Source: Klebsiella pneumoniae (lineage in GTDB: Bacteria > Pseudomonadota > Gammaproteobacteria > Eutrophobiales > Eutrophobiaceae). Taken from it: 64,000 nucleotides of DNA. The notes under the pieces were generated by a model. It was not told the origin of the DNA. It worked only from the letters and a program-made list of their open reading frames with translations, and made no database searches. Of the stretch, positions 1 through 64,000 are shown piece after piece. The stretch covers positions 6,559 through 70,558 of the forward strand of contig CAMDWI010000010.1 of the NCBI GenBank assembly GCA_945878555.1, read 5' to 3'. Within the stretch, counting starts at the first letter, position 1; each line of letters begins with the position of its first letter. A program made the translations under genes and the position numbers.

Positions 1-392
<392 letters not shown>

Positions 393-407
393 TGTATTCG
401 TGTCAGG

Positions 408-436
408 TTGACAATCATCCACAACAGGCATAGCGT
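408..436 (+). promoter_or_regulatory. Possible sigma70-type promoter for the first amidohydrolase gene (TTGACA -35; weak -10)
   Basis: TTGACA at 408-413 is followed 17 nt later by TAGCGT (431-436), a poor -10. The architecture parallels the better promoter at 2688-2716 upstream of the tandem paralog. Confidence 0.25.
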
Positions 437-491
437 CACAAACTGATTAATCCGCAGTTTTACCTGATGTTCCATATCGAGGGGGGGCCTT

Positions 492-2483
492 ATGATATCC
501 AGGTACAGTGGTAAATTTTCTTCAAAATGGGTGGCCAGCTGTATAGGTTTGATGCTGACGGGGGTAACAGGCATCGATGCCTTCGCGGCACCGGCACCGT
601 ATGCTGATACTGTTATCATCAATGGAAAGGTCATCACCGCCGATTCAGACGATATCAAGGCGATAACCATTGCCGAGGCCATCGCGATCCAGGGTGAACG
701 TATCCTCGCTGTAGGCACGAATAGCGAAATCCAGAAGCTGGTTGCCGACTGGACCGAGGTGGTCGATGCGAAAGGCAACACCGTCACGCCGGGTTATATT
801 GATACTCACAATCATATCTACGAGACTTCTACCGGTTTTCCGTGGGTCGTTAAATCTATCCCGGACCTGCTGGAAATCACGGTTCGAGGCAATACACCAC
901 AAGAACTGACCGACAAGGTGGTTCAGGCCGTTGAGGCGCGGGCGAAGCAGATACCGGCGGGCAAGTGGATCCGCATTGCGATGGGACCTCCGGCAATCGC
1001 CGTGCCGGCGATGAACACGGACCTGCTGAATCGTGCGGCGATCGATAAGGTCGCACCTAACCATCCGGTTTTGATCACCACCCGTGGCGGTTCTATCCTG
1101 AATGGTGCGTCTATTGCGGCTATCGAAGCCTATTATGGTAATGACTTGCCGGCCGATTACTGGATGGTTGATAAAGAACGGGGCTGGTCGGGGGATTATA
1201 CTGACTTCGGGCGTTGTACCAGTCTGGATCTGATTGGTACGCAGGATCAGGAGACCTTTAACAAGTACATCAAGGGTTACTTCGAAGTCATGCAGGCGAA
1301 TGCACAGATAGGTGTGACGACATACAAGAGCCATATCCAGTGCGAAGGCGGATTCAGTGCGACCAATCATATGGATCGTAATGACCTGATGCCGATACGG
1401 ATGGCGTGGGACCATCGTTGGCTGCAACCATTCTCTGACAGTATTGCCGAGTCTTATCGACGTATTGGTGATTTTGTAGGTAGTGGTTCCAACTTCTTCT
1501 TCAGTACCGGCAGTAGTGTTGGTGGTATTGATGCCGGGGGTGTGGGCTGGTGTACTTCAATGGTGGCCAAAAGTCCGGAAATCAAGATGCGTGAGCAGTG
1601 CCCACCTGAGCCGGAGGGTATTGATATCAAGGCGATAGATACATCCAATACCGGGGTTGGTACCGAAACGAAGAACCGGGGCCGTCGTACCGAGCATCTG
1701 GTCACGCTGGCGAAGCTGGCAGCGGAAGGTCGTATGACCAACATCCCTGGCTGGCATTCGGCCGGTGATGGTGCAACCGAGATTATGATGAAAACCTACC
1801 TGCATTATATGCCGCCGGAACGCATCAGGATGCTGCGCACCACGAGCGACCATTGCCATTCCGTGACACCGGAAGAGATCGAGAACGCCGCGCGCACGGG
1901 CCATACTTTTTCCTGTGATGCGACCGAAGTCCCGACCCAGGTCATCAAGGAAGGTTACGGTGAAGAATACCTGACCTGGAATGCGCCGGTCGCCAGTATG
2001 ATGAAGGCCGGTGTGAATACCGTTATCAGCCAGTTTGGTATTGAAACCGAATTGCGTGATTCGCCTTTTGAAGACGGAGTAATGTGGTTGACCCGCAAGA
2101 TCAACGGCGAGACCTGGGGTGTACCGGAAGAGGCTGTGCCGGATAAAATGACTTTGCTGCTGATGATGACCCGCCGTGCCGCCTATCCAATCTGGAAGGA
2201 ACATATGCTCGGATCAATTGAACCCGGTAAAATGGCTGATATTGTCATCCTGAATGGTGACTATATGGCCACACCGGTAGAGGAACTCGATAAGCTGACC
2301 TCAGTGATGACGTTGATTGGTGGCAAGGTATCTTACGAAGCCCCTGAACTGCGGGGTAACACATTCCGTTTTAATACGGCAGATGCGAGCTGGACGATCG
2401 ACATGAAGACACCAACGTCAATCTGGCGCTGGACGGAAGTGCCGAAGATCCCGCCGTTCCTGAACGGAGCCAACGGGTACTGA
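492..2483 (+). CDS. Secreted metal-dependent amidohydrolase (Amidohydro_3 / COG1574-like TIM-barrel hydrolase), tandem paralog 1
   Basis: 663-aa ORF with an N-terminal signal peptide (hydrophobic stretch then AFAAPAP). It has the amidohydrolase metal-binding motif VTPGYIDTHNHIYE (HxH) and the C-terminal GSIEPGKMADIVILNGD signature typical of Amidohydro_3 proteins. It has four paralogs in the window. Confidence 0.85.
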   Translation: MISRYSGKFSSKWVASCIGLMLTGVTGIDAFAAPAPYADTVIINGKVITADSDDIKAITIAEAIAIQGERILAVGTNSEIQKLVADWTEVVDAKGNTVTPGYIDTHNHIYETSTGFPWVVKSIPDLLEITVRGNTPQELTDKVVQAVEARAKQIPAGKWIRIAMGPPAIAVPAMNTDLLNRAAIDKVAPNHPVLITTRGGSILNGASIAAIEAYYGNDLPADYWMVDKERGWSGDYTDFGRCTSLDLIGTQDQETFNKYIKGYFEVMQANAQIGVTTYKSHIQCEGGFSATNHMDRNDLMPIRMAWDHRWLQPFSDSIAESYRRIGDFVGSGSNFFFSTGSSVGGIDAGGVGWCTSMVAKSPEIKMREQCPPEPEGIDIKAIDTSNTGVGTETKNRGRRTEHLVTLAKLAAEGRMTNIPGWHSAGDGATEIMMKTYLHYMPPERIRMLRTTSDHCHSVTPEEIENAARTGHTFSCDATEVPTQVIKEGYGEEYLTWNAPVASMMKAGVNTVISQFGIETELRDSPFEDGVMWLTRKINGETWGVPEEAVPDKMTLLLMMTRRAAYPIWKEHMLGSIEPGKMADIVILNGDYMATPVEELDKLTSVMTLIGGKVSYEAPELRGNTFRFNTADASWTIDMKTPTSIWRWTEVPKIPPFLNGANGY

Positions 2484-2531
2484 TTGAGACCCCGGGTAGC
2501 CGGGTCAATAATTCATATTTTTTGCATGATC

Positions 2532-2557
2532 GGGGGCGGTCAGACCTGACCGCTCTC
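2532..2557 (+). terminator. GC-rich hairpin downstream of amidohydrolase 1 (GCGGTCAG-acc-CTGACCGC); no U-tract
   Basis: Inverted repeat cgggggcggtcagacctgaccgctctcc, read directly from the sequence. A related hairpin follows the second paralog (4818-4843). The missing T-run argues against a canonical intrinsic terminator; it may be an attenuator or a REP-like element. Confidence 0.3.
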
Positions 2558-2687
2558 CGGTCGCTTTACCTCAGCTACTGAATTCCTGTGTATTTCAAAG
2601 AGCTTAGCCTGTTTGTATGGATCGGATACGCGTCTTGCAAGATGGATATTTCAGGTCTGAACACACTAATCCCCGGCACCCGGCAAG

Positions 2688-2716
2688 TTGACATTAGAGT
2701 AAAAGACGCATAATGT
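2688..2716 (+). promoter_or_regulatory. Sigma70-like promoter upstream of amidohydrolase paralog 2
   Basis: TTGACA at 2688-2693. The -10 candidates are CATAAT at 2709-2714 (15-nt spacer) or TAATGT at 2711-2716 (17-nt spacer). It lies ~60 nt upstream of the ATG at 2776. Confidence 0.45.
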
Positions 2717-2775
2717 TTAACGTTAATTTCAGTTGGTTGTTTCAAGGGTTTTCCTTTTATTCAGGGGGTACGACG

Positions 2776-4764
2776 ATGTCCGAGTACAGTGGTAAATTTA
2801 ATTCAAAATGGGCAGGCAGCTGTGTTGGCCTGGTTCTGGCTGGCATATTAAGCGGTGGTGTCTCTGCGGCACCTTCCCCATATGCCGAAACAGTCATCAT
2901 CAATGGCAAGGTCATCACCGCAGATTCAGATGACATCAATGCCGTCACAATTGCAGAAGCCGTCGCAATAAAAAATGACAAGATTATGGCTGTAGGCACA
3001 AACGCCGAGATCCAGAAGCTGGTTGCCGACTGGACCGAAGTTGTTGATGCGAAAGGCAATACGGTCACACCGGGTTATATCGATACCCACAATCATATTT
3101 ATGAGACAGCGACCGGTTTCCCCTGGGTTGTCAAATCAATCCCGGACCTGCTGGAAATTACGGTCAGGGGCAAGACACCGGAAGAACTGACCCAGAAGGT
3201 GATACAGGCTGTTGAGGCCCGTGCCAAGCAGATTCCTGCCGGCAAGTGGATACGCATTGCGATGGGACCACCGGAAACGGCTGTGCCGGCAATGAACAAG
3301 AACCTATTGAATCGTGCGGCGATTGACAAAATCGCCCCGAACCATCCAGTGCTGATTACCACCCGCGGTGGTTCCATCCTGAACGGTGCGTCGATTGCTG
3401 CTATTGAAGCCTATTATGGCAACGAACTGCCGGCCGACTACTGGATGGATGGCAAGGAGCGCGGTTGGTCTGGTGACTATACCGACTTCGGTCGTTGTAG
3501 CAGTCTGGATCTGATAGGTACGCAGGATCAGGAGACCTTTAACAAGTATATCAAGGGTTACTTCGAGGTTATGCAGTCGAATGCGCAGATAGGTGTGACC
3601 ACCTATTCCAGCCATATCCAGTGCGAAGGCGGTTTCAGTGCGACCAATCATATGGATCGTAACGACCTGATGCCGATCCGTATGTCCTGGAACCATCGCT
3701 GGTTACAGCCGTTCTCTGACAGCATTTCCGAGTCCTATCGCCGTATCGGTGACTTTGTCGGTAATGGTTCTGACTTCTTCTTCAGCACCGGTAGCAGCGT
3801 AGGTGGTATCGATGCCGGTGGTGTGGGCTGGTGTACCTCCATGGTTGCCAAGAGCGATGAAATCAAGATGCGTGAACAGTGCCCTCCGGCACCGGAAGGC
3901 ATCGAGCTGAATGCGTGGAAGAACCGCCCGGCGGATGATCCGAGTATTGCCGCAAATCGTGGCCGTCGTACCGAACATCTGGTAACACTGGCAAAGCTGG
4001 CAGCAGAAGGTCGTATGAGCAACATCCCTGGCTGGCATTCAGCTGGTGACGGTGCTACCGAGATCATGATGAAGACCTACCTGCATTATATGCCACCGGA
4101 ACGCATCAAGATGCTGCGTACCCAAAGCGACCATTGTCATTCGGTAACACCGGAAGAAATCGAGATTGCTTCCCGCACCGGTCATACCTTCTCCTGTGAC
4201 GCGACCGAGGTCCCGACCCAGGTTATCAAGGAAGGCTACGGTGAAGAGTATCTGACCTGGAACGCACCGGTTGCCAGTATGATGAAAGCTGGTGTTAATA
4301 CAGTTATCAGTGAGTTCGGTATTCAGGGTGAGTTGCGTGATTCCCCGTTTGAAGATGGTGTTGCCTGGTTAACCCGCAAAATCAATGGCGAGACCTGGGG
4401 TGTGCCTGAAGAGGCTGTGCCAGATAAAATGACACTGTTGCTGATGATGACCCGTTGGGGCGCCTACCCGCTGTGGAAGGAAAATGCTCTGGGTTCGATT
4501 GAGGTTGGCAAGCTGGCTGATATCGTTATCCTCAACGGCGATTATATGGCCACTCCGGTTGAAGAGTTGACCAAGCTGACATCAGTAATGACATTTATCG
4601 GTGGCAAGGTGTCCTATGAGGCCCCTGAACTGAGAGGCAATACCTTCCGGTTCAATACCGCAGATGCGAGTTGGACGATCGACATGAAGACACCAACGTC
4701 AATCTGGCGCTGGACGGAAGTGCCGAAGATCCCGCCGTTCCTGAACGGTGCCAACGGGTATTGA
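2776..4764 (+). CDS. Secreted metal-dependent amidohydrolase (Amidohydro_3-like), tandem paralog 2
   Basis: ORF 2713..4764. I prefer the ATG at 2776 (MSEYSGKFNSKW...) because it aligns with the start of paralog 1 (MISRYSGKFSSKW...). It has a signal peptide and the HxH motif VTPGYIDTHNHIYE. It is about 85% identical to paralog 1 overall, and the last ~33 codons are almost identical at the nucleotide level. Confidence 0.85.
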   Translation: MSEYSGKFNSKWAGSCVGLVLAGILSGGVSAAPSPYAETVIINGKVITADSDDINAVTIAEAVAIKNDKIMAVGTNAEIQKLVADWTEVVDAKGNTVTPGYIDTHNHIYETATGFPWVVKSIPDLLEITVRGKTPEELTQKVIQAVEARAKQIPAGKWIRIAMGPPETAVPAMNKNLLNRAAIDKIAPNHPVLITTRGGSILNGASIAAIEAYYGNELPADYWMDGKERGWSGDYTDFGRCSSLDLIGTQDQETFNKYIKGYFEVMQSNAQIGVTTYSSHIQCEGGFSATNHMDRNDLMPIRMSWNHRWLQPFSDSISESYRRIGDFVGNGSDFFFSTGSSVGGIDAGGVGWCTSMVAKSDEIKMREQCPPAPEGIELNAWKNRPADDPSIAANRGRRTEHLVTLAKLAAEGRMSNIPGWHSAGDGATEIMMKTYLHYMPPERIKMLRTQSDHCHSVTPEEIEIASRTGHTFSCDATEVPTQVIKEGYGEEYLTWNAPVASMMKAGVNTVISEFGIQGELRDSPFEDGVAWLTRKINGETWGVPEEAVPDKMTLLLMMTRWGAYPLWKENALGSIEVGKLADIVILNGDYMATPVEELTKLTSVMTFIGGKVSYEAPELRGNTFRFNTADASWTIDMKTPTSIWRWTEVPKIPPFLNGANGY

Positions 4765-4817
4765 TAGCTGCAGCAGGTTAGTCAGGATGTATAACTAACT
4801 CCCATGTGTTAACGATT

Positions 4818-4843
4818 GGGGGCGGTCTGTAAAGACCGCTCCC
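4818..4843 (+). terminator. GC-rich hairpin downstream of amidohydrolase 2 (GGGGGCGGTCT-gtaa-AGACCGCTCCC); no U-tract
   Basis: Inverted repeat read from the sequence; it is related to the 2532-2557 element. There is no T-run, so terminator function is uncertain. Confidence 0.3.
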
Positions 4844-4874
4844 AAATCGCATTTAGGTGATCGGGGTAATTTGT

Positions 4875-5309
4875 ATGAAAAATTTTGGTCAGTTCACTCT
4901 CTGTACAGTTGCGGTAATGCTGTTCGTCCTTTTACCGTTACGGCTGGTATGGTCTGCTGATGAAAATGCATCAGTGGCCCAGGTCTATCTGGAGTTTGAT
5001 CCTGCGACCGGTCAGTTTGTCTCAGTGCCAGCAACGGCTGAAAACAGTCCGGACGGTGCAAATGGAATGGGTGGTAGCACAGCCCCTCATGCTGCAACAG
5101 CCACACCGGATGCAGCGGGTGCTTCTTCTGCAACGGGTACGGCTGCTGCTGTCACTGCTGCACCGCAATCCCAGGCTGCGGCTGACGGAACTGCCGCCGT
5201 GGACGCATCTGCTCCTGCTGCGGGTGGTCTTTCACCGGTGCTGATCGGTGCTGTAGTCCTGATTGCACTGGGTGGAGTTGTAATGATGATGCGGAAGAAA
5301 ACCGCGTAG
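4875..5309 (+). CDS. Small secreted/anchored protein, amidohydrolase-associated family member A (signal peptide, YLEFDPATGQF motif, Ala/Thr-rich linker, C-terminal TM + RKK tail)
   Basis: ORF 4857 (GTG)..5309. I prefer the ATG at 4875 (MKNFGQFTLCTVAVMLFVLLPLRLVWSA is a good signal peptide). The mature part starts with ...VAQVYLEFDPATGQFVSVPA. An Ala/Thr/Gly-rich low-complexity region follows, then the hydrophobic segment VLIGAVVLIALGGVVMMM and an RKKTA end. The same architecture and motif recur in the ORFs at 29990-30370 and 43270-43644. An Ala-rich ORF can be a frame artefact, but the family recurrence argues that this one is real. Confidence 0.6.
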   Translation: MKNFGQFTLCTVAVMLFVLLPLRLVWSADENASVAQVYLEFDPATGQFVSVPATAENSPDGANGMGGSTAPHAATATPDAAGASSATGTAAAVTAAPQSQAAADGTAAVDASAPAAGGLSPVLIGAVVLIALGGVVMMMRKKTA

Positions 5310-5383
5310 TACAGGTAGTATTTGGCTTTTCTCCAGTGCTGCGGTATGTAGTACTGTAAAAACCAGAAAATTTGAGATACGAC

Positions 5384-5417
5384 CACAATGCCGGCACATG
5401 CCGGCATTGTGCTTTTA
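5384..5417 (+). terminator. Probable rho-independent terminator (perfect palindrome CACAATGCCGGCA-c-ATGCCGGCATTGTG followed by CTTTT)
   Basis: Read directly from the sequence. A 13-bp perfect stem with a short T-run lies ~75 nt after the stop of the small ORF. Confidence 0.5.
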
Positions 5418-5532
5418 ATGACTCCCACCCGACTTTCTGTCGGGTCCACTGTCTGATCACGTGGAGATAGAAATCTATACCGGATAACTTATACTGCCTG
5501 CCTTGATTGAAAATCCGGGTCCGGACGGGAAA

Positions 5533-6615
5533 ATGAACAGCTTGGTAGTAAAACTGGTCCTCGTAATCGTGGTTACGCTGGCAGTAGTGTCAGATATTCC
5601 CCGTCTCGGCGCACATCCACTCAGTCTCAGTTACAGCAGCTTCCGACTGGAGCAGAAACAGGTTGTAGCTGTCTATCGGCTGCCAATTGATGATATGGAT
5701 CTGTTGCTCAGGCTGGATAGCGACATTGATGGTGTAGTAACGATTGAAGAGGCTCGCCGGGCCAGTGAAGCGATACTTGAATATCTGCAAAACTGGACCA
5801 GAATATCCATCAACGGTGAAACAGTCAGTCCACAGTTGCAACTACTCGATATCTGGCAAGATAACGAACAGTTTCCCTATGTGCAGATTAGCGTTCTGTA
5901 TCCATCAGACAACGTCATTATCAAGCTGGACGCAAATGTTAATGTATTGACTGATCTGTATAAATATCATCGTAATCTCGCCGAGTTCATGCTCGGTGAT
6001 CAACGTGAGGAGCATATTTTTTATCTGGGTAATACCTGGACCGGCACTCGTGAGCTGCAACGAACATGGAGTGATGCAGGTCAGTTTATCAAGCTGGGTA
6101 TAGAGCATATATTTGGCGGATACGACCATATTCTGTTCCTGCTGGGTCTGCTATTGGTCGCAGGGAGCCTGCGCAGGCTGGTTGTCATTGTTACATCATT
6201 TACCGTGGCACACAGTATTACGCTGGCATTAAGTGCATTCGGGGTGGTACAACCTGCGGCACAAATGGTTGAGGTGATAGTTGCGCTCAGTATTGCCTGG
6301 GTGGGTCTGGAAAATATGGTTTTCAGCAATTTCAGATACCGCTGGATACTTACGTTTATTTTTGGTCTGGCCCATGGATTTGGTTTTGCCTCCGTGTTGC
6401 AAAATATGAATCTGCAGCGCGAGGGATTGCTGATGGCGCTGCTAACGTTTAATCTGGGTGTAGAAATCGGTCAGCTGTTGATAATCGCTGTATTCTGGCC
6501 CGTGTTGCAACAGCTTGCCAGGACCCGACAACGTGACCTGATCGTAAGGCTTGCCTCGATGGTCATCCTGATATTCGGAACATTATGGTTAGCGGAGAGA
6601 TTGAAATGGTTTTGA
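5533..6615 (+). CDS. HupE/UreJ-family membrane protein (putative metal-ion transporter) with an N-terminal periplasmic extension
   Basis: ORF 5503 (TTG)..6615; I prefer the ATG at 5533 (MNSLVVKLVLVIVV...). The C-terminal half has several TM segments and HupE/UreJ-like motifs (GGYDHILFLLGLLL, then ...GLAHGFGFA...). The N-terminal ~170 aa is soluble. Confidence 0.5.
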   Translation: MNSLVVKLVLVIVVTLAVVSDIPRLGAHPLSLSYSSFRLEQKQVVAVYRLPIDDMDLLLRLDSDIDGVVTIEEARRASEAILEYLQNWTRISINGETVSPQLQLLDIWQDNEQFPYVQISVLYPSDNVIIKLDANVNVLTDLYKYHRNLAEFMLGDQREEHIFYLGNTWTGTRELQRTWSDAGQFIKLGIEHIFGGYDHILFLLGLLLVAGSLRRLVVIVTSFTVAHSITLALSAFGVVQPAAQMVEVIVALSIAWVGLENMVFSNFRYRWILTFIFGLAHGFGFASVLQNMNLQREGLLMALLTFNLGVEIGQLLIIAVFWPVLQQLARTRQRDLIVRLASMVILIFGTLWLAERLKWF

Positions 6616-7388
6616 TGGATACAATCAAGAGAACAGCGACGATGTGGCTGGGTATGACTGTGCTGGCTTTTTTAATGACAGCAAATTGTTCGGCATCCGA
6701 AGTCATATTGACGGCAGACGGACTGAATGTGACCTTGAAACAAATCCAGCGGATACAGCTGGAAAATGACAAGGCCGATGCGGTAGTCCGGGCAGAAGGC
6801 CTGTATCAAATGGGTGTGCTGGTCAAGGATCTGGCCGCCCTGCTCAGTGAGGAAGTAGCCCTTTATGATTCCCAACAAGGAGGGTTGATAAACCTCGCCC
6901 TTGAACGGACAAAGGAGTTGGGGTTTGAGATCCGCTGGCTGGAGGAAAAGAAGCGGTTTATCTACGATGGCAAGGCGTTTTCGGAATCGCTAAAGCTTGA
7001 TCCTGAAGGTACCCATGCCGGCGAGAGTGCCTATTTGATACTGGAGAGCGAGTTTGTCGTTGCTGTAATTGATGATGAGTCAGGATTGCAGCAGGCAGCC
7101 AAACGCAAGACAGAATATATGCAGCGATATCCGGATCATGAAAGGGCCGCCGAGGTAGGGTTGTTACTGGCGATTGATTATCGGGACCTTTGGCGTCATT
7201 ACAAGTCAGTCGCAGATGCAGCAAACGAATCCCGATACCGGGAACTTACCCGGCAGCAATTTCAGCACATGATGGAAAAGTATGCCGGCGCCAGACAGGC
7301 GAAGATAGCGCAGGGTTTGCTCGCGCGATTTGAAACTGAACTGGCACTGCCTGCAAACGATCCGGTTGGGGAATCGGCAGCGGAATAG
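6615..7388 (+). CDS. Hypothetical secreted protein
   Basis: In-frame ATG at 6615 overlaps the upstream TGA (ATGA). It gives the signal peptide MDTIKRTATMWLGMTVLAFLMTANCSA. The alternative ATGs at 6585 and 6606 lie further upstream and would overlap the upstream gene. I recognise no family. Confidence 0.45.
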   Translation: MDTIKRTATMWLGMTVLAFLMTANCSASEVILTADGLNVTLKQIQRIQLENDKADAVVRAEGLYQMGVLVKDLAALLSEEVALYDSQQGGLINLALERTKELGFEIRWLEEKKRFIYDGKAFSESLKLDPEGTHAGESAYLILESEFVVAVIDDESGLQQAAKRKTEYMQRYPDHERAAEVGLLLAIDYRDLWRHYKSVADAANESRYRELTRQQFQHMMEKYAGARQAKIAQGLLARFETELALPANDPVGESAAE

Positions 7389-7473
7389 TCCGGTACGGTC
7401 CGGTGGTTTGCCCGCCCAAACCTTTTGAGCTAGTATCATTTACGGTGGTTTTTTCTATGAACGCGGGGGACAA

Positions 7474-8058
7474 GTGCTTCTATTGAACAGTTACGGTCTG
7501 CGAGCCGTCATGTTGCCTATCTTTATTTGTGGAGTGGTTTTGCTGGCACTCTCGTTATGGTTGCGCCCGGTGTCACAGGCTGAGCAGGCCGCGATGGATC
7601 AGGATTATGAGCGCGCGCTGTCACTATATGCAGTGGCTGAGGCACGCATCAATCAATCAGGCCTGACCCGACGGTTATTCAACGATAGCTACGATGCTGT
7701 ACTCGTCAACCAGTTCCGCATTCTTTATCGTCTTGACAGACTCGACCAGTTACTGGAAATAGCGGCGGCCCATGCCGATAGCGCGGCTGCCCGCTTCTGG
7801 AGCGGTGCCGCACTGTTTGCCCGCGCTGTTGCAGAGACCGAGAAGGAGGCCCAGATTGCATGGCTGGGTCGGGCGAGGGAAGAATTCCGCAGTGCCTTGC
7901 AACTGGTACCAGATGACTGGGATGTAAAATATAACTATGAACTGACCGAGCGTCTGCTGGCGGAATTGCGGGACAAGCCATCACCCCCTGATCAAATCAT
8001 GGAACTGTTGCGGCCGAAACCGAAAGAGGGTGCACCACCCTCCCGACCTGTGGGTTAG
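7474..8058 (+). CDS. Hypothetical membrane-anchored protein (Bat-cluster associated; possibly BatC/TPR-like)
   Basis: GTG start preceded by GGGGGA. The N-terminal TM is LPIFICGVVLLALSLWL; the rest is predicted helical. It sits immediately upstream of the VWA-MoxR-DUF58 cluster. The TPR assignment is only by position and composition. Confidence 0.4.
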   Translation: MLLLNSYGLRAVMLPIFICGVVLLALSLWLRPVSQAEQAAMDQDYERALSLYAVAEARINQSGLTRRLFNDSYDAVLVNQFRILYRLDRLDQLLEIAAAHADSAAARFWSGAALFARAVAETEKEAQIAWLGRAREEFRSALQLVPDDWDVKYNYELTERLLAELRDKPSPPDQIMELLRPKPKEGAPPSRPVG

Positions 8059-8077
8059 GTAACGGATCATCACAGCA

Positions 8078-9091
8078 ATGCCAATGCAGTTTCTCCGGCC
8101 CGAGCTGGCAATCTGGTTACTGCTGTTACCGCTGGTTGGGGTGTTATGGCTATTATATGTTCGGGACAAGAAAAGGTTCAGGGTGCAGGCTGGGTTTGGC
8201 CAGTCACTGCAGGCACAATCCAGCTTCAGCACCGGCCGTAATGAAATCCTGGTGCTGGTCGCGGCGTTTATTGCGGTCACAGCCATAGTACTTGCTGTCA
8301 TGCGTCCGCAGTTGTACCTGGACCGATCGCTGCCAGAGTATGAAAAGCAGGATCTGGTGCTGATCCTGGATCGGTCTGCATCAATGCAGGCACGTGATGT
8401 ACCACCTTCGAGATTCGCCAGGGCGATACAGGAGATCAAGGCTTTTCTTGGCGAGAAGCCGCCGGAGATTGAACGGGTCAGTCTGGTCGGCTTTGCAGGG
8501 ACCGCGATCACACTGTCACATCTGACACGTGACCTGGACACCTTGTTTTTTTTTCTTGACTGGACTGGTGAAGACCCCCGTGTGTATTACGGTACTGATC
8601 TGACCGCGGCGCTGACCAACGCGCTGGAGCTGGTAAAAAAGGACGAGGAACGCGGGAAGGAAACCGTCCCGGCCCGCAAGATTTTTCTGGTGCTGTCCGA
8701 CGGTGATGATCACAGTGAAAAGCTGGTGTCCATGCTGGACCAGCTGCAGCGTAACCAGATCCGGGTGCACAGCATTGGTATAGGATCGGAAACTGCCGTG
8801 CCTATGCCAATTGCGGAAGAAGGTGGAGAGACACAATATCTCGAGGATGAGGAGGGTAACCAATTGACCACACAATTTGACGAATCGACGCTGCGGATGG
8901 TGGCAGACATGACCGGGGGACGTTTTTTCCGTTCCACCACCGGCCATGAACTGGCGGATTTTATCGCCGAGATTGTACGTCAGGAAAAACGTCAGATCGG
9001 ATTCAAACGTTCAGAGGAGTTTATGGACCTGCACATACCCCTGTTATTACTTGCCAGTCTGGCCTCGATTGTTCTGCTGGTGAAAATATGA
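8078..9091 (+). CDS. VWA-domain membrane protein (BatA-like)
   Basis: Two N-terminal TM segments, then a VWA domain with the MIDAS motif LVLILDRSASMQ. The stop overlaps the moxR start (ATGA at 9088-9091). Confidence 0.75.
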   Translation: MPMQFLRPELAIWLLLLPLVGVLWLLYVRDKKRFRVQAGFGQSLQAQSSFSTGRNEILVLVAAFIAVTAIVLAVMRPQLYLDRSLPEYEKQDLVLILDRSASMQARDVPPSRFARAIQEIKAFLGEKPPEIERVSLVGFAGTAITLSHLTRDLDTLFFFLDWTGEDPRVYYGTDLTAALTNALELVKKDEERGKETVPARKIFLVLSDGDDHSEKLVSMLDQLQRNQIRVHSIGIGSETAVPMPIAEEGGETQYLEDEEGNQLTTQFDESTLRMVADMTGGRFFRSTTGHELADFIAEIVRQEKRQIGFKRSEEFMDLHIPLLLLASLASIVLLVKI

Positions 9092-10116
9092 GTACTGCAA
9101 GCACTGCAGCAACAATCACCCCGGCCGCTGCGTATGATTCCATTACGATGCTGGAGCGGGAAATTGCCAAGGTTATCGTTGGACAGCATCTGCTGGTACG
9201 CCGCCTGCTTACCGGCCTGTTTGCAGCTATCCCTTATTCCTTTACCGGGGGCAAGGTCAAGACCGGTTGTGGACATGTGTTGCTGGAAGGTGTCCCGGGT
9301 GTGGCAAAGACACTGACGGCCACCACGCTGGCTCATACAATATCGGCACAATTCCAGCGTATCCAGCTGACGCCTGATATGTTACCTGCCGACATTATCG
9401 GGACACGTATTTACGAGTCGAGTACGTCCAGTTTCCGGATTGAAAAGGGACCGGTATTTACCAATGTGTTGCTGGCCGACGAGATCAACCGCGCCACCTC
9501 CAAGACCCAGAGCGCCCTGCTTGAGGCCATGCAGGAACGCCAGGTCACTTTGGCCGACTCGACGTTTGAACTTGCGGATCCCTTCTGGGTGCTGGCTACC
9601 CAGAATCCGGTTGAACAGGAAGGTGTGTACAGCCTGCCCGAGGCGCAGCTGGATCGTTTTTGCATGATGCTGCGGGTTGGATACCCCGGTGCCGCCGAGG
9701 AAGTGGAAATGTTGCACCACCGTTTCCAGTCGCTGGATCTGGACCACCGTCTGACCACAGCCCAGGTAACTGAAACGCGGACGATGATCCGGGACACGGT
9801 CCATGTGGATGACAAGATCATGGAATATATCGTCCGTCTTGGTCGTGCTACCCGTGATCCTGGTGAAGCCGGTCTTGCCGATGTACGTGAAATGGTATTA
9901 CTCGGTATGTCACCACGTTCCTACCAGCACGTGCTCGCTCTTGCCCGGGTCAATGCCTTCATGAGTGGTCGTGATTACATGTTGCCGGCTGATGTGAAGG
10001 AAATTTTCCCGGATACCGCCAGACATCGAATTGCGAGGACAGTCAGGGCAGAGGTGGAAGGGATTGAGACAGACATGATTATCGCCAGGTTGCTGGATGC
10101 AGTACAGATCCCCTGA
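9088..10116 (+). CDS. MoxR-family AAA+ ATPase
   Basis: Walker A LEGVPGVAKT and Walker B LLADEINRA; length (342 aa) and motifs are typical of MoxR/RavA-class ATPases. It is followed by a DUF58 gene, as in canonical MoxR operons. Confidence 0.85.
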   Translation: MSTASTAATITPAAAYDSITMLEREIAKVIVGQHLLVRRLLTGLFAAIPYSFTGGKVKTGCGHVLLEGVPGVAKTLTATTLAHTISAQFQRIQLTPDMLPADIIGTRIYESSTSSFRIEKGPVFTNVLLADEINRATSKTQSALLEAMQERQVTLADSTFELADPFWVLATQNPVEQEGVYSLPEAQLDRFCMMLRVGYPGAAEEVEMLHHRFQSLDLDHRLTTAQVTETRTMIRDTVHVDDKIMEYIVRLGRATRDPGEAGLADVREMVLLGMSPRSYQHVLALARVNAFMSGRDYMLPADVKEIFPDTARHRIARTVRAEVEGIETDMIIARLLDAVQIP

Positions 10117-10128
10117 CAGGAATGCACA

Positions 10129-11010
10129 GTGCTGCCTGATCACCTGATTAGTGACCTCCGCTATATGGAGATATATACAGGACGGCGGTTTCCGAACCTG
10201 CGGGCGGGCTCCTTTCGCAGCAGGATGCGTGGCCCCGGTTTTGATTTTGATGAACACCGCGCCTACCGTGCCGGTGACGACGTGCGCCGGATAGACTGGA
10301 ATGTGACCGCACGACTGAATGCACCTTATGTACGCGAGACACATGCCGAGCGAGAACTGAACGTCATGATAGCCGTGGATGTCTCTCGCAGCATGATGCT
10401 GGGTACCGGTAAATATTCGAAAAAGGAGATCCAGTTGTTGCTGGCCGGGTGCCTGGTTTTTTCCTCATTGTCGGATCAGATCAATACCGGATTTCTCTCA
10501 TTTAGCGATCGGGTGCATGATTTTTACCCGCCGCGTCGGAACCGTGTCCAGGCCTGGCGGTTTCTGGAGCAGTTATGGGCGATGCAGCCGTCTGCAGGCG
10601 AGACAGGCATATTGTCGGCCGTCAGACATCTGGACAGCCATTTCCGCCAGGAAGGAGTCGTCTTTCTTATCTCCGATTTTCTGACGGCAGAAAATCTCGC
10701 TGAATCCCGCGAGTTAAAGATACTGGCAGCCAGACATGACATTATCGCGGTTGTTATTGAGGACGCGCTCGAACTGGAATTGCCTGGCGGTAATGCAGCT
10801 GTGGAGTTAAAGGACATGGAGACGGGACGGCGCAGGCGGATTGGATTAGATGCCTCCCAGCGGCAGCGTTATGCAGAGGCGATGCAACAACGCCGTCAGC
10901 AGCTGGTGGATGCGTTCTACCATGTCCCGATGGATTATGTGTTTGTGCGCTCGGACCAGCGCGCAGTGGAGTCATTATTGAACCTGTTTGCAGTGAGGAG
11001 GCGGATGTGA
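10129..11010 (+). CDS. DUF58-family protein (MoxR-associated, VWA-like)
   Basis: GTG start. The characteristic DUF58 N-terminal region is present (FDEHRAYRAGDDVRRIDWNVTARLNAPYVRE). It lies immediately downstream of moxR. Confidence 0.75.
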   Translation: MLPDHLISDLRYMEIYTGRRFPNLRAGSFRSRMRGPGFDFDEHRAYRAGDDVRRIDWNVTARLNAPYVRETHAERELNVMIAVDVSRSMMLGTGKYSKKEIQLLLAGCLVFSSLSDQINTGFLSFSDRVHDFYPPRRNRVQAWRFLEQLWAMQPSAGETGILSAVRHLDSHFRQEGVVFLISDFLTAENLAESRELKILAARHDIIAVVIEDALELELPGGNAAVELKDMETGRRRRIGLDASQRQRYAEAMQQRRQQLVDAFYHVPMDYVFVRSDQRAVESLLNLFAVRRRM

Positions 11011-12011
11011 AATTGACAGTGATGTTATCCGGTGTAGTGAGCCTGTTGTTACTGCTGGGCGGACCGACTGTGGCGCAACAGGCAGAGGCACCTGTGCTAC
11101 CGGGCGCAACAACCGACACGAGCAATGCCAACAGCCCGGTTCAGGTGCGACAGTGGGTAGATCGTACCGCCATTTTTCCCGGTGACAAGGTCAATTATTA
11201 TCTGGAAATCTCGGCCGCCCCTAACGTGGACATACTGTTGGATGATCTGGATGCCGGCCTGATCGAGTTGACCGGACTGGAATTCGTCAATATGGAACAG
11301 CGAACAGACGAGATTGATGGCACGCGTACCCGTCTGGTACATTATGAATTTACCACTTATGACCTGAACACACCGGTCATGCAGATAGGTGGCCAGACGG
11401 TGCGTTATTATTCCCGCAGCAATACCGCACAGTCCGGCTCTCCGGAGGGCGAAGTGGTGCTTCCACCCACGGCCGTATCATTACGCAGCACGCTCGCCGC
11501 CGAACCGCTACGGTCGAGGCTGCGTGACGGTACATCAACTGTCATAACCGCCGCCGATACCGGCTGGGTTTCAATAACCGGTCTGTTGCTGATATTGTTA
11601 TCAGCATTGCCGGTGGGAGTCTGGGCGATCAGCTGGTGGCGTCAACGGACCGAAGCCGTGCGGCAACAGGAGCAGGTCCATGCAACCGTGGTAGCTGAAC
11701 AAGGTGTCCTTGAGACCTTGCGTAGTGTGCGTTCTGAGAATGAGCCAGAGCGCCGGGCCGGGTATGATCAACTGGACAAGGTATTGCGCGACTGGCTTTT
11801 ACAATCAGGTGTCAGTCAGGGCACGACATGGACTTCAGGTGAGATGGCGCGTAAGTTGGCAGGCCACGGGCTGACGATGCCGGTGGATCAGTTGGTCGGC
11901 GTTATGGCGGATTGTGAACAGGCACGTTATGGCAGGGCTACCGATTTACCGGATGCCGGCCGCTTCCAGACCGGCGTCGAGCTGGTCCGGAGACTGTTGA
12001 TCGCGCAGTGA
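11007..12011 (+). CDS. Hypothetical membrane protein of the Bat-like cluster (possibly BatD-like)
   Basis: GTG start at 11007 preceded by GAGGAGG, overlapping the DUF58 stop. It has a signal peptide (MKLTVMLSGVVSLLLLLGGPTVAQQ), a periplasmic domain, one TM (ITGLLLILLSALPVGVWAISWW) and a cytoplasmic tail. I recognise no catalytic motif. Confidence 0.5.
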   Translation: MKLTVMLSGVVSLLLLLGGPTVAQQAEAPVLPGATTDTSNANSPVQVRQWVDRTAIFPGDKVNYYLEISAAPNVDILLDDLDAGLIELTGLEFVNMEQRTDEIDGTRTRLVHYEFTTYDLNTPVMQIGGQTVRYYSRSNTAQSGSPEGEVVLPPTAVSLRSTLAAEPLRSRLRDGTSTVITAADTGWVSITGLLLILLSALPVGVWAISWWRQRTEAVRQQEQVHATVVAEQGVLETLRSVRSENEPERRAGYDQLDKVLRDWLLQSGVSQGTTWTSGEMARKLAGHGLTMPVDQLVGVMADCEQARYGRATDLPDAGRFQTGVELVRRLLIAQ

Positions 12012-13027
12012 TGCCGCTGATCTTCCTCGAGCCACAGTTTATCTGGGTGCTGCCGTTACTGGCCATCCTTGGTCTGCTCTGGCGATTTTTCCGCAGGTCG
12101 AATTATATAGCGATAACGACACTCACGTGGCTGGATCCTGTTGTAGACAAAACCTCACTCTGGCGGCGTCTGCCTTCCATACTGATATTGCTGGCAACCG
12201 TGCTGATTGTGCTGGCGTTGATGGGCCCGGTTGTACCCTACACTGAACAGCAGGTCGAGTCCGAGGGACTGGATATTGCGATTGTGCTTGACCTGTCTGC
12301 CAGTATGCAGGAGGTGATGGACCGCAAGGAACCGCCACCCGGAACCCGGGTGGACCGGCGACTGGAAAAGATGACGATGGAGCAGGAAGGCAAGACCAGA
12401 CTGGTTACAACGCTGGATGCCTTGCGATTGTTTATTAATAGTCGGCGCGAAGACCGGATTGCCCTCATCGTATTTTCAGACAATGCCTATGTGGTCAGTC
12501 CATTAACCTTCGATTATGACTATTTGCTACAGTATCTCGATATGATCGATGCGAATATCCTGCAGGGCGAGGGCATGACCGCCATTGGTGACGGTATTGC
12601 ACTTGCAAATTACCTGCTTGACAGACAACGCGAGGACCCGCCACGTAGCCAGGTGATTGCTGTCTTTACTGATGGTGAGCACAACATTGGTCGGGAACCG
12701 GTCGAGGTGCTGGGCGAATCGAATGCAGTCGGCATACGTTTCCATGTAGTCGGGGTTGATCTGGAGGAGAAGATCAAGAGTAATGAGCCGGTCAAAAATC
12801 TGATTGGGGCAGTAACAGGCTATGGCGGGCGGTATTTTGATGCGAATACCGAGAGCGAGTTATTTGAGGCATCCAGGACTATCTCCGGCCTGGAGAAGGT
12901 CCAGCTGGTCAGTCGCGAGTACGTTCGCCATTCCCCCGTGTTTCACTGGTTTGCCTTGCCCGCTGGCCTGTTAGTGCTGATGGCGTTTGCCTTGAGAACC
13001 AACTCTTACTTTACCGATTTCACCTGA
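12011..13027 (+). CDS. VWA-domain membrane protein (BatA/BatB-like)
   Basis: Starts ATG at 12011 (or GTG at 12008) and overlaps the upstream stop. N-terminal TMs, then a VWA domain with IAIVLDLSASMQE, and a C-terminal TM. Confidence 0.75.
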   Translation: MPLIFLEPQFIWVLPLLAILGLLWRFFRRSNYIAITTLTWLDPVVDKTSLWRRLPSILILLATVLIVLALMGPVVPYTEQQVESEGLDIAIVLDLSASMQEVMDRKEPPPGTRVDRRLEKMTMEQEGKTRLVTTLDALRLFINSRREDRIALIVFSDNAYVVSPLTFDYDYLLQYLDMIDANILQGEGMTAIGDGIALANYLLDRQREDPPRSQVIAVFTDGEHNIGREPVEVLGESNAVGIRFHVVGVDLEEKIKSNEPVKNLIGAVTGYGGRYFDANTESELFEASRTISGLEKVQLVSREYVRHSPVFHWFALPAGLLVLMAFALRTNSYFTDFT

Positions 13028-13255
13028 GGTCACATTTAATTCATAATCCGGGTATTGATGATTTACGGGGATAGACGCCGGTTATTATTAAATTAAATTT
13101 AAAAAAATCAATTACATAGGATTGTTTTTATCAGATGTGCATCCATGGTTTACAGTGTTTTTCAAAAAATGGCGAGCCGATTATAAATAATGGTAAACTC
13201 CAAAAACCGATGTAATAGTCGGTATTTTTGTCCAGATTGATGTAACCGAAGGGGA

Positions 13256-14398
13256 ATGACCAAAATGAATATCAGATCCACAATACTTAAAGCAGCCGCG
13301 CTGCTGCTGTGCCTGACGCTGGGCAACGCGTATGCGCAAAACGGCGAAGGAGAGGATAATGATCGTCTCGAACGCGTGGGCCCGACCATGTGGCGCGTGC
13401 GTCCAACCGAATCGCCGTATGAAAACTGGTTTGCCGCCAACAAGGACAAGATGCCGCATTATGCTGGTCTCTTGATCCAGGATGCCCGTACCGAACCGCT
13501 TAACCAGCGTTGGGAGCAGTTTGGTGTTAACGGTTTGTACATCAAGATGGCCGACTACCAGATCACAGATGGCTGGTTGCTGGAAATTCCGGCAAAGGGC
13601 GAGATGAAACCACAGCGGCACATGTTTGAGGCTGGTCTGTATTTCTTCGGCGGCCCGGGCCATATTATCCTGCAACAGGAAGGCAAGCGTCCGCAGCGGG
13701 TGGATTTCAAATATCGCACGCTGTTCTCGGTACCGATGAACGTCCGTTACCAGATTTTTAACGATAGTGACAAGCCGGTGCGTATGGTGGCTGTAACCAG
13801 CTTCCCGTTCATGTTGAATGCGACCAACAGCGAGAAGTTCGTCTGGGAAAACGATTTTGCGTTCACTGATCGTTATGACGCCGAAGAAGATTTTGCGACC
13901 TACAGCGAACATACCGGTGCCAATGACACAGTCACCAACGTCGTACCGGATGCGGTTGAATTTGAACTGGATTCCTACGACCATCGTGGCAAGGGTACAA
14001 CGAACATGCACTGGAAGATGGCCGGTAACTCGGTACTCGACATGCACGTATCAGAAATGCCTGCCGGCGTGTTCAAGAAGGCCCACCGCCACAGTTCAGA
14101 CGCCTTTATTCTGTTGACCTCAGGCAAGGGTTATTCAATCACCTGGCCAGAAGGTCAGTATGAAAAACGGGTACGTGTAGACTGGCAGGAAGGAACAATC
14201 TTTGTTCCACCAATATACTGGTACCATCAGCATTACAACCCGGAACCGGAAGGTTCGGCACGGTATATGGCGATCAACGCACCACCGATCGTTGTAAACC
14301 TGGGTCTGCGGTTCAACGACCAGCTTGAGACTGATTTGCCTGAAGTCGAGGCCGAGTTCAAGGCTGAAGTCGAGAAGCGCAAGAACAACAAACAGTAA
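13256..14398 (+). CDS. Secreted bicupin-family protein (two cupin domains; paralog of 17742-18857 and 41675-42895)
   Basis: The signal peptide (MTKMNIRSTILKAAALLLCLTLGNAYAQ) is unusual for a cupin dioxygenase. The C-terminal cupin has the motifs KKAHRHSSDAFILLTSGKG and IYWYHQHYN. Overall it is collinear with the other two bicupin ORFs. Confidence 0.7.
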   Translation: MTKMNIRSTILKAAALLLCLTLGNAYAQNGEGEDNDRLERVGPTMWRVRPTESPYENWFAANKDKMPHYAGLLIQDARTEPLNQRWEQFGVNGLYIKMADYQITDGWLLEIPAKGEMKPQRHMFEAGLYFFGGPGHIILQQEGKRPQRVDFKYRTLFSVPMNVRYQIFNDSDKPVRMVAVTSFPFMLNATNSEKFVWENDFAFTDRYDAEEDFATYSEHTGANDTVTNVVPDAVEFELDSYDHRGKGTTNMHWKMAGNSVLDMHVSEMPAGVFKKAHRHSSDAFILLTSGKGYSITWPEGQYEKRVRVDWQEGTIFVPPIYWYHQHYNPEPEGSARYMAINAPPIVVNLGLRFNDQLETDLPEVEAEFKAEVEKRKNNKQ

Positions 14399-14421
14399 AT
14401 CTGTAACAGTTGTTCAAGATA

Positions 14422-14454
14422 GGCCATGCCGGTTTAACCGGCATGGCTTTTTTT
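14422..14454 (+). terminator. Rho-independent terminator (GGCCATGCCGG-tttaa-CCGGCATGGC + T7)
   Basis: Perfect 10-bp stem followed by TTTTTTT, read from the sequence 24 nt after the bicupin stop. Confidence 0.8.
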
Positions 14455-14726
14455 ATGTCCGCTCATCTAGCAGGTAAATGTCAGTGCATGCCCGCGCAGC
14501 ACAAAGGCAGAATACTCTTCGCAAAACGGCAAGGAAATAAAACACGGGCTGATTAGTGTATTGTTGCTTATCTACTACAGTGTCAATTATAACTTGATTT
14601 TCAGTCACAATAGTTGTAATTTCATGCGTCTGTATTATTTATACGTCATTAATGAGGCCAAACCGGAACCACCGGTCTGGTGAAATGGCGGTTAGATTTT
14701 TTTTATAACCAAAGAGGGGAAGTACT

Positions 14727-17450
14727 ATGCCCATAACATCTAGCTTTAAATACCGGACCGTGCTCGGCACAGTGATCGCCACTGTACTGGGTGTCAGCCC
14801 GAACCTTTCGCAGGCCCAGGCACTGGAAGAAATTGTGGTAACCGCCCAGCGCCGCGAGCAGTCCTTGCAGGAAGTCCCAATTTCAATCGAGACCTTCAGC
14901 GGTGCCCAGATTCAGGAACAGGGCTTCCGTAATATGGAAGACATCTCGACCTTTTCACCTGGCGTGTTTGTACAGTCCGGTGTGCAGGATCAGCAGGTAT
15001 CAGTACGTGGTTTCGGCACCATCGGTAACTCTCTTACTCTTGAGCAGGCTGTTCCAATCTTCCTCGACGGCATACACTATGGTCGTCAATCCCAGATCAA
15101 GACCGCGTTTCTTGACGTGGATCGCGTTGAAGTACTGAAGGGACCGCAGCCGGTATTCTTTGGTCAGAGCGCCTCTGCTGGTGCGTTTAACATCCGCAGC
15201 AAGGGACCAACCGATACCTGGGAAGGTGATGTCAATCTCGAACTCGGCAACAACGGCACGTTTGAAGGCAGTGCCGGTGCCGGTGGCCCAATCAATGATA
15301 CCTGGGGTATCCGAGTCGCCGCTGTCAAGGAAGTATCTGACGGCTTTCTGACCAATGCCATTACCGAAGACAAGTATCCGCGTTATGACTATCGTGGTGG
15401 AAGAATTACCCTGGCTTACACCCCTAACGAGGATTTCGAGGCTATCTCCAAATTTGATTATTCCAGACTGCGCAACGGTTCCGAAGCGGTTCTGGGTTGT
15501 CTGACTGATGGTACCCTGGTGCATGGTCGGAATGGACCATTCAATACTACTACGGGTGCGTTTGTAGCACCAAATGCCATAACTCCAGGTTCTGATCAGG
15601 CCATCTGGGATGATGCTCCCCGTGGTGTAGGCATGAACATACCGCATCTGCCTATTTCTGAAGACTGTTTTGAAGGTGATGTGGGTCTGAGTAACGAAGG
15701 TCCTTACTTCCAGCCGCCGGATACTATCCGCGAGCAGGAAATGGTTCGTGGGTTTCTGGATGTACGTGAAGCCGCTAACGGGTTTGCCTCCGTGGGTGAA
15801 GATGGTATCGAAGGTTTTGATACCGACGGTATCCTTGGCAAGGACTTTACTGATGCCTGGAGTGGCAACCTGAACCTGATCTATACGCTGGGTAACGATA
15901 TAGAGATCAACTGGCTGACCGGTTATAACTCCTACTGGCGCAGCTCGGTCAAGGACAACCGTCATGTACCTTTCCTGACCAACTATCAGGGCCGTGAAGA
16001 AAACTTTGATCAGTGGAGTTCAGAGTTACGCTTTACCTCCCCGACCGGTGGCACCATAGAATGGATGGGTGGTTTCGCCTGGCAGGATACCGCGAAGGAT
16101 AACTACTCTTCCAGTCTGCGTCCGAACTCATTCCGTGGCCAGCGCTTCAATTATCTGTGGGAAGATGTGACCTGGTTGAACGCATTTGCAACCGTTACCT
16201 TTAATTTCATGGATGACAAGGCCTCGCTGGATATCGGTGCCCGCTATTCGGATATCGAAAAAGATGTCTTTATCACCGGTTATACATCTCAGTGGATATA
16301 CGATGTTGAACCAGTATCTGAAGCGCGGAGAGTCAGGGTCAATGCAGCAGATGCGAGAATCTATACCGAGGGTGCCAACCTGAGCAATCTGTGGACCGTA
16401 CCTTTCCGTGCCTCGCGTAACGTTCCTCTGGAATGGTTCCCGTCGCGTGCCTCCGCTGTTGGTCTGACCGCGCCTGATTTCACCACCAGACTGTGTGATG
16501 AAGTGGATGATTGTGCGCCGCTGACAGAGAATTTTTCAGACAGCTTTATCGATCCGACCATCACCCTGCGTTACCGCCTGAACGATGATCACTCATTGTT
16601 TGCTCGTTTTGCCGAGGCCGCCAAGGCCGCCGGTTACGATACCGGACAGACCTCTATCCCGGCCAACCTGGATGAGATGCGGTTCGAAAATGAACTTGGC
16701 AGATCATTTGAAATCGGTTCAAAGGGTACCTTGTGGGACAGCCGTGTCAGATACGACGTGGCGCTGTTCAGGACAGACTTTATCGACCTGCAGTTGTCGG
16801 GTCTGGCACCTTTGTCAAATGATGAGTCAACCTCGGTCAGTCTGAATGCCGGTAAACAGCGTGTACAGGGTCTGGAGTTTGCGTTCCAGGCAGCGGCTAC
16901 CGACAATCTGACACTTGGTGTCCAGGGCGCGTTGATGGATGGCGAGATGGTCGAGTTCGACGGTTCCGGCTGTAACGAGACCGAGTTGTTCAACACAGTC
17001 TATGGCCTTAACACGCCGGGAGTACTGCCTTGTGTACTGGATACGCCGGACGGCGAAGACTTCGAGCGTACCGATCGATCAGGTACCGAGGCCCCGCGTA
17101 CACCGGACTGGAAGTTTGTGGGTGATGTCCGTTATACACTTCCGGTTTGGGATAATTATGAGTTCCTGTTTATCGCCAAGGGATATGTCTCGGATGGTTA
17201 CATTACCGCACGTGACTCGTTCTCAAGCACCGTCAAGTACAACCAGCATGGTGACCTGAACCTGCAGCTCGGTTTTGGTCCCCAGGACGGCACCTGGAAG
17301 TTGACCAGTTATGCGAACAACATCTTCGAGGCAAGGGAGTCGTATAATCCCGAGTTCGATCTGGCCCCTGGTGGTCTTACGACCGTACAGGTCACGCGGT
17401 CAAACTTCATGACCTATGGTGTCAGGTTTAACTACAACTTTAGTGAGTAA
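14727..17450 (+). CDS. TonB-dependent outer-membrane receptor
   Basis: 907 aa. It has a signal peptide and a plug-domain N-terminus (ALEEIVVTAQRREQSLQEVPISIETFSG) typical of proteobacterial TBDRs. The C-terminal Phe-containing beta-strand ends ...RFNYNFSE. The RBS is GAGGGGAAG. Confidence 0.9.
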   Translation: MPITSSFKYRTVLGTVIATVLGVSPNLSQAQALEEIVVTAQRREQSLQEVPISIETFSGAQIQEQGFRNMEDISTFSPGVFVQSGVQDQQVSVRGFGTIGNSLTLEQAVPIFLDGIHYGRQSQIKTAFLDVDRVEVLKGPQPVFFGQSASAGAFNIRSKGPTDTWEGDVNLELGNNGTFEGSAGAGGPINDTWGIRVAAVKEVSDGFLTNAITEDKYPRYDYRGGRITLAYTPNEDFEAISKFDYSRLRNGSEAVLGCLTDGTLVHGRNGPFNTTTGAFVAPNAITPGSDQAIWDDAPRGVGMNIPHLPISEDCFEGDVGLSNEGPYFQPPDTIREQEMVRGFLDVREAANGFASVGEDGIEGFDTDGILGKDFTDAWSGNLNLIYTLGNDIEINWLTGYNSYWRSSVKDNRHVPFLTNYQGREENFDQWSSELRFTSPTGGTIEWMGGFAWQDTAKDNYSSSLRPNSFRGQRFNYLWEDVTWLNAFATVTFNFMDDKASLDIGARYSDIEKDVFITGYTSQWIYDVEPVSEARRVRVNAADARIYTEGANLSNLWTVPFRASRNVPLEWFPSRASAVGLTAPDFTTRLCDEVDDCAPLTENFSDSFIDPTITLRYRLNDDHSLFARFAEAAKAAGYDTGQTSIPANLDEMRFENELGRSFEIGSKGTLWDSRVRYDVALFRTDFIDLQLSGLAPLSNDESTSVSLNAGKQRVQGLEFAFQAAATDNLTLGVQGALMDGEMVEFDGSGCNETELFNTVYGLNTPGVLPCVLDTPDGEDFERTDRSGTEAPRTPDWKFVGDVRYTLPVWDNYEFLFIAKGYVSDGYITARDSFSSTVKYNQHGDLNLQLGFGPQDGTWKLTSYANNIFEARESYNPEFDLAPGGLTTVQVTRSNFMTYGVRFNYNFSE

Positions 17451-17485
17451 GCAATAATCACAAGTAGTACGAAGTAATTAGATTA

Positions 17486-17518
17486 GCCGGGGCATGCCAA
17501 GTGCCCCGGCTTTTTTTT
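17486..17518 (+). terminator. Rho-independent terminator (GCCGGGGCA-tgccaagt-GCCCCGGC + T8)
   Basis: A strong GC stem followed by TTTTTTTT, directly after the TBDR stop. Confidence 0.85.
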
Positions 17519-17741
17519 GCGTATTAACATGGGCATGTCCCGCCATCCAGCCAAGTCTGCTTGATGCAGACACACCGTCCGGCTATAATCTTCAGGCTGA
17601 TAATGTCATCCATAACAAGACATTATGCACACTGAAAATCATCCCTTTCCCGTCCGGAACGATGATATTTCTCCAAGGTCAGCACTAGTCTGTACGGTCT
17701 GGTGCCTGCCGTTTAATCCAGAACAGAACGAGGAAGTACTC

Positions 17742-18857
17742 ATGGCCAAAGACGCAATTGTCTCCGAAGAAATGGCGAAAAAATTCGCCAGTGAAAAGGA
17801 AACTCCCTACACCCGCTGGGTGAAAAATGAAGGCCTCGATATCATCGACGCCATGTATGTCCCTGATCTGTATAACGTCGAATTGAAGCCCTGGGCCAGC
17901 CGCAACGGCCACGGTGTATTTATCAACCATGATGCGTCCAGGACCACGAATGACTCTTACGTTTGTGAAATCGACCCGGGCCAGAAACTGACCCCGCAAC
18001 GTCAGTTGTTCGAAGAAACCATCATGATACTGAGTGGCCGCGGTTCAACCACGGTCTGGAACGATGCGGGCAAGAAGGTATCATTCGAGTGGCAGGCAGG
18101 TTCGCTGTTCGCTGTGCCGCTGAATACCTGGCACCAGCACTACAATGGTTCCGGCAAGGAAAAGGCACGTTTTATCTCTGTGACCAATCTGCCGCCGATT
18201 ATGAATATCTATGAAGACCCGAACTTTATCTTCAATACCTCTTATGACTTCAAGGGCCGTTTCTCCGGTGAGGCGGACTACTTTGCAGCCAAGCAGGAGA
18301 TGAGTGGTCTGTTACTGGAGACAAATTTTGTGGCCGATGCGGTAAATCTGCCGCTGATCGAGGCGAAGGAGCGCGGCGCAGGTGGTGGTCATATCCGTTT
18401 CAATTTTGCGAAGAGCTCGCTGAATAGTCATATCTCCGAATTTCCGGTCGGTACCTACAAGAAGGCCCATGCACACGGCCCAGGCGCATACGTGATCACA
18501 CTGGCAGGCGAAGGCTACTGTCTGCTGTGGGCGGAAGGCGAAGAGCCAAAACCGTATTACTGGAAGAAAGGCACACTGATTACCCCACCAACGATGTGGT
18601 ATCACCAGTGGTTCAATACCGGCACCACACCGGCACGTTATCTGGCCTACAAGTACGAAGGCGTTGCAATTCGTAATTCACAGGGCGTACCCAAGGCCTG
18701 GATTAGCCGTCGCATTGGCGGTCATCAGATTGACTATGCGGATGAGAGCCGTCAGGTACGTACCATGTTTGCCGATGCACTGGCAGCCAAGGGTATGACA
18801 CCGAAGATGGATGCCGCCTACGAGGCTGAAAAGGCAACATTACCACCGCTGTCATAA
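17742..18857 (+). CDS. Bicupin-family protein (cupin-type; gentisate-1,2-dioxygenase-like architecture), cytoplasmic paralog
   Basis: ORF 17625..18857. I prefer the ATG at 17742 (MAKDAIVSEEM...) because it is preceded by GAGGAAG and aligns with the N-terminus of paralog 41675-42895. The cupin motifs are WHQHYN, KAHAHGPGAYVITLAGEG and MWYHQWFN. There is no signal peptide. Confidence 0.7.
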   Translation: MAKDAIVSEEMAKKFASEKETPYTRWVKNEGLDIIDAMYVPDLYNVELKPWASRNGHGVFINHDASRTTNDSYVCEIDPGQKLTPQRQLFEETIMILSGRGSTTVWNDAGKKVSFEWQAGSLFAVPLNTWHQHYNGSGKEKARFISVTNLPPIMNIYEDPNFIFNTSYDFKGRFSGEADYFAAKQEMSGLLLETNFVADAVNLPLIEAKERGAGGGHIRFNFAKSSLNSHISEFPVGTYKKAHAHGPGAYVITLAGEGYCLLWAEGEEPKPYYWKKGTLITPPTMWYHQWFNTGTTPARYLAYKYEGVAIRNSQGVPKAWISRRIGGHQIDYADESRQVRTMFADALAAKGMTPKMDAAYEAEKATLPPLS

Positions 18858-18865
18858 TCAGCTTT

Positions 18866-20494
18866 ATGGCTGATACACAGGTATTAATTGTCGGGGCAGG
18901 CCCGGTGGGCCTGACCCTGGCAATCATGCTGGGCCGACTTGGTGTGCGCTGTACACTGATAGAACGTAATCCGGCACCGTCCGGTCTGCCGAAAATGGAA
19001 CGCTGTAATGCCCGTACGATGGAGATCTACCGGCGCCTGGGTATAGTTGATCAGATCCGCAAGGCTGGCCTGCCAGAACACTGTCCCATGGATGTCTTTG
19101 TCGTCACCCGTCTGGTGGACGAGCCTATCCTGCGATTGCCCTATCCATCCGTAAAGGAATGCAAGGCGGACATTGCAGCACATAATGACGGTACACGGAC
19201 ACTGGAACCGTATCAGCTGATATCCCAGTACACGCTGGAACCGCTGCTGAAATCAATCGCTGAAAATGACCCGAACATCGATGTGCGTTTTGGTCATGAA
19301 TTTGTCCGGTTTGAGGACGAGGGCGATCATGTCATCACCCATATAAAAAAGACCGACGGGACTAAGCTGACCATCAGTGCGGATTATCTGGTCGGTTGTG
19401 ACGGTGGCGCCAGCCCGGTGCGCAAGCAGATGGGTATCAAGCTGGCAGGTGATGGTGAAATGTTGTCCCTGTATCAGGCGCTGTTCCGTTGTGACGACCT
19501 GTATGAACGTATCCCTATCGGCAAGGGCCGGCATTACCACGTGTGCGATGCCCAGTCCGGATTTATTATCGTGCAGGACGACACCCGTCACTTTACCCTG
19601 CATGCCGTGGTAGAGGACGAGTCGGAAATGCCGAAGTTGTTTGAAAGGTTGGTAGGCATGCCGATCAAATACGAGACGCTTTTTATCGGCAAATGGACGC
19701 AGCGCCTGCTCGTTGCCGACAAATACGGTGAAGGTCGAGTATTTATTGCCGGTGACTCTGCCCATCTGGTGATCCCTACCGGTGGTCTGGGTATGAATAC
19801 CGGTGTGGGTGATGCAACAGATTTGGCCTGGAAGCTGAAGGGAGCACTGGAGGGCTGGGCAGGCGAACATCTGCTTGCCTCCTACATGAGCGAACGGCTC
19901 CAGATTGGTATCCGCAACGTCAAGGCGTCAGGACGAGCCAATGAAGGCCGCTATCGCTGGCGTTCGGCCTATAAACCGGAGATTCGGGATCAGACACCTG
20001 AAGGTGCGAAGATCCGTGCCGAGGTGGCAGAAATCGCGAATATCGAGCAACGTAAGACCAACGAAATTCTCGGTATCGAGGCCGGATATCGTTATGTCGA
20101 TTCCCCGCTGATCTGGCCGGCAGCCGGTAAGGGGCCCGACCCGGATGCGCAATATTATATGCCGACCACCTGGCCCGGCTTTCGCCTGCCACACGTCTGG
20201 TTAAAAGACGGCAGCGCCATCCATGATCGGTTAGGCAAGGGCTATACGCTGCTGCGTTTTGACCAGGACCGCCATGATTTTTCAGAACTGGCTGCCGCGT
20301 TCCAAAAGACAGGCGCGCCATTCGAGCAGCTGAGTCTGGATGATGCACATGCGGTTGAGGTCTATGAGGGTTACACGCTGTTGTTACTGCGCCCCGACCT
20401 GCACATCGTCTGGCGTGGTAAGGAAGCACCCGGCGATCAACAATGGCTGGTCGATGTCGCCACCGGCCACCGTCTGCCGCCTGTGCTGAACTGA
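18866..20494 (+). CDS. FAD-dependent aromatic-ring monooxygenase (PheA/TfdB/MhpA-type flavoprotein hydroxylase)
   Basis: 542 aa. It has the N-terminal dinucleotide-binding motif LIVGAGPVGLTLA, a DG-type motif (GCDGGASPVR) and the GD motif IAGDSAHLVIPTGGLGMNTG, all typical of group A flavin monooxygenases. Confidence 0.8.
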   Translation: MADTQVLIVGAGPVGLTLAIMLGRLGVRCTLIERNPAPSGLPKMERCNARTMEIYRRLGIVDQIRKAGLPEHCPMDVFVVTRLVDEPILRLPYPSVKECKADIAAHNDGTRTLEPYQLISQYTLEPLLKSIAENDPNIDVRFGHEFVRFEDEGDHVITHIKKTDGTKLTISADYLVGCDGGASPVRKQMGIKLAGDGEMLSLYQALFRCDDLYERIPIGKGRHYHVCDAQSGFIIVQDDTRHFTLHAVVEDESEMPKLFERLVGMPIKYETLFIGKWTQRLLVADKYGEGRVFIAGDSAHLVIPTGGLGMNTGVGDATDLAWKLKGALEGWAGEHLLASYMSERLQIGIRNVKASGRANEGRYRWRSAYKPEIRDQTPEGAKIRAEVAEIANIEQRKTNEILGIEAGYRYVDSPLIWPAAGKGPDPDAQYYMPTTWPGFRLPHVWLKDGSAIHDRLGKGYTLLRFDQDRHDFSELAAAFQKTGAPFEQLSLDDAHAVEVYEGYTLLLLRPDLHIVWRGKEAPGDQQWLVDVATGHRLPPVLN

Positions 20495-20678
20495 AGCTGA
20501 ATAACTGTTCTGAATTGCGCTAGAGTTAGGAATCAGCCGTCTGGCTATAATCGTTCAAGACACGCTGTGAATACATCCATGTACGCTCGGGCGCCGCATC
20601 CATGCGGCTAACGGTCTTTCACAATTATAGCCAGACGGCTGATGTAACCGTTAGACTGAAACAGTTATTTAGTATCTG

Positions 20679-21410
20679 CTATTTCGCGCCAGGGGCCGGC
20701 TCATACGGACGACCCGCACGCCGACACCAGCGCTCCCAGGCCCGCTCGAACGTATAGGGACCACGGCGTTTCAGGATGGCATCCACCTCACCCTCACTCA
20801 GAAATGTAATCTCACCCAGCATACTGGCCTTGAATTGCAGCTCCGCATTCACTTCCAGATAGATCGCGCTGAATACTACCTCGCGTACTGAATGACCAAT
20901 GACGACACAACCATGCCCGCGCATCAGAGCCGCCCGGTTGCTACCCAGACTGACAGCCAGATCGCGTCCCATCGCCATATCGCTGACCAGCAGTGTAGTG
21001 TCGCCGAAATTGGTTCGAGAGTCCCAGATGGGTACATGGGAGCCCATGCCGGCACACATATGCAGCAACGGTTTCAAACTGGTCCCGGTGACACCGTAAG
21101 GGATGACATTCGGGCTGTGGTTATGGACCACGGCGGTGACCTCTGGTCGTGCCTCATAAATCGCGCCATGGATATGACGTTCGGCATACGGGTCCATGCC
21201 GCGCGCATCTATCGGTTTGCCTTCCAGCGTGAATTCAATCAAATCACTGACTTCAATACATTCAGGTGCACGTGAGCGAGACATGATATAGCGATCCGGG
21301 TATTGCGGATGGCGTATGCTGATATGTCCGAAAGAATCGACCACACCCTCCTTCGCAAGTATATGGTTGGCGGTGACCAGTTCTTCCAGCGCAGCATCAA
21401 TCAGAGTCAT
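20679..21410 (-). CDS. Class II aldolase/adducin-family protein
   Basis: 243 aa, matching the class II aldolase N-terminal-domain pattern (ANHILAKEGVVDSFGHISIRHP...HGAIYEARPEVTAVVHNHSPNVIPYG). Confidence 0.7.
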   Translation of the reverse strand: MTLIDAALEELVTANHILAKEGVVDSFGHISIRHPQYPDRYIMSRSRAPECIEVSDLIEFTLEGKPIDARGMDPYAERHIHGAIYEARPEVTAVVHNHSPNVIPYGVTGTSLKPLLHMCAGMGSHVPIWDSRTNFGDTTLLVSDMAMGRDLAVSLGSNRAALMRGHGCVVIGHSVREVVFSAIYLEVNAELQFKASMLGEITFLSEGEVDAILKRRGPYTFERAWERWCRRAGRPYEPAPGAK

Positions 21411-21507
21411 AAATCATTCCATCAGGTTATTGTTTCAGGATGTGGTGTATCAGAATTCAGTATATTTAATGCGATGGATTTCGCAACCGCTCAGGACATG
21501 AAGATAC

Positions 21508-22209
21508 TCAACCCTGTACCTTGACCCTGATTTTGCCAAGTCCGTCGATACTGCCGATCATAACGTCACCTGGCAGCACCGCACTGACCCCTTCTGGTGT
21601 GCCCGTCATGATCAAATCGCCAGGCTGCAGACCCTCGTAACGCGTGAAGTGGGCAATTATCTCCGGCACCGACCAGGTGAGCTGGTTGATATTGGAAGAC
21701 TGACGGATCTGGCCGTTAACATCCAGACTTATCGCCGCGGCTGTCATTCTGCCGGTTTGTTCAGCCGGTAGTATCGGACCTATCGGCGCGGAATAGCTGA
21801 ACGATTTACCGGACTCCCAGGGTTGTCGATTGCTGCACGCCTCCAGCTGCAGGTCGCGGCGTGTCATATCCAGGCCAACCGCATAACCATAGATATGATC
21901 CCACGCATCGGCCTCGGCTATATTGCTGCCGCCCTGGCTGATGGCGACGACCAGTTCTATCTCATGGTGGAAGTTCCTGGTCATCGGCGGATAAGGAATT
22001 GATATTTCGTCAATCCCCGCCTCTACCAGCGCACTGGCAGGTTTCATGAAAAAGAACGGCGGTATCCTGCCGGGATCCATGCCCATTTCCCGGGCATGGG
22101 CCGCATAGTTTCGGCCTACGCAGATGATCCGGTTGATCGGAAAGCGTTCAGCCTTGCCAATAATCGGAAGACTGTGAATTCTGGCGGGTGGCACAACATA
22201 GTCGGGCAT
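21508..22209 (-). CDS. Fumarylacetoacetate-hydrolase (FAH) family protein (e.g. fumarylpyruvate hydrolase or 2-keto-4-pentenoate hydratase type)
   Basis: 233 aa with the FAH-fold signature RIICVGRNYAAHAREMG...FFFMKP...EIELVVAI; the size matches short FAH-family hydrolases. Confidence 0.75.
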   Translation of the reverse strand: MPDYVVPPARIHSLPIIGKAERFPINRIICVGRNYAAHAREMGMDPGRIPPFFFMKPASALVEAGIDEISIPYPPMTRNFHHEIELVVAISQGGSNIAEADAWDHIYGYAVGLDMTRRDLQLEACSNRQPWESGKSFSYSAPIGPILPAEQTGRMTAAAISLDVNGQIRQSSNINQLTWSVPEIIAHFTRYEGLQPGDLIMTGTPEGVSAVLPGDVMIGSIDGLGKIRVKVQG

Positions 22210-22286
22210 GGTCTACTCCAGGACAATTTCTTTAAACGGTTTTTTTGGCCCGGCATTATAAACCAGAGTGTTTGATAGACATACAA

Positions 22287-23327
22287 TCAATATGTCTGAA
22301 ACACTTGCTCAAGTCTGGTGGCGGCTACCTTGTGGGCGAGTGCCAGCATCAATAAAATTCTGGCCTTTTGCGGGGTCAGGTTATCAGCCGAGGTGAAACC
22401 CCGTCCAGTCTGAACCCTGCCTTTGCCACCCCGATGGCTCATTATCACAGCGATACCCTTATCACGGGCCGAGGCCAGTGCGATTTCCATTGCAGGTGAA
22501 GCAGACCCTGTCGCAAAACCGGCAACAATAATCCCCCGGGCACCGGCGGCGACAGCGGCCTCGACCAGCTCCGGTCCAGCATCCGCGTAGACATATACGA
22601 TATCAACGCGGGGCAGGTCAGCGGTTACGCGGACATCATCCAGCCGGAATTCACTGTTAGCAGTATGGCGCCCATAGGGCATCCGGTAAAAGCGAATCTG
22701 ATCGGGGTCGGTCAATCCGAGCACGCCGAGGTCACCGGAATTCCAGGTTTCGGTACGATAGCTGATGGTCTTGGTCACGTCGCGTGCCGCGTGGATCATA
22801 TCTCCCGCGACCAGCATGACACCACGACCACCTGCCTCCGGATGGGCGGCCACACGGATCGCATCGAACAGATTGCGTGAGCCATCCTCACTTAATGTAC
22901 CCCGTTGCCGTTGCGCACCGACAACAACAACCGGTTTGTCGGTATCGAGCACCAGATTCAGGAAGTAGGAGGTCTCTTCAGAGGTGTTGGATCCATGGGT
23001 GACGACGATACCGTCTATGTCCGGATTCGCATTCAACTGCTGCATGATGACCTTCGCCAGATCGATCCAGTTCTGGATACTGATTTCAGAACTGCCGATA
23101 CGGACGTAGTCGTGTACCTCGATATTGGCCACTGTGCCCAGCTGCGGGATCTGCGTCATGACGGTTTCCACTGACATACGCCCATCCGGTGAATTTGCGA
23201 TTGTGCCACCGGTCGCAATGATCTTTACCAATGGCCTGTCGGTGTTGTCCTGAGCGCGTGTAGGCGGCATGGCAAAAATTGTTATCGATAGCAACAACGT
23301 GGACAGCCTTGCAATATACGGTCTCAT
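22287..23327 (-). CDS. Periplasmic L-asparaginase (type II family)
   Basis: ORF 22287..23384. I prefer the ATG at 23327 because GGAGG lies 6 nt upstream on the minus strand. It gives the signal peptide MRPYIARLSTLLLSITIFAMPPTRAQ. The asparaginase threonine motif VKIIATGGTIANSPDG and a conserved GIVVTHGSNT... block are present. Confidence 0.85.
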   Translation of the reverse strand: MRPYIARLSTLLLSITIFAMPPTRAQDNTDRPLVKIIATGGTIANSPDGRMSVETVMTQIPQLGTVANIEVHDYVRIGSSEISIQNWIDLAKVIMQQLNANPDIDGIVVTHGSNTSEETSYFLNLVLDTDKPVVVVGAQRQRGTLSEDGSRNLFDAIRVAAHPEAGGRGVMLVAGDMIHAARDVTKTISYRTETWNSGDLGVLGLTDPDQIRFYRMPYGRHTANSEFRLDDVRVTADLPRVDIVYVYADAGPELVEAAVAAGARGIIVAGFATGSASPAMEIALASARDKGIAVIMSHRGGKGRVQTGRGFTSADNLTPQKARILLMLALAHKVAATRLEQVFQTY

Positions 23328-23555
23328 AAACGCCTCCGATAAACGGACCAGACTGCATCCAGGTTTAATGTGAGTATCGATCAACAGATTATCTGATTTT
23401 ACGACTGGTTCCTATCCTCAACTCCTTCAACGGTTTGCTATCAGCATACGCATACCATCTGTATGCCCGCTTTAATTAATGATAATCTCTGGTATTAAAT
23501 TAGCAACCGATCTGACCCGGCCGGGTCAAAGAGACTATAACAACAGGAGGGCAGG

Positions 23556-24560
23556 GTGGTGATGAACAATCCGATTTTTGACCGGTGGACCCCGATACTG
23601 GCCAGACAGGTAATATTGTTGATCGGACTGGCTGGCAGCAGTGCACAGGCCCAGAATAGCGCTGAGCCTGTAGTGATACAGCTACAGGACAGTCAACTGA
23701 CGCGAGACGTATTTGATACCCGGTTCGGAATAGCCGTACGTATGTTGGCAATGCGTCAGGGTATCCAGTACGACGGTAAGGACCAGGAAAAGACCAACAC
23801 GTTACGCAAGCAGTATCTGCGTCAGCGTGCCAGTGAACTGGTCATGTTACAGCAGGCAGAAAAGCTGGGTGTTGTAGTGGACGAGGCCCAGCTTGACGCA
23901 GCAGTTGCAGATTTTTATCACAAGGCAGGCGAAGGCAAGGATCCGAAGCAGGCGCTGCGACAGGTGGGTTTTAGTGATGAATCAGGATTAAGGGACTATT
24001 TACGTGAAATGGAGCGGATACGACTGGCCACAGACAAACTGCGTGACCAGATCATCGTGCCACCCGGCGATGTGATGACGATGCATCATGATCTCGCAGA
24101 CCAGCTGGTCACGCCAGAGCAGATTTGCATGCGCCAGATAGCGGTGGCAGATGAACAGACTGCCCGTCAGTTGCTGGACAAGTTGAAAAGTGGCGCCGAC
24201 TTCGAGACGTTGGCGAAGGAAAACAGCACAGATAAAAAGACCGGTGCGAAAGGTGGTGACATGGGTTGTTTTGAAAAAGAGGGCATGATTGCCCGCACCG
24301 AATTTGAAAATCTGGCGTTTACTGCAAAACAGGGTGAAGTCGCCGGGCCGGTAAAGTCAGAGTTTGGCTATCACCTGATACTGGTCTATAACCGGATAGC
24401 GGCACACACGCCTACACTGAACGAGGCCTACGCCGATCTGGAACTGGAGATACGTCATGAGAAACTGCCCGATGTGCTGGCCGAGCTTATTGATGCGAGT
24501 GGCGTGCAGACCTTTCCGGATCGGCTGGGTATAAAGGAATCACAACCTGCTGAAGAGTAA
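23556..24560 (+). CDS. Periplasmic parvulin-type peptidyl-prolyl cis-trans isomerase (SurA/PpiD-like chaperone)
   Basis: Signal peptide, then an N-terminal chaperone-like helical region and a C-terminal PpiC/parvulin domain (ADFETLAKENSTDKKTGAKGGDMGCF...SEFGYHLILV). Confidence 0.75.
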   Translation: MVMNNPIFDRWTPILARQVILLIGLAGSSAQAQNSAEPVVIQLQDSQLTRDVFDTRFGIAVRMLAMRQGIQYDGKDQEKTNTLRKQYLRQRASELVMLQQAEKLGVVVDEAQLDAAVADFYHKAGEGKDPKQALRQVGFSDESGLRDYLREMERIRLATDKLRDQIIVPPGDVMTMHHDLADQLVTPEQICMRQIAVADEQTARQLLDKLKSGADFETLAKENSTDKKTGAKGGDMGCFEKEGMIARTEFENLAFTAKQGEVAGPVKSEFGYHLILVYNRIAAHTPTLNEAYADLELEIRHEKLPDVLAELIDASGVQTFPDRLGIKESQPAEE

Positions 24561-24581
24561 TTACCTGGAATAAAAAACAAA

Positions 24582-24619
24582 AGGCCTGGATAGTGTTACC
24601 TGTCCGGGCCTTTTGTTTT
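24582..24619. terminator. Bidirectional rho-independent terminator between convergent genes
   Basis: AAAAAACAAA-AGGCCTGGA-loop-TCCGGGCCT-TTTTGTTTT has an A-tract on one side and a T-tract on the other of a 9-bp stem. It sits between the PPIase stop (24560) and the tctB stop (24646). Confidence 0.75.
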
Positions 24620-24645
24620 CTGCCAACTAAACGGCAAGTACAGGA

Positions 24646-25164
24646 CTAGAATATCGAGTAACCGTTCCAGACCTGGTAGACCAGACCCTTGTTCAGGGCG
24701 ATGCTGAATACCTGTTCAAACAGCAGATAGATTGCAACGGTAACACTGACCGAGATGGTAAGAGATAGCCCCAGTTTTTCCTCGGCAACCATATGCAGCA
24801 GCATGAACATGAATATCATCATGCCGGCGTAATGGCCAACCAGAAATATCAGAACCAGCAACAATATCATCCAGGCAAAAAAACCGGCCACTCCATTAAA
24901 CTCGGTATATTTGCCAGTGATCATTTTATTGAATGCGAGTGCGATATCAGCAAATCCTGCCGCCTTGAACGACTTTTTTATCTGTATCGCAATCATAATC
25001 AACATCGGCACCAGGATGACAATCGGCGTCCTGGCCGAGACGAAGTCATAAGTCAGTGCCGAAGCAAAGGCACCTGCCATTAATGCGCCGATAAACAGGA
25101 TGAAACACAGGTCCAGTGCGGCCATGTGCCTGTCGGCCTGACCTTCTTTATGGTTATTTTCCAT
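24646..25164 (-). CDS. tctB: Tripartite tricarboxylate transporter small membrane subunit (TctB-like)
   Basis: 172-aa protein with 4 predicted TM helices. Its start overlaps the stop of the upstream tctA by 11 nt. The family is poorly conserved, so I assign it by size, topology and position. Confidence 0.55.
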   Translation of the reverse strand: MENNHKEGQADRHMAALDLCFILFIGALMAGAFASALTYDFVSARTPIVILVPMLIMIAIQIKKSFKAAGFADIALAFNKMITGKYTEFNGVAGFFAWMILLLVLIFLVGHYAGMMIFMFMLLHMVAEEKLGLSLTISVSVTVAIYLLFEQVFSIALNKGLVYQVWNGYSIF

Positions 25165-26668
25165 TTGCTGCCTCTTTTTTCTCTTGTATCAGTTTCCAGA
25201 TATTCCAGGCCATGAACACGACAGTGAATATCGCCAGCGTCAGTGGTACCGGGTCAAAGATGAAGTACGGGCCGGACAGCTGGAGCGCCAGATACAGGTT
25301 CTTCTCGATGGCAAATCCGAGAACGAAACCTATCAGCAGTGCAGCGCGCGAGTAACCCAGTTCCTTCATCAGGTAACCCACGATACCAAACACAACTGCC
25401 ACACCGATATCAAACCAGGCATGGTTGATTGCATACGCACCGGTCACAATCGTACAGATCAGTACGGGGACGATGATCTTTGCGCGGATAGCGGAGACCC
25501 GGGTCAACGGATTAATCAGGAACATGCCTCCGGCCATACCAAACAATGCACCTATCCAGATGGTATGGATCATGACAAACACAAGGTCAACATGGTCTGT
25601 TACCATCTTCGGACCGGTTTCAACTCCCATGATAAAGAAGCCTGCCAGCAGGATAGCCATTGACGAGCTGCCTGGTATACCGAACGCGAGTGTTGAACCC
25701 AGCGCACCGCCCTCAACACCGTTGACCGAGGCCTCCGGCGCGATGACACCTTTAACATTACCCTTGCCAAAGGTGTCCTTGTCTTTCGATATCTGTTTGG
25801 CATGGGCATAGCCTATAAATGAGGCCGATGCGCTTCCAAGTCCCGGGATAAGACCGAGGACAACACCAATTGCACTGCTGCGCATGACGATATTCCAGTT
25901 TGCAAAAGCGGCCCTGACGCCCTGAAATATCTGTTTCTGGGTTTCCCTGGCACTTAACGGAGCGCGATCCACCTTGCCGACCAACGATCCGCTTTTTGAC
26001 CATAACTCAAACATTTCGGATATGGCGAACAGTCCCAGAATGACGGCCACCAGGTCAACGCCGTCATGCAAGGCCAAAAGACCAAATGTAAAACGTTCCT
26101 GGTTGGTGACGTTGTCCAGTCCAACCATCGCCAGTAACAGGCCGGCCATTGCGGCGATGATACTCTTGAACAGATCCCCTTCTCCCAGTACCGATACAAA
26201 CGAGAGTGCGAGGAGGACAAGTACGAATATTTCAGCTGGGCCAAACAACAAAACAATGTAACGTAGCGCAGGAAGCAGCAAGGCGATGACCACGCAACCA
26301 AACAGGGCACCCAGGAAGCAGGCCGTCATGGCTGCCCCGACGGCGATACCGGTTTCACCCCTTTCGCGCATCGGTGTACCGTCAAACAAGGTTGGCACGC
26401 TGGTTCCGGTGCCAGGTATGCCAAACAGGATCGCTGTCAGACCACCACCTTGTGCCACGGTAGAATGTGCTCCGATCAGGAAGGCAACGCCAGTGGCCGG
26501 TTCCATCGTGTACAGAAACGGTATCAACATGGCCATCGCAAAATGTCCGCTCAGTCCCGGAATAACGCCGACGATAAACCCGAATATCGCACCACCCATC
26601 ATGTACGGTAATACATCCAGACTTATTGCCTGGAAGAACCCGCTGATCATCCCCTCAACTATACCCAT
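25154..26668 (-). CDS. tctA: Tripartite tricarboxylate transporter permease (TctA family)
   Basis: 504 aa and polytopic. The N-terminal motif GAIFGFIVGVIPGLSGHFAMAMLIPF and the internal repeat ...GIPGSSSMAILLAGF are typical of TctA. Confidence 0.85.
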   Translation of the reverse strand: MGIVEGMISGFFQAISLDVLPYMMGGAIFGFIVGVIPGLSGHFAMAMLIPFLYTMEPATGVAFLIGAHSTVAQGGGLTAILFGIPGTGTSVPTLFDGTPMRERGETGIAVGAAMTACFLGALFGCVVIALLLPALRYIVLLFGPAEIFVLVLLALSFVSVLGEGDLFKSIIAAMAGLLLAMVGLDNVTNQERFTFGLLALHDGVDLVAVILGLFAISEMFELWSKSGSLVGKVDRAPLSARETQKQIFQGVRAAFANWNIVMRSSAIGVVLGLIPGLGSASASFIGYAHAKQISKDKDTFGKGNVKGVIAPEASVNGVEGGALGSTLAFGIPGSSSMAILLAGFFIMGVETGPKMVTDHVDLVFVMIHTIWIGALFGMAGGMFLINPLTRVSAIRAKIIVPVLICTIVTGAYAINHAWFDIGVAVVFGIVGYLMKELGYSRAALLIGFVLGFAIEKNLYLALQLSGPYFIFDPVPLTLAIFTVVFMAWNIWKLIQEKKEAANGK

Positions 26669-26769
26669 AGTGCAGTCCCTGTTTTAAGTATGTAACTGGA
26701 AGTGAAATCATCATAAGAATTAACTGAAAAATCTCCCCCGACGAAATTGAAATATGATTCTGATTAATC

Positions 26770-27837
26770 CTATAACTGGCCGTTAATCGCCTTCACGAAA
26801 AGATCCTTGATGTCCGGGGGCATGTTCGTGGCGTTATTGGTAATTTCATGGATCTCCGCACCCGAGGCGTAGTCAAACAGCCTGCCGGTACGCAGGCCCA
26901 GTGCAATCAATTCAGGGTCATGCATCGCCTTGTCAAAAGCGTCCCGCAGGAACGCCAGTCTGTTTTCCGGTGTACCGGGTGGTGCGGCAACTGATCGGCC
27001 AACTGCAATCAGTGCATCCCAGGCCTTGAGGATTTCACGAGTGCGCTGGGGATTGTCGGTAATATCTGCAAATTCAAAAACGGCCGGTACATCCGGAAGC
27101 GCATCCATTCGCTTGCTGCCACTCTGCAACATAACAATCTCGGCACCGCCATCAATACCTTCTTCTGCGCTACCGTATGACCCCCATGTACCTTTGATGT
27201 TACCGCGCAGCATTTCCTGGCGCACGACGGATGAACTGTCAAAACCATGAATGATCTCCACATTCATTTTAAATGCCTCTTTGGTGATCACGGCATCTAC
27301 ATAGGTACTGCCACCAAGTCCCGTCGCGCCAATCTTCACAGGGGCAGGACTCTTGACGATATCTGCAAATGTATTAAAGCCGGCCGCCTTCGACATGACC
27401 AATACGCGTGGGTCAGCGACGATGCGCCCGAGGTACGCGAACTTATCAAGCTCGTAATTGGCACCTTTGACGCCAGCCAATTCGCTGGTTACCAGCGCAC
27501 TGCCATTGATCATGCCGATAACCAGACCGTCATTCGGTGCTATGTAAAGTTCATTGACACCTTTCATGCCACCGGCACCGGGAAGGTTTTCTACATCAAC
27601 ACGCGCACCGGTGTATTTCCGCAGGTACGGTGACAGCAAACGGGCGTATTCATCATAACCACCACCCGGTGCATAAGGAATAATCCAGGTAATAATCTGT
27701 CCCTTGAAGAAGGCAGCCACATCCTCGTTTTCATCGTGGACTACACCCTGGTTTCTGATCGTACCAACCACGAGTAATACACCGATCACAGCAAAGATCG
27801 TGACGAGACTGATCGCAATTTTCTTGTTCATAGGCAA
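26770..27837 (-). CDS. tctC: Tripartite tricarboxylate transporter substrate-binding protein (TctC/Bug family)
   Basis: 355 aa with an N-terminal anchor/signal. The motif IIPYAPGGGYDEYARLL matches the conserved Bug/TctC N-lobe (PGGxxD). It is divergent from the amidohydrolase at 28069. Confidence 0.8.
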   Translation of the reverse strand: MPMNKKIAISLVTIFAVIGVLLVVGTIRNQGVVHDENEDVAAFFKGQIITWIIPYAPGGGYDEYARLLSPYLRKYTGARVDVENLPGAGGMKGVNELYIAPNDGLVIGMINGSALVTSELAGVKGANYELDKFAYLGRIVADPRVLVMSKAAGFNTFADIVKSPAPVKIGATGLGGSTYVDAVITKEAFKMNVEIIHGFDSSSVVRQEMLRGNIKGTWGSYGSAEEGIDGGAEIVMLQSGSKRMDALPDVPAVFEFADITDNPQRTREILKAWDALIAVGRSVAAPPGTPENRLAFLRDAFDKAMHDPELIALGLRTGRLFDYASGAEIHEITNNATNMPPDIKDLFVKAINGQL

Positions 27838-28068
27838 AACCCTGGATTATCGAAATATAATAATTATGAGAGTGGGACTTATTTTTGTCTGAATGATACA
27901 CATTAAAACAAACTCAAGCCAGCATATCACGGTAGCCAAATAGGGAAAAGTGAGGGAATCTGGTGAATAGGGTTTGCCGCTTACCGGGTGTGAGGACTAG
28001 AATAATTTCAGTAAAATTGTCCAGTATATATTCTGTAACATCGCATCGAATCAGAGGAGCAACAATAG

Positions 28069-29937
28069 ATGAAAATTTCGAGGGGGAGAGTCGCGACTTT
28101 AATGGCTACCGTTGCTTGTGTCGTGATGCCTGCAATAGCCGCCGCCCAGCCACAGCTGGTCATGAATTATGCTGACACCGTACTTTATAACGGCCAGATA
28201 ATTACGGCAGACGACGCCTTTTCCATCAAGGAGGCGATTGCCATACGCGATGGCAAGTTTCTCGCCGTAGGCAAAACCGACGAAATCATGCCGCTGGCAG
28301 GTCCTGAGACCCGCAAGATAGACCTGCAGGGGAAGTCGGTGACACCCGGTTTTATATATTCGGATGGAGATAATGCGGTTCCCGGTGGTGATCTGGTCAA
28401 GGATTCACAATGGAACGGCACGATCCAGGGGCAGATTGGTGGAGATACACTGGAACAGATTGAGCAGACCATCACCCACATTGCCGAGAATGAGGCGCTG
28501 CCTGGCGAGATCGTCTTTATCAAGACGGCAGATAACTGGGCCGGCAAGATACTGGAGACCTGGAACAAGGATACGCTGGACGAGTTATCCCCGAATAATC
28601 CCACCCTGCTTTTACCCGATTGTTGCTATGCAATAGCGAACAGCGCCCTGATTAAGTTGATGCTGGAAAAAGGATTCCCACCCGATCACCTGCATCTGAT
28701 GAAGGATGCTAACGGCAATATTACTGGTCAACTCGGGGCGAACGCCGTTGGTTTTGTCGGTCGCGAGCTACGCCCGTTTCCGCCACCGGAATGGATACAG
28801 GAGAATGGCGTCAAGGCAGCCAGGGAGATGATTAAGGAATACGCTGCTGAAGGAATTACGCTGGCGACTGGGCATATGACCGGACTGACAGTGCTGATCC
28901 TGAACCACCTTTTCAAGGACGGAACGCTGGCGATGCGTGTACACCCGGCACTCGATCTGATGCGTCAGAATGCCTTCCCGGAGCGGACGCTGGGCCGGGT
29001 GGGAAATCTGATGGACTTTGCCTTGTCTGATAAACGTGGGCCGATGGTACAGATTGTCGGTACAGCTGTGGGGCCACACACTGGCGCACCCGATGCCGCC
29101 ATCGGTCTGATGACGCTGGAGGCGAAGACCAACATCCTGCCGGAACTCGGCAAGAACGCACACGGTTATGACCGCTGGAGTGGTCAGTTCTTCAACGACA
29201 AGGGCACAATGCAACTGACCGACGAACAACGCAAGGACACCGAATACCATAACTTTATGCTCGCACGCCAGTACGGATATAACGTGAATGGTGTTCATAA
29301 TATGGGTAGCGGTGGCATCATGCTGTCAATGGAGCTGATCGTTGCGGCAGAAGCCCAGAAGCAGCTGTATGAACCAAATCTGTCGAGGGCACAGGCACTG
29401 GATCATAACATCGACTGGATGCCGGAGAATTTTGAATATTTCAAACAGCACAAGGAACTGCTGACAAAATATCTGCGGGTCGGTGTCAGCCTGAGTACCG
29501 CAATGAGACAACGCGATGCGAAGATGTTTGGTTATGAAGACGTCGTTTCCGCCCAGTATGGTTGGGACGGTCTGGAACGTATGGCACCGTTACGTTCGCT
29601 GTTGGAGGCCGGTATTCCGTTTCATATAGAAGGAACAGACCCGAAGAACAAGCCATTGTCCATTGTTAAGGACGCGGTCACGCGTATTGACCGCAAGGGC
29701 AGGGTTGTTGCCCCGCAAGAGGCATTGACGCGTGAGCAGGCTATCATGGCGATAACCCGTTGGGGTGCCAGGTTTATCAGTGCGGAACACCTGTTTGGCA
29801 CGATTGAGGCCGGGAAATATGCCGACCTCGTTGTATTTGATGGCGACGTGATGAAAGCGCCAATCGAGCAGATTGATCAGATCCGTCCGGTGTTGACACT
29901 GGTGGGTGGCGAGGTCGCCTTCGAAGCCAAACCGTAA
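28069..29937 (+). CDS. Secreted Amidohydro_3-like protein lacking the canonical N-terminal HxH metal motif
   Basis: 622 aa. RBS GAGGAG; signal peptide ending AIAAAQP. It is collinear with the other amidohydrolases and keeps the C-terminal GTIEAGKYADLVVFDGD signature. At the position of ...PGYIDTHNHI it reads ...PGFIYSDGDNA instead. Confidence 0.8.
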   Translation: MKISRGRVATLMATVACVVMPAIAAAQPQLVMNYADTVLYNGQIITADDAFSIKEAIAIRDGKFLAVGKTDEIMPLAGPETRKIDLQGKSVTPGFIYSDGDNAVPGGDLVKDSQWNGTIQGQIGGDTLEQIEQTITHIAENEALPGEIVFIKTADNWAGKILETWNKDTLDELSPNNPTLLLPDCCYAIANSALIKLMLEKGFPPDHLHLMKDANGNITGQLGANAVGFVGRELRPFPPPEWIQENGVKAAREMIKEYAAEGITLATGHMTGLTVLILNHLFKDGTLAMRVHPALDLMRQNAFPERTLGRVGNLMDFALSDKRGPMVQIVGTAVGPHTGAPDAAIGLMTLEAKTNILPELGKNAHGYDRWSGQFFNDKGTMQLTDEQRKDTEYHNFMLARQYGYNVNGVHNMGSGGIMLSMELIVAAEAQKQLYEPNLSRAQALDHNIDWMPENFEYFKQHKELLTKYLRVGVSLSTAMRQRDAKMFGYEDVVSAQYGWDGLERMAPLRSLLEAGIPFHIEGTDPKNKPLSIVKDAVTRIDRKGRVVAPQEALTREQAIMAITRWGARFISAEHLFGTIEAGKYADLVVFDGDVMKAPIEQIDQIRPVLTLVGGEVAFEAKP

Positions 29938-29956
29938 GGTTCAGAGAGGTCGAACA

Positions 29957-29992
29957 GGCCCTCACTTCCATGCGGGAGTGGGGGCTTTTTTA
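29957..29992. terminator. Terminator-like imperfect hairpin followed by a T-run, between convergent genes
   Basis: CCCTCACTTCC-atgcg-GGAGTGGGGG then CTTTTTTAT. It lies between the stop of 28069-29937 (+) and the stop of 29990-30370 (-). Confidence 0.45.
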
Positions 29993-30370
29993 TGTTGGTG
30001 ATTTCCTGAAAAACAGGCTGGCCAGGCCAAGACTGAACAGCATCAATACAGCCGTGAAAGGGGCCTTCATAGACTGTAACGGCAAAACTGGCTGTGTACC
30101 CGCAGCGCTGGTTATAGCAGGGGGCTCAAGACTTCCAGCAGAGGGACCACTGACTGCTTGTGCATTGGAGTCCGGTTTTGTTGTCGTATATTTACCAGTA
30201 ACCGGGTCGACATAGATCAGGTAGGCGGGTGTATCACGATCACTTGCAGCCGCCGGGCGTGGATAAATTGCGCCACACAATACCAGCAGCATCACCGACA
30301 GAAAAACAGCTGTCTGGACTACTCTGGACGAATGCTGTCCGTTATCAACAGACAGAAAGATCAAGCTCAT
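29990..30370 (-). CDS. Small secreted/anchored protein, amidohydrolase-associated family member B
   Basis: 126 aa. Its ATG overlaps the TGA of the upstream amidohydrolase (ATGA at 30367-30370). N-terminal signal/TM, then ...PAYLIYVDPVTGKYTTTKP, a Ser/Ala/Pro-rich linker, the C-terminal hydrophobic segment FTAVLMLFSLGLASLFF and a basic RK tail. Confidence 0.65.
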   Translation of the reverse strand: MSLIFLSVDNGQHSSRVVQTAVFLSVMLLVLCGAIYPRPAAASDRDTPAYLIYVDPVTGKYTTTKPDSNAQAVSGPSAGSLEPPAITSAAGTQPVLPLQSMKAPFTAVLMLFSLGLASLFFRKSPT

Positions 30371-32220
30371 TGCGCTGCCGATTCCCAGAGTTTGGCGTCA
30401 AATACCAGTTTACCCCCGATATAGGTCAGATCAATACCAAGCTTGTCGATGTCGGAATCCGCGACTGCTACAAAATCTCCATTGAGTACGCTGATATCAG
30501 CCCATTTCCCGGGTTCCAGCGAACCCAGTTCATCTTCTTCCCCGATAAATCGCGCAACATTGATCGTCAGCATCTTCAGCGCGGTCATCCGGTCTATCGC
30601 CTGATCGGCACCCCATACCTTGCCATTATGGTCGGTACGTGTCACAAACCGTTCTATCAGCCAGGTGGGATGGTTATGCGGATCGGTCCCTTCAATGTGC
30701 AAACTGTAGCCGCGAGCCAGCAGGTCCTTGACCGGCTGCATCGTGTGCATTTTTTCGCCATATTGAGATTCCAGCAACGGGCGACCGTTGACCGACATGC
30801 GCTGGTCGAAGATCTCCGGGCTGAGCGCCATGGCGACATTGTCCCGGTATTTGTCGATCAGGGGATAGTTCGACTCATGCCAGACCAGATTGTGATCAAA
30901 GGCATTCGGCTTGCGTGCCTTGAAATACGGCTTCACACTGGTATTGAAATTGTCGATGGCGAGCAGGTTGGTCCGCAGGGCCGCGCTACCCATGTTGTGG
31001 TTCCCGCTCATATTCCAGCCGTATTTCAACAGCAGGCTGACAGTATTGTAGTCGGTCTGGGCCTTCAGGTCGTCCGTCATATCGTCCCAGGTCAGGCCGG
31101 TCCAGACCTCGCCGGTCCATTTGTTCAGCCCACGTGGTGTACCACCAATCTCCGGGTCGACCTTCTCCTTGTCATCGATGGTCAGCATGCCGAACTGGCT
31201 GTTGGAACCGTCATCGACCGGGCCGGTGGCAGCACCCACGATCTTCACCATCGGGCCGCGTACCGCGTCTGTCAGCGCAAAATTGACCAGATTGCCGACC
31301 CGTTTCAGATACTGTTCTGCGAACGGATTCTGGCGAATGAAGTCATGTCCCGGATACACACGGATATCGAGCTTGCCATCATGAAACAGCGAGTTCAGCA
31401 GACTGGTGGTCAATCCACTCATATGACCGGTTATTGTCGTCACACCCACGGAGAGATAGCCGCGCAGTACAGCAACGGTTTCTTCGTGTGCCTTTTCGAT
31501 ATATTCCGGGCTGGGCCAGGGCCTGACCTGCCAACCGATAAATCCGGCAGCCTGCTGGAACAGCTGTCCTGTCGGTTTGCCGTCGGCGTCCTTGACGACA
31601 CCGAACATATTCGGGTCCAGACCGGATTCCATAGCACGCTCCATCATGGCACTGTTTACGACTGCGACGGAGTCATTATAAAACAGCGCAATCGGATGGT
31701 CCGGGGATACCTCATCGAGGTCATTTGCGGTCCATTCCTCCGCCTGCCGTGGTGAGGCCTTGGGCATGTTAATGAATACCGGTTCTTCGGGTCGTGCCTT
31801 CGCTATCACCTCGCCGATAGAGTTCAGTAACTCGTCCATTTTTGCGCCGGTGATACGTTCTGTCGAGAGGGCACCGTCCACCTGGGTCATCTTGTAGATA
31901 TCACCCGCCGGTACGGCGCTGTCGCCGTCGTTATAGATAAAACCTGGCGTAACGGTCCTGCCCGAGAGGTCGACCTTTTGCGTCTGTGGACCGGCCAGTT
32001 CGAGTATCTCGATTGTCTTGCCTGTAGCAAGCACACGACCGTCACGTACGGCAATGGCTTCGGTAATCGTATTGTTTTGATCCAGTGTCAGCACCTTGCC
32101 GTTGAACATGATCAGTTCAGGATATTTGATCAGGATTTGGGGCTGGGCATGGCCAACAGTGTTATACAAGAAAAACAGCAATATTGTAGTAATTGATAAC
32201 TTTACTGATGGTATATGCAT
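30367..32220 (-). CDS. Secreted Amidohydro_3-like protein lacking the canonical N-terminal HxH metal motif (paralog of 28069-29937)
   Basis: 617 aa with a signal peptide (..YNTVGHAQP). It reads ...PGFIYNDGDSAVPAG in place of HxH. The C-terminal signature GSLEPGKWADISVLNGD is present. It is about 50% identical to 28069-29937. Confidence 0.8.
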   Translation of the reverse strand: MHIPSVKLSITTILLFFLYNTVGHAQPQILIKYPELIMFNGKVLTLDQNNTITEAIAVRDGRVLATGKTIEILELAGPQTQKVDLSGRTVTPGFIYNDGDSAVPAGDIYKMTQVDGALSTERITGAKMDELLNSIGEVIAKARPEEPVFINMPKASPRQAEEWTANDLDEVSPDHPIALFYNDSVAVVNSAMMERAMESGLDPNMFGVVKDADGKPTGQLFQQAAGFIGWQVRPWPSPEYIEKAHEETVAVLRGYLSVGVTTITGHMSGLTTSLLNSLFHDGKLDIRVYPGHDFIRQNPFAEQYLKRVGNLVNFALTDAVRGPMVKIVGAATGPVDDGSNSQFGMLTIDDKEKVDPEIGGTPRGLNKWTGEVWTGLTWDDMTDDLKAQTDYNTVSLLLKYGWNMSGNHNMGSAALRTNLLAIDNFNTSVKPYFKARKPNAFDHNLVWHESNYPLIDKYRDNVAMALSPEIFDQRMSVNGRPLLESQYGEKMHTMQPVKDLLARGYSLHIEGTDPHNHPTWLIERFVTRTDHNGKVWGADQAIDRMTALKMLTINVARFIGEEDELGSLEPGKWADISVLNGDFVAVADSDIDKLGIDLTYIGGKLVFDAKLWESAAQ

Positions 32221-32528
32221 GACTGCGCCCCCCGGTTGTCAGGCTACTCAGATATGAAAGTTTGAAGGGCAGGTCTCGCCCCGCCACGAGACGATTGTAT
32301 GCCCTTGATAACTCGAGAACAGTAAGCATCATAATTTGACATGCCAGTCAGAGGCAAGGCCGCAATTTACGATAAATTTACGCAGGATTTGCTGGCGATT
32401 TGCTATAGTTGACACTGCATATCATGTTTAATAGTATCGTTGAACTGATCAGCCTGATTTATATCAAAAGTAATGAACTTATATCGTCCATTAAGCAATG
32501 TGTCCTGACGGGGGAACGAGTGTATAAA

Positions 32529-33476
32529 ATGAATTTCAAGAAGCTGTTTGCCAGCATCATTTTACTGGCGGTCTCAACATCCCCGACTTTTGCGGCCTTT
32601 CCGGAAAAGGATATCAAGGTCATTATCGGTGTCAGCCCGGGTGGCGGTTTTGACACCTATATGCGCGCACTTATACCGATACTCGAAAAGTATCTGGGTA
32701 ATGATGTAAATGTGCTGCCAATTAATTCGCCGGGTAGTGGTGGCAGGCGCGGCGCCCTTGAAACATTCAAGGCCAAACCGGACGGTTATACCATCGGCAT
32801 GTTTAATATGCCGGGTGTATTGATCCCGCAGTTAACGGAAAAAGATGTGGGCTATGATCTGGAAAAGATTACCTGGCTGGCCACTCTGGGTAACGACCCG
32901 TATGCATTTATCGTCAACAAGAACAGTGATCTGAAAAGTTTTGAGCAGGTTCTGGCACAAAAGTCGCCCATACTGTTTGGCGCGACCGGCCCATCATCAA
33001 CCTCCTATGTTGCCACGATAATAATGAATGAAACACTGGGTATCCCATACGAAGTGGTGACCGGGTACACCGGTAGCAGTGAATATGCGATGGGTGTGAT
33101 GCGGGGAGATGTGGTTGCCGCATTACTCAGCATGTCCACCGCGCGTGGTTATATCAAGTCTGGTGACGTGAGGGCACTGGCGATGATTGGTATGAAGAGC
33201 ACGGGTCCGGGGATTGCGGATGCCGACAGTCTGGGCAAGCCTGATCTCGGCAAACTGAATGTAGTCCGTATGATAGGCGCGCCTCCCGGTTTGCCGGCAG
33301 ACATCCGGGCTATCTATGAAAAGGCCTTTATGTCAGCGATGGCGGATCCTGAGTTTACCAAGTGGCTGGAGGCTACCGGAAATGATGCATCGCCTGCCGG
33401 TGGGGAGGCAACATCTGCGACCGTGAGTGGACTGGTCGAGTTCTACAATAAATATATAAATGTGTTGAAAAAGTAA
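32529..33476 (+). CDS. tctC: Tripartite tricarboxylate transporter substrate-binding protein (TctC/Bug family), second copy
   Basis: ORF 32409..33476. I prefer the ATG at 32529, which gives the signal peptide MNFKKLFASIILLAVSTSPTFAAF. The motif VIIGVSPGGGFDTYMRALIP is present. Confidence 0.8.
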   Translation: MNFKKLFASIILLAVSTSPTFAAFPEKDIKVIIGVSPGGGFDTYMRALIPILEKYLGNDVNVLPINSPGSGGRRGALETFKAKPDGYTIGMFNMPGVLIPQLTEKDVGYDLEKITWLATLGNDPYAFIVNKNSDLKSFEQVLAQKSPILFGATGPSSTSYVATIIMNETLGIPYEVVTGYTGSSEYAMGVMRGDVVAALLSMSTARGYIKSGDVRALAMIGMKSTGPGIADADSLGKPDLGKLNVVRMIGAPPGLPADIRAIYEKAFMSAMADPEFTKWLEATGNDASPAGGEATSATVSGLVEFYNKYINVLKK

Positions 33477-33565
33477 ACCAGGTTCACGCGGTCACCCTAC
33501 AGTTGTGCCTCGACACAATTTGTCACTCCGCATTTCTATAAACCCGGACACACGGAAACAAACTG

Positions 33566-35059
33566 ATGCTAGAAGTATTGCTTGGCGCAACTGCTGATAT
33601 TTTCACGCTGAGAACCCTGTTATTCCTGCAACTCGGAGTGTTTGCAGGGTTGATCGTCGGTGTTATACCCGGGCTCGGCGGAACAACGGCACTCGCTATC
33701 CTGATGCCTCTCACATTCGGGATGGAACCTATCGATGCATTTGCCATGGCGGGTGGCATCATGGGATCTGTAGGCGCGGGTGGGGCTATCACGGCGATCC
33801 TGATTAATGCGCCTGGTACTGCACCGAATGCGGCGACCTGCCTTGATGGTTATCCGATGGCCCGTCAGGGACGGGCCGCAGAGGCGCTTGGTGCCACATC
33901 TACTGCCTCACCGCTCGGCGGCCTGTTTGGCATGGTGACCTTGTTAATGGTGTTGCCATTTGCCAAGGAGCTGGTGCTGATGTTCAGACCGCCGGAGTTT
34001 TTCCTGCTGGCTGTGTTTGGACTGATATCAATAGCACTGTCTGACACCCGGAATATGATCAGGGGGTTGGTCACTTCCTGTGTGGGGCTGATGCTGGCCT
34101 TTGTTGGCTACGACTCTGTCAGTGGTGGTGACAGGTTCACGCTCGGCTCTGACTACCTGTGGGACGGTATTCCGCTGGTCCCGTCGTTGATAGGCCTGTT
34201 TGCGATGACCGAGATGATACGTCTGACCATATCCGGTGGCAGTGTGGCGGCAGATGCAGACTCTGTCCAGTTGGATGGGATCATGAAGGGTGTGTGGGCA
34301 ACATTTCGGCACTGGAAAGTTGTGTTACGCGGCTCGATCATCGGCACGATAGTAGGCGCAGTACCCGGTGCCGGCGGGACAGTTGCGACTTTCATCTCCT
34401 ATTCTTCGACGAAAAACTCGGACCCGCACCCGGAGACGTTTGGTACGGGACGTATTGAGGGCGTAATCGCGCCGGAGGCCGCAAATAATGCCAAGGACAG
34501 CGGTGCGCTGTTACCAACACTGGCCTTTGGTATCCCGGGCAGTTCAGAAATGGCGGTATTTCTGGGAATTCTGGTTTTACACGGTATGCAGCCGGGACCG
34601 ACGATGCTGCTGGAGCATGAACGCGAGATTTATGGACTGATTATAGCGTTGACCCTGAGTGCTGTCCTGTCTGCTGTGCTGGCGCTGGTACTGATACGCT
34701 GGCTGGCACTGATAACATTGGTTAAAGGCCAGATCCTGGCACCGATAGTGATTATTACCAGTCTGGTCGGTGCCTATGCTATTGATTCGCGGCCGGGTGA
34801 TGTGATGGTTGCAGCGGGCATGGGTGTTATTGGTTATCTGATGGTGCGCTTCCATTATCCACGCCTGCCTCTGGTGATAGCACTGGTACTCGGAGAGACC
34901 GCCGAGCGTGGCTTTATGCAGTCGATGATGATAGGCCGGGGTAGCTGGGGCATTTTTGTCTCCTCGCCTGTCTCCATCATTATGGTGTTATTGATCGTAA
35001 TAAGCTTGTTGTGGTGGTTGGTACCTGTGACCCGGAACTGGCTGCGAGGGGAGAAATAA
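33566..35059 (+). CDS. tctA: Tripartite tricarboxylate transporter permease (TctA family), second copy
   Basis: 497 aa and polytopic, with GLIVGVIPGLGGTTALAILMPLTFGM and GIPGSSEMAVFLGIL repeats; it is homologous to 25154-26668. Confidence 0.85.
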   Translation: MLEVLLGATADIFTLRTLLFLQLGVFAGLIVGVIPGLGGTTALAILMPLTFGMEPIDAFAMAGGIMGSVGAGGAITAILINAPGTAPNAATCLDGYPMARQGRAAEALGATSTASPLGGLFGMVTLLMVLPFAKELVLMFRPPEFFLLAVFGLISIALSDTRNMIRGLVTSCVGLMLAFVGYDSVSGGDRFTLGSDYLWDGIPLVPSLIGLFAMTEMIRLTISGGSVAADADSVQLDGIMKGVWATFRHWKVVLRGSIIGTIVGAVPGAGGTVATFISYSSTKNSDPHPETFGTGRIEGVIAPEAANNAKDSGALLPTLAFGIPGSSEMAVFLGILVLHGMQPGPTMLLEHEREIYGLIIALTLSAVLSAVLALVLIRWLALITLVKGQILAPIVIITSLVGAYAIDSRPGDVMVAAGMGVIGYLMVRFHYPRLPLVIALVLGETAERGFMQSMMIGRGSWGIFVSSPVSIIMVLLIVISLLWWLVPVTRNWLRGEK

Positions 35060-35060
35060 T

Positions 35061-35522
35061 ATGAGTACACAACGTACAGGCAGGTTTATTAATATGCTGC
35101 CTTCATTATTGCTCGCCGCATTTGTGCTCGCCTATCTGGTCACCGGATACCAGACACTGGAGGCAGAGTCGCGTCAGGTGCCAATTATGACTGCCTGGAT
35201 TACCCTTTTCTTGCTGGCGCTGGATTTGTTTACCAGTTGGAAGGGTGGGAATGAGGAGAACCATAAGAAGACTGAGGTAGACCTTCCCCTGTTTATCGAG
35301 CTCCGGGCACCGCTGTCTCTGTTGGCGCTCATCGTAATGATCTACTTTGTCGGGTTCTATATTGGTGGCAGCATCTATCTGGTGCTCGCCTTGTGCTGGT
35401 TGGGTGATCAGAAGCTGCGGTTTTCTATCATTACAACAGTAATTACATTTTTGTCCATCTATCTGTTGTTTGAGAAGGGCTTGTCGTTTCAGCTGTTTCG
35501 GGGCGTCCTGTTAGCCAGTTGA
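35061..35522 (+). CDS. tctB: TctB-like small membrane subunit, second copy
   Basis: 153 aa with 4 TM helices. It starts 2 nt after the tctA stop (TAATATG). Confidence 0.55.
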   Translation: MSTQRTGRFINMLPSLLLAAFVLAYLVTGYQTLEAESRQVPIMTAWITLFLLALDLFTSWKGGNEENHKKTEVDLPLFIELRAPLSLLALIVMIYFVGFYIGGSIYLVLALCWLGDQKLRFSIITTVITFLSIYLLFEKGLSFQLFRGVLLAS

Positions 35523-35572
35523 TGCGGTACGGGGTGGTCAGGACAGGTTCCTGACCACCCTCGTGCAAACTA

Positions 35573-37069
35573 CTACTTATCGACTACGAAATAACCACCT
35601 TTGATAGCCTGGTCCCACTGCTCAAATACGGCTGGACCTACCCCGAATTTCACCCCATCGACAAACTCACCTGACATGTAGCCGTGTGTGCCGTAGGGAT
35701 ACTGTGTTAGTGACACCCTGGGTGCCGGCTGCATCTTTTTAAACAGGGGGATGATCACTTCTTCGTAGACATCCCGGCTGTGGTCCCGGCTATGGGCGGT
35801 GATCTGGAACATGATCGGCGGTACCGGTTTTACCCCGGCGCCTTTCAGTTCGGTTTTAAGCCCGACATAGTGTTCAACCATAGTCTCGGTCTCTTCCTCG
35901 TCCAGATTCAGCCGTTTTGCGGTGACACGTGCGGCCTCGCGTAATGAATCTTCGATGTCATGTGTGACCACATATTCAGCCTTGAATTCAGGGCGGGGCT
36001 GTACATCGCCCCAGTCCTCAAGGATGTCTTCCATGATCATCGGTAGCCGCATCATTGCCTCCGGGCCCTCCTGGCCCAGCAGTTCTGGACCGACATAGCG
36101 CGCATCATCACGCCAGCTGCGTATATACAGGTCGTTAAACGGGTCAGTACGCGACTCCAGACCATAGTCATCAACGACACGTTCATATCCATCAATCTTG
36201 CCCAATTCACCGCCCCAGGCATGTTTGGCGCGATTGATATAGCCAAACGAGGAGTTTTCCACGGCCAGAACACCGGCGATATTCGGTACGCGTTGTGACA
36301 GCATCATCGTGAATGGACCGCCGGTTGAGTGGCCATGTACATAGACGGAGTATTCGCCTTCAGGAAAATGCTTACGCATGACCGCGATACCGCCCTGCTC
36401 AAATGCAATCGGCCATCCGGCCATCCGGTTATAGAAGTTTGTTCCCGGCTTTGCCCTCGCCAGTGTGCGAATGCCATAACGCGGACGCTGTTCATGGTCT
36501 TCAACGATATCGTACTGGTCGCGCGTGATGTATTCGCCCTGTAACCAGATGGGGGTGCGGACCTCGAGTGAATACTTGTGATGGTCATAAGCGGTCACGT
36601 TCCTGCCCGGCCAGTCCCGGCTCTCTGTATGGAAGGCATGGCGCCCGGGGTAACTCATGCTGATGACCTTATAGCCAAGTTTGCGCGCAAGCAGACTGGC
36701 CTGACGGTGCATCGACTTGAAATCACCCGAACCACCGTGTAACAGATATATGCCTATCTTCTTGCCATCTGCACCGGTGGGTATTTTTGATGGGTCTTCA
36801 GGTTCATGTACCGATATACCAATGTCCCAGTCCATACCTACTGCATTTATGCGTACGATGTCCTCAACATATCCCTTCTCACCGCCCTTCAGTGGCAAAT
36901 CAGGACGAGACATGAAATTCCGAATCATGGCCTGGGTGTCCTCTTCTGCAATATCGCTGGGTGGCACATAGCGTTGGGCAAGGGTGGGTAGGGACAGGGT
37001 AATAATTATCAATGAGCAGAGTACCCTGGCCAGGGAGGGCCATAATACTGCTTTGGGTTGATTGGACAT
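35573..37069 (-). CDS. Secreted alpha/beta-fold hydrolase
   Basis: 498 aa with a signal peptide (..LSLPTLAQ). It has the nucleophile elbow VHGHSTGGPF (GxSxG) and an HGGSGD block typical of alpha/beta hydrolases. Confidence 0.7.
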   Translation of the reverse strand: MSNQPKAVLWPSLARVLCSLIIITLSLPTLAQRYVPPSDIAEEDTQAMIRNFMSRPDLPLKGGEKGYVEDIVRINAVGMDWDIGISVHEPEDPSKIPTGADGKKIGIYLLHGGSGDFKSMHRQASLLARKLGYKVISMSYPGRHAFHTESRDWPGRNVTAYDHHKYSLEVRTPIWLQGEYITRDQYDIVEDHEQRPRYGIRTLARAKPGTNFYNRMAGWPIAFEQGGIAVMRKHFPEGEYSVYVHGHSTGGPFTMMLSQRVPNIAGVLAVENSSFGYINRAKHAWGGELGKIDGYERVVDDYGLESRTDPFNDLYIRSWRDDARYVGPELLGQEGPEAMMRLPMIMEDILEDWGDVQPRPEFKAEYVVTHDIEDSLREAARVTAKRLNLDEEETETMVEHYVGLKTELKGAGVKPVPPIMFQITAHSRDHSRDVYEEVIIPLFKKMQPAPRVSLTQYPYGTHGYMSGEFVDGVKFGVGPAVFEQWDQAIKGGYFVVDK

Positions 37070-37289
37070 GACAAAACCTCCAGAGTATGAATTTTACGTG
37101 CAAATTTACAGCATCAGTCTAGATAAGTTTGGAGGAGCCGACAACCATCCGGACAAAGAAACAGGGATACAGATCAGATAAACAGGATTTCAGTAGAAGT
37201 AATGAATGAGGCAGGATTTAAATGCAGTGGGTATCTGCAAAAATGGCTCTCGCTGGCAATCAGACGATTGCCAGCGAGAGGTAACAGTG

Positions 37290-39905
37290 CTAGTTGTAGT
37301 TATATCTCAGCTGGATTCCGTAAGTCCGGAAAGAGTTCGAACTGATGGTTTCGTAAAGTATCGGATCCGGTAACAAATCAAATTCCGGGTAGTATTTGAT
37401 TCTTGGTTCGAGCAGGTTACGTCCGTATATGGACAGTTCCCAGGTATCATCCAGGTCAGCGATGCCCAGGCTGAGGTTCAGGTCGGAATGGGTCGGCATG
37501 CGGACAATCTGATCGAAGCTTTCGATATTGGTTACATAGCCGTCTGAATACTTGAACCGCCCGTTAAAGGTCATCTTGTAGCTGTCCAGGATCGGCCACC
37601 AGTAATCTGCGCCGATGGTGAACACCCATTCTGGCAGGCGTGGCAGTCTCTCTCCGGTACGGTCGATGGTATTTTCCAGGTCGTCATTTCCAACCAACGC
37701 AATCGACTCAGCAGCGCTGATACAAGGCCCACTATCGGCATTCACGGATTCAAAGGTGGTACAGCCCGCGTTGCTAAAGCTTCGCATCTTTCCGTCATAG
37801 ATGGCACCGTTAAAGCTCAGTGTCAGGCGGTCGGTAGCGGCAGCTAACAGGTCTGCCTCAAGGCCCTGTACCCGCAATTTGCCAGCGTTGACAGTCTGAC
37901 TGGCTACACCTGTATTGGTGACTACAGCGAGAGGCAGGGTAGTACCGATTTGCAGATTGTCGACGGTGGTACTGGAGGCCGAGACACCACCACGGGCGCG
38001 GCCGTCCCAGAAGGTTCCGCGTGCGCCAACCTCATACATGGTTGTCTTTTCCGGACCGAATACAAAGTTTTCCGGTTGCGGTGTACTCTTCAGTTCGACC
38101 TCGAACCCACCAGCCTTAAATGCTTCGGCATATTTGGCATACAGCGAAACATCTTCCATCGGGCGATAACGCAGTACAACCTGGGGATCGAAGAAGGTGC
38201 CGTCGTTCGTCGCGTCATTACGTGCGACACCGTCGGCTGGTGCATTGCGTTCCGGTGTCATCCCGATCGGGGTAGCGCCGACAAACCGTGAGTAGTTCGG
38301 GGTGGCAGTCAGACTGCGGAAGCGGTTATGAGTGGTCTCATTCGGTATGACAAATGGAGTTCCCGGTGCAAGTGGGTCGTCAAAGATCCACTCCTGAACG
38401 AACTGGATCTGTCCGCCGTGTTTTTTAACATCGGAGTAACGACCACCCAGGTCCAGTGACATCTTGTCATCAAAGAAGTTGAACGTTAGTGCCGCGAAGC
38501 CGCTGAGCCACTCTGCATCCTCGAATCCGACCGGATTACGTGCGGGCCTACGTACATTCGAACGCAGACCGATGGTCTTCAGGTCGAGGTCGTTGTTGTG
38601 ATAGTAGGCACCAATCATCCATTCGATCATGCCCCCGGTCGGCGAGCTGAGCTTCACTTCCTGACTCCACTGATCCAGAAATTCGGAACGGAAGGTGTAG
38701 TTCGACAGGAAGTATTGACCGCTGTTGTCTTCAGAGTTTTTGCGGACATAGCGGCTATAACCGGTTGTGGAACTCAGTTCTATATCGTTTGCGAAGGTGT
38801 ATCTCAAGTCGAGATAGCTGTCCCACGGGCTCAAATCGTCATGGGCCTCGATACTATCCGGACCCTGTGAACCCCAGGGCGAAGTGCGCATGTAGTCGGG
38901 AAGGAATCCGGACAGGTCGATGCTGGTCCTGTCTGAAGAGTTCAGGAAGACGAGCCCGTCGACTGCCGGATTCAGATATTCGAGAGACGGACGGATACCC
39001 CATTCGCCGAATTCTGCCGGTATCGGCTGGAAGTTTGCATTACTTAGCCCCGTTATTAACGTATGTCTTGCATAGCGTTCGGTTGGGATAGGATTCATAT
39101 CAGAGCCGATGCTGCGCGCGACCGCATTACCCTCTCCCTGGGTCTGCTTGTTGGCCATCTGGAATTTGGCAGTAGCCTGAAAATTTTCCGCTGGTGTCCA
39201 TTGAAGTATCGCCCGTCCCATGAATACCTGATATTTCGGGAAGGTATCGCCGGTAAGGATGTCTTTCATATAACCTGAGGATCGATCATATTTTCCGGCC
39301 ACGCGTATTCCCAGGGTATCGCTGATAGGGCCACCGACACCAAACTCAACAGCATTCTTGTCCTGGTTACCTGCTTCAGCACGTAGATTGCCTTCCCATG
39401 TAGAGGTAGGCTTACGCGTAGTAATACTGAATGCGCCGGCATTCGCGTTCTGTCCGAAATAGATCGGTTGGGGGCCGCGCAGGATTTCCACCCGCTCAGC
39501 GTCCAGAAATGCAGCCAGTATTTGTCCTGACCTTCCAAAGTGGATGCCATCAACAAAGGTAGGTGCAGACTGTTCCAGGGCCTGGTTGTTTCCAGCAGTA
39601 CCCACGCCGCGAATTGTGATATTAATTCTGTCTTGTCCCGCATCAATCGTGGCGCCAGGTGAAAACTGGGTAAGGTCTACCATGTCCCGGAAACCCTGTT
39701 TATCAATTTCAGCGCCGGTGAATGCCTCGATGGATATTGGCACTTCCTGAAGTGATTGTTCACGACGCTGGGCCGTTACGACAATTTCTTCCAGTGCCTG
39801 AGCCTGAACCTGAACCGATGGCACCGAGATAATTGCGCAGATGGCAGCGCCAATAATGGAACAGAATCTTGAACTGGATGGCTTTAGAAGCTTAGCCATA
39901 GACAT
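37290..39905 (-). CDS. TonB-dependent outer-membrane receptor (paralog of 14727-17450)
   Basis: 871 aa with a signal peptide. The plug-domain N-terminus is ALEEIVVTAQRREQSLQEVPISIEAFTG and the C-terminus ends ...RYNYN. Confidence 0.9.
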   Translation of the reverse strand: MSMAKLLKPSSSRFCSIIGAAICAIISVPSVQVQAQALEEIVVTAQRREQSLQEVPISIEAFTGAEIDKQGFRDMVDLTQFSPGATIDAGQDRINITIRGVGTAGNNQALEQSAPTFVDGIHFGRSGQILAAFLDAERVEILRGPQPIYFGQNANAGAFSITTRKPTSTWEGNLRAEAGNQDKNAVEFGVGGPISDTLGIRVAGKYDRSSGYMKDILTGDTFPKYQVFMGRAILQWTPAENFQATAKFQMANKQTQGEGNAVARSIGSDMNPIPTERYARHTLITGLSNANFQPIPAEFGEWGIRPSLEYLNPAVDGLVFLNSSDRTSIDLSGFLPDYMRTSPWGSQGPDSIEAHDDLSPWDSYLDLRYTFANDIELSSTTGYSRYVRKNSEDNSGQYFLSNYTFRSEFLDQWSQEVKLSSPTGGMIEWMIGAYYHNNDLDLKTIGLRSNVRRPARNPVGFEDAEWLSGFAALTFNFFDDKMSLDLGGRYSDVKKHGGQIQFVQEWIFDDPLAPGTPFVIPNETTHNRFRSLTATPNYSRFVGATPIGMTPERNAPADGVARNDATNDGTFFDPQVVLRYRPMEDVSLYAKYAEAFKAGGFEVELKSTPQPENFVFGPEKTTMYEVGARGTFWDGRARGGVSASSTTVDNLQIGTTLPLAVVTNTGVASQTVNAGKLRVQGLEADLLAAATDRLTLSFNGAIYDGKMRSFSNAGCTTFESVNADSGPCISAAESIALVGNDDLENTIDRTGERLPRLPEWVFTIGADYWWPILDSYKMTFNGRFKYSDGYVTNIESFDQIVRMPTHSDLNLSLGIADLDDTWELSIYGRNLLEPRIKYYPEFDLLPDPILYETISSNSFRTYGIQLRYNYN

Positions 39906-40087
39906 ACCCCCTTTTGATTTGTTAAATAGGCAACAGTGTTGTTAGTACAACATAAATTACAATAATACAACTGTCAATGCGAATACAAAAGCCCCCCGGA
40001 GGTAAATTCCCCCGTTATTCCTTATTAACTCAAGGAATCTGGATAACGTATTAGCACTACGGGGGAGCTTGTGTCGTTCAGTGGCGT

Positions 40088-41590
40088 TTATACCTGACCC
40101 AGAGCGGCGGTAGAAGGGAATACCAGTGATTTGATTACAACGGGTACGGCACCGGAGGTCGCTATCATCGCACCGATGTCGATAAAATCGAATTCCTTCA
40201 GTCTGATACCATCAATCGACACGACAGGGTTTTGCAGGTCACAGTCTGAGTGGCAATGCAGGCCTATCAAGCCGCCCACATCGCCTTCATTGACCAGTAC
40301 CAGAGGTGTGTCGGCAGAGAGCACCGCTGACATACCCTTGATCACACCACGACAGAACGCATCCAGTCGCGCGTAGGTTGCGGAACCCTCCCACCGGAAA
40401 CAGACCGCCACAGTCCGGCTACTGTCTGTCAGTTCCGAGCGGACCAGCGCCTCTGATACCGCATGGGCAATATCATCTATGACCAGCGTCTCGGTCTGCA
40501 GCGGTAAATCCGGGATAATGACCGGCATATTACGCAATGGCAGGCTGGCACCGGCAGAAACATATATGGTGTTACCACTGACCTGGATGGTGTACTGCGA
40601 GGCACCGATAACCGTGGCTCGTATACCTTGGGCAGGTATGGCCAGCCTGGGTCCCCAGTTTTCTGCACGTTTTCTCACTGCAGCGGCAAGCAGCGGTCCG
40701 AGATCCCCGAAATGACCACTCTCTTTACCGTAGATATATTCTGACACTCCGCCAGAAAAGGTCATGATATCCGGTATGACACGCGTGTCTTTAAGCGGCG
40801 CCAGACGTAACAGCGCGCTTGCTGCCTCGTCCAGTGGCGCGGCCCCCATCGCCTGCATTACGCAATCTGCCATCCGTTCAACCAGTGTATTGAGCTGGTT
40901 CGGGTTCAGTTGTGTACCAATTTCAATGTCGATACCTGCCTCGCTGGCAAATCGTCGGCCTGCCTCTTCCAGCCGGTAGACCCGGCCGTTTTCATCCACA
41001 CAGATAATACGTGCACCGACATCAATAACAGTCATGTCTGCGATATGGCCGGCATGACAGACCGAAATCTTCGACGTTCCCCCGCCGATATCGACATTCA
41101 TGACCCTGACATTATCACTGCGGGACATATCAACCGCACCGGAGCCGTAGGCTACCAGCGTAGTCTCCAGCGCGTCACCGGCACTGACGGCAACAAACTT
41201 GCCTGCCTGATTGGCAAACAGTTCACCTATGGCGCGGGCATTACTGCGTCTGACCGCGACCCCTGTCAGTATCAATGCGCCGGTGTCAATCTGATCCGGT
41301 AACAGGCTGGCGAGCTGATACTGCTGGCTGATAAACCGCCCCAGCGCATCTGCGTCTATGGTCGTTTCATCAGAGTAGGGTGTCAGCAACACCTCGGATT
41401 CGAATTCGACTTCACGTTTTGACACCAGATACCGGTTCCCGAATCGTTCCATCGTAATCCGGGAAAAAATGATGTGTGAAGTCGAGGATCCGATATCGAC
41501 ACCAACACTGAGCAGTTCGATCTCGTTTTCCTGTTCCAGTGTGCGACCGGCATTTGTGAAAATGATGGTATCGGTTGAAATATCTGACAT
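40088..41590 (-). CDS. EutA-like ASKHA-superfamily protein (ethanolamine-utilisation reactivase family), orphan
   Basis: 500 aa. The N-terminus LLSVGVDIGSSTSHIIFSRITM and the internal block VMNVDIGGGTSKISV...GARIICVDENGRVY align with the E. coli EutA motifs (LLSVGIDIGTTTTQVIFSRLEL; LNIDIGGGTANYALF). I see no eutBC genes in the window. Confidence 0.6.
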   Translation of the reverse strand: MSDISTDTIIFTNAGRTLEQENEIELLSVGVDIGSSTSHIIFSRITMERFGNRYLVSKREVEFESEVLLTPYSDETTIDADALGRFISQQYQLASLLPDQIDTGALILTGVAVRRSNARAIGELFANQAGKFVAVSAGDALETTLVAYGSGAVDMSRSDNVRVMNVDIGGGTSKISVCHAGHIADMTVIDVGARIICVDENGRVYRLEEAGRRFASEAGIDIEIGTQLNPNQLNTLVERMADCVMQAMGAAPLDEAASALLRLAPLKDTRVIPDIMTFSGGVSEYIYGKESGHFGDLGPLLAAAVRKRAENWGPRLAIPAQGIRATVIGASQYTIQVSGNTIYVSAGASLPLRNMPVIIPDLPLQTETLVIDDIAHAVSEALVRSELTDSSRTVAVCFRWEGSATYARLDAFCRGVIKGMSAVLSADTPLVLVNEGDVGGLIGLHCHSDCDLQNPVVSIDGIRLKEFDFIDIGAMIATSGAVPVVIKSLVFPSTAALGQV

Positions 41591-41674
41591 AGGGATGGTG
41601 GTTATTCGCTGGTGGTAGTTGGAAAAATCCCGGGGACGTATCAGGAGACTGTCCCCGGGACATGCATAGACAAA

Positions 41675-42895
41675 TTATTTCTTGTAGACGTAGTCCTTGT
41701 ATTCTGGCGGAACGTCATACAGTGACTGGTCCATACGGGTGGTATCGCCCTCTTTCGCGAGGATACCTTCGTACTCCTTGCGCAGATACGGGTCTTCCAT
41801 CCAGTACGGGATGGCGGTACCGCCCTCTGGCAGTTCCATGCCGGTATAGTCCATGTGTTTCTCTCCGGGAGGACCCGGGTCACGGCCGGGATTGTGCGGG
41901 CCGAACCAGGCGGTCAGTCGTAACGGCTCCTTCGAGGCGCTGAAATGCTGGTGATACCAGCGGGCTCCGCCAGGTGCGGCGGTTACCATGCCACCGGGTA
42001 TATAATCTATGCGACGGACCTGATCGCCATTGCCGTCCTTCCAGGGGGTGGGTCCCAGATGTTCTGGCCAGGTATAGGTGTAACCCTTGCCTTTCAGACA
42101 GATCAGGATCGCGGCGGAGGTATGCGCATGCGCCTTTGAGTAGCGCCCACCTTCGTGCTGACCAATCCAGAAATAGAAGGAGTTGCGTGTCATGTGCGGT
42201 TCGATGCGGCGCCAGCCCGGTGAGCGGCGGTTATCCAGCGGCAGGTCGCAATTGATGGCGTCCGGGATAAAGTTGGTGCGACGCATGGCCAGTCCGCGTA
42301 CAGGGTCAGTTTCAACATCGGCCTTGTACTTGTAAAAATCGTCCTCGGTGCTGAAGCGGTCGGAAAATACGAACGGGTTATTGAACACCGCATCAATATT
42401 CTGCAAGGAATTAATTACTACCGGTGCGGTTGTGCCTGCCTGCATCAGCGCAGGTGTATTGGTAGCATTCACTATCCGGTGCCAGGCATTCATCGGAATC
42501 GAGAATAACGAGCCTTTCTGCCATTCAAAGATATGTTTTTTGCTTTCCAGGCCATCCAGCCACACCTCGGTTGACCCGCGACCTTCGACGACCAGATAGA
42601 TCTTCTCGAACATGTGGCGTTCCGGGTTCAGTGCGCCAGCGGCAGGAATTTCAACGGCATAACCGCCCCACTTGCCTTCGGTACCATATAACTGGATGTA
42701 GCAGCCCTTGCCACCCACCCGTTTCCAGGGTTTTAAAGGTAGTTCGCGTATATCGCGAATACCGAGCTCACGGAATACCGGGATGCCTTCGGATTCCATG
42801 AATGTATCGTAAGCCAACGGCAGTTTTTTGAACTTGCCGAATCCTGCCCGTTTGCCTTCGGTCGGTTCGACCCAGGGTTTATGCTCGTCTGACAT
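41675..42895 (-). CDS. Bicupin-family protein (paralog of 17742-18857)
   Basis: 406 aa with the cupin motifs SKAHAHTSAAILICLKGKG and RWYHQHFS. Its N-terminal 100 aa is collinear with 17742-18857 (..LVVEGRGSTEVWLDG vs ..MILSGRGSTTVWNDAG). Confidence 0.7.
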   Translation of the reverse strand: MSDEHKPWVEPTEGKRAGFGKFKKLPLAYDTFMESEGIPVFRELGIRDIRELPLKPWKRVGGKGCYIQLYGTEGKWGGYAVEIPAAGALNPERHMFEKIYLVVEGRGSTEVWLDGLESKKHIFEWQKGSLFSIPMNAWHRIVNATNTPALMQAGTTAPVVINSLQNIDAVFNNPFVFSDRFSTEDDFYKYKADVETDPVRGLAMRRTNFIPDAINCDLPLDNRRSPGWRRIEPHMTRNSFYFWIGQHEGGRYSKAHAHTSAAILICLKGKGYTYTWPEHLGPTPWKDGNGDQVRRIDYIPGGMVTAAPGGARWYHQHFSASKEPLRLTAWFGPHNPGRDPGPPGEKHMDYTGMELPEGGTAIPYWMEDPYLRKEYEGILAKEGDTTRMDQSLYDVPPEYKDYVYKK

Positions 42896-43161
42896 GAATT
42901 ACTCCATTTGAAGGTGACAAATTTAAACAGGGTTGGATGATACCTAGTAAGTGAGTTTATTTCCAGTTTACAGCGAAATCCGTTCAATCTTTCATTCAGC
43001 TCCTGATAAAAAAAGGCCTGACGCTACAGCCGGGTAAAAAAAGATGGTTACGACTTTATCACCTGGTCAGAGTGGAATCCTGGATTAATAATCCGGACAC
43101 CCAATCCGGAGACAACAAGCCTGATCCGTGCGAAATTCTTGCACAATGTTGATCTTAGTAA

Positions 43162-43189
43162 TTTATTGACACTCTTATTTTTTTATACT
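43162..43189 (+). promoter_or_regulatory. Possible promoter upstream of the small-protein/amidohydrolase pair (weak)
   Basis: An AT-rich block holds TTGACA (43166-43171) and TATACT (43184-43189), but the spacing is suboptimal (12 nt). Pairing the -10 with TTTATT at 43162 instead gives 16 nt. It sits ~80 nt upstream of 43270. Confidence 0.25.
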
Positions 43190-43269
43190 AGGTTAGCCCG
43201 CTGATAACGGGTTGATATTGTTGTCTGGTATAACCTGTATTTGCAGCGGTATTGAGGGGAACGAGAGTT

Positions 43270-43644
43270 ATGGGCAGGGTCATGTTTATGTTACAGATAA
43301 CAGTATTGTTGATACTGCTGTCTGGCGCCGCCAGTGCATCGGATGGTGATGTCGATTACTCCTCGCCTTACATCACTGTTGACCCCAAGACGGGTCAATT
43401 GATCACAGTAAACCCCGGGCCACGTCTAAAGACTCATTCAGCCGAGGACATGCCGGGGATGTCACAGATGGAGACGGAACAATCACCAGCCCAAACCAGT
43501 CCGGTTGCAAGTCAGCCTGTTGCAGACCAACCGGCAACAGCGACAGACCCTAAACAATCCGGCTTTATCGCCATTGTTGTGGTTGGACTGCTGGTTTTCG
43601 CAACTATGGCATACCGGCGATTAAGGCACCGTCAGCCGGGCTAA
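43270..43644 (+). CDS. Small secreted/anchored protein, amidohydrolase-associated family member C
   Basis: ORF 43252 (TTG)..43644. I prefer the ATG at 43270, which has GAGGGGA 9 nt upstream. Signal peptide MGRVMFMLQITVLLILLSGAASA, then ...SSPYITVDPKTGQLITVNP, a Pro/Gln/Ser/Thr/Ala-rich linker, the hydrophobic segment FIAIVVVGLLVFATMAY and an RRLRHRQPG tail. Confidence 0.65.
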   Translation: MGRVMFMLQITVLLILLSGAASASDGDVDYSSPYITVDPKTGQLITVNPGPRLKTHSAEDMPGMSQMETEQSPAQTSPVASQPVADQPATATDPKQSGFIAIVVVGLLVFATMAYRRLRHRQPG

Positions 43645-43717
43645 CCGAAACAGCCATTTTTTCCTGTACACAAGCAGAATTATTATTTCAGTTTAATTAT
43701 CAGGGGGTAGTCAGATT

Positions 43718-45934
43718 ATGAACAGATACAGATTTTTCCCGGCGATGCTAGCATCGACCTTACTGGCAGCGATGCTTGCACCGGTAGTACCGGCGCAGAC
43801 TACCGCGACCGTACCAAGTGAGCTCGTCAGTTATCCGGAGACGATTGTCGTCAACGGCAAGATATACACGATGGATAACAAGTCGGTCTTGTCGAATGAT
43901 CCAGGTACGGTAGTCGAGGCAATGGTCATCCGTGGTGGCAAGGTCTTCGCGACCGGGAACCGTGCCGACATGATGAAGTTTGCAGGTCCGCAGACCCGTG
44001 TTATTGACGTAAAGGGCAAGACAGTCATACCGGGCATCATCGAAACGCATGTACACCCCGAAAGTACGATGAATGCAGTCCGCCTGTTCGAGGCAGAACG
44101 GGATCAGTATTCATTACCGCCAGGTCTCCATACTGCGATCCTGTTGCCAAGTGACAATGCAGCGGATACCTACGCAGCCGTGGCCGAATTTATCAAGAAA
44201 TATCCACCGGAACCGGGCGAATGGGTCCACATCCGTCTGGTTGAAAATCCCGATACCAATTACCCTGATATAGGTGCTTTGACGAACGGTATTTATAATG
44301 ATTTTCTGACCTTGGGTGAATTCAGCAAGGCCATACCGAATAACCCGGCCACGCTGGCCAGTGGTACCACGCCAAGCGCGATTGAGCAGCCTGGTCTGGT
44401 TGTTCGGGTACGCCTGGCCGATGATGGCAAGGCGAAGATGGAGCCGTTGAGTGTACCGCAGGCGCTGAAAGAACTGACCAATCCTGCGGTCTATGCGGAC
44501 GCACAGGATCCGTTCCGTCAGTTGTTCAAGGAAAACGCCGACAAGGCACGTGAAGATTCCTATCACGCCCACCTTGCACAGGGTTGCGGATATTCTGAAC
44601 TGTACCCGCACCATATGCAGCATTGCAGTCACAGAAATATCCTCCTGAATCAGAAGGGTCTGGACAAGACGCTGGAGTCCTGGCCGGGCTTCAAGGTTGC
44701 AGCGAATGACATGACCGGCCTTAGCAAGTTAGGCAAGGAAGGTGACAGAGGTATTGTGGGTGGAGTATTCCAGGAAAGTGGTGCCTGGGAGCGGGTGATC
44801 AATCCGCCAAGGATGCCAAGGCAGTTGACCATGGACCTGCTCGAAGGTGCGCTGAAAATGTACACCAGTGCCGGTGTGACCATGCTGGCGTCCAGCGTGG
44901 AATACGGCACAGCCATGACCGCTGTTTATGACCTGCTGCGCCGTGACAAGCGTCTGCCGGTCAGGTGGGGTTATGGGTTTGAAATGTTCAGAAGCCCGGT
45001 GATGTACCCGAACAATGCGCTGACAGTGGTCGAGATGGGTGCGCACCACGGCTCTATCGATACGAATGAATGGTTCTGGCCGATGGGTATCACCGACGGC
45101 GGTGTGGGTGACTCCCGTCAGGTGGCCTGTTTCGGCGATGATTTGCCCGGTCCCGAGATGTTAAAGAGCAGGGAGTTATGCTGGGAAGAAGACGCCTATC
45201 GTATCAAGAAGGTCCTGCAGCCAGCATTGATGACAGGCTGGCGTCCATTCAGTCTGCATTCATTTGGCAGCGAGGCGTTCAGAAAGCATGTGGCCTGGAT
45301 TGAAGAGGCCAGGGTAATGGGTCGTATGTCAATGGATGATATCCGTGCCTTACGTATTGGCTTTGCCCACGGTGGTGCTATCGGCAAGGTGCCCGAGGTT
45401 GTTGAGTTGATGAAGCGTTACAACCTGTATGTGCCTATCCAGCCGAATGACGTATCAGCCTCGCTGACCCAGGTGAAACGCTACGGACCGGAAGGCCTGG
45501 AGTTTCTGGCCCCGACCAAGACATTGCTTGAGGCCGGTGTACATATCGTCGGCGAGACCGAGTACAGTCATCCGCGCCCGGACATCTATTTCAATGCGCT
45601 GGACATGTTTGTAAATCGCCGTGTAAGACATGAAAGCATGCCGAAGGGTGAAGGCGAGATAGTGATGCCGGAAGAGGCTGTCAGCCGAGCAACCGCATTG
45701 CGCCTGTATACCAGCAAGGCAGCAGAGTGGCTGTTTGCCGAACATGTGGCCGGAACACTGGAGCCGGGCAAGTTTGCTGACTTTACCGTGCTGGAGCGCG
45801 ATTACTTTACGGTACCCGCAGATGAAATCCTGGACAACAAGGCCATCATGACACTCGTTGGTGATCAGATTATCTATCAGGATCCTGAATACAAGCCGGG
45901 AATTGCCACCGCGAATGCGACGGCGGCACAGTAA
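43718..45934 (+). CDS. Secreted metal-dependent amidohydrolase (Amidohydro_3-like), long form
   Basis: 738 aa. RBS GGGGG; signal peptide ..LAPVVPAQT. The HxH motif is VIPGIIETHVHPES and the C-terminal signature is GTLEPGKFADFTVLERD. Confidence 0.8.
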   Translation: MNRYRFFPAMLASTLLAAMLAPVVPAQTTATVPSELVSYPETIVVNGKIYTMDNKSVLSNDPGTVVEAMVIRGGKVFATGNRADMMKFAGPQTRVIDVKGKTVIPGIIETHVHPESTMNAVRLFEAERDQYSLPPGLHTAILLPSDNAADTYAAVAEFIKKYPPEPGEWVHIRLVENPDTNYPDIGALTNGIYNDFLTLGEFSKAIPNNPATLASGTTPSAIEQPGLVVRVRLADDGKAKMEPLSVPQALKELTNPAVYADAQDPFRQLFKENADKAREDSYHAHLAQGCGYSELYPHHMQHCSHRNILLNQKGLDKTLESWPGFKVAANDMTGLSKLGKEGDRGIVGGVFQESGAWERVINPPRMPRQLTMDLLEGALKMYTSAGVTMLASSVEYGTAMTAVYDLLRRDKRLPVRWGYGFEMFRSPVMYPNNALTVVEMGAHHGSIDTNEWFWPMGITDGGVGDSRQVACFGDDLPGPEMLKSRELCWEEDAYRIKKVLQPALMTGWRPFSLHSFGSEAFRKHVAWIEEARVMGRMSMDDIRALRIGFAHGGAIGKVPEVVELMKRYNLYVPIQPNDVSASLTQVKRYGPEGLEFLAPTKTLLEAGVHIVGETEYSHPRPDIYFNALDMFVNRRVRHESMPKGEGEIVMPEEAVSRATALRLYTSKAAEWLFAEHVAGTLEPGKFADFTVLERDYFTVPADEILDNKAIMTLVGDQIIYQDPEYKPGIATANATAAQ

Positions 45935-45990
45935 GTTCAGTATGGCAGCGTTCAGAGGTATCTGAACGCAGGTAGTAAACAGTAACATCA

Positions 45991-46044
45991 GCCCGCCTGT
46001 GCCGGACAGCAGTTAACTCCGGTGCAGGCGGGCAAATGTTTGTT
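45991..46044 (+). terminator. Possible terminator (GCCCGCCTG ... CAGGCGGGC with a large loop, then AAATGTTTGTT)
   Basis: Two 9-bp GC-rich arms 25 nt apart with an inner CCGG/CCGG pair; the weak T-run lowers my confidence. Confidence 0.3.
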
Positions 46045-46269
46045 AAGGGTGGGGAGCGTTGATGCTGTGGCCTGGAATTACATACCACAGCGTGTAGAGC
46101 TGACAGGCAGATGGCGATATAAATCCTGCTGTGATTCCGACCGTAATTTGTTGCCCCCTGTTGTTTCCCTGGATGAAAGTCGCTGATTGTCTGTGGTCGC
46201 CCCTTGGTGAGGGTGCATCAGGGTTTTACAGGCTAACGTAATAAAAATTTTTAACAGGAGATTGATCTG

Positions 46270-47289
46270 ATGTCGATGACGACTGAACAGCAGCCTGCTG
46301 CCGACCTGCCGAAGCTGGAGCAGGTGCATGACAGTATCGTTGCACTTGAGAATGAGGTCCGGAAACGTATTGTGGGTATGGACAAGGAGATGGATCAGAC
46401 CCTGATTTGTCTGTTTGCCGGTGGTCACATCCTGCTCGAAGGTGTACCTGGACTCGCCAAGACCCTGTTTTTCAAGACACTGGCCGAAGCGGCAGATGTC
46501 GAGTTTCGCCGTATTTCGTTTGCAGCAGATCTGTTACCCAAGGACATTATCGGAATCGAGCATTTTGATTTTGCCACCAAGAAGCTGGAGCTGGTGGTCA
46601 AGGGGCCGCTGCATACCAACTTCCTGTTAACGGATGAATTGAACCGTGCCCGTACCAGCTCAAAGGGTTCTGTACTGGAGCCGATGGAAGAAGGCCAGGT
46701 TACGACGGAGTTGGGGGGGACCTATAAACTGAAAGAACTGTTTATGGTAATCGCCACCCAGAATCCGGTGGAGGAAGAGGGTACCTTCGGCCTCGGCAGG
46801 GCAGAAAAGGACAGATTTCTGATGATGGTACCGCTCGGCTATCCCTCGCCGGAAGACGAGGAGACCATCATTACCCGCTACGGAGTTACGGGTGGTATGC
46901 CGGTTATCAAGCCGGTCATCCATGAAAAAGAAATACTGGCAGCACGCAAGGCCATCCGTTCCGGTGTGCATGTCGAGCCGTCAATCGTGCATAAAATCCA
47001 GCAGATCCTGAATGAGACCCGCCCGGAACGTACGGGGATAACCAGTATAAAACAGCTGGTTCAGCGTGGTGGTGGCGCGTCTCCCCGTGCTGGCCTCAGC
47101 ATGATCCAGGCAGCACGCGTCCATGCCGTATTGCAGGGTAATGCGTTTGTCCGACCGGATGATATTGCTGCCGTTGTATTACCGATATTGCGTCATCGTC
47201 TGGTCTTCAAGCCAGGTGAAGTTGAACTGGAAGAGACGGAAGTTCGCCTGCACGAAATTATTGATGAAATAATCAGCAAGGTGCTCTGA
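46270..47289 (+). CDS. MoxR-family AAA+ ATPase (second copy)
   Basis: RBS AGGAG. Walker A LEGVPGLAKT and Walker B LLTDELNRA. 339 aa; paralogous to 9088-10116. Confidence 0.85.
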   Translation: MSMTTEQQPAADLPKLEQVHDSIVALENEVRKRIVGMDKEMDQTLICLFAGGHILLEGVPGLAKTLFFKTLAEAADVEFRRISFAADLLPKDIIGIEHFDFATKKLELVVKGPLHTNFLLTDELNRARTSSKGSVLEPMEEGQVTTELGGTYKLKELFMVIATQNPVEEEGTFGLGRAEKDRFLMMVPLGYPSPEDEETIITRYGVTGGMPVIKPVIHEKEILAARKAIRSGVHVEPSIVHKIQQILNETRPERTGITSIKQLVQRGGGASPRAGLSMIQAARVHAVLQGNAFVRPDDIAAVVLPILRHRLVFKPGEVELEETEVRLHEIIDEIISKVL

Positions 47290-47291
47290 CC

Positions 47292-48191
47292 TTGGATAGC
47301 AAGCAACTTCTGTTGCAGATCCAGCGTCGGCCCGTCACCTTTGTGCCGGGCAAGAAGGTAGTTAGCATACTGCCTGGCGAGTGGACCAGCCCGTTTTCCG
47401 GCAAGGGGTACGAGCCGATGGGCTATCGTGACTTCCAGCTGGGTGATGATCCGCGCCGGATTAATCTGACCGCCTCTGCAAGACGGGGAATTCCGACCAT
47501 TGTTGAACGTGTCGCGCTGCGTGATTTTAATGTCATGGTTGTGGTCGATGGCTCACCGTCAATGCGGGTGCGGGACAAGATGGAGACCCAGATCAGCGCG
47601 GTCGCGCTACTGTTGTATTCTGCCTGGCAGGCTGAAACTACCTTCAGCTTCGGTATCCGGACTGAAACCGGTATACGCAGTTTTGGCCTCGGTATCGGTT
47701 CGCGCCATTTCTATCATCTTTACCGCGCATTATGGCACTTTTATTCCGGTACCGATGACGGACGCATGAAGGGTGTGCGGGTTCCGTTGAACAGTTGTCT
47801 GCCACCAAATGCGATGCTGCTTTATTGTTCAGACTTTCTTGAGGGCGACGGCAAGCTGATTGATATGGCAAGGTTATGGCGTTCAGTGCAACGATATGAC
47901 TTTATACCCGTAATCATCCAGGATGAACTTGAGTACAGCTTCCCGGACTTGCCTTCGAGTACATTCATACCCTTCTCCAATCCTGAAACCGGTGCAAGGG
48001 AAGAGATCTGGATATCACCGAAAATCGCACGTGACATACGCTCGGTCCATCAGGCGCGTTTTGCCGAGCTTACAGGCATGATGGCATCACGTGGACTCAG
48101 TCCCCTGCATTTTGATTCGGCAAATGTTGAAACACACAGCCGGGAGATTGATCGGTATTTCCGTAAACGCAAGGGCCGGAATGCGGCATGA
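47292..48191 (+). CDS. DUF58-family protein (second copy)
   Basis: TTG start 2 nt after the moxR stop. The DUF58 N-terminal pattern is ...GYRDFQLGDDPRRINLTASARRGIPTIVERV. Confidence 0.65.
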   Translation: MDSKQLLLQIQRRPVTFVPGKKVVSILPGEWTSPFSGKGYEPMGYRDFQLGDDPRRINLTASARRGIPTIVERVALRDFNVMVVVDGSPSMRVRDKMETQISAVALLLYSAWQAETTFSFGIRTETGIRSFGLGIGSRHFYHLYRALWHFYSGTDDGRMKGVRVPLNSCLPPNAMLLYCSDFLEGDGKLIDMARLWRSVQRYDFIPVIIQDELEYSFPDLPSSTFIPFSNPETGAREEIWISPKIARDIRSVHQARFAELTGMMASRGLSPLHFDSANVETHSREIDRYFRKRKGRNAA

Positions 48192-49918
48192 ACAGGATCT
48201 TGTCCGCGCTGGATAGGGTCTCCCTCAGGCTGATGCTGCTACCGGCACTCGCTGTAATGTTTATATGTGGCTTTATCTTCATAGCATCGCTGGGTGGCAC
48301 TGCCGGACATCTGGTCCGCTTCGAGCCACAGCAGTCCGGTGATTTGCCAGCGGATCAGCAAATCGGCGGCTGGGCCAGTCTGGACAAGGACAGCTATATC
48401 CTCGGTGAGCAGGCCGGTTTCAGCATTCGCATTCTGTATCGACCGGCTGCTGTCATCCCTGACTTTGATACCTTCAAACGTAACATCGGCTTTCTGCCGT
48501 TCGATCAGTTAAATTCCAGCGAAACTGAGCACGATATTGGCAAGGGGATCCGCGAGTATAGACTGGAATATACCCTGCATGTGATCGGCGCGAGAAAACC
48601 AGGCAGTTATCCGTTTAATCCCGCCGTGCTTCCGTATTCAAATGCCGGGGCCACAGGCAGTGATCTGCACACACTGAGGATCAACCGCCCGGAACTGCGT
48701 ATCGGCTCGCTCTATCACTGGGATGCGGGACTGATACCATTGCGACCGATCCGCGGTCACATACTGGAACAGCAAGCCTTGCGTCAGTCAGCCATGCTGG
48801 CAGGCGCTGTGGTGTTGTTGAGCATGCTGGCATTTTTACTCTGGCGATACGGAAGGCGCCGTCAACTGCATGAAATGAGCAGCGCTGAACAGCTCTGGTT
48901 CCAGTTCAGGCAACCGCGAGACCCGGCGATGGACAACCGGTCCGTGATGCTGGCATATGAACGGATCTTTACCCGCCTCTTGCAAGAGCAGATATCGATG
49001 GATCCGGAAATGTTCTGGTCCGGTCATCAGCCCGCAGATGATGCCTGGTGCGGCAGTGTCGATCAGGCGAGGACGCTGTTATGGCGTTTGTATCAGCCGG
49101 GAGAAACAGTGGATGACGATGTTCGTCTCATGCATGTATTACTGGCAGACAGGCTTGCTCTCAGTGTAGAGGAACAAAGACTGGTCGTTGAGCAACAACC
49201 TTCATTGATCGAGCGACTGAAGTTGCAACAGTCGGTGGCAACGGTAATTATCATTACAGGCATTAGCGGAGTGTCCCTGCTGGCACTTGCGGTGACGCCT
49301 GACATGTGGCTTGCCTCTGAGGTACGTAATTACAACCAGACTGTTGACCTTATCAATGCGTCCCATGGTTACGACGAAGACCTGTTGCTGGAATTACAGT
49401 CTTTTGCGGCAACTGCGGAGATACCGGAGATCCGGGCAGCGGCTTTTTATAATAGTGGCACGACCCGGGCCAGATACAGTTTTGCTGACAGTGGTCCTGC
49501 GGTCCAGTCCCGGATACTCGAACTGGTGTTTCAGGCAGAGACGGCGGAAGACCTGATGCAGACACTGTTGCTGAGTGAGATGTCTCCTTCGGAAGAAGAC
49601 GTGGTCAAAATGATGATAGCGGCAGCCGAGAAATTGTTGCAGGCCGAACTCGATCTTCAGGCGGCCACACGTGGACTGCGGGCCAGTGACGATGTCCTCA
49701 GAAATCTGGAACTGGTTACACGTTGGCGTCACGCGATTCTTACCCGTCTGTTGCAGTTACGTGAATTGTTCAGTACGAAGCCTGGCGAGGCGGGTGATGA
49801 AGAGATAATTTCAGATCAGGGTGTCGTTGATATTATCAACGCAAAGATACCGGAAGAATATGACGATGCCGAGATGGCCAAAGACAACAGCCACTACATA
49901 ATCTTTGAGCGGTTCTGA
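48188..49918 (+). CDS. Hypothetical membrane protein of the second Bat-like cluster (BatD-like topology)
   Basis: The ATGA overlaps the DUF58 stop. N-terminal TM, then a ~190-aa periplasmic segment, a central TM (AGAVVLLSMLAFLLWRY) and a long helical cytoplasmic domain. This is the same topology as 11007-12011. Confidence 0.5.
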   Translation: MNRILSALDRVSLRLMLLPALAVMFICGFIFIASLGGTAGHLVRFEPQQSGDLPADQQIGGWASLDKDSYILGEQAGFSIRILYRPAAVIPDFDTFKRNIGFLPFDQLNSSETEHDIGKGIREYRLEYTLHVIGARKPGSYPFNPAVLPYSNAGATGSDLHTLRINRPELRIGSLYHWDAGLIPLRPIRGHILEQQALRQSAMLAGAVVLLSMLAFLLWRYGRRRQLHEMSSAEQLWFQFRQPRDPAMDNRSVMLAYERIFTRLLQEQISMDPEMFWSGHQPADDAWCGSVDQARTLLWRLYQPGETVDDDVRLMHVLLADRLALSVEEQRLVVEQQPSLIERLKLQQSVATVIIITGISGVSLLALAVTPDMWLASEVRNYNQTVDLINASHGYDEDLLLELQSFAATAEIPEIRAAAFYNSGTTRARYSFADSGPAVQSRILELVFQAETAEDLMQTLLLSEMSPSEEDVVKMMIAAAEKLLQAELDLQAATRGLRASDDVLRNLELVTRWRHAILTRLLQLRELFSTKPGEAGDEEIISDQGVVDIINAKIPEEYDDAEMAKDNSHYIIFERF

Positions 49919-49927
49919 CAGGGCAGT

Positions 49928-50992
49928 ATGAACGCGCTGGCAGCGATAGTTGAATCAATCAGTTTCGCTACTCCCGAACTGGCGCTTTTGATATTGCCGC
50001 TGGTAATGATATTGATATGGCAGTTGTATGGGGATCGGAGGCTCGGTGCCCTGCAGCTTACCGGGCTTGAATATCTGGCAGGCTCCGGCATACGCAACAG
50101 CCAATCCAGAAAACGGTTACAGGTTGCGATGCGGTGCGTGATGGTTGCCGGGCTGGGACTCTTGCTCGCCGGGCCTGTTTATCGCTCCGCCACACCACTG
50201 TTTTCCCAGGATACCAGGGTATTACAAAGGAATTTTGTGGTGGCGTTTGATATGTCACCGTCGATGAATCTCCCTGCCAGTTCGAAAGGTTTTGGTGGTG
50301 ATGATTTGAAGGAAGGTGATGGTGGTGTTACCCGTTATGAGATGGCCAGAGATGCATTTCACGATTTTCTGGACAGGTTTCGGGGCGAGCGATTTGGACT
50401 GATCCTGTTCAGCACCGAACCCTTTTTTGCACGCTGGCCGACGATTGAGACGGAGAACCGTTTTGATGAGGTGCTGGAAAGCATACGACGTGGGTCGGGT
50501 ACCCAGCTGGAGGCGTTTTCCTCACTGACAAATATTGACAAGGGTTTGCTGATGGCACGCAAGGCCTTTAATGGAGAGGAAGGCGCGATCATCCTGATTT
50601 CAGATGCAGAGGACGATCTGGAGAACCTGGGGCGTGGTGTGCGTAGCCTGCGCCAGGCCGGAATTCGTTTATATACACTGGGGGTTGGAATACCGGACGA
50701 TATCCTGGCAAGGATATCGCAGGAATTTGCCGCGGACCCGGGTTTCCGGATATTCCGTGCAGATTCCGGGCAGGACATGGAAGAGGCCTATCGTGTTGTC
50801 AGCGAGATTGAGGAGTCGCCACAGTTTGTTGATGAGACCCGGGTCTTTGAGACGGATTTACGGGCCCCGTTAGCTGCACTACTCGCAATAATTGCGGTCT
50901 TGTTGCTAGTCATCAATGAAGTTATGTTCCATCAGACTGTTAGCATGAAACTATCATCCCGCCCTGTACTGAAGGTCAGCGATGGGTTTTGA
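49928..50992 (+). CDS. VWA-domain membrane protein (BatA-like, second cluster)
   Basis: N-terminal TMs, then a VWA domain with MIDAS FVVAFDMSPSMN, and a C-terminal TM (LAALLAIIAVLLLVI). Confidence 0.75.
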   Translation: MNALAAIVESISFATPELALLILPLVMILIWQLYGDRRLGALQLTGLEYLAGSGIRNSQSRKRLQVAMRCVMVAGLGLLLAGPVYRSATPLFSQDTRVLQRNFVVAFDMSPSMNLPASSKGFGGDDLKEGDGGVTRYEMARDAFHDFLDRFRGERFGLILFSTEPFFARWPTIETENRFDEVLESIRRGSGTQLEAFSSLTNIDKGLLMARKAFNGEEGAIILISDAEDDLENLGRGVRSLRQAGIRLYTLGVGIPDDILARISQEFAADPGFRIFRADSGQDMEEAYRVVSEIEESPQFVDETRVFETDLRAPLAALLAIIAVLLLVINEVMFHQTVSMKLSSRPVLKVSDGF

Positions 50993-51953
50993 TTATCCCT
51001 GGGTCCTGGCCCTGTTTGCAATGCTCGTACCACTGGTATGGGCGATGCGCAAGAGCGGGACAGTGACCAGGACAATACTGCTGAAGTTCCGCAGTGCGCC
51101 ACCGACATCCCGTTATTTCAGGTTGCGTAATCTATTTACCATTCTGTTTACTTCTGCGCTGGTGCTTGTCGGTGCAGGTCCGTATATCGAACCACAACAG
51201 ACAGCTGACTACCTGTTTCTGGTTGATACCTCACGCAGCATGCATGCACGCAACTCCTGTGACGAACCGACGTTTCTGGATCGCGCAAAAAATGTCATGT
51301 TCGATGTGATGGATGATGTACCCGAAGCCAGATTCGGAATCGTGGCCTTTGACAGGCTGGCTTTCCCGGTAACACAGCTGACCTTTAATCACAGTTATCT
51401 CCGCTCTGCCATCAATAACGGTGTGTTTGTAGGCATGACCTACCGGGCGACTGACACGGATCTGTTCAACGCACTAAAAGTGATTGCTGCCAAAAAGCAG
51501 ACCATGCCGGAGTTGTATGGAAATGTCGAATATGCCGTGCTGATAAGTGATGGTTATCTGGATGAAGAGGACTGGCGACAGAATATGGAACAGCCAATGA
51601 AGGACCTTTTGGCGTCCGGTATTACGCTTCTGGTCGTTGGTGTGGGTAATCCTGTCGACACACCAATCCCGGTAACGGATATTGATGAGGTATGCAGTGA
51701 TGCCCTGACTGAAATCGATGGCAAGACCATCCGGATCCCGTTGCGCAAGGATATCCTGCAGACTATCGCTGCAGGCGGGCAGGGTGAATATTTTGATGAG
51801 ACGACCACGGGGGAGCTGGTCAACTATCTGCGTGGCCGAACCCTGAAACAGGCGACCGATGATGTGCAGTTCGGAACCGATCAGCGTAAAAATATCGGAC
51901 TGATGTTTTTGTATCCGGCAACGCTGGCGCTGGCCGGTTTGTTACTTCTGTAG
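50982..51953 (+). CDS. VWA-domain membrane protein (BatB-like, second cluster)
   Basis: Overlaps the upstream gene by 11 nt. VWA MIDAS motif YLFLVDTSRSMH, with N- and C-terminal TMs. Confidence 0.75.
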   Translation: MGFDYPWVLALFAMLVPLVWAMRKSGTVTRTILLKFRSAPPTSRYFRLRNLFTILFTSALVLVGAGPYIEPQQTADYLFLVDTSRSMHARNSCDEPTFLDRAKNVMFDVMDDVPEARFGIVAFDRLAFPVTQLTFNHSYLRSAINNGVFVGMTYRATDTDLFNALKVIAAKKQTMPELYGNVEYAVLISDGYLDEEDWRQNMEQPMKDLLASGITLLVVGVGNPVDTPIPVTDIDEVCSDALTEIDGKTIRIPLRKDILQTIAAGGQGEYFDETTTGELVNYLRGRTLKQATDDVQFGTDQRKNIGLMFLYPATLALAGLLLL

Positions 51954-51973
51954 AAAGTCAGGTAGCCGCCGGT

Positions 51974-53332
51974 CTACGGACTCCGACCTGCAGCCCTGAA
52001 TTCGGGTATTGTTTCATTCAGAATGGCCAGAATGGCAGTGCGGTCTACCGTATTTAGGTGGGTAAACTCATCCGTGTCCTTGTTCTCGAGGATCGTAGCC
52101 AGTCTCTGATAGATATGCTGTTTGACCAGAACAGGCAGATTATCAAATGCAGCTGAATAGATCAGATAACTGAGCGGATAACGGAATAATCTGGTTTTCA
52201 GGTCAAATTCGCGCAAGGAACGCCCCTGACTGTCACTCGGACCGAGTCCGGTGAACCATTCCGCATAAGCGGGATTACCTTCTAACGTGTCTGTCAGTGG
52301 TACCTCATCTGCCATCAACAACGCCCCGATCAGTGGTGCGGAAATATCATTTATTAACCGGGCAACAACCTCAGGGATTTTATTAATGTCCTGTCCGGAC
52401 CCCGCCAGTAATTCCGGGTTTCCGTTCAGTGCAGAGCGAATGTCATAATTGACCCGTGTAATCAGGTTCTGTACTTCAACCTGATGTTCAATCACCATCA
52501 ATGCGACAATATCACTGGTTTTAGCGGGATACGGATCGGTATTCAGCAGTGTATCCAGACTTGTGACGTTGCCGATTCGCAGGCTCTCCAGCTGGAACAG
52601 GTCAGCAGGGTCATTTACGGCGATATTACCCAGATGAACCTGTTTACCGTGTTTGCCGGTCACATACCATCCGCCCCATCGGCTTTCCAGCGGGGTAGAG
52701 GTGTCTGTGAGTATCCAGCCTTCATGCGATACCAGATTACCATTCGCACCGGTATAACCTGAACCGAGGATAAAGCGAGGTACACCTCCTCCCGTCATTG
52801 AATAGGAATCGTGACAACGCAGACACTGGCCGGTTTCTTGTACAAACCGGGGGGTCGACTCTGCGTTCTGCTCAAGTGTATAAAATACCGGACCCAGATG
52901 CGGATCCATCGACGCAATTTCGAGCACACCCGATCCGGGCACCATTGCGATATAGGTTGTGTCGTTAAAATAGATGGCCCGGGGCGTTTTCGGTGTGATA
53001 TTCGCGATATTCAGACTGGTACGGGAAAATACCAGTACTTGTGAGGCTGGACTGATCTTTAGTGATTCCAGCAGAGCATCCAGGTAACCCCTGTCTGCAT
53101 GAAATTTCAGTCCGGAATTATTACCTGTTTCAATTGTGGCTATCGGATCGGTACGTGCTGTACTTGAATAACGCATGACACCGTACTCGATATCACTTTC
53201 TGTGTCGGAGTCAGACCCATACGGTGAGGAGGAGTTATCATTTGATTGTCCTGCCACAGGGAGTCCGCTCAGCAACAGTCCCATCGACAGGAAGATTGAC
53301 ATCATTCTTGAATAGCAGGTATCAGGTGTCAT
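51974..53332 (-). CDS. Hypothetical secreted protein with a single CxxCH heme-binding motif
   Basis: ORF 51974..53380 (TTG). I prefer the in-frame ATG at 53332 (MTPDTCYSRMMSIFLSMGLLLSGLPVAGQ is a signal peptide), but the start is uncertain. The internal motif GQCLRCHDS reads as CxxCH. It is immediately downstream of, and co-oriented with, the cytochrome c gene. Confidence 0.5.
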   Translation of the reverse strand: MTPDTCYSRMMSIFLSMGLLLSGLPVAGQSNDNSSSPYGSDSDTESDIEYGVMRYSSTARTDPIATIETGNNSGLKFHADRGYLDALLESLKISPASQVLVFSRTSLNIANITPKTPRAIYFNDTTYIAMVPGSGVLEIASMDPHLGPVFYTLEQNAESTPRFVQETGQCLRCHDSYSMTGGGVPRFILGSGYTGANGNLVSHEGWILTDTSTPLESRWGGWYVTGKHGKQVHLGNIAVNDPADLFQLESLRIGNVTSLDTLLNTDPYPAKTSDIVALMVIEHQVEVQNLITRVNYDIRSALNGNPELLAGSGQDINKIPEVVARLINDISAPLIGALLMADEVPLTDTLEGNPAYAEWFTGLGPSDSQGRSLREFDLKTRLFRYPLSYLIYSAAFDNLPVLVKQHIYQRLATILENKDTDEFTHLNTVDRTAILAILNETIPEFRAAGRSP

Positions 53333-53459
53333 CAGTATAAATGGGTCAGGACAAACCGGTTTATCGGGGTATCTATACAAGACCGGCCTGACAGGTATCG
53401 CTCCTGCAGGCCGGTTTGTGTGTCATCGCCAAGTCTCCGGTCAAGAGACTTGTGTCCGC

Positions 53460-53774
53460 TTATTTGCCTCCGGAGAGGTATTCAGCCAGATGCTCGATAT
53501 CTTCATCAGTCAGTGTGCTAGCCATCGGATTCATGGTCGGCCCTGCACGTTCGCCGCTACGGAAAGCAGTCAATTGTGTCTGAATATAGGCTTTTTCAAG
53601 CCCTGCCAGCTTGGGAAACATTTCCGGCGCCTGGCTGTCACCCGCAGGTCCGTGACAACCGACACATCCCTTGGACAAATAGGTAGCTTCACCAGCAGCG
53701 GCGTCCGCCTGTACAGTAGATATTGCAGAGACGGTAAGTAGTCCTGACATAAACAGAACGTGTATGCTTTTCAT
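53460..53774 (-). CDS. Class I c-type cytochrome (mono-haem, c-551/c-552-like)
   Basis: 104 aa with a signal peptide. The heme-binding CxxCH is SKGCVGCHG, with a downstream Met ligand candidate (GPTMNPM). The size is typical. Confidence 0.8.
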   Translation of the reverse strand: MKSIHVLFMSGLLTVSAISTVQADAAAGEATYLSKGCVGCHGPAGDSQAPEMFPKLAGLEKAYIQTQLTAFRSGERAGPTMNPMASTLTDEDIEHLAEYLSGGK

Positions 53775-54293
53775 CAGATTTCCTCAGTAATGTAGTTCAA
53801 AAAATTTGGTCCGGTACATCAGTAGGCTGCAAATTGCCTAACCCCTGTCCAGTTCATCAATTAGGCTGTTACAGCTCCAATCAGTTCATGACAAACCTGC
53901 TTTTTTTTGTTTATCAGGTCTGCCTGCAACTACGCCGGGTAATATTCTACTTTATCATGCACGGATTAAACAGGGGGTATCCCGGTCTGTATCACAGGAT
54001 TGTGACCTGGGGTGGAGAATTACCCTGTTCAGGTGTTTTTACGCATTCTGGACAGTTCCTCCTGTCAGATATCATCTTTGTCCCATAAATAATGGTTGCT
54101 AAAGAATCTGGCGAGGTCGTAGTATTTGCGAGGCAAAATTACACTGGCTGGATCTATATAAACAGGTTCAGTTTTTTTAAGTGAGGTGAGGCGCCTTGAA
54201 TCGCAAATATTGGGGGGCAGCGTACACAGATTTTGCAGAGGCGGGTCCGGGTGAGACCTGGCCATCTGAATATCATTCTACGAGGAGGGAGTT

Positions 54294-55265
54294 ATGGGAT
54301 TAATGGGTAAAATAAGCGGTCATACCGCAAAAAGGGGTGTTTTTTCAGCATTTTTATTGACAACTTGTGCACTGTCGGTATTTCTGAGTACCAACGTGTC
54401 AGCCCAGTTGACACCTGACAGACTGGATTCCGCAAATCGTGCCAACAACGAGGATCAGACTCCGCGCGATCCGATCCAGATTGCCAGCAATATCTGGTGG
54501 GTTGGTCATTCGGAAGTCGGTTCATTTCTGATAACTACCTCGGAAGGCCTGATCCTGATGGACACTACGTCGCCTGAACACGTGACATGGGTAATCGACA
54601 GTATCAAGAAGGCCGGTTTCAAACTTGAGGACATCAAGTATATTCTCAATTCACATCCTCATGCAGAACATATAGGAGGCCTGGCCCAGTTCAAAAAGGT
54701 CGCACCGAATGCAAAGGTAGTAACCTCGGCAGGAACAGCGGCAATCATTGCCAGCGGCGGTAAAAGCGATTTTCGCAATATGATGCAGGGTGATGAGGGG
54801 GCGGAATACTTCGAGCCGGTTCAGGTGGATGCCACGATTGGTGATATGGAAGAGATAAAACTCGGTGATGTGACCCTTGTTGCTCATATTACATCAGGCC
54901 ATACCCCAGGAGCCACAACCTGGACGATGAAGGTCATGGACAACGGTAAGGAATACAATGCTGTTTACATGAGTGGCATGTCAGCCTCGGGCGTCGACCG
55001 CGGCCCACTTATAAAGAACGAACTTTATCCGGAAATAGCAGATGACTTTGAAAAATCCTTTGCACATCTGAAGACGCTGCAGTGTGATTTCTATTTGTAT
55101 GCACGTGCGTCATCAATTGATCTGGACAAGAAAGTCGCCCTGAAAAAAGAGGGCAGCACCGCCGAAAATCCGTTTATTGACCCGGCAGGCTGCGCACATT
55201 ACATCAATTTTTATGAATCCAGATACAGAAAGCAGCTTGAAGAGGAACAGGCTGCCAAGATGTAG
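54294..55265 (+). CDS. Secreted metallo-beta-lactamase-fold hydrolase (subclass B3-like)
   Basis: RBS GAGGAGGGAG with a signal peptide. The motif NSHPHAEHIGG is an HxHxDH-type variant with Glu at the Asp position. Downstream His motifs are VAHITSGHTPGATTW. Confidence 0.7.
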   Translation: MGLMGKISGHTAKRGVFSAFLLTTCALSVFLSTNVSAQLTPDRLDSANRANNEDQTPRDPIQIASNIWWVGHSEVGSFLITTSEGLILMDTTSPEHVTWVIDSIKKAGFKLEDIKYILNSHPHAEHIGGLAQFKKVAPNAKVVTSAGTAAIIASGGKSDFRNMMQGDEGAEYFEPVQVDATIGDMEEIKLGDVTLVAHITSGHTPGATTWTMKVMDNGKEYNAVYMSGMSASGVDRGPLIKNELYPEIADDFEKSFAHLKTLQCDFYLYARASSIDLDKKVALKKEGSTAENPFIDPAGCAHYINFYESRYRKQLEEEQAAKM

Positions 55266-55374
55266 TCAGGACCGTGTCATTACGGGAAGATAGATGGAAA
55301 AATCCTGACTGCAGCGGCCTCGTGCCGCTGCAGTCAGTTTGGAACAGGCAAAAGTACAGGAGCCGGGGGTGCGT

Positions 55375-55899
55375 ATGAGCATATACAACACAGTAAAAAG
55401 CATTACAGGAATACTTCTGGCGTTCGGACCCGTGCTGGTGTGGGGGCATGCCCAGTTACTCGTGGCTCCAGCACCGGATGATCCGACACCAACAGCCTTT
55501 GTTTCACCCCTCCCTCGGGAAGATAACGTTCGTATGAAGGACTTGTTGCCGTGCGGTGGATTTCGCTCACAGCCGCCGGCCAGCGTAAAAGGGGAACCGC
55601 AGCGGTCATATACCACGGGTTCTACCATACGGGTACAGTGGAAGGAAACCAATGACCATACTGGTGTATGGCGTATCGATTTATCTGCAGATGAAGAAAA
55701 ATCATGGCAAGTCCTGTTCAATATGAAGGATGGTGCTGATGGGGAAATCAGTGAAGAAGCGCCAAAGTATTACTGGGCAGATATTACCCTGCCCTCCGGG
55801 ATAAAGTGTAAAAACTGCACGTTTCGCCTCACCCAGTCAATGGGGGAAATTGATGATGGAAATGACTATTTCTCCTGTGCGGATATCACAATAAATTGA
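55375..55899 (+). CDS. Small secreted hypothetical protein (predicted mature N-terminus begins with His)
   Basis: ORF 55339 (TTG)..55899; I prefer the ATG at 55375, downstream of AGGAG/GGGGG. Signal peptide MSIYNTVKSITGILLAFGPVLVWG; the predicted cleavage site VWG|HAQ leaves a His at +1. I recognise no family. Confidence 0.5.
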   Translation: MSIYNTVKSITGILLAFGPVLVWGHAQLLVAPAPDDPTPTAFVSPLPREDNVRMKDLLPCGGFRSQPPASVKGEPQRSYTTGSTIRVQWKETNDHTGVWRIDLSADEEKSWQVLFNMKDGADGEISEEAPKYYWADITLPSGIKCKNCTFRLTQSMGEIDDGNDYFSCADITIN

Positions 55900-56222
55900 C
55901 GAATGTATGAGTCGGATGAAATGACTTTTCGCCCGGGACTATCAGGTGGTGCAGGTTAATATGCAGACGGGACAGCGTCCGCTCAAATCCATTATTGTTT
56001 GATTTGGATCAAAAACGGAATTGCTTGTTTATATATACTTTAGGCTGGGCATCTTCAGCAAAACACACCAGACAGATGCTAAGATGTTGAATTGTATATA
56101 AAATTTGTTTTTCTGAACCTGTCTGCTTCTCATCGAAATGTGATAGCAGCTTAGTGAACAACTATAAAATATGTAGTAGACTGGTCGCGATTTATTCAGT
56201 AACAATTTTGGAGGGGTTTTAC

Positions 56223-58655
56223 GTGAGATTACGCCTTACTTTATTAGGCCTTTATTCTGTATTTTCCGTGGCAGGGGTGCAGGCGCAGGAGACACCAGCG
56301 GCTGAAAATTCGATTGCTTCATACCGTTCTGTTATGGATCGTTATTGTGTTACCTGTCATAACGAAACCCTTAAAACGGCAAACCTGATGCTCGACAAGG
56401 CCGATATAAACGACCTGAATGTTGAGCCGATGGTGTGGGAGAAGGTGTTGCTTAAAATGCAGACACGTTCCATGCCGCCGGTCGGTATGCCCAGGCCAGA
56501 TGAGTCGTTTTATATCGGATTTGGTGAACATCTTGAACGTGAACTTGATCTGGCCAATCAGGCTGATCCAAACCCAGGCAAGACTGTCTCTGCCCATCGT
56601 CTGAACCGTACTGAATATACCAATGTAATCCGCGACCTGCTGGCAGTTGATGTTGATGGTGCCTCTATGCTTCCTCCGGACAATTCGGGTGGTTTTGATA
56701 ACCTTGGCGATCTGTTATCGGTATCACAGGTGCTTATGGAGAAGTATATGGCTGCGGCACGGCAGGTCAGCCGTCTTGCTGTAGGTGACCCGACAATCGA
56801 CACGGACGTACATGAATACGTCGTATCCCCGTTCCTGCTCCAGAACGAACGGATGAATGAAGATCTGCCGTTTGGTACTCGAGGTGGTATAGCTGTAAAC
56901 CACCTGTTCCCGCTTGAAGGTGAATATGAGCTGAATGTTCGGCTGCTGCGTACCGATGGCACCGGTCTGGTCATAGGTATCGATGAACCACATCAGCTGG
57001 ATGTACGTGTAGATGGTAAGCGAGTTCAGTTGTTAACCGTAGGTGGTAAAAACGTAGCTCTTGCAATGGGTGCAGGGCGTGCAGACAAGACCCCGCCGGT
57101 ATTTGAGCAGGCCCAGTATGAACGTACGGCTGATGATGTGCTGAAAGTGCGATTCCCGGTCAGCGCAGGGGCGAAGTCGGTACAGGTAGCATTTCTGGAA
57201 GAGAATTTCGCCTGGGAAGGCCAGATACCCCAGCGTTCATATGATAGCTACATGAAATCCAGAATGGAGAATGATTACCAGCGCGCATGGACCGAACCTT
57301 CGGTCTCGAGCGTCACCATCACCGGGCCGTTTAATGTCAAAGGTGCCGGAAATACTGCGAGTAGGGAAAAAGTATTTATCTGTAACCCCAAAACCAGTAA
57401 AGCCGAGTCGGCGTGTGCAGAAAAAATAATCGCCAACCTGGCACGCAAGGCATTTCGCCGTCCGGTCAAGGATGCCGATATCAAACCGCTGATCTCGTTA
57501 TATGAACAGGGTGCCAAAGAGGGTGGTTCGTTTGAGTCAGGGGTACAGATGGCAATTGAAGGTCTGCTCGTCAGTACGGAGTTTCTGTTCCGTATCGAGC
57601 GTGAGCCTGCCAATGTAGCAGCCAACCAGAATTATGAGTTGAGTGACATCGAACTTGCATCACGATTGTCATTTTTCCTCTGGAGCAGTATCCCTGATGA
57701 AGAATTGCTGAAGGTCGCCGAGCAGGGCAAGCTTGGCAAGCCGGCGGTTCTGGACCAACAGGTCAAGAGAATGCTTGCTGATGAGCGTTCTACAACACTG
57801 GTAAGTAATTTTGCCGAACAGTGGCTGCTGTTGCGTAACCTGCCGCATACGGAAAAGAACCAGGAAATCTTCCCACAGTTTGACGAAAACCTGCGTAAGG
57901 ACTTCCAGAAAGAGACGGAGTTGTTCCTTGGCAGTATCTTCCGCGATGATCGTTCGATACTCGACTTGTTCAGGGCAGATTACAAGTACCTGAACGAAAG
58001 GCTGGCTCGCCATTACGATATCCCGGATGTCTATGGTAATCGTTTTCGCCGCGTATCTGTCTCGGATATAAATAAACAGGGGCTTTTAGCACAGGGTGCT
58101 GTACTCGCGATCACCTCCTATCCAAACCGCACCTCGCCGGTATTACGAGGAAAATGGGTTCTGGAGAATATTATGGCAGCGCCGCCACCGCCGCCACCGA
58201 CTGTGATACCACCACTACAGGAATCTGATGACAAGGGTAAGGTTATGTCGATGCGTCAGGCAATGGAGAAGCATCGCGCCAATCCGGTATGTGCAGTGTG
58301 CCACAATCGTATGGATCCTATAGGATTTGGTCTGGAGAATTTCAATCCGATAGGCCAGTGGCGTACCGAAGATGCCGGTAGCCCGATAGACTCGTCTGGT
58401 ATGCTACCAGACGGAACCAAGTTCCAGGGGCCAGCAGAATTGCAGAAGGCATTGTTGAACCAGTCTTCGGTCATAGCGAGTGCATTTACCCAAAAACTGC
58501 TGACCTATGCATTGGGGCGTGATATAGCCTATTACGATATGACATCAGTGCGCAAAATTGTGCACGAGTCCAAAGCGAGTGATTACAGGTTTTCATCAAT
58601 AGTTACCGGAATTGTTAACAGTTTACCATTTCAGATGAGGAGGACGGGCTCATGA
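56223..58655 (+). CDS. Large secreted multi-DUF protein with an N-terminal CxxCH (Planctomycete-type DUF1595/DUF1587/DUF1592/DUF1588/DUF1585-like; alternatively PSCyt/DUF1549/DUF1553-like)
   Basis: ORF 56154 (GTG)..58655. I prefer the GTG at 56223 with GGAGG 8 nt upstream, which gives the signal peptide (M)RLRLTLLGLYSVFSVAGVQAQE. The N-terminus has the heme-like motif DRYCVTCHNETLK. The block HRLNRTEYTNVIRDLL is, as far as I recall, the hallmark of these Planctomycete-type families. The family name is from memory. Confidence 0.7.
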   Translation: MRLRLTLLGLYSVFSVAGVQAQETPAAENSIASYRSVMDRYCVTCHNETLKTANLMLDKADINDLNVEPMVWEKVLLKMQTRSMPPVGMPRPDESFYIGFGEHLERELDLANQADPNPGKTVSAHRLNRTEYTNVIRDLLAVDVDGASMLPPDNSGGFDNLGDLLSVSQVLMEKYMAAARQVSRLAVGDPTIDTDVHEYVVSPFLLQNERMNEDLPFGTRGGIAVNHLFPLEGEYELNVRLLRTDGTGLVIGIDEPHQLDVRVDGKRVQLLTVGGKNVALAMGAGRADKTPPVFEQAQYERTADDVLKVRFPVSAGAKSVQVAFLEENFAWEGQIPQRSYDSYMKSRMENDYQRAWTEPSVSSVTITGPFNVKGAGNTASREKVFICNPKTSKAESACAEKIIANLARKAFRRPVKDADIKPLISLYEQGAKEGGSFESGVQMAIEGLLVSTEFLFRIEREPANVAANQNYELSDIELASRLSFFLWSSIPDEELLKVAEQGKLGKPAVLDQQVKRMLADERSTTLVSNFAEQWLLLRNLPHTEKNQEIFPQFDENLRKDFQKETELFLGSIFRDDRSILDLFRADYKYLNERLARHYDIPDVYGNRFRRVSVSDINKQGLLAQGAVLAITSYPNRTSPVLRGKWVLENIMAAPPPPPPTVIPPLQESDDKGKVMSMRQAMEKHRANPVCAVCHNRMDPIGFGLENFNPIGQWRTEDAGSPIDSSGMLPDGTKFQGPAELQKALLNQSSVIASAFTQKLLTYALGRDIAYYDMTSVRKIVHESKASDYRFSSIVTGIVNSLPFQMRRTGS

Positions 58656-59986
58656 TAATTTTCAAAAAGGCGATACCCAGGCGTACATTTTTGCGTGGTT
58701 TGAGTGCCTCGGTCGCATTACCGATGTTGAGCGCAATGGTACCGGCACTGGCGAATCCGAACGATCCTGCCAGCAAGATGCCGATTCGTGTTGGATACGT
58801 ATATACACCGAATGGCATAATCCGTGACAGGTGGACGCCTAAGGTCGCGGGCGCCAATTATGAAATGACCGACATCCTGAAACAGTGGGAGCCGTTCCGT
58901 GACCAGATGCTGGTACTCAGCCATATGGATAACGGTGCTTCCGAGAGCGTCAGCGGACACTCGGGTGGAAGTTCGATGTTCCTGACCGGTATCGAGCCGA
59001 ACAAGTCATTAAGCGAAGTTCGATGCGGAATTTCAGTGGATCAGGTTATTGCAGCCGAATTCGGCAAGCACACACCGCTTTCCTCGTTACAGGTTTGTAT
59101 CGAGAATGCTGCAGAACTTGCTGGCCAGTCTGCTGCCGGGTATAGCTCGGCTTATACCAACACCATATCCTGGGCCAGCCCGACTACCCCATTGCCGATG
59201 GAACATCGTCCTCGTGAAGTTTTCGAGCGTTTGTTTGGTGATGGTGGTACTGATCCTGCGGCCCGCCAGAGCCGTTTGAGCAGACAGCGCAGTATTCTCG
59301 ACTTTGTTCGAGAGGATATGGCAAGGGTAAACAAGACACTCGGGATGGAAGACAGCGCCAAGTTGAGTGAATATCTTGATGCAGTTCGTGGCGTGGAATT
59401 CCAGATTCAGAAGGCAGAAGCAAAAACAGATATGGAGTTGCCAGAAATGAATCGTCCAGTGGGTATCCCTGCCCATGGGGATCATCTCAAGTTAATGTAT
59501 GACCTGTTATTACTGGCGTACCAGACCGATATGACCCGGGTATTTACCTTTATGGTGGCCCGTGAATACAGTGAAATGGTATTTACCCATCTCGGTCACA
59601 AAGACCCCTACCATCCGCTGACACACCATCGCGGTGATCCGGTCAGGAAACGCCAGGCTGGTGAAATTGATGTATACCACGCCTCATTGTTTGGCGAGTT
59701 CCTGGGCAAACTGAAGGCAGCCAAGGATGCAGACGGTTCCTCAATGCTGGATAACTCGCTTCTGGTTTACGGTGCGGGAATGGGTGATGGTGACGTACAC
59801 AGCCAGTGGAACATACCAGTTGCGTTAATCGGTGGCGCTGGCGGCATAAAGGGTGGGCGTCATATAGCTTACAAGCAGGGTACACCGATGTGTAATCTGC
59901 ATGTGACTATGCTGAACAAACTGGGCATGCCTACAGAGACGTTCGGGAAGTCTTCCGGAGAGCTTGATCTGAGCCTTTCCGCATAA
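58652..59986 (+). CDS. Tat-signal protein, DUF1552-like (HxxSHH-family; alternatively DUF1501), partner of the upstream multi-DUF protein
   Basis: ATGA overlap with the upstream stop. The N-terminus IPRRTFLRGLSASVALPMLSAM is a twin-arginine motif with the LPxLxAM pattern I associate with DUF1552. The internal motif YHPLTHHRGDP resembles the DUF1552 HxxSHH motif. 444 aa. Confidence 0.65.
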   Translation: MIIFKKAIPRRTFLRGLSASVALPMLSAMVPALANPNDPASKMPIRVGYVYTPNGIIRDRWTPKVAGANYEMTDILKQWEPFRDQMLVLSHMDNGASESVSGHSGGSSMFLTGIEPNKSLSEVRCGISVDQVIAAEFGKHTPLSSLQVCIENAAELAGQSAAGYSSAYTNTISWASPTTPLPMEHRPREVFERLFGDGGTDPAARQSRLSRQRSILDFVREDMARVNKTLGMEDSAKLSEYLDAVRGVEFQIQKAEAKTDMELPEMNRPVGIPAHGDHLKLMYDLLLLAYQTDMTRVFTFMVAREYSEMVFTHLGHKDPYHPLTHHRGDPVRKRQAGEIDVYHASLFGEFLGKLKAAKDADGSSMLDNSLLVYGAGMGDGDVHSQWNIPVALIGGAGGIKGGRHIAYKQGTPMCNLHVTMLNKLGMPTETFGKSSGELDLSLSA

Positions 59987-60012
59987 CAGTAGATATTTAA
60001 AGAGGTTATTAG

Positions 60013-61833
60013 ATGAGCATGAAGGGGAAACGTTTGTCCGGTTGGGTGGCTCCATTACTCGTACTGTGTTCAGCAGCCAGTCTGGCTGCTGAACCTGATT
60101 ACCGCCTGGTTGAATCTGCGCGAAATCAGAACTGGCAGCAGGTGCAGGAACTAATCAAGGACAAGGCAGATGCAAGGTCTGCGCAACCAGACGGGGCGAC
60201 AGCGTTGGCCTGGGCTGTTTATTGGGATAATCTTGAAACAGTTAACCAGTTGATTGCAGCTGGCGCGGATGTGAATGCTGCGAATGACTATGGTGTAACT
60301 CCGTTGAATCTCGCTTGCAAGAACCGCAACCCCCAGATCGTGAAGGCCTTGCTAGAGGCGAAGGCAGATCCGAATATTGCGCTCTGGAGTGGTGAGACAC
60401 CGCTGATGACGGCTGCACGTACAGGCGTTGTCGAGGTTGCACAGTTGTTACTGGAACATGGTGCCAATATCAATGTTCAGGAACCAAAGCGTGGCCAGAC
60501 CGCATTAATGTGGGCTATCTCTTTCCGAAATCCGGAAGTGGCGAAGTTGTTGATTGATAAAGGTGCAGATGTTGCGCTCAAGACCAGAAAATATCAGGAA
60601 GCAGGTTACGCACCTATGGTGCTGGAGGCCTATGCTGGAAATGTTGAAGGCACTCCCCAGGGTGGTTATACCGCATTGATGTTTGCTGCCCGTGTAGGAG
60701 ATATGGAAACCAGTAAGTTATTGCTGGCGCATGGCGCAGTCATTAATGAATCCTCCGTTGAAGAGGGCCCGGCGCTGGTTATTGCCAGTGCGGGAGGATT
60801 TGAAGACCTTGCCTTGTATCTGCTTGAACAAGGTGCGGATCCCAAGAGTGCTGATAGTAATGGCATGACCTCTTTGCACTATACAATGCGAGATGGTCTC
60901 AAGCTGTTACACGGATATGAGATTGTCGCCGCCACCAGGGTATGTGGATATGCGGCTGATTCCCGTTGTAAACCGATTGAGACAGTTAGTCCGGAAGAAC
61001 TAGAGAAAGCAAATACACCAGGTTCAGGTCTGTATATCGTTGAAGGTACGGTAGACACGAATAATAATAACGACGGTGAAAGTATGACCGACGAAATTTT
61101 ACCTGGTGGCAATATGTATGAACTGGCAGAGGCCTTGCTGGCAAAAGGAGCAGACCCGGATGCGGAGATGAAGTATCCACCTTCCAGGTTACGTATGGAC
61201 AGTTTGCCCTGGCTAAATCTGGAAGGTGCTACACCTTTCTTTCTGGCGACAGCATCACTGGATACCTCTGCAATGGAGATGTTGCTGGAACACGGTGCAA
61301 AACCATTGGTTTCAACCAGACCCAATCCCGCCGTGCTGGAAAAACAGACGAAGGTCTACGCTGACGATAACCAGATTCTGGGTAACGGTTCTTCATTGAT
61401 GGTAGCTGTAGGTCTGGGTAAGAAGAATGACTTTACTCCTACGGAAGAGAAGAGTGCGCTTGATAGTGCCAAACGACTGGTTGCCCTGGGCGCAGATGTT
61501 AATGAAGCCACGGCTACGGGCTGGACAGCATTACATGCCGCTGCCTTTGTGGGTGCAAATTCGCTGGTCAGTTATCTGGTGGATCAGGGTGCAAAGGTCA
61601 ATGTTCAGACCGGTTGTGGACGCACACCATTAAGCCTTGCGCTGGGAGTAAGCGTAATTGGTCTGCTTGACCGTACTGTGCCGCATGAGTCTACAGCAGA
61701 CTTGTTAAAGTCGCTCGGGGCCGACGATGCAAAGGCCTCTGCGCCTGCTGGACAATGTGTGCTTGGCCGAGGTGGTCTGGAAGTTGATATCGAGTTGAAG
61801 AAGCAGATTGAGCAGGCCAAGAGCCAGCTTTGA
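60013..61833 (+). CDS. Secreted ankyrin-repeat protein
   Basis: RBS AAGAGG. Signal peptide MSMKGKRLSGWVAPLLVLCSAASLAA. There are at least 8 ankyrin-type repeats (e.g. GATALAWAVYWDNLETVNQLIAAGADVNAANDYGVTPLNLACKNRNPQIVKALLEAKADPN) with a non-repeat insert around residues 290-370. Confidence 0.8.
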   Translation: MSMKGKRLSGWVAPLLVLCSAASLAAEPDYRLVESARNQNWQQVQELIKDKADARSAQPDGATALAWAVYWDNLETVNQLIAAGADVNAANDYGVTPLNLACKNRNPQIVKALLEAKADPNIALWSGETPLMTAARTGVVEVAQLLLEHGANINVQEPKRGQTALMWAISFRNPEVAKLLIDKGADVALKTRKYQEAGYAPMVLEAYAGNVEGTPQGGYTALMFAARVGDMETSKLLLAHGAVINESSVEEGPALVIASAGGFEDLALYLLEQGADPKSADSNGMTSLHYTMRDGLKLLHGYEIVAATRVCGYAADSRCKPIETVSPEELEKANTPGSGLYIVEGTVDTNNNNDGESMTDEILPGGNMYELAEALLAKGADPDAEMKYPPSRLRMDSLPWLNLEGATPFFLATASLDTSAMEMLLEHGAKPLVSTRPNPAVLEKQTKVYADDNQILGNGSSLMVAVGLGKKNDFTPTEEKSALDSAKRLVALGADVNEATATGWTALHAAAFVGANSLVSYLVDQGAKVNVQTGCGRTPLSLALGVSVIGLLDRTVPHESTADLLKSLGADDAKASAPAGQCVLGRGGLEVDIELKKQIEQAKSQL

Positions 61834-61874
61834 TTTTACTCTCGTCAGCAGTCCATCAGGACTGATTGAGAAAA

Positions 61875-61899
61875 GGCACCCGGTGGGTGCCTTTTTTTT
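61875..61899 (+). terminator. Rho-independent terminator (GGCACCC-ggt-GGGTGCC + T8)
   Basis: Read from the sequence 40 nt after the ankyrin-gene stop. Confidence 0.8.
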
Positions 61900-62023
61900 C
61901 CCAGGAAGTATTACGGGGGTAAATTGACTGTAACGGTATGAATGATATATGTTTGGAAAGTATCTGCAGGCTGTACAAGGCGCGACACAGGTTATGATTT
62001 AAATACATGCAGGAGCGGGGGCA

Positions 62024-64000
62024 TTGAACAGGTTTTTCACCACAATCATCACCGGTATTGCCGGCGGCGTATTAATTGTTGCATCCGGAACGAGTCAGGC
62101 ACAACAGGCCTCTCCCTATCGTGCGTTACTCGACAAATATTGCGTAAGTTGTCATAACGAAACCCTGAAGACCGCAGGCCTGATGCTGGATAAGGTGAAC
62201 GTGGATGATATCAGCCAGAATCCACAAGTCTGGGAGCGCGTGATTATGAAGCTGACATTACGCGCCATGCCACCTGTAGGTATACCTGTTCGTCCTTCCG
62301 AGGATGAATATGACTCCATGCTCACCTATCTTCAATCCGGCCTCGATCATCTGGCTGAAGAGAATCCGGAGCCAGGCCGTGTGACCGTACACAGGCTGAA
62401 CCGGACAGAATATGCAAATGCCATCCGTGATCTGTTGGATATGCAGGTAGATACCACAAAGATGTTGCCCCCTGACAATATTGGTCAGGGGTTTGACAAT
62501 ATTGCAGAAGTACTCGCGGTGTCGCCGCTGCTTATGGAACAGTACATGTTTGCCGCAGGCAGGATCAGCCGTCTTGCCGTCGGACCTGCGGAAATGCAGC
62601 CCGCCAGTGAAACCTACAATATACCTGATACGTTCCGACAGGATGCCTATATGGGTGAGGACCTTCCATTTGGTTCCAGAGGAGGTTCGGTCATCCGCCA
62701 TCACTTCCCGATGGATGGTGAATATACCGTTAGCATCAAAATGCACAGAAGCATGGAAGGTTATATCCGCGGGATACAAAACGAACACAAGCTCGATGTG
62801 CGTTTGAATGATCAGCGTATTGGTATGATGAGTATAGGTGGCAAATTTATTGCCCGTTCAGGTCCCTTGTTCAATGAAAGCCAGAACCCGCAGTACGCAG
62901 GTGACCCCGAGCAGACTGGTTATGAATTTACGGCGGATGAAGAACTGGTATTGAAATTTCCGGCCAGCGCAGGTACCCATACACTGGGCGTTACATTTGT
63001 AGATGAATCAGTCAAACCGACCGGGATTATGACACCAGCATTGCTGTTACCCGATATTGGCCATTACAAGGGGGGTAATCCAGCGGTTGCCAGCGTTACT
63101 GTCAGCGGTCCCTATCAGGTCAAGGGTCCCGGTGATACACCGAGCCGTAACAGGATATTTACTTGCAAACCCGGGTCCACTGCCCCGGACAAGGACAAGC
63201 AGGCCTGTGCACATAGCATACTCGCAATGTTGGCGCGTCAGGCCTATCGTCGACCGGTAAATGATGAAGACATGGCTGATCTGATGTCACTATACAATAC
63301 CGGGGCGAACGAAAAGGGTTTTGAAAGCGGAATTGAACTGGCCTTGCAAAGTATTCTTGCCGGTCCCGAATTCCTGTTCCGGGTTGCGCAGGACCCAGCT
63401 GGTGTGACTGCAGGTACAGTTTATCCAATCAGTGATATTGAGCTGGCTTCCAGACTTTCATTTTTCCTGTGGAGTACCATCCCGGATAAAGAATTACTGG
63501 ATCTGGCTGAGCAGGGCAAGTTGCGTGAGCCGGGTATCCTCGAGGAACAAATTCGCCGGATGATGGCAGATACCCGCTCGGGTGCCTTGATAGATAATTT
63601 CGGAGAACAGTGGCTGGTGTTGCGTAATGTGGATATCGCTGCGCCACATCCGAATATCTTCCCTGAGTTTGATAATGAACTACGAGAGGCGTTCAAACAG
63701 GAAACCCGATTGTGGTTTGAAAGCATGATTCGCGAGGATCATAGTATTCTGGAGATGCTTACCTCGAACTATACATACGTGAATGAGCGTCTCGCGCGTC
63801 ATTACGGTATTCCTGACATATATGGCAGCCGGTTCCGTCGCATAAGTCTGGATGGTCTGGAAGAGCGCAAGGGATTGCTGGGCAAGGGCAGTCTGTTGCT
63901 GGCCACCTCGTATAACAACCGGACTTCACCGGTTTTGCGCGGCAAATGGGTACTGGAAAATCTGCTGGATATGCCACCACCGCCGCCGCCTGAAAATGTC
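62024..64000 (+). CDS. Second copy of the large CxxCH multi-DUF protein (paralog of 56223-58655); 3' end beyond the window
   Basis: The frame is open from the stop at 62000-62002 to the window end. I propose the TTG start at 62024 with AGGAG 8 nt upstream; the signal peptide is ...FFTTIITGIAGGVLIVASGTSQAQQ. The translation is collinear with 56223-58655 (LLDKYCVSCHNETLKTAGLMLDK...; HRLNRTEYANAIRDLL...; SFFLWSTIPDKELLDLAEQGKL...). Confidence 0.7.
   Translation, partial: MNRFFTTIITGIAGGVLIVASGTSQAQQASPYRALLDKYCVSCHNETLKTAGLMLDKVNVDDISQNPQVWERVIMKLTLRAMPPVGIPVRPSEDEYDSMLTYLQSGLDHLAEENPEPGRVTVHRLNRTEYANAIRDLLDMQVDTTKMLPPDNIGQGFDNIAEVLAVSPLLMEQYMFAAGRISRLAVGPAEMQPASETYNIPDTFRQDAYMGEDLPFGSRGGSVIRHHFPMDGEYTVSIKMHRSMEGYIRGIQNEHKLDVRLNDQRIGMMSIGGKFIARSGPLFNESQNPQYAGDPEQTGYEFTADEELVLKFPASAGTHTLGVTFVDESVKPTGIMTPALLLPDIGHYKGGNPAVASVTVSGPYQVKGPGDTPSRNRIFTCKPGSTAPDKDKQACAHSILAMLARQAYRRPVNDEDMADLMSLYNTGANEKGFESGIELALQSILAGPEFLFRVAQDPAGVTAGTVYPISDIELASRLSFFLWSTIPDKELLDLAEQGKLREPGILEEQIRRMMADTRSGALIDNFGEQWLVLRNVDIAAPHPNIFPEFDNELREAFKQETRLWFESMIREDHSILEMLTSNYTYVNERLARHYGIPDIYGSRFRRISLDGLEERKGLLGKGSLLLATSYNNRTSPVLRGKWVLENLLDMPPPPPPENV

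Follow-up and report, generated by a model that had tools for sequence, protein, structure and literature searches.

Two adjacent forward-strand genes in the window, the whole 64-kb stretch of DNA analysed here, encode related amidohydrolases that have diverged through most of their length and are almost identical at their 3′ ends. How old is this pair, which we call A and B, and how did the ends come to be alike? Both open reading frames match Amidohydro_3 (PF07969; E = 1e-27 for A), with 98.2 and 94.5 bits against a gathering cut-off of 29.7 and profile positions 1-472 covered. The longest open reading frame of B begins at 2713, and alignment with A and with homologs places its start at ATG 2776, with a Shine-Dalgarno-like GGGGG read in the sequence 7 nt upstream. 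The copies lie in constant register 2281 nt apart and share 87.5% of their protein and 81.5% of their DNA sequence (367 differences over 1986 aligned nucleotides). A first-pass annotation had recognised the tandem duplication from the sequence and put protein identity near 85%; the paralogy holds, with the higher measured figure. The features discussed below are collected in Table 1.

Table 1. Features of the A/B locus (positions in the window)
Feature	Position	Strand	Description
Putative sigma-70-type promoter of A	408..436	+	-35 TTGACA 408-413, 17-nt spacer, weak -10 TAGCGT 431-436
Gene A	492..2483	+	663 aa, Amidohydro_3, type-1 loop
Variable loop cassette in A	1605..1673	+	type 1 (PEPEGIDIKAIDTSNTGVGTETK); pN 0.34-0.39
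Homogenised 3′ tract in A (putative conversion tract)	2379..2483	+	perfect 77-nt run 2391-2467
Stem-loop downstream of A	2528..2567	+	GGGGGCGGTC-loop-GACCGCTC; terminator-like, without clear U-tract
Putative promoter of B	2688..2716	+	-35 TTGACA 2688-2693, 17-nt spacer, weak -10 TAATGT 2711-2716
Gene B	2776..4764	+	662 aa, paralog of A, type-2 loop
Loop cassette counterpart in B	3886-3954	+	type 2 (APEGIELNAWKNRPADDPSIAA); from alignment with A
Homogenised 3′ tract in B	4660..4764	+	partner of 2379-2483; perfect run 4672-4748
Stem-loop downstream of B	4814..4853	+	GGGGGCGGTC-loop-GACCGCTCCC; from fold and conservation

The products are predicted to be secreted YtcJ-like Amidohydro_3 metal hydrolases. 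A signal-peptide-like N-terminal segment is visible in the sequence of A, and D104, T105, H106 and H108 (H106-x-H108 being the HxH motif), together with H281, H293, H402, H422, H454, D453 and D583, are invariant across 60 homologs; we infer a metal-site role for each of these residues. For the TIM-barrel fold of solved family members, the best Foldseek matches were 3icj (E = 1.6e-10) and 3igh, both structures of uncharacterised Pyrococcus enzymes, at TM-scores of just 0.35-0.50; the model was mediocre (mean pLDDT 64.9), too much so to position the tail and the loop with respect to the active site. A sequence search of the PDB returned weak N-terminal matches only, with no close solved structure, and NCBIfam gave no equivalog for either protein. 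A and B share the Pfam domain and the HxH metal motif with YtcJ-like proteins, with 3icj and 3igh as tentative fold matches, but differ from these comparators in a length of about 660 aa that includes a signal peptide, in six invariant cysteines and in a conserved C-terminal tail of about 48 residues (…WRWTE.P.IPPFLNGANGY) past the domain, which spans residues 89-615. Both copies appear to be under purifying selection (pN/pS about 0.13 between A and B; pN 0.07 gene-wide), and their main differences seem to be the signal peptide and one loop cassette, where pN reaches 0.34-0.39 compared with the gene-wide 0.07. Type 1 and type 2 forms of this cassette segregate among homologs. Immediately downstream of B lie the small150 gene and the HupE/UreJ-like gene; the downstream small protein, p267 and p194 matched no NCBIfam family above threshold.

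To date the duplication, we compared A and B with their relatives, all of them from metagenome assemblies. Over the gene bodies the two copies differ at a pS of 0.57-0.58, corresponding to a dS of about 1.0-1.1, which is near saturation. Orthologs of A occur in L033 (1186-3177, 99% amino acid identity), L039 and L040, and orthologs of B in L033 (3471-5459), L037 and L036. The same A-B tandem is present in L033 and L039, and probably in L040; because L033 and L039 were assembled independently and share this order, the tandem arrangement is not an assembly error. In these relatives each copy resembles its ortholog more than its paralog, and with the orthologs from L033, L039, L036 and L037 DNA divergence is 6-13% between orthologs versus about 18% between paralogs. 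Neighbour-joining analysis recovered an A clade (96%), a B clade (100%) and an A+B group (86%), with L001 and L041 outside, a topology suggesting that the duplication preceded the split of L040 and followed the split from L001 and L041. The duplication is therefore older than the "recent" event first proposed, since its body dS is about 1 and each copy has orthologs of its own in relatives with 6-13% DNA divergence. A single copy was detected in L001, L002 and L003, at the B position upstream of small150 and the HupE/UreJ-like gene, and the duplication is probably confined to one sub-lineage among uncultured Gammaproteobacteria; relatives carry tandem arrays of this amidohydrolase family with up to five copies. 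Exact-sequence look-ups of A and B in a collection without the window's contig gave no match, and no new close A-B loci emerged when a large protein search was repeated with B as the query; B-clade representatives were absent from both protein searches.

Against this old divergence, the final 105 nt of A and B differ at only three sites (2390, 2468 and 2480), all synonymous, and the same three are the only differences between 2385-2483 and 4666-4764, in agreement with the count of about three in the first-pass annotation. None of 20,000 codon-column permutations reached the perfect 77-nt run (mean 32, maximum 71). Over the last 31 codons, paralog pS is just 0.15-0.20 (p = 3e-4 and 2e-3, the former from a Fisher test for pS 0.15), so that synonymous p-distance is far from uniform along the genes (0.15 at the end versus 0.58 in the rest). 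Sites 2468 and 2480 are private derived changes in A, and 2390 is private and derived in B; the most 3′ A-diagnostic site is 2378, in window A and L039 alike. Codon bias does not account for the identity: the tract is less codon-adapted than the gene as a whole, and independent codon draws predict about 17 differing codons out of 31, compared with the 3 observed.

The tract is nearly identical across the seven sequences of the A and B clades, and stop codons co-vary within genomes, the pair being TGA/TGA for the window and TAA/TAA for L033. A tree of the last 105 nt from these seven sequences is star-like, with within-genome clustering only at the stop codon, which places the number, timing and direction of tract events beyond resolution; the ACG/ACT site at 2433-2435 does not suit a single simple L033 event. 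A scan of metagenomes with a pattern for the tail peptide WRWTEVPKIPPFLNG, degenerate at synonymous sites, found 3 contigs only.

Gene conversion between the copies is supported by these comparisons, and at least three events appear to be needed. The first is the 3′ tract common to every A- and B-clade sequence, a segment whose paralog divergence is significantly lower than that of the rest of the gene. The second is an extra B-type tract, equivalent to window positions 2313-2378 and found solely in copy A of L033, which over this stretch matches its own B at 97% identity, window B at 95.5% and its ortholog, window A, at 82%. The third is a B-type segment at 1505-1673 in copy A of L039, covering the variable loop, with 88-90% identity to B versus 63% to A (permutation p = 2e-5); L039, an A ortholog by clade, thus has a B-type cassette. 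Phylogenetic incongruence of the kind expected from interlocus gene conversion is seen in the L033 segment, the L039 segment and the stop codon. Together with the low pS of the tract and the 77-nt run, these B-type segments bear out the homogenisation by gene conversion that was originally read from the sequence. Other tandem arrays (L004, L006, L021, L024 and L025; 67-74% DNA identity) showed no convincing conversion run, their lowest permutation p being 0.046 among ten pairs, which is neutral to the conclusion.

We therefore consider it probable that A and B stem from an old tandem duplication of a unit running from promoter to hairpin and were later altered by partial interlocus gene conversion. 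The copied unit would have extended from the promoter region through the terminator-like hairpin. After duplication, non-reciprocal homologous recombination between the direct repeats would have replaced stretches of one copy by the sequence of the other. The last ~105 nt would have been converted at least once in a common ancestor, with further conversions following in individual lineages. The 3′ limit of conversion would be the stop codon, where homology ends. Efficient recombination needs a minimal identical length, and recombination of the RecA type needs long identical runs. The tail may have been converted repeatedly because its amino acid sequence is strongly constrained, so that only synonymous mismatches would accumulate and long identical runs would be left for RecA-type recombination, each conversion renewing the identity. 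Elsewhere, divergence of the copies in parts relevant to function may make conversions rarer or expose them to negative selection.

The two ends of the proposed unit differ in how clearly they reveal a common origin. Downstream, the hairpins lie ~45-50 nt past both genes and are 73% identical over 40 nt, an alignment matched by 0 of 2000 shuffles, and nowhere else in the 64-kb window does the exact motif GGGGGCGGTC occur. The segments that run from the stop codon and include the hairpins (97 and 96 nt) have folding energies of -38.6 and -36.3 kcal/mol, with z about -4. Both hairpins have the GC-rich stem-loop of an intrinsic (Rho-independent) terminator, but a U run right after the stem is absent (tails CUCCGGUCGCUUUACC and AAAUCGCAUUUAGG) and a terminator scan called neither; the L040 counterpart has a T-rich tail. 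The A-type hairpin is kept in L039 and altered in L033, and the B-type is kept in L033, L036, L037, L001 and L034, with compensatory stem changes from GGTC/GACC to GGCC/GGCC. From its recurrence after family members in many relatives, the hairpin appears to be a conserved feature of the family, in line with its earlier assignment to the duplicated unit.

Upstream, both -35 boxes are perfect TTGACA and each -10 matches the consensus at 3 of 6 positions, which is why a consensus scan called neither promoter. The longest open reading frame of B opens with an ATG at 2713 that falls within the putative -10 box of that gene. The A block is kept upstream of A orthologs in L033, L039 and L040, and the B block is 96-98% conserved in L033; we infer promoter function for both. 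Between A and B, the upstream regions share 39 of 87 positions in register versus 19-31 in other registers, and L041 bridges the two promoter types at 22 of 30 positions by manual count. Local alignment of the upstream regions was not significant (692 of 3000 shuffles scored as well), and a global alignment test did not align them. Homology of the promoters is faint, though plausible. Of the duplicated promoter first described, the TTGACA boxes at 408 and 2688 stand, whereas shared origin is weakly indicated and the -10 boxes are poor.

It is improbable, though worth stating, that the exchanges form a selected modular system with a shared-partner tail and loop swapping, or that the tract holds a shared nucleotide-level regulatory element. 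If the modular system were true, the tail would be identical because both enzymes fit one partner, for example products of the small150 and HupE/UreJ-like cluster or each other as a hetero-oligomer, and the loop cassettes (types 1 and 2 and a short ancestral form) would be swapped by conversion, re-assorting substrate specificity.

That a nucleotide-level element in the last ~100 nt, such as a 3′-end-derived small RNA or a processing or protein-binding site, keeps the tails alike is in itself quite unlikely. Tract pS is low between some lineages (window B and L037, 0.15 vs 0.42; copy B of L033 and L037, 0.10 vs 0.43; L041 and B, 0.29 vs 0.59, or about 0.3 vs 0.6 for L041 against A/B), which may reflect a degree of nucleotide-level constraint or exchange between lineages, and a conserved hairpin follows both genes. 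However, on neither strand does the tract fold more stably than its shuffles (z 0.0, -0.2 and +0.3), and Rfam at gathering thresholds gave 0 matches across the whole window. With neither an RNA-fold signal nor a codon-bias excess, nucleotide-level constraint alone is unlikely. Tract pS in L040, L034 and L001 is 0.6-0.8, equal to their body values; L040, an A-clade sequence with another copy following, differs from window A at 14 of ~20 synonymous tract sites. A orthologs have a pS of 0.25 in the tract and 0.26 in the body, the last 120 nt show 35-49 differences in homologs at 75-78% identity, and the spacer from stop codon to hairpin is unalignable between A and B. Constraint would also leave unexplained the B-type run of L033 copy A and the within-genome co-variation of stop codons.

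It is very unlikely that the tail spread by homologous recombination with foreign alleles of related populations, reaching both copies horizontally. The near-uniform tract of all seven A- and B-clade sequences would fit such a spread, and window B and L033 B are patchily similar (78% to 98% identity per 90-nt window), suggesting frequent recombination between lineages. An incoming allele, however, must still recombine into the non-orthologous copy, which is itself A/B exchange; moreover, the L033 tract is slightly nearer to its own B (97%) than to window B (95.5%), and stop codons match within genomes.

An assembly or polishing artefact, in which mixed paralog reads produced identical ends or chimeric segments, is highly improbable. 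Metagenome assemblies invite the suspicion, since repeats of at least 77 nt are difficult for short-read assemblers, and chimeric paralog joins are possible for L039 and L033. Against this, at least six contigs of independent origin, from different projects, share the homogenised tail (the window, L033, L036, L037, L039 and L041-like), the tract still bears private substitutions, and the tandem order recurs. Finally, a recent duplication with a fast-diverging body and a 3′ end that is still undiverged or newly converted is scarcely credible: the copies are adjacent, of equal length and in constant register, but the body has the dS and pN/pS of ordinary purifying selection with no accelerated divergence, and the orthologous A-B pairs of L033 and L039 refute it.

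Gene conversion is an ordinary process in bacterial gene families, and the reading of A and B as old paralogs with partial conversion makes them a well-supported ordinary case of partial concerted evolution, whose mechanism is not new. The tuf genes likewise combine an old duplication with recurrent conversion between copies across related lineages; there, homogenisation extends over essentially the full gene length and keeps the copies functionally uniform, whereas A and B are converted in segments and remain distinct (18% DNA divergence, different loop cassettes). For Helicobacter pylori, a review (PMC3960876, citing Pride & Blaser 2002) describes concerted evolution limited to a 3′ segment of the paralogs babA/babB and homA/homB. 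As in A and B, the 5′ and middle parts there have diverged, the 3′ part is homogenised and chimeric copies occur in particular lineages; the homogenisation there is put down to intragenomic gene conversion that most likely depends on RecA. Those genes are dispersed and encode outer-membrane adhesins involved in antigenic and adhesion variation of a pathogen. By contrast, A and B are adjacent direct repeats for a predicted secreted enzyme in an environmental bacterium, with a short tract (~105-170 nt) and within-strain clustering that is only partly visible.

Collectively, the locus illustrates cleanly how tandem enzyme genes of uncultured environmental Gammaproteobacteria undergo partial concerted evolution. 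Paralog identity profiles may mislead dating, as a "recent-looking" end can sit on a duplication with a dS of about 1, and identical 77-nt repeats 2.3 kb apart carry a risk of misassembly, deletion or amplification that bears on annotation and binning. For the amidohydrolase family itself, these findings suggest that it evolves as a mosaic.

The two tandem amidohydrolase-like genes, A and B, encode proteins that are 87.5% identical (81.5% at the DNA level), and their last 105 nt (2379-2483 in A and 4660-4764 in B, here called the tract) differ at only three positions, 2390, 2468 and 2480, all synonymous, in agreement with the near-identical 3' ends described in the first-pass annotation. The tract contains a perfect 77-nt run, a length reached in 0 of 20,000 codon-column shuffles (mean 32, maximum 71); the longest identical runs in the body of the genes were 32, 29 and 29 nt. 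The Nei-Gojobori synonymous p-distance between A and B was 0.58 in the body versus 0.15 in the last 31 codons (Fisher p = 3e-4). Together with exchanges between A and B that are specific to single lineages, this drop upholds the earlier reading of the shared 3' end as gene conversion.

By contrast, the proposal that the duplication is recent was not borne out. In the body, dS between A and B was about 1.0-1.1 with pN of 0.07-0.08, which indicates a long divergence under purifying selection, and relatives carry separate orthologs of A and B. Body DNA difference was 6-13% between orthologs and about 18% between paralogs. With the exchanged segments left out, a neighbor-joining tree of protein positions recovered the A clade (gene A with its relatives in L033, L039 and L040) with 96% support, the B clade with 100% and the two together with 86%, leaving loci L001 and L041 outside. 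In each of the more distant loci L001, L002 and L003, one copy was detected, located at B's position and directly upstream of genes for a small membrane-anchored protein rich in Ala, a HupE/UreJ_2-DUF6702 protein and a protein of 267 aa. A is therefore the added copy, and the duplication is older than the divergence of several sampled organisms. An assembly artefact is ruled out for the tandem order, as related contigs show the same A-B order.

Tandem genes, flanking hairpins and related loci
Feature or locus	Position in window	Strand	Description
Gene A	492-2483	+	First of two tandem genes
Gene B	2776-4764	+	Second of two tandem genes
Hairpin 3' of A	2528-2567		Family feature, A clade
Hairpin 3' of B	4814-4853		Family feature, B clade
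L033 (JGI contig)	400-8484 (about 90% DNA identity)		Orthologs of both A (99% aa) and B (97% aa), in that order
L039			A ortholog (94% aa), then start of B-type gene
L040			A-type gene (90% aa), then another copy
L036, L037			B orthologs

The flanks of the two genes gave unequal evidence of a shared origin. The hairpins are 73% identical, no shuffle aligned equally well, and folding of the segments around them (97 and 96 nt) is far better than for shuffles (z about -4). Their stem, of the form GGG(A/G)GCGG(T/C)C...G(A/G)CCGCTCCC, lies about 45-55 nt past the stop codon and is present in both clades and in L001, L034 and L040, with compensatory T-A to C-G changes. This family-wide stem places the hairpin in the duplicated unit, as previously claimed, and its structure is under selection. 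A terminator scan called neither hairpin, because they have no clear U-run; each may serve either to terminate transcription or to stabilise the 3' end. A second small stem (GTTAGTC...GACTAAC) occurs directly past the stop of B-type genes (4765-4800, upstream of the main hairpin), also in L033, L036, L037 and L001, and is absent after A. For the promoter, TTGACA was found at 408 and 2688 as reported, and the TTGACA-17 nt-TA..GT block is kept in orthologs, with the L041 block matching that of A at 22 of 30 positions by our own count. However, the regions upstream of A and B show little homology (39 of 87 positions identical in register, 19-31 out of register) and their local alignment was not significant, which leaves a duplicated promoter a weak claim, although a common origin of the two putative promoters is plausible.

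The Pfam Amidohydro_3 model spans both proteins end to end (98 and 94 bits, cut-off 29.7), and no NCBIfam model came close to its cut-off. Solved structures related by sequence gave weak N-terminal matches only, and a mediocre AlphaFold model (mean pLDDT 64.9) was nearest to 3icj and 3igh, uncharacterised Pyrococcus metal-dependent hydrolases. An HxH motif (H106, H108), several other His and Asp residues and six cysteines were invariant in a 60-homolog alignment, and both proteins begin with a signal-peptide-like segment. We therefore read A and B as secreted YtcJ-like metal hydrolases whose substrate is not assigned. The longest B ORF begins at ATG 2713, which falls within the putative -10 box; nothing corresponding to its 21-codon extension (2713-2775) is present at the start of the A, L037 or L041 proteins, and the extension's differences between the window and L033 are amino-acid replacements. 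ATG 2776, preceded by a Shine-Dalgarno-like GGGGG run, was taken as the likely start of B. The public call for the L033 B ortholog (3408-5459, 683 aa) probably starts 21 codons too early (extension 3408-3470).

A synteny breakpoint lies at 393-400, just 5' of the -35 box of A (compare L033 1075-1094, L039 128-150, L040, and L001 1466-2470). In the window, A is preceded by the 3' end of nadC (18-392); in L033, L039, L040 and L001 the upstream gene encodes a PpiC/SurA-like rotamase, whose sole homolog within the window, at 23616-24527, is 41% identical. Either a rearrangement or a chimeric join made in assembling the window would account for the breakpoint. Downstream, 4875-5309 (ORF listed from GTG 4857) encodes a small protein rich in Ala and Gly, which has a signal sequence at its N-terminus and, at its C-terminus, a GG-hydrophobic-RKK segment resembling a sorting-signal tail (NCBIfam GG_III-CTERM, 14.1 bits, cut-off 22). 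This gene directly follows the amidohydrolase in L001, L002, L003, L033, L034, L036 and L037. After it, 5384-5411 holds a strong canonical terminator-like site (12-bp stem with 8 GC pairs, then CTTTTAAT), quite unlike the U-poor hairpins of A and B. The conserved cluster that follows (5503-13027) encodes a HupE/UreJ_2 plus DUF6702 membrane protein, 267-aa and 194-aa proteins of no family, a VWA protein, a MoxR-type AAA_3 ATPase, DUF58, an unassigned 334-aa ORF and a BatA-like VWA protein, and is similar to a Bat/MoxR aerotolerance-type operon. The HupE/UreJ member hints at a possible metal (Ni/Co?) supply for the hydrolase.

Whatever their source, sequences of the A and B clades differed by only 1-9% over the final ~100 nt. 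The last A-type site was 2378 in both gene A and L039, also by the A-diagnostic sites of a site-by-site mosaic test over positions separating the two clades. The pattern fits one ancestral conversion event bounded 5' at 2379-2390 and 3' at the stop codon, beyond which A and B were unalignable. All three differences in the window's tract were private derived changes, and the stop codon agreed within genomes, TGA for the window pair and TAA for the L033 pair. The tree of the last 105 nt was a star, from which the number and direction of events there cannot be read. The mosaic test showed further, lineage-specific exchanges: copy A of L033 carried B states at 5 of 5 diagnostic sites in 2315-2378 (identity there 97% with its own B, 82% with its ortholog; permutation p = 0.003), and copy A of L039 had B sequence at about 1505-1673 (88-90% to B versus 63% to A, p = 2e-5). 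B is the donor in both. Added to the ancestral tract, these exchanges therefore require at least three conversion events.

A loop at alignment residues 372-394, adjoining invariant CPP...NRGRR motifs, occurs in several distinct versions within the family: a short one (EPEG.D.KAIE-.INTV.N), the type 1 of the A clade, which resembles the short one with an insertion added, type 2, and a longer kind of type 2 that contains GGGI. Loop forms (1605-1673 in A, 3886-3954 in B, window-equivalent 1505-1673 in L039) disagree with the body phylogeny, which suggests that loop cassettes may have been exchanged among paralogs. Elsewhere in the family, five tandem copies form one array (L004 3990-13961, L006 2-9944; also L024 and L025) in Woeseiaceae-like Gammaproteobacteria MAGs that carry more copies on the same contigs; this amounts to a large expansion of the enzyme specific to their lineage. 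No convincing conversion runs were found in other arrays of the family (67-74% identity).

Some comparisons between lineages gave unusually low synonymous divergence in the tract: copy B of L033 and L037 (0.10 versus 0.43 in the body), and L041 and A or B (about 0.3 versus 0.6), values within the lowest 0.3-3.5% of windows. These may reflect exchange between lineages, a possibility raised by the very patchy ortholog identity along the gene (78-98% per 90 nt), or alternatively a weak nucleotide-level constraint. However, tract pS in L040, L034 and L001 was 0.6-0.8, similar to their body values, A orthologs had equal pS in tract and body (0.25 and 0.26), and homologs at 75-78% identity had 35-49 differences in their last 120 nt despite a conserved peptide. 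The tract folded no better than shuffles on either strand, and Rfam returned nothing. Nucleotide constraint as the sole cause of the similarity is thus unlikely. Codon bias is likewise an unlikely cause of the tail identity, since tract codon adaptation was below the gene mean and 3 of 31 codons differed versus about 17 of 31 expected from independent codon draws.

Gene conversion between A and B would begin with homologous recombination between the two direct repeats, producing heteroduplex DNA whose repair would copy the sequence of one repeat onto the other. A and B have the same tail peptide, which other family members also conserve well; because only synonymous mismatches would arise there, long identical runs would persist in the tail and be renewed by each event. 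The same pattern is seen in babA/babB and homA/homB of Helicobacter pylori, in which 3' segments are under concerted evolution and 5' parts are divergent (PMC3960876); compared with concerted evolution of the tuf type (PMC6053082), the A/B case is a partial version. The A/B pair is a fresh example of this already known process, in an uncharacterised enzyme family.

Follow-up and report, generated by a model that had tools for sequence, protein, structure and literature searches.

A family of small anchored proteins that most likely tether or control neighbouring exported amidohydrolases at the inner membrane

LpoA and LpoB, the activators of PBP1a and PBP1b, are outer-membrane lipoproteins with globular domains that reach their periplasmic enzyme on a long disordered tether. 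The family of small proteins described here, represented by T1, T2 and T3, resembles them in combining an anchor, a long low-complexity linker and a small tip, with one paralogous enzyme for each protein, but it differs in having a C-terminal inner-membrane helix, a tip of ~30 residues and an amidohydrolase as partner, and the two share no sequence relationship. TonB has a similar layout in reversed topology. By sequence, the family belongs neither with TonB nor with LpoA/LpoB. Its probable role, to anchor a periplasmic enzyme at the membrane or regulate it as an accessory protein, is of a familiar kind. A second point of comparison is the anglerase, a beta-sandwich with an N-terminal His and a linker of ~6-10 residues that is fused to a HupE/UreJ-2 permease and takes part in metal capture (PMC12537917). 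Like the anglerase, the T1-T3 family has a membrane-tethered periplasmic binding module that would be exposed right after cleavage of the signal peptide, and an anglerase-type gene adjoins the T1-type genes; the T1-T3 family, however, has Asp in place of His, a single hairpin, a linker of ~46 residues and one transmembrane (TM) helix, and it is no anglerase by sequence either.

We analysed a 64-kb window, by which we mean the whole stretch of DNA under study, that contains three small genes and five amidohydrolase genes in three loci. The features are as follows.

492..2483, forward strand: amidohydrolase A1 (Amidohydro_3), tandem paralog, 87% identical to A2
2713..4764, forward strand: amidohydrolase A2 (Amidohydro_3), likely start 2776, directly upstream of T1 in the same operon
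4875..5309, forward strand: small protein T1, 144 amino acids, likely start ATG 4875
4875-4955, forward strand: T1 signal peptide
4956-5036, forward strand: T1 conserved module, ADENASVAQVYLEFDPATGQFVSVPAT
5037-5228, forward strand: T1 disordered linker
5229-5291, forward strand: T1 TM helix
5292-5306, forward strand: T1 tail, RKKTA
5384..5411, forward strand: terminator-like hairpin at the end of the A1-A2-T1 transcription unit
5503-6615, downstream of T1: HupE/UreJ-2 permease fused to a DUF6702-like domain
28069..29937, forward strand: amidohydrolase A3, 38% identical to A4, convergent with T2
29956..29987, strand not assigned: terminator-like hairpin between the convergent T2 and A3
29990..30370, reverse strand: small protein T2, 126 amino acids, likely start ATG 30370
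30370-30245, reverse strand: T2 signal peptide
30244-30173, reverse strand: T2 module, SDRDTPAYLIYVDPVTGKYTTTKP
30172-30059, reverse strand: T2 linker
30058-30008, reverse strand: T2 TM helix
30007-29993, reverse strand: T2 tail, RKSPT
30367..32220, reverse strand: amidohydrolase A4, directly upstream of T2, with start/stop overlap
43270..43644, forward strand: small protein T3, 124 amino acids, likely start ATG 43270
43270-43338, forward strand: T3 signal peptide
43339-43437, forward strand: T3 module, SDGDVDYSSPYITVDPKTGQLITVNPGPRLKTH
43438-43563, forward strand: T3 linker
43564-43614, forward strand: T3 TM helix
43615-43641, forward strand: T3 tail, RRLRHRQPG
43718..45934, forward strand: amidohydrolase A5, 738 amino acids, directly downstream of T3

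The original prediction, made from this DNA alone, held that three short ORFs share one architecture, and all three are present where it placed them, with translations that follow the same five-part layout of Sec signal peptide, conserved module, low-complexity linker, hydrophobic segment and K/R tail. The signal peptides end in A-x-A-type (small-x-small) sites, VWS/AD in T1, AAA/SD in T2 and ASA/SD in T3 (the slash marks cleavage). The lipobox L-[ASTVI]-[GAS]-C is absent from the signal-peptide ends of T1-T3; a Cys does occur in the T2 signal peptide (LVLCG), with Leu at -1, and it is missing in orthologs such as P0012. The modules are acidic, 24-33 residues long and centred on an invariant D-P-x-T-G turn, followed by linkers of 38-64 residues (Ala/Ser/Thr/Pro/Gln) and hydrophobic segments of 17-21 residues. 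The proposed motif Y-[LI]-x-[FV]-D-P-x-T-G-[QK] fits T1 and T3 exactly and T2 only approximately, its Tyr being one position out of register (YLIYVDP). Run against the window, the family HMM matched exactly T1 (E=1e-43), T2 and T3, and found no fourth member there.

That the family had gone unrecognised was borne out by searches with full-length T1-T3, for which neither Pfam nor NCBIfam has a matching model: Pfam returned nothing at E<=0.01, and what NCBIfam returned was spurious, matching low-complexity sequence of T1 with 14-17 bits vs cutoffs >1000. A profile search of PDB sequences with the small-protein family likewise gave nothing below E=0.13. Homologs are nonetheless numerous. A word-indexed search with the three sequences retrieved 59 small homologs, rising to 86 after one iteration, and scanning 1.84 billion cluster representatives exhaustively with an HMM retrieved 254 clusters, defined at 50% identity (E<=1e-3), 88 of them at E<=1e-10. 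The module is conserved over 254 clusters and not just in the three proteins from which it was first described. Among the 150 profile matches listed (254 in total), most are 90-170 residues long, and nearly all family members come from metagenomes and MAGs labelled Gammaproteobacteria, such as Ca. Eutrophobius. The labels LPXTG anchor, CobN and SpoIIM that some members now carry are wrong.

Across the 238 members analysed, the C-terminal TM segment is present in 229, the linker spans 20-67 residues (median 46) and the median tail length is 9 residues, some three of them K/R. Linker composition is dominated by A (18%), S (12%), T (11.5%), P (9%), Q (9%) and G (8%); neither Trp nor Cys occurs in it. 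The turn is nearly fixed over the same members (D 95%, P 98%, T 98%, G 100%), and a Tyr stands four residues ahead of it in 88%. Asp is common at two positions near the mature N-terminus (58-60%), where it forms a D-x-D element, and conservation begins right at the mature N-terminus. Across 61 aligned members, invariance is limited to a single Asp, two to three residues past the cleavage site, and to D-P-x-T-G. There are further subtypes beyond T1-T3, for example YDGDVDYSAPYVTLDPETGKLITVDPK and AGDEDMNPSVYQxFDPETGY. We rejected as members P0183, P0207, P0252 and P0255, which are large Kelch, He_PIG, DUF6923 or PepSY-like repeat proteins matching through a generic hairpin only, and P0089 (E=0.02), which is rich in Cys and lacks a TM segment. 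Common in metagenomes, the family is seldom met in binned genomes (a scan of GTDB species representatives using the T3 pattern gave 4 loci), and tblastn of the T3 module and A2 against 72,556 plasmids gave no match.

Given that T1 has an Ala-rich linker over which ORFs run in other frames, it was conceivable that T1-T3 are spurious, being frame artefacts of Ala-rich, GC-biased DNA beside real genes, an outcome that the original prediction had itself named as one that would undo it. Codon comparisons speak against this. Between the window and its counterparts at other loci, the T3 module has 22 synonymous and 2 non-synonymous codon differences over 31 codons (vs L016), the T1 module 13 and 3 (vs L022) and the T2 module 8 and 2 (vs L009). 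The T1-T3 module is under purifying selection at the protein level, and T1-T3 are therefore no frame artefact. The artefact reading is also at odds with the 254 homologous clusters of the same architecture, with the confidently modelled elements of T3 described below, and with the arrangement of T2, whose ATG overlaps the TGA of the upstream A4 (ATGA), an overlap that suggests translational coupling. Public gene calls include all three products with identical sequences. Recurrence and selection are far beyond chance, T1-T3 are real protein-coding genes, and the artefact reading, to which we assign next to no probability, is effectively refuted.

From the signal peptide, the C-terminal TM helix and a tail that obeys the positive-inside pattern, standard topology rules predict an N-out, C-in (type-I) orientation in the inner membrane. 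The proposal that the conserved motif sits in the periplasm, tethered to the inner membrane, is thus supported by the shared architecture of signal peptide, module, linker, TM helix and basic tail. The predicted cytoplasmic tail is too short for signalling, and the predicted periplasmic tip is too small for an enzyme. An AlphaFold2 (AF2) model of T3 built from a 34-sequence alignment has a signal-peptide helix, strands at residues 28-30, 34-37, 44-47 and 51-53 (pLDDT about 90 over residues 31-50), an unstructured stretch at residues 61-93 (pLDDT <50) and a confident helix at 94-120. Chignolin, GYDPETGTWG, is an autonomously folding peptide of 10 residues closed by a DPETG turn (PMC9054626), and the family profile also matches single hairpins in unrelated Kelch and PepSY-like repeat proteins. 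Because of the chignolin turn and these hairpin matches, we read the D-P-x-T-G module as a predicted beta-hairpin rather than as some known domain's signature for catalysis or binding. The T3 model reproduces the shared architecture. All of these hairpins have the same turn sequence and strand-turn-strand pattern, but they are non-homologous: the others are a designed peptide or part of a larger fold, whereas the T1-T3 hairpin is the whole conserved ectodomain. The PepSY domain itself (PF03413, ~60 residues) has no match in T1-T3, and the likeness to it is confined to the terminal hairpin, as seen in the unrelated protein P0255.

The C-terminus had been likened to a sorting or anchor signal. 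The likeness holds for its general build, since a polar stretch, a TM segment and a basic tail are all present, as they are in LPXTG/sortase, GlyGly-CTERM/rhombosortase and PEP-CTERM/exosortase signals; it fails for the signature motif, which is absent from a family whose conservation is N-terminal. This bears on whether these are sorted or processed exported peptides, cut at the C-terminus by a sortase-, rhombosortase- or exosortase-like enzyme or releasing an N-terminal peptide as substrate or precursor for the amidohydrolase. In favour of such processing, isolated C-terminal fragments score weakly against LPXTG_anchor, GG_III-CTERM and GPS-CTERM, and P0059 is labelled an LPXTG protein by JGI. 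The only sorting-model scores above cutoff are those for LPXTG_anchor (TIGR01167, cutoff 15.9 bits), obtained with the isolated C-terminal fragments of T1 (16.8 bits, profile positions 10-33) and P0059 (20.6 bits, profile positions 5-32), and they cover the TM segment and basic tail alone; these two elements are present in T1-T3 but are generic and insufficient for the LPXTG class. The sequences ahead of the TM segment are AAGGLSPV in T1, SMKAPFTA in T2 and PKQSGFIA in T3, with no LPXTG pentapeptide and no PEP motif in any of the three. No PEP-CTERM HMM matched, the GlyGly-CTERM model gave no match to the C-termini even at E<=10, and GG precedes the TM segment in T1-type proteins only. Against such processing, no sorting-signal model matches the full-length proteins, T2 has no conserved motif before its TM segment, no gene for a sorting enzyme was found in the window, and what is conserved lies at the N-terminus and not at a cleavage motif. 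We therefore consider a sorted or processed peptide very improbable.

As to the neighbouring enzymes, the description of five secreted amidohydrolase paralogs is upheld: A1-A5 all pass Pfam Amidohydro_3 (PF07969) with 94.3 to 122.4 bits vs a cutoff of 29.7, and the N-termini of all five are signal-peptide-like. A5 is the most divergent. By the criterion of metal ligands following beta-strand 1 (PG-x-ID-x-H-x-H), the HxH ligands occur as DTHNH in A1 and A2 and as ETHVH in A5, while A3 has S-D-G-D (YSDGD) and A4 N-D-G-D (YNDGD) in place of the canonical HxH. Sequence-only searches reached only the termini; Foldseek with the AF2 model of A2 (pLDDT 84.6, pTM 0.86) found as closest solved folds 3IGH and 3ICJ (E=2.5e-26, TM 0.56/0.74, 15-16% identity), both uncharacterised YtcJ-like metal-dependent hydrolases. 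The fold type is the same, but the window enzymes are exported and about 180 residues longer, and A2, A4 and A5 each have a small partner, whereas none is on record for 3IGH or 3ICJ. The 120 A2-type homolog clusters listed show 63-90% identity and, where named, carry the labels YtcJ-like, Gammaproteobacteria or Woeseiaceae. A literature search for this gene combination, for a Woeseiaceae amidohydrolase or for a periplasmic YtcJ found nothing relevant.

The original prediction put a small gene next to every amidohydrolase paralog. There is indeed one at each of the three loci, but three small genes serve five paralogs; A1 and A3 in the window, and three or four paralogs in another locus (L001), have no adjacent small gene of their own. 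Each small gene has one predicted operon partner (T1-A2, T2-A4 and T3-A5), and no terminator-like site was found between T3 and A5. To see how far this linkage extends, we assembled 52 loci from three sources, namely exact look-ups for twelve members, GTDB species representatives scanned for the T3 pattern (4) and metagenomes scanned for a T1-like pattern (28), and scored all of them with one script; many of the contigs are short, and the set includes some near-duplicates. An amidohydrolase gene lies <=278 nt away in 47 of the 52; a contig end truncates four more, and L050 is the one locus without such a gene, so that the linkage on which the original prediction had staked itself is found in 47 of the 48 informative loci. 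Counted by distinct module sequence, adjacency is found for 33 of 35. The pair keeps its association in varied surroundings: in a Ca. Eutrophobius locus it sits among trp genes, in another organism (L051) a YDGD-type small gene follows two A3-type enzymes, and a soil contig (L052) has the same convergent A4/T2/A3 arrangement as the window.

Other neighbours recur without being universal, including HupE/DUF6702, MoxR, DUF58, VWA, bicupins, EutA-like proteins, TonB-dependent receptors and Tct transporters. Such recurrence raises the possibility that the hairpin binds another envelope component, such as a TonB-dependent receptor, the unk498 protein or a membrane VWA/DUF58 complex, and that adjacency to the amidohydrolase reflects a shared pathway. 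TonB-dependent receptors, unk498 homologs and MoxR/DUF58/VWA genes do recur around the pairs, the anchor-linker-tip layout is like that of periplasm-spanning proteins such as TonB and LpoB, and L050 lacks the enzyme: its small gene, with the module AADDGINT-APYLTFDP, lies between an unk498 homolog and a HupE/DUF6702 gene, directly upstream of the latter, with no amidohydrolase within its 2.2 kb. None of these components, however, accompanies all subtypes; the amidohydrolase is the sole neighbour that does, and the subtype of the small protein tracks that of the enzyme. We regard another envelope partner as improbable.

Pairing is specific to the subtype. T1-like proteins pair with A1/A2-type enzymes, T2 with A4-type, T3 with A5-type and YDGD-type with A3-type, such that the module and the enzyme agree in class in 25 of 26 pairs. 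The mirror-tree distance correlation is r=0.79, a value reached by 0 of 5000 Mantel permutations. Part of this signal is shared species history; paralog classes also agree within one genome, however, and shared species history therefore cannot explain that part. Within T3, mean identity is 76% for the module and 67% for the enzyme vs 18% for the rest of the small protein. Taken together, these comparisons indicate that the small-protein family has co-diversified with its amidohydrolase.

Our reading of these data is that the T1-T3 family most likely tethers or controls the neighbouring amidohydrolase at the inner membrane. Following Sec export, cleavage of the signal peptide would expose the 24-33-residue acidic module in the periplasm, with D-x-D near the new N-terminus and then a two-stranded beta-hairpin closed by the DP(E)TG turn. 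A flexible linker of about 46 residues (median), free of sequence constraint, would join the module to the C-terminal TM helix and its short K/R tail. The hairpin may then bind the enzyme encoded by the adjacent gene, probably by strand addition to a sheet or by folding on the surface, so that one specific paralog is leashed at the inner membrane near the co-encoded Tct, HupE and MoxR/VWA membrane components. The only constrained part of the small protein is a tiny periplasmic tip that evolves in step with one exported enzyme and is in one case apparently coupled to it in translation; binding of the enzyme by this tip would be the simplest explanation. In its specific form, as a type-I inner-membrane protein whose periplasmic hairpin docks the cognate YtcJ-like Amidohydro_3 enzyme, we favour this model tentatively and hold it at slightly less than an even chance; both the binding and the purpose of tethering are inferred. 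Counting against a leash are L050, with no amidohydrolase, the paralogs that lack an adjacent small gene, and the enzyme side of the pair, where no natural fusion to the small protein occurs among the 120 listed A2-type homologs, all of 585-685 amino acids.

Should the hairpin indeed dock the enzyme, each of these hydrolase paralogs would be organised at the membrane and not free in the periplasm, and the pair would represent a very small natural case of peptide-protein recognition. What is new is a protein family outside curated libraries, with at least 254 clusters at 50% identity, that is tied to an uncharacterised exported branch of YtcJ-like amidohydrolases, and the annotation of members now mislabelled would improve. 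Genes for TonB-dependent receptors, Tct transporters, cupins and MoxR/VWA proteins accompany those of the partner enzymes in catabolic islands; the island in the window further has genes for an aromatic-ring hydroxylase, an FAA-family hydrolase, a class II aldolase, an asparaginase and a SurA-like chaperone.

Tethering alone leaves the invariant acidic N-terminus without explanation, and we have therefore retained two further readings that account for it. According to one, the small protein is a tethered regulator or active-site plug whose module binds the enzyme to inhibit or activate it, and whose D-x-D may reach the metal centre as a pseudo-substrate; the leash to the membrane would then do no more than restrict the place of action. 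The position of the invariant Asp, so close to the cleavage site, the frequency of D-x-D and the conservation from the first mature residue onwards would suit this role, as would partner enzymes that are metal-dependent hydrolases, with HxH in A1, A2 and A5; subtype-specific pairing fits a regulator equally well. Yet A3- and A4-type enzymes, which lack the canonical HxH, still have a small partner, and 1:1 translational coupling would make a constitutive inhibitor wasteful. A plug or regulator acting in this way seems to us unlikely.

The other reading that takes in the acidic N-terminus is that of a metal-handling or maturation factor, in which the module would bind a cation and deliver it to, or stabilise, the exported apo-enzyme. 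The mature start of T3, S-D-G-D-V-D-Y, has Asp at alternate positions (DxDxD), and the gene downstream of T1 encodes a permease of anglerase-type design. Its product scores 163 bits with HupE_UreJ_2 and 25.3 bits with DUF6702 (cutoff 24), has His as the predicted first mature residue (LGA/HPLS) and, as far as its sequence indicates, has the anglerase-HupE/UreJ-2 architecture. The small gene of L050 lies directly upstream of such a permease with no amidohydrolase, and MoxR-DUF58-VWA clusters recur in the loci. Weighing on the other side, the module has neither His nor Cys and only one Asp that is invariant family-wide, most loci lack HupE, and MoxR/VWA genes are missing from T2 loci. We are accordingly doubtful of a metal-handling role, giving it the same low probability as the plug. 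These ideas and the leash could also be combined, with an autonomously folding hairpin of ~30 residues held on a leash for one cognate paralog, duplicating and diverging together with that enzyme, and its D-x-D at the metal site, so that the protein would be both anchor and removable plug or metal donor; such modular docking is a speculative scheme that we likewise rate as unlikely. If docking together with gating or metallation were true, it would represent a new way to organise and gate paralogous periplasmic hydrolases, mostly in uncultured Gammaproteobacteria.

Returning to docking of the cognate enzyme by the hairpin, one candidate contact is a 45-residue C-terminal extension that is present in A1 and A2 and absent from A3, A4 and A5. 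Since the latter three are without it, we ruled out the extension as a universal docking site; for T1 only, it remains a lead. The last residues of the extension in A1/A2-type enzymes differ between partnered and partnerless paralogs.

The C-terminal regions of the five exported Amidohydro_3 paralogs in the window (A1 to A5) divide them, as the A1/A2-type enzymes carry an extension of ~45 residues and A3-A5 do not. In the subfamily of A1/A2-type enzymes partnered with a small single-pass membrane protein, we identified a conserved C-terminal tail, ...WRWxxxPxIPPFLxGAxG[YF] (window 2713-4764 and paralogs in related loci L001 and L029), predicted by AF2 at low pLDDT, whereas partnerless paralogs from those loci end in ...IPSRxx. 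T1, the small protein paired with A2, may dock at the tail of the partnered enzymes. Two other paralogs depart from the canonical PG-x-ID-x-H-x-H metal motif:

28069-29937, + strand, A3 amidohydrolase, with PGFIYSDGD in its place
30367-32220, - strand, A4 amidohydrolase, with PGFIYNDGD in its place

The alignment looks reliable at the motif, yet these paralogs are only ~25% identical to A2; A3 and A4 may be non-canonical enzymes or binders of a different metal.

Immediately 3' of T1, in the window and likewise in the closer T1 loci (L001, L020, L025-L028), lies a single fused gene:

5503-6615, + strand, DUF6702-like periplasmic domain plus HupE_UreJ_2 permease

This fusion, together with the His at the predicted mature N-terminus (LGA|HPLS, past the predicted signal-peptide cleavage), matches the 'anglerase' metal-capture architecture (PMC12537917). 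The window holds two Bat-like clusters:

46270-51953, + strand, Bat-like cluster
8078-13027, + strand, Bat-like cluster

One runs MoxR AAA_3, DUF58, an unannotated 576-aa protein, VWA/BatA and VWA, and the other VWA, MoxR, DUF58, an unknown and VWA/BatA. Among loci of T3 (the small protein paired with A5) of sufficient length to show it, a DUF58-VWA-VWA core follows the A5-type amidohydrolase in L005, L007, L011, L013 and L015-L019, joined in some of them only by MoxR and the 576-aa protein.

An amidohydrolase adjoining the small gene is absent from just one informative locus, L050 (Logan SRR21285606 contig, 2209 bp):

699-1139, L050 small gene, whose conserved D-P-x-T-G module reads AADDGINTHAPYLTFDPDTGKF

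It is flanked by a HupE/DUF6702 gene and, on the opposite strand, by a homolog of a window protein that had no match in Pfam or NCBIfam:

35573-37069, - strand, 498-aa protein (unk498)

In the window, the unk498 gene lies directly downstream of a TonB-dependent receptor (37290-39905). Homologs occur in L001, L005, L009, L028, L029 and L050, and TonB-dependent receptors and amidohydrolase loci are its recurrent neighbors; unk498 is possibly a receptor-associated accessory protein.

Several genes recur with, or stand near, the amidohydrolases:

13256-14398, 17625-18857 and 41675-42895, cupin/bicupin genes
40088-41590, EutA-like ATPase
18866-20494, FAD aromatic-ring hydroxylase
20679-23384, FAA-family hydrolase, class II aldolase and asparaginase

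The cupin/bicupin and EutA-like genes also accompany the amidohydrolases of other organisms, in loci L005, L013, L033, L038 and L045. Taken with the hydroxylase, FAA-family hydrolase, aldolase and asparaginase, they suggest a catabolic island for some amide-containing substrate.

One short contig that carries a T3/A5 pair (L016, JBFGQG010000274.1, 5568 bp) was assigned to Anaerolineales by binning. Lateral transfer is a less likely explanation; given that every other named source is gammaproteobacterial, the label is probably a binning error. Automatic JGI names given to homologs of the small proteins are misleading for this family: 'LPXTG-motif cell wall anchor' (P0059), 'cobalamin biosynthesis Mg chelatase CobN' (P0028) and 'membrane protein SpoIIM' (P0057).

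Bearing no relation to the small-protein finding, the following genes lie in this order elsewhere in the window:

55339-55899, small LPMO_10/BIM1-like protein (copper-binding type)
56154-59986, a pair made up of a DUF1592/1588/1585/1587/1595 protein and a DUF1552 (HXXSHH) protein
60013-61833, 606-aa ankyrin-repeat protein

Follow-up and report, generated by a model that had tools for sequence, protein, structure and literature searches.

The window analyzed here, a 64,000-nucleotide stretch of DNA, contains a locus of nine genes that, like inverted segmental duplications, is palindromic by gene family: two operons for TTT importers (tctC-tctA-tctB) flank a convergent pair of amidohydrolase genes. 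The question is whether this mirror order goes back to an ancient event in which a unit of transporter and hydrolase genes was duplicated in inverted orientation, as a preliminary description of the locus had proposed. We conclude, with a probability of about 0.7 that also covers the working model outlined below, that the nine genes belong to a composite nutrient-uptake island in which the mirror order was rearranged fairly recently from older parts, rather than produced by one inverted duplication. At its core, the island is best explained as having two periplasmic, non-canonical YtcJ-like amidohydrolases that form an old sister pair, and at its flanks two TTT importers that are not mutual duplicates and come from two deeply separated TctA/TctC lineages. 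The host is best explained as an uncultured marine or sediment gammaproteobacterium with relatives in UBA4486/Ca. Eutrophobiales and Woeseiaceae.

Organization of the mirror locus

An ORF check of positions 24646-35522 upheld the previously given positions and strands of all nine ORFs and their order: from left to right, tctB, tctA and tctC on the minus strand, amh_L on the plus strand, the small gene and amh_R on the minus strand, and tctC, tctA and tctB on the plus strand. The same order is present in two other, independent assemblies (L002 and L059) and is thus inherited rather than an assembly artefact.

The left operon (tctCAB_L, minus strand) encodes the solute-binding protein TctC_L with an N-terminal hydrophobic anchor or signal (26770-27837; Pfam TctC, 46 bits; best solved relative BugE 2DVZ, E 6.5e-13), the large permease TctA_L (25154-26668; full-length Pfam TctA match, E 5.7e-116) and the small membrane subunit TctB_L (24646-25164), the gene for which overlaps the end of tctA_L and the product of which scores 20.7 bits against Pfam TctB, under the 29.1 cut-off. 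The right operon (tctCAB_R, plus strand) encodes TctC_R (32529-33476; Pfam TctC, 72.7 bits), with BugE and terephthalate-binding proteins as solved relatives (E about 1e-15), the permease TctA_R (33566-35059; Pfam TctA, E 1.4e-130) and the small membrane subunit TctB_R (35061-35522; Pfam TctB, 40.8 bits). The tctC_R ORF opens at TTG 32409, but the true start is most likely ATG 32529, which yields a predicted signal peptide, because the TTG falls within a sigma-70-like promoter, TTGACA-17-TAGTAT (32409..32437, plus strand; 10/12 matches); this promoter-like site is conserved in L002, whereas the flanking DNA is not.

As in the TTT systems of Salmonella (TctCBA) and Bordetella (BctCBA), each of the two complete sets of TctC, TctA and TctB occupies one operon; unlike in known TTT systems, there is no adjoining two-component regulator, and two non-sister systems flank periplasmic hydrolases. 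Compared to the characterized or solved Bug/TctC proteins, both TctC proteins are only distant relatives (E 1e-13 to 1e-16). The C-A-B order had been noted correctly for both operons; it is shared with SlcHFG of Roseovarius and Chromohalobacter, in which tctB follows tctA, a known minority arrangement (PMC5812351), and is normal in the L-type TTT subfamily, which also includes TctA-TctB fusions, proteins that are rare and documented (PMC5812351).

The small gene (29990-30370, minus strand) had been placed at the center of symmetry. The center is, however, asymmetric because the small gene is part of the right arm, where it lies downstream of amh_R as its dedicated partner, whereas the amh_L transcript is closed by its own predicted intrinsic terminator (29956..29991, plus strand), with a hairpin at 29956-29987 (14-pair stem including 8 GC pairs) followed by TTTTTT. 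The 126-aa ORF, which matches no Pfam family, overlaps the stop codon of amh_R by 4 nt; its product has a signal peptide, the conserved motif SDRDTPAYLIYVDPVTGKYT, a linker of low complexity and, at the C-terminus, a transmembrane helix with basic residues after it. A homolog lies directly downstream of the R-type amidohydrolase gene in 17/17 loci, with gaps of -273 to +93 nt, most of them within 25 nt of the stop and eight overlapping. The small protein is predicted to be a dedicated, membrane-tethered partner of the R-type amidohydrolase.

Divergence and phylogeny of the two arms

If a single tctC-tctA-tctB plus amidohydrolase unit had been duplicated in the inverted orientation, the two arms would have diverged in place. 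The four gene pairs are indeed homologous and show similar levels of protein identity, in the range of 31 to 38%: 38% for the amidohydrolases, 37% for TctA, 36% over 61 aa for TctB (E 2.6e-9) and 31% for TctC. The arms are thus homologous and diverged, as suggested previously, and the TctC copies are less alike than the amidohydrolases, but the divergence is greater than stated, the amidohydrolase identity having been put at about 50%. At the DNA level, in contrast to what is seen in inverted segmental duplications, there is no inverted repeat: a nucleotide comparison in which the left arm was set against the reverse-complemented right arm found essentially no symmetry, with three short matches only, of 123 nt (69%), 99 nt (68%) and 36 nt, all inside conserved protein motifs.

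Two of the gene pairs, the amidohydrolases and TctA, were put to phylogeny, using neighbour-joining trees built from simple distances. The amh_L and amh_R clades are reciprocally monophyletic sisters (bootstrap 97/100 and 100/100) and together exclude the three HxH-bearing paralogs encoded in the window (bootstrap 100/100); both types are found together on many contigs and MAGs. The TctA copies behave differently. The alignment of TctA_L with TctA_R scores 303.5 bits, less than that of the 150th best 50%-cluster representative with TctA_R (317.7 bits); that is, at least 150 cluster representatives are nearer to TctA_R than TctA_L is. In a tree of 192 sequences, the sampling of which is skewed to the best matches of each copy, the smallest split with both TctA copies comprises 147 taxa, and at least 79 taxa in 100/100 bootstraps. 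TctA_L belongs to a large clade (more than 120 clusters at 64% identity or above) that extends to Alphaproteobacteria (Rhodobacteraceae and Hyphomicrobiales, 66% identity). On these trees, TctA_L and TctA_R are not sisters and belong to deeply separated TctA lineages, so that among the pairs tested, and unlike in an inverted segmental duplication, only the amidohydrolases are sister paralogs. The preliminary description had itself named the phylogeny of the arms as a check that could refute the duplication, and the outcome speaks against the duplication.

Apart from the similar identity of the four gene pairs, the shared C-A-B order, the sister relationship of the amidohydrolases and the stable inheritance of the mirror order across three assemblies are what would be expected of an inverted duplication. 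Against it stand, along with the absence of an inverted repeat, the TctA copies that are never sisters, the L-type TctA orthologs in Alphaproteobacteria set against a DxD amidohydrolase family seen only in Woeseiaceae-like Gammaproteobacteria, the B-C-A order of the alphaproteobacterial R-type orthologs, and the gene orders of the relatives described below. An inverted duplication of the entire unit therefore appears highly improbable.

Gene orders in related loci

Among the loci compared, the mirror order is restricted to the window, L002 and L059, that is, to assemblies whose amidohydrolases are 85% or more identical to those of the window; it was found in no lineage below 85% and in no outgroup. 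Unlike an inverted segmental duplication, the order is confined to a shallow clade. The non-mirror relatives could, however, represent one single clade, and the rearrangements could have run either way. At 71-80% amidohydrolase identity, the relatives show other gene orders, with an R-type transporter adjoining amh_L. In six relatives (L003, L004, L005, L020, L051 and L052), an R-type tctBAC set precedes amh_L, and the convergent small gene and amh_R are followed by tctB, tctA and tctC of a third subfamily in the same orientation as amh_R; the TctA encoded next to amh_L in these loci is 70-76% identical to TctA_R. In the 204-kb contig of L051 (L055), the L-type TTT operon and its PPIase block lie elsewhere, some 10-20 kb from the amidohydrolase pair, whereas in L032 an L-type tctCAB set is located upstream of an R-type amidohydrolase gene and the small gene. 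Which transporter type accompanies which hydrolase type is thus not conserved, and these swapped pairings, together with the TctA phylogeny, contradict a duplication of a transporter-plus-hydrolase unit.

Across the loci, three distinct TTT subfamilies directly adjoin DxD amidohydrolase genes, and in L032, L051 and L052 the tctC-tctA-tctB-amh_R-small genes are co-directional and operon-like, with gaps of at most 160 nt. The earlier suggestion that the hydrolases release carboxylates for uptake via TctC is plausible in this light, as is a link, recurrent among the loci, between hydrolysis in the periplasm and uptake by TTT systems, since the repeated independent recruitment of TTT subfamilies beside amidohydrolases argues for a shared pathway. 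Alternatively, the two TTT systems could serve only a pathway that involves bicupin and EutA-like proteins, with the amidohydrolase pair being an unrelated insertion. In Alphaproteobacteria (L056, L060/61 and L063/64), a conserved cluster, tctCAB(L)-bicupin-EutA-tctBCA(R), contains no amidohydrolase gene, so that products of the hydrolases may not be what the TTT systems import; its second TctA is 55-59% identical to TctA_R, its bicupin (in L056, L060 and L063) is 63% identical to that of the window, and its EutA-like protein shows 48-50% identity to the EutA of the window. Consistent with a lack of coupling, Woeseiaceae loci such as L053 hold the amidohydrolase pair with no TTT genes nearby, and comparison of both intergenic regions in the window revealed no regulator or shared operator motif linking the two divergent promoter regions. 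With the recurrent, operon-like association on the other side, we consider an uncoupled arrangement unlikely.

The DxD amidohydrolases

Both amh_L (28069-29937, plus strand) and amh_R (30367-32220, minus strand) encode YtcJ-like amidohydrolase-fold proteins (Pfam Amidohydro_3, above threshold) with signal-peptide-like N-termini, which point to a periplasmic location. The AlphaFold2 model of AmhL (pLDDT 93.8) is a high-confidence (beta/alpha)8-barrel, with the metal-dependent hydrolases 3ICJ and 3IGH as the best Foldseek matches (E 4e-25, TM 0.52-0.68). The identity to these structures is 16-18%, and the window proteins differ from YtcJ-like hydrolases in their size of about 620 aa with signal peptides, in the dedicated small anchored partner of the R-type and in the signature motifs. 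At the end of strand 1, within the motif IY[NS]DGD, all except one of the 235 family members examined carry D-G-D (about a dozen of them D-A-D) in place of HxH; at strand 8, the usual Asp (GTD) position is not conserved, and an invariant H-x-E is present instead.

These replacements would be compatible with a loss of the metal site and of enzymatic activity, in which case both proteins would be periplasmic binding or scaffold proteins, with AmhR tethered by the small protein. However, H269, H410, H446, H519, E521, D99 and D101 are invariant and map at or just past the predicted ends of the barrel strands, a pattern that fits a metal or active site remodelled yet retained, and the family has expanded as tandem arrays beside TonB receptors, which is typical of catabolic enzymes. 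There is also a precedent: the E. coli NagA, a cytoplasmic protein of about 380 aa, has QxN in place of HxH and is nevertheless an active mononuclear enzyme, and NagA-type mononuclear amidohydrolases rely on the strand-5 and strand-6 histidines. The likely counterparts of these histidines (H410 and H446) are invariant in the DxD family, although the replacement differs and no specific relationship with NagA is detectable. A non-enzymatic role of the pair is, accordingly, quite doubtful.

Neighboring genes and a working model

For the proteins encoded around the mirror locus, cellular locations were assigned from N-terminal sequences. To the left, a SurA-like PPIase with a signal peptide (23556..24560, plus strand; Pfam Rotamase and SurA_N) is convergent with tctB_L and accompanies the L-type operon; the junction recurs in L002 and L055. 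To the right, the minus strand encodes four proteins. The first, unk498 (35573..37069), is a secreted 498-aa protein with a GHSTGG nucleophile elbow and sub-threshold Abhydrolase matches only. A divergent alpha/beta hydrolase is its probable identity, and its gene is conserved alongside the amidohydrolase pair: in Woeseiaceae loci it comes after amh_R and the small gene, and in L003, L005 and L051 it is close to them. Next come a TonB-dependent outer-membrane receptor (37290..39905; Pfam Plug and beta-barrel), an EutA-family ATPase (40088..41590; Pfam EutA, E 2e-116) that scores under the NCBIfam equivalog cut-offs, and the bicupin CupC (41675..42895; Pfam Cupin_2). No ethanolamine ammonia-lyase genes were detected among the neighboring genes scanned. 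The N-termini of unk498 and the receptor are signal-peptide-like, whereas those of the bicupin and EutA, the genes for which lie 4.5-7 kb to the right of the mirror locus, are not, suggestive of a cytoplasmic location.

For the composite island, gene content, homology, phylogeny and synteny come from tool results, and substrate and metabolite flow are inferred. A rearrangement in the shallow clade would have brought the PPIase gene with tctCAB_L to one flank of the convergent hydrolase genes and tctCAB_R to the other. The TonB-dependent receptor would admit an amide- or ester-linked compound, to be cut in the periplasm by the amidohydrolases and the alpha/beta-hydrolase-like protein; two carboxylate products could then be caught by the two TctC proteins, imported via TctAB and processed in the cytoplasm by the bicupin and EutA-like enzymes. 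Profile, structure and homolog comparisons yielded no characterized homolog that narrows the substrate.

The island differs from TonB-dependent utilization loci in having no SusD-like partner, glycoside hydrolases or adjacent regulator, and in the use of TTT systems at the inner-membrane step. Like those loci, it clusters genes for a TonB receptor, for secreted hydrolases and for importers that depend on binding proteins, and in L058, where the gene order is tonB, amh_L and amh_R' in the same orientation, a receptor ortholog (71%) is encoded directly upstream of the amh_L ortholog.

Mirror-symmetric gene order

The locus comprises nine open reading frames (ORFs) in mirror order. A left tripartite tricarboxylate transporter (TTT, TC 2.A.80) operon on the minus strand, tctC_L (26770-27837), tctA_L (25154-26668) and tctB_L (24646-25164), diverges from the amidohydrolase gene amh_L (28069-29937, plus strand), which converges with a gene for a small, 126-aa protein (29990-30370) and a second amidohydrolase gene, amh_R (30367-32220), both on the minus strand; these are followed by a right TTT operon on the plus strand, tctC_R (ORF 32409-33476), tctA_R (33566-35059) and tctB_R (35061-35522). 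The transporter genes match the Pfam families TctC, TctA and TctB (tctB_L below the cut-off), both amidohydrolases match Amidohydro_3, and the small protein shows no match to any Pfam family. The ORF and Pfam check reproduced the coordinates and strands of the preliminary description, and the gene calls bear out the C-A-B order in both transporter operons, an order documented for SlcHFG (PMC5812351).

The gene order is thus genuine, but its evolutionary reading, in which a unit of transporter and hydrolase underwent an ancient inverted duplication, does not hold for the transporter arms, on the evidence of both the TctA phylogeny and synteny. The amidohydrolases, previously estimated to be about 50% identical, share 38% of their residues, and the pairwise identities between the arms are 37% for TctA, 31% for TctC and 36% over 61 residues for TctB. 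Set against the reverse-complemented right arm, the left arm yields only three short nucleotide matches (123 nt at 69%, 99 nt at 68%, and 36 nt), all within conserved protein motifs, so that the arms do not form an inverted DNA repeat. Nor does the small protein mark a centre of symmetry: the centre is asymmetric, the small gene being a member of the amh_R operon, with a 4-nt overlap at the amh_R stop, and the 3' end of amh_L carries its own strong terminator-like hairpin.

The translation start of tctC_R is probably the ATG at 32529; a promoter-like site, TTGACA-17-TAGTAT, begins with the TTG at 32409 and is retained in the related locus L002, where the surrounding DNA is not. Overall, scans for promoters and terminators gave no more hits than shuffled sequence, and only the two strongest sites, one of them conserved in L002, are used here. 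A search of both divergent intergenic regions for a common operator yielded no more than a single 11-mer containing one mismatch, which we judged to be a chance match.

Non-sister permeases in the two transporter arms

The two permeases are full-length members of the TctA family (PF01970; 388 and 436 bits over positions 3-422 and 1-423 of the 423-position model, respectively), and both binding proteins belong to the Bug/TctC family (PF03401; scores of 46.1 and 72.7 bits, cut-off 27), with solved Bug/TctC relatives recovered for each by a PDB sequence search. Next to tctA_R, tctB_R scores above the cut-off for PF07331 (40.8 bits); tctB_L falls under it (20.7 bits) and yet is homologous to tctB_R (E = 2.6e-9) as well as to called TctB genes of the L-type (left-arm) orthologs. 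No TTT genes beyond these two sets were identified within the window, and no characterised close homologue of either system was found. TctC_L (26770-27837, minus strand) has a long hydrophobic start without an obvious signal-peptidase site (MNKKIAISLVTIFAVIGVLLVVGTIRNQG) and, judging from this segment, may be attached to the membrane instead of moving freely in the periplasm.

If the arms had a common origin, each gene would be expected to have its counterpart as the nearest paralog. In the amidohydrolase and TctA trees, this expectation holds for the amidohydrolases and breaks down for the permeases, each TctA copy being nearest to a different lineage, an outcome that the preliminary description had itself named as a refutation. 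TctA_L has more than 120 clusters of relatives at 64% identity or higher, among them sequences from Rhodobacteraceae and Hyphomicrobiales (66%) and TctA-TctB fusion proteins. When TctA_R was searched exhaustively against 1.84 billion cluster representatives, the matches listed included at least 150 at 317.7 bits or more, all above the 303.5 bits between TctA_L and TctA_R. In the neighbour-joining tree, the smallest split that contains both copies includes 147 of the 192 taxa, and in 100 bootstraps this number never fell below 79; all trees are distance-based, and TctA is the transporter component that was broadly sampled.

The distribution of gene orders tells the same story. When the window proteins were mapped onto the fetched loci of relatives (L002-L064), the mirror order appeared only in the window, L002 and L059 (at least 85% identity; 85% for amh_L) and is thus confined to a shallow clade, contrary to the expectation that the arrangement would be kept wherever both paralogs were inherited. 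In six loci with amh_L at 70-74% identity (L003, L004, L005, L020, L051 and L052), an R-type (right-arm) tctB-tctA-tctC operon, with TctA 70-76% identical to TctA_R, diverges from amh_L, which is followed by the convergent small gene and amh_R; in the same loci, a third TTT type, 37-39% identical to TctA_L, precedes amh_R co-directionally. An ortholog of the L-type TTT (68%) lies 10-20 kb from the amidohydrolase pair in L055, on the 204-kb contig shared with L051, where it keeps the convergent SurA-like PPIase gene seen in the window. Elsewhere, the order is tonB-amh_L-amh_R' (L058; amh_L 79%), L-type tctCAB (62-64%)-amh_R-small gene, all co-directional (L032, Woeseiaceae), or amh_R-small gene-unk498 with amh_L further along and no TTT nearby (L009, L014, L035 and L053, from Woeseiaceae and related metagenome-assembled genomes, MAGs). 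Given these varied orders, the conserved core is the hydrolase pair, and the adjacency of transporter and hydrolase is not conserved. For genome architecture this is a caution: the shuffling of old paralogs can produce a palindromic gene order without any duplication behind it.

A conserved two-TTT, bicupin and EutA-like cluster

On alphaproteobacterial and other contigs, including a Rhodobacteraceae plasmid-like contig and a Hyphomicrobiales MAG, an L-type tctC-tctA-tctB operon is followed by genes for a bicupin (~405 aa) and an EutA-family ATPase (~500 aa) and by an R-type tctB-tctC-tctA operon (L056, 6886-15887; L060, 2492-11515; L063, 8886-17891). This cluster was reached twice independently, from the L-type matches P0347 and P0353 and from the best R-type representative, P0361. 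All four components have orthologs in the window (24646-27837, 32529-35522 and 40088-42895), with identities to the three clusters of 63-66% for tctA_L, 63% for the bicupin (41675-42895, minus strand), 48-50% for the EutA-like ATPase (40088-41590, minus strand) and 56-59% for tctA_R. The window does not contain a contiguous, co-directional cluster: the components occupy both strands between 24646 and 42895 and are interrupted by the amidohydrolase pair, the secreted 498-aa protein unk498 (35573-37069, minus strand) and a TonB receptor gene. Since the R-type operon has the order B-C-A in the alphaproteobacterial cluster, the C-A-B order shared by the two operons in the window is not evidence of local duplication. 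On these contigs, the cluster continues with genes for a Rieske protein, two monocupins, EamA and LysR, and no ethanolamine lyase genes were found nearby. Our literature search found nothing relevant that ties EutA and cupins to TctC; as far as searched, the two-TTT cluster is undescribed.

Ancient amidohydrolase paralogs and their putatively remodelled metal site

With amh_L and amh_R as queries, each search returned more than 120 clusters, which separate into two sets without overlap: L-type sequences share 48% or more of their residues with amh_L and no more than 43% with amh_R, and R-type sequences 55% or more with amh_R and no more than 42% with amh_L. In the neighbour-joining tree, the two types are reciprocally monophyletic (97/100 and 100/100) and jointly exclude the three other Amidohydro_3 genes among the five in the window (100/100). 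Both types occur together on many contigs and MAGs, and all named carriers are uncultured Gammaproteobacteria, namely Woeseiaceae, Ca. Eutrophobius (GTDB order UBA4486; PMC11758582) and relatives. Taken together, the monophyly, co-occurrence and host range indicate that the duplication of amh_L and amh_R is older than the split of these orders.

Further amplification is evident elsewhere in the family. In loci L021 and L024-L028, from several Woeseiaceae-like MAGs, three or four L-like paralogs with 47-50% identity to amh_L stand in tandem at about 8-16 kb of each locus; in L026 and L027, the arrays are followed by genes for a TonB receptor and an EutA-like protein. In the window, two tandem Amidohydro_3 genes (492-2483 and 2713-4764) encode proteins with signal peptides and the canonical HxH motif that are only ~25% identical to amh_L and amh_R; their mutual identity of 87% indicates a recent duplication.

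The amidohydrolase pair matches the Amidohydro_3 model (PF07969) with 107 and 111 bits, and AlphaFold2 confidently models amh_L (pLDDT 93.8) as a (beta/alpha)8 barrel that carries a composite beta-sandwich domain. The best Foldseek matches in the PDB are the uncharacterised YtcJ-like hydrolases 3ICJ and 3IGH (probability 1.00), which are only 16-18% identical to amh_L; PDB sequence searches gave distant matches only. In the alignment, the HxH motif that normally closes strand 1 is absent and is replaced in amh_L by D99-G-D101: the segment PGFIYSDGD aligns with PGYIDTHNH and PGIIETHVH of the HxH paralogs in the window and with GGIDPHTH of the D-hydantoinase 1K1D. The motif IY[NS]DGD, with D-G-D or, in about a dozen sequences, D-A-D, is missing from just one of 235 family members. 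H269, H410, H446, H519 and E521 are invariant and map to predicted strand ends in the AlphaFold2 model, H410 and H446 as candidates for the histidines that follow strands 5 and 6; the usual GTD aspartate is not conserved, with H519-x-E521, a candidate for the acidic position behind strand 8, invariant instead. From this pattern of conservation, we infer that the metal site is probably remodelled yet functional. E. coli NagA provides a precedent for a remodelled, working metal site.

A putative small anchored partner of amh_R

In all 17 loci compared, the R-type amidohydrolase gene is followed by a homolog of the small gene, with gaps of -273 to +93 nt; most lie within 25 nt of the amidohydrolase stop, and eight overlap it. 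The layout of the protein is constant: an acidic stretch separates the signal peptide from the motif PxY[MLK]IY[IV]DPxTG[KR]YT, and a linker of low complexity leads on to a hydrophobic helix at the C-terminus with basic residues behind it. The protein is predicted to be a membrane tether or a small subunit of amh_R. PEP-CTERM sorting was considered for this protein and dropped, the score reaching only E = 3.9. In the window, amh_L has no such partner. Small anchored proteins with a signal peptide, a related motif (APYLxV..G.LVT) and a C-terminal helix are encoded behind L-type or other paralogs in L053 (11889-12206) and L051 (21156-21638), and so the tether may be a general accessory of the amidohydrolase family.

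Predicted pathway

Signal-peptide-like N-termini are present in amh_L, amh_R, unk498 and the TonB receptor; tctC_L starts with a hydrophobic anchor or signal, tctC_R has a signal peptide only when read from the ATG at 32529, and the bicupin and the EutA-like protein have none. An ortholog of the TonB receptor gene is located directly upstream of the amh_L ortholog in L058. The earlier suggestion that periplasmic hydrolases feed TctC-type uptake is reasonable and has been somewhat strengthened, given that TTTs of three subfamilies adjoin these hydrolases, twice in an operon-like, co-directional order. The most likely pathway is one in which an amide- or ester-linked compound would enter through the receptor and be cleaved in the periplasm, with the carboxylate products captured by the two TctC proteins and then processed in the cytoplasm. 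The neighbouring genes for a type II asparaginase, an FAD aromatic hydroxylase, an FAH-family hydrolase and bicupins hint at amides of amino acids or aromatic acids as the substrates. None of the genes of the locus, nor the bicupins, the EutA-like protein or unk498, reached an NCBIfam equivalog cut-off, and the literature search found nothing that joins TTT, amidohydrolase and TonB, or Woeseiaceae and amidohydrolase.

The locus is probably a catabolic island of an ordinary kind, in which members of an unusual amidohydrolase family and their undescribed small partner are combined with a conserved two-TTT module. Tentatively, with a probability of roughly 0.3, amh_L and amh_R would represent an undescribed branch that lacks HxH (D-x-D at strand 1, H-x-E at strand 8) and has become abundant, with expanded copy numbers, among marine Gammaproteobacteria of the Woeseiaceae and UBA4486 types, where the R-type would work with a dedicated membrane-tethered partner of 100-130 aa presenting a hairpin-like PxYxIY[IV]DPxTGKYT motif in the periplasm and, together with the TonB receptor, these proteins would form the periplasmic front end of a two-TTT/bicupin/EutA-like pathway for an amide-linked marine substrate. 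The analysis exposes a large uncharacterised family of periplasmic proteins with the amidohydrolase fold and a putatively remodelled metal site, whose hosts are among the most abundant benthic and estuarine Gammaproteobacteria, along with the conserved small anchored partner of its R-type and a two-transporter/bicupin/EutA-like cluster common to the window and Alphaproteobacteria. Identification of the substrate would give a function to many marine-metagenome genes and lengthen the short list of TTT cargoes.

Other genes in the window

The unk498 protein contains a GHSTGG nucleophile-elbow motif, with all alpha/beta-hydrolase matches below threshold; its gene lies behind amh_R and the small gene in Woeseiaceae loci and is missing from L002 and L059. 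The possibility that it is a third amidohydrolase was dropped because it shows no similarity to the amidohydrolases. A strong terminator-like hairpin of 15 pairs (37247-37280, minus strand) between the TonB receptor gene and unk498 suggests that the two are separate transcripts. The three bicupins of the window (13256-14398, 17625-18857 and 41675-42895) are mutually ~30% identical; the first has a signal peptide, and the second adjoins the FAD aromatic-ring hydroxylase (18866-20494), which suggests ring-cleavage chemistry. Two separate Bat-like operons (MoxR-type AAA ATPase, DUF58 and VWA-domain proteins) are located at 8078-13027 and 46270-51953. Finally, a PSD/PSCyt multi-domain protein (DUF1592/1588/1585/1587/1595) and its DUF1552 (HXXSHH) partner are encoded at 56154-59986, followed by a 606-aa ankyrin-repeat protein (60013-61833), which is unusual for a gammaproteobacterium.
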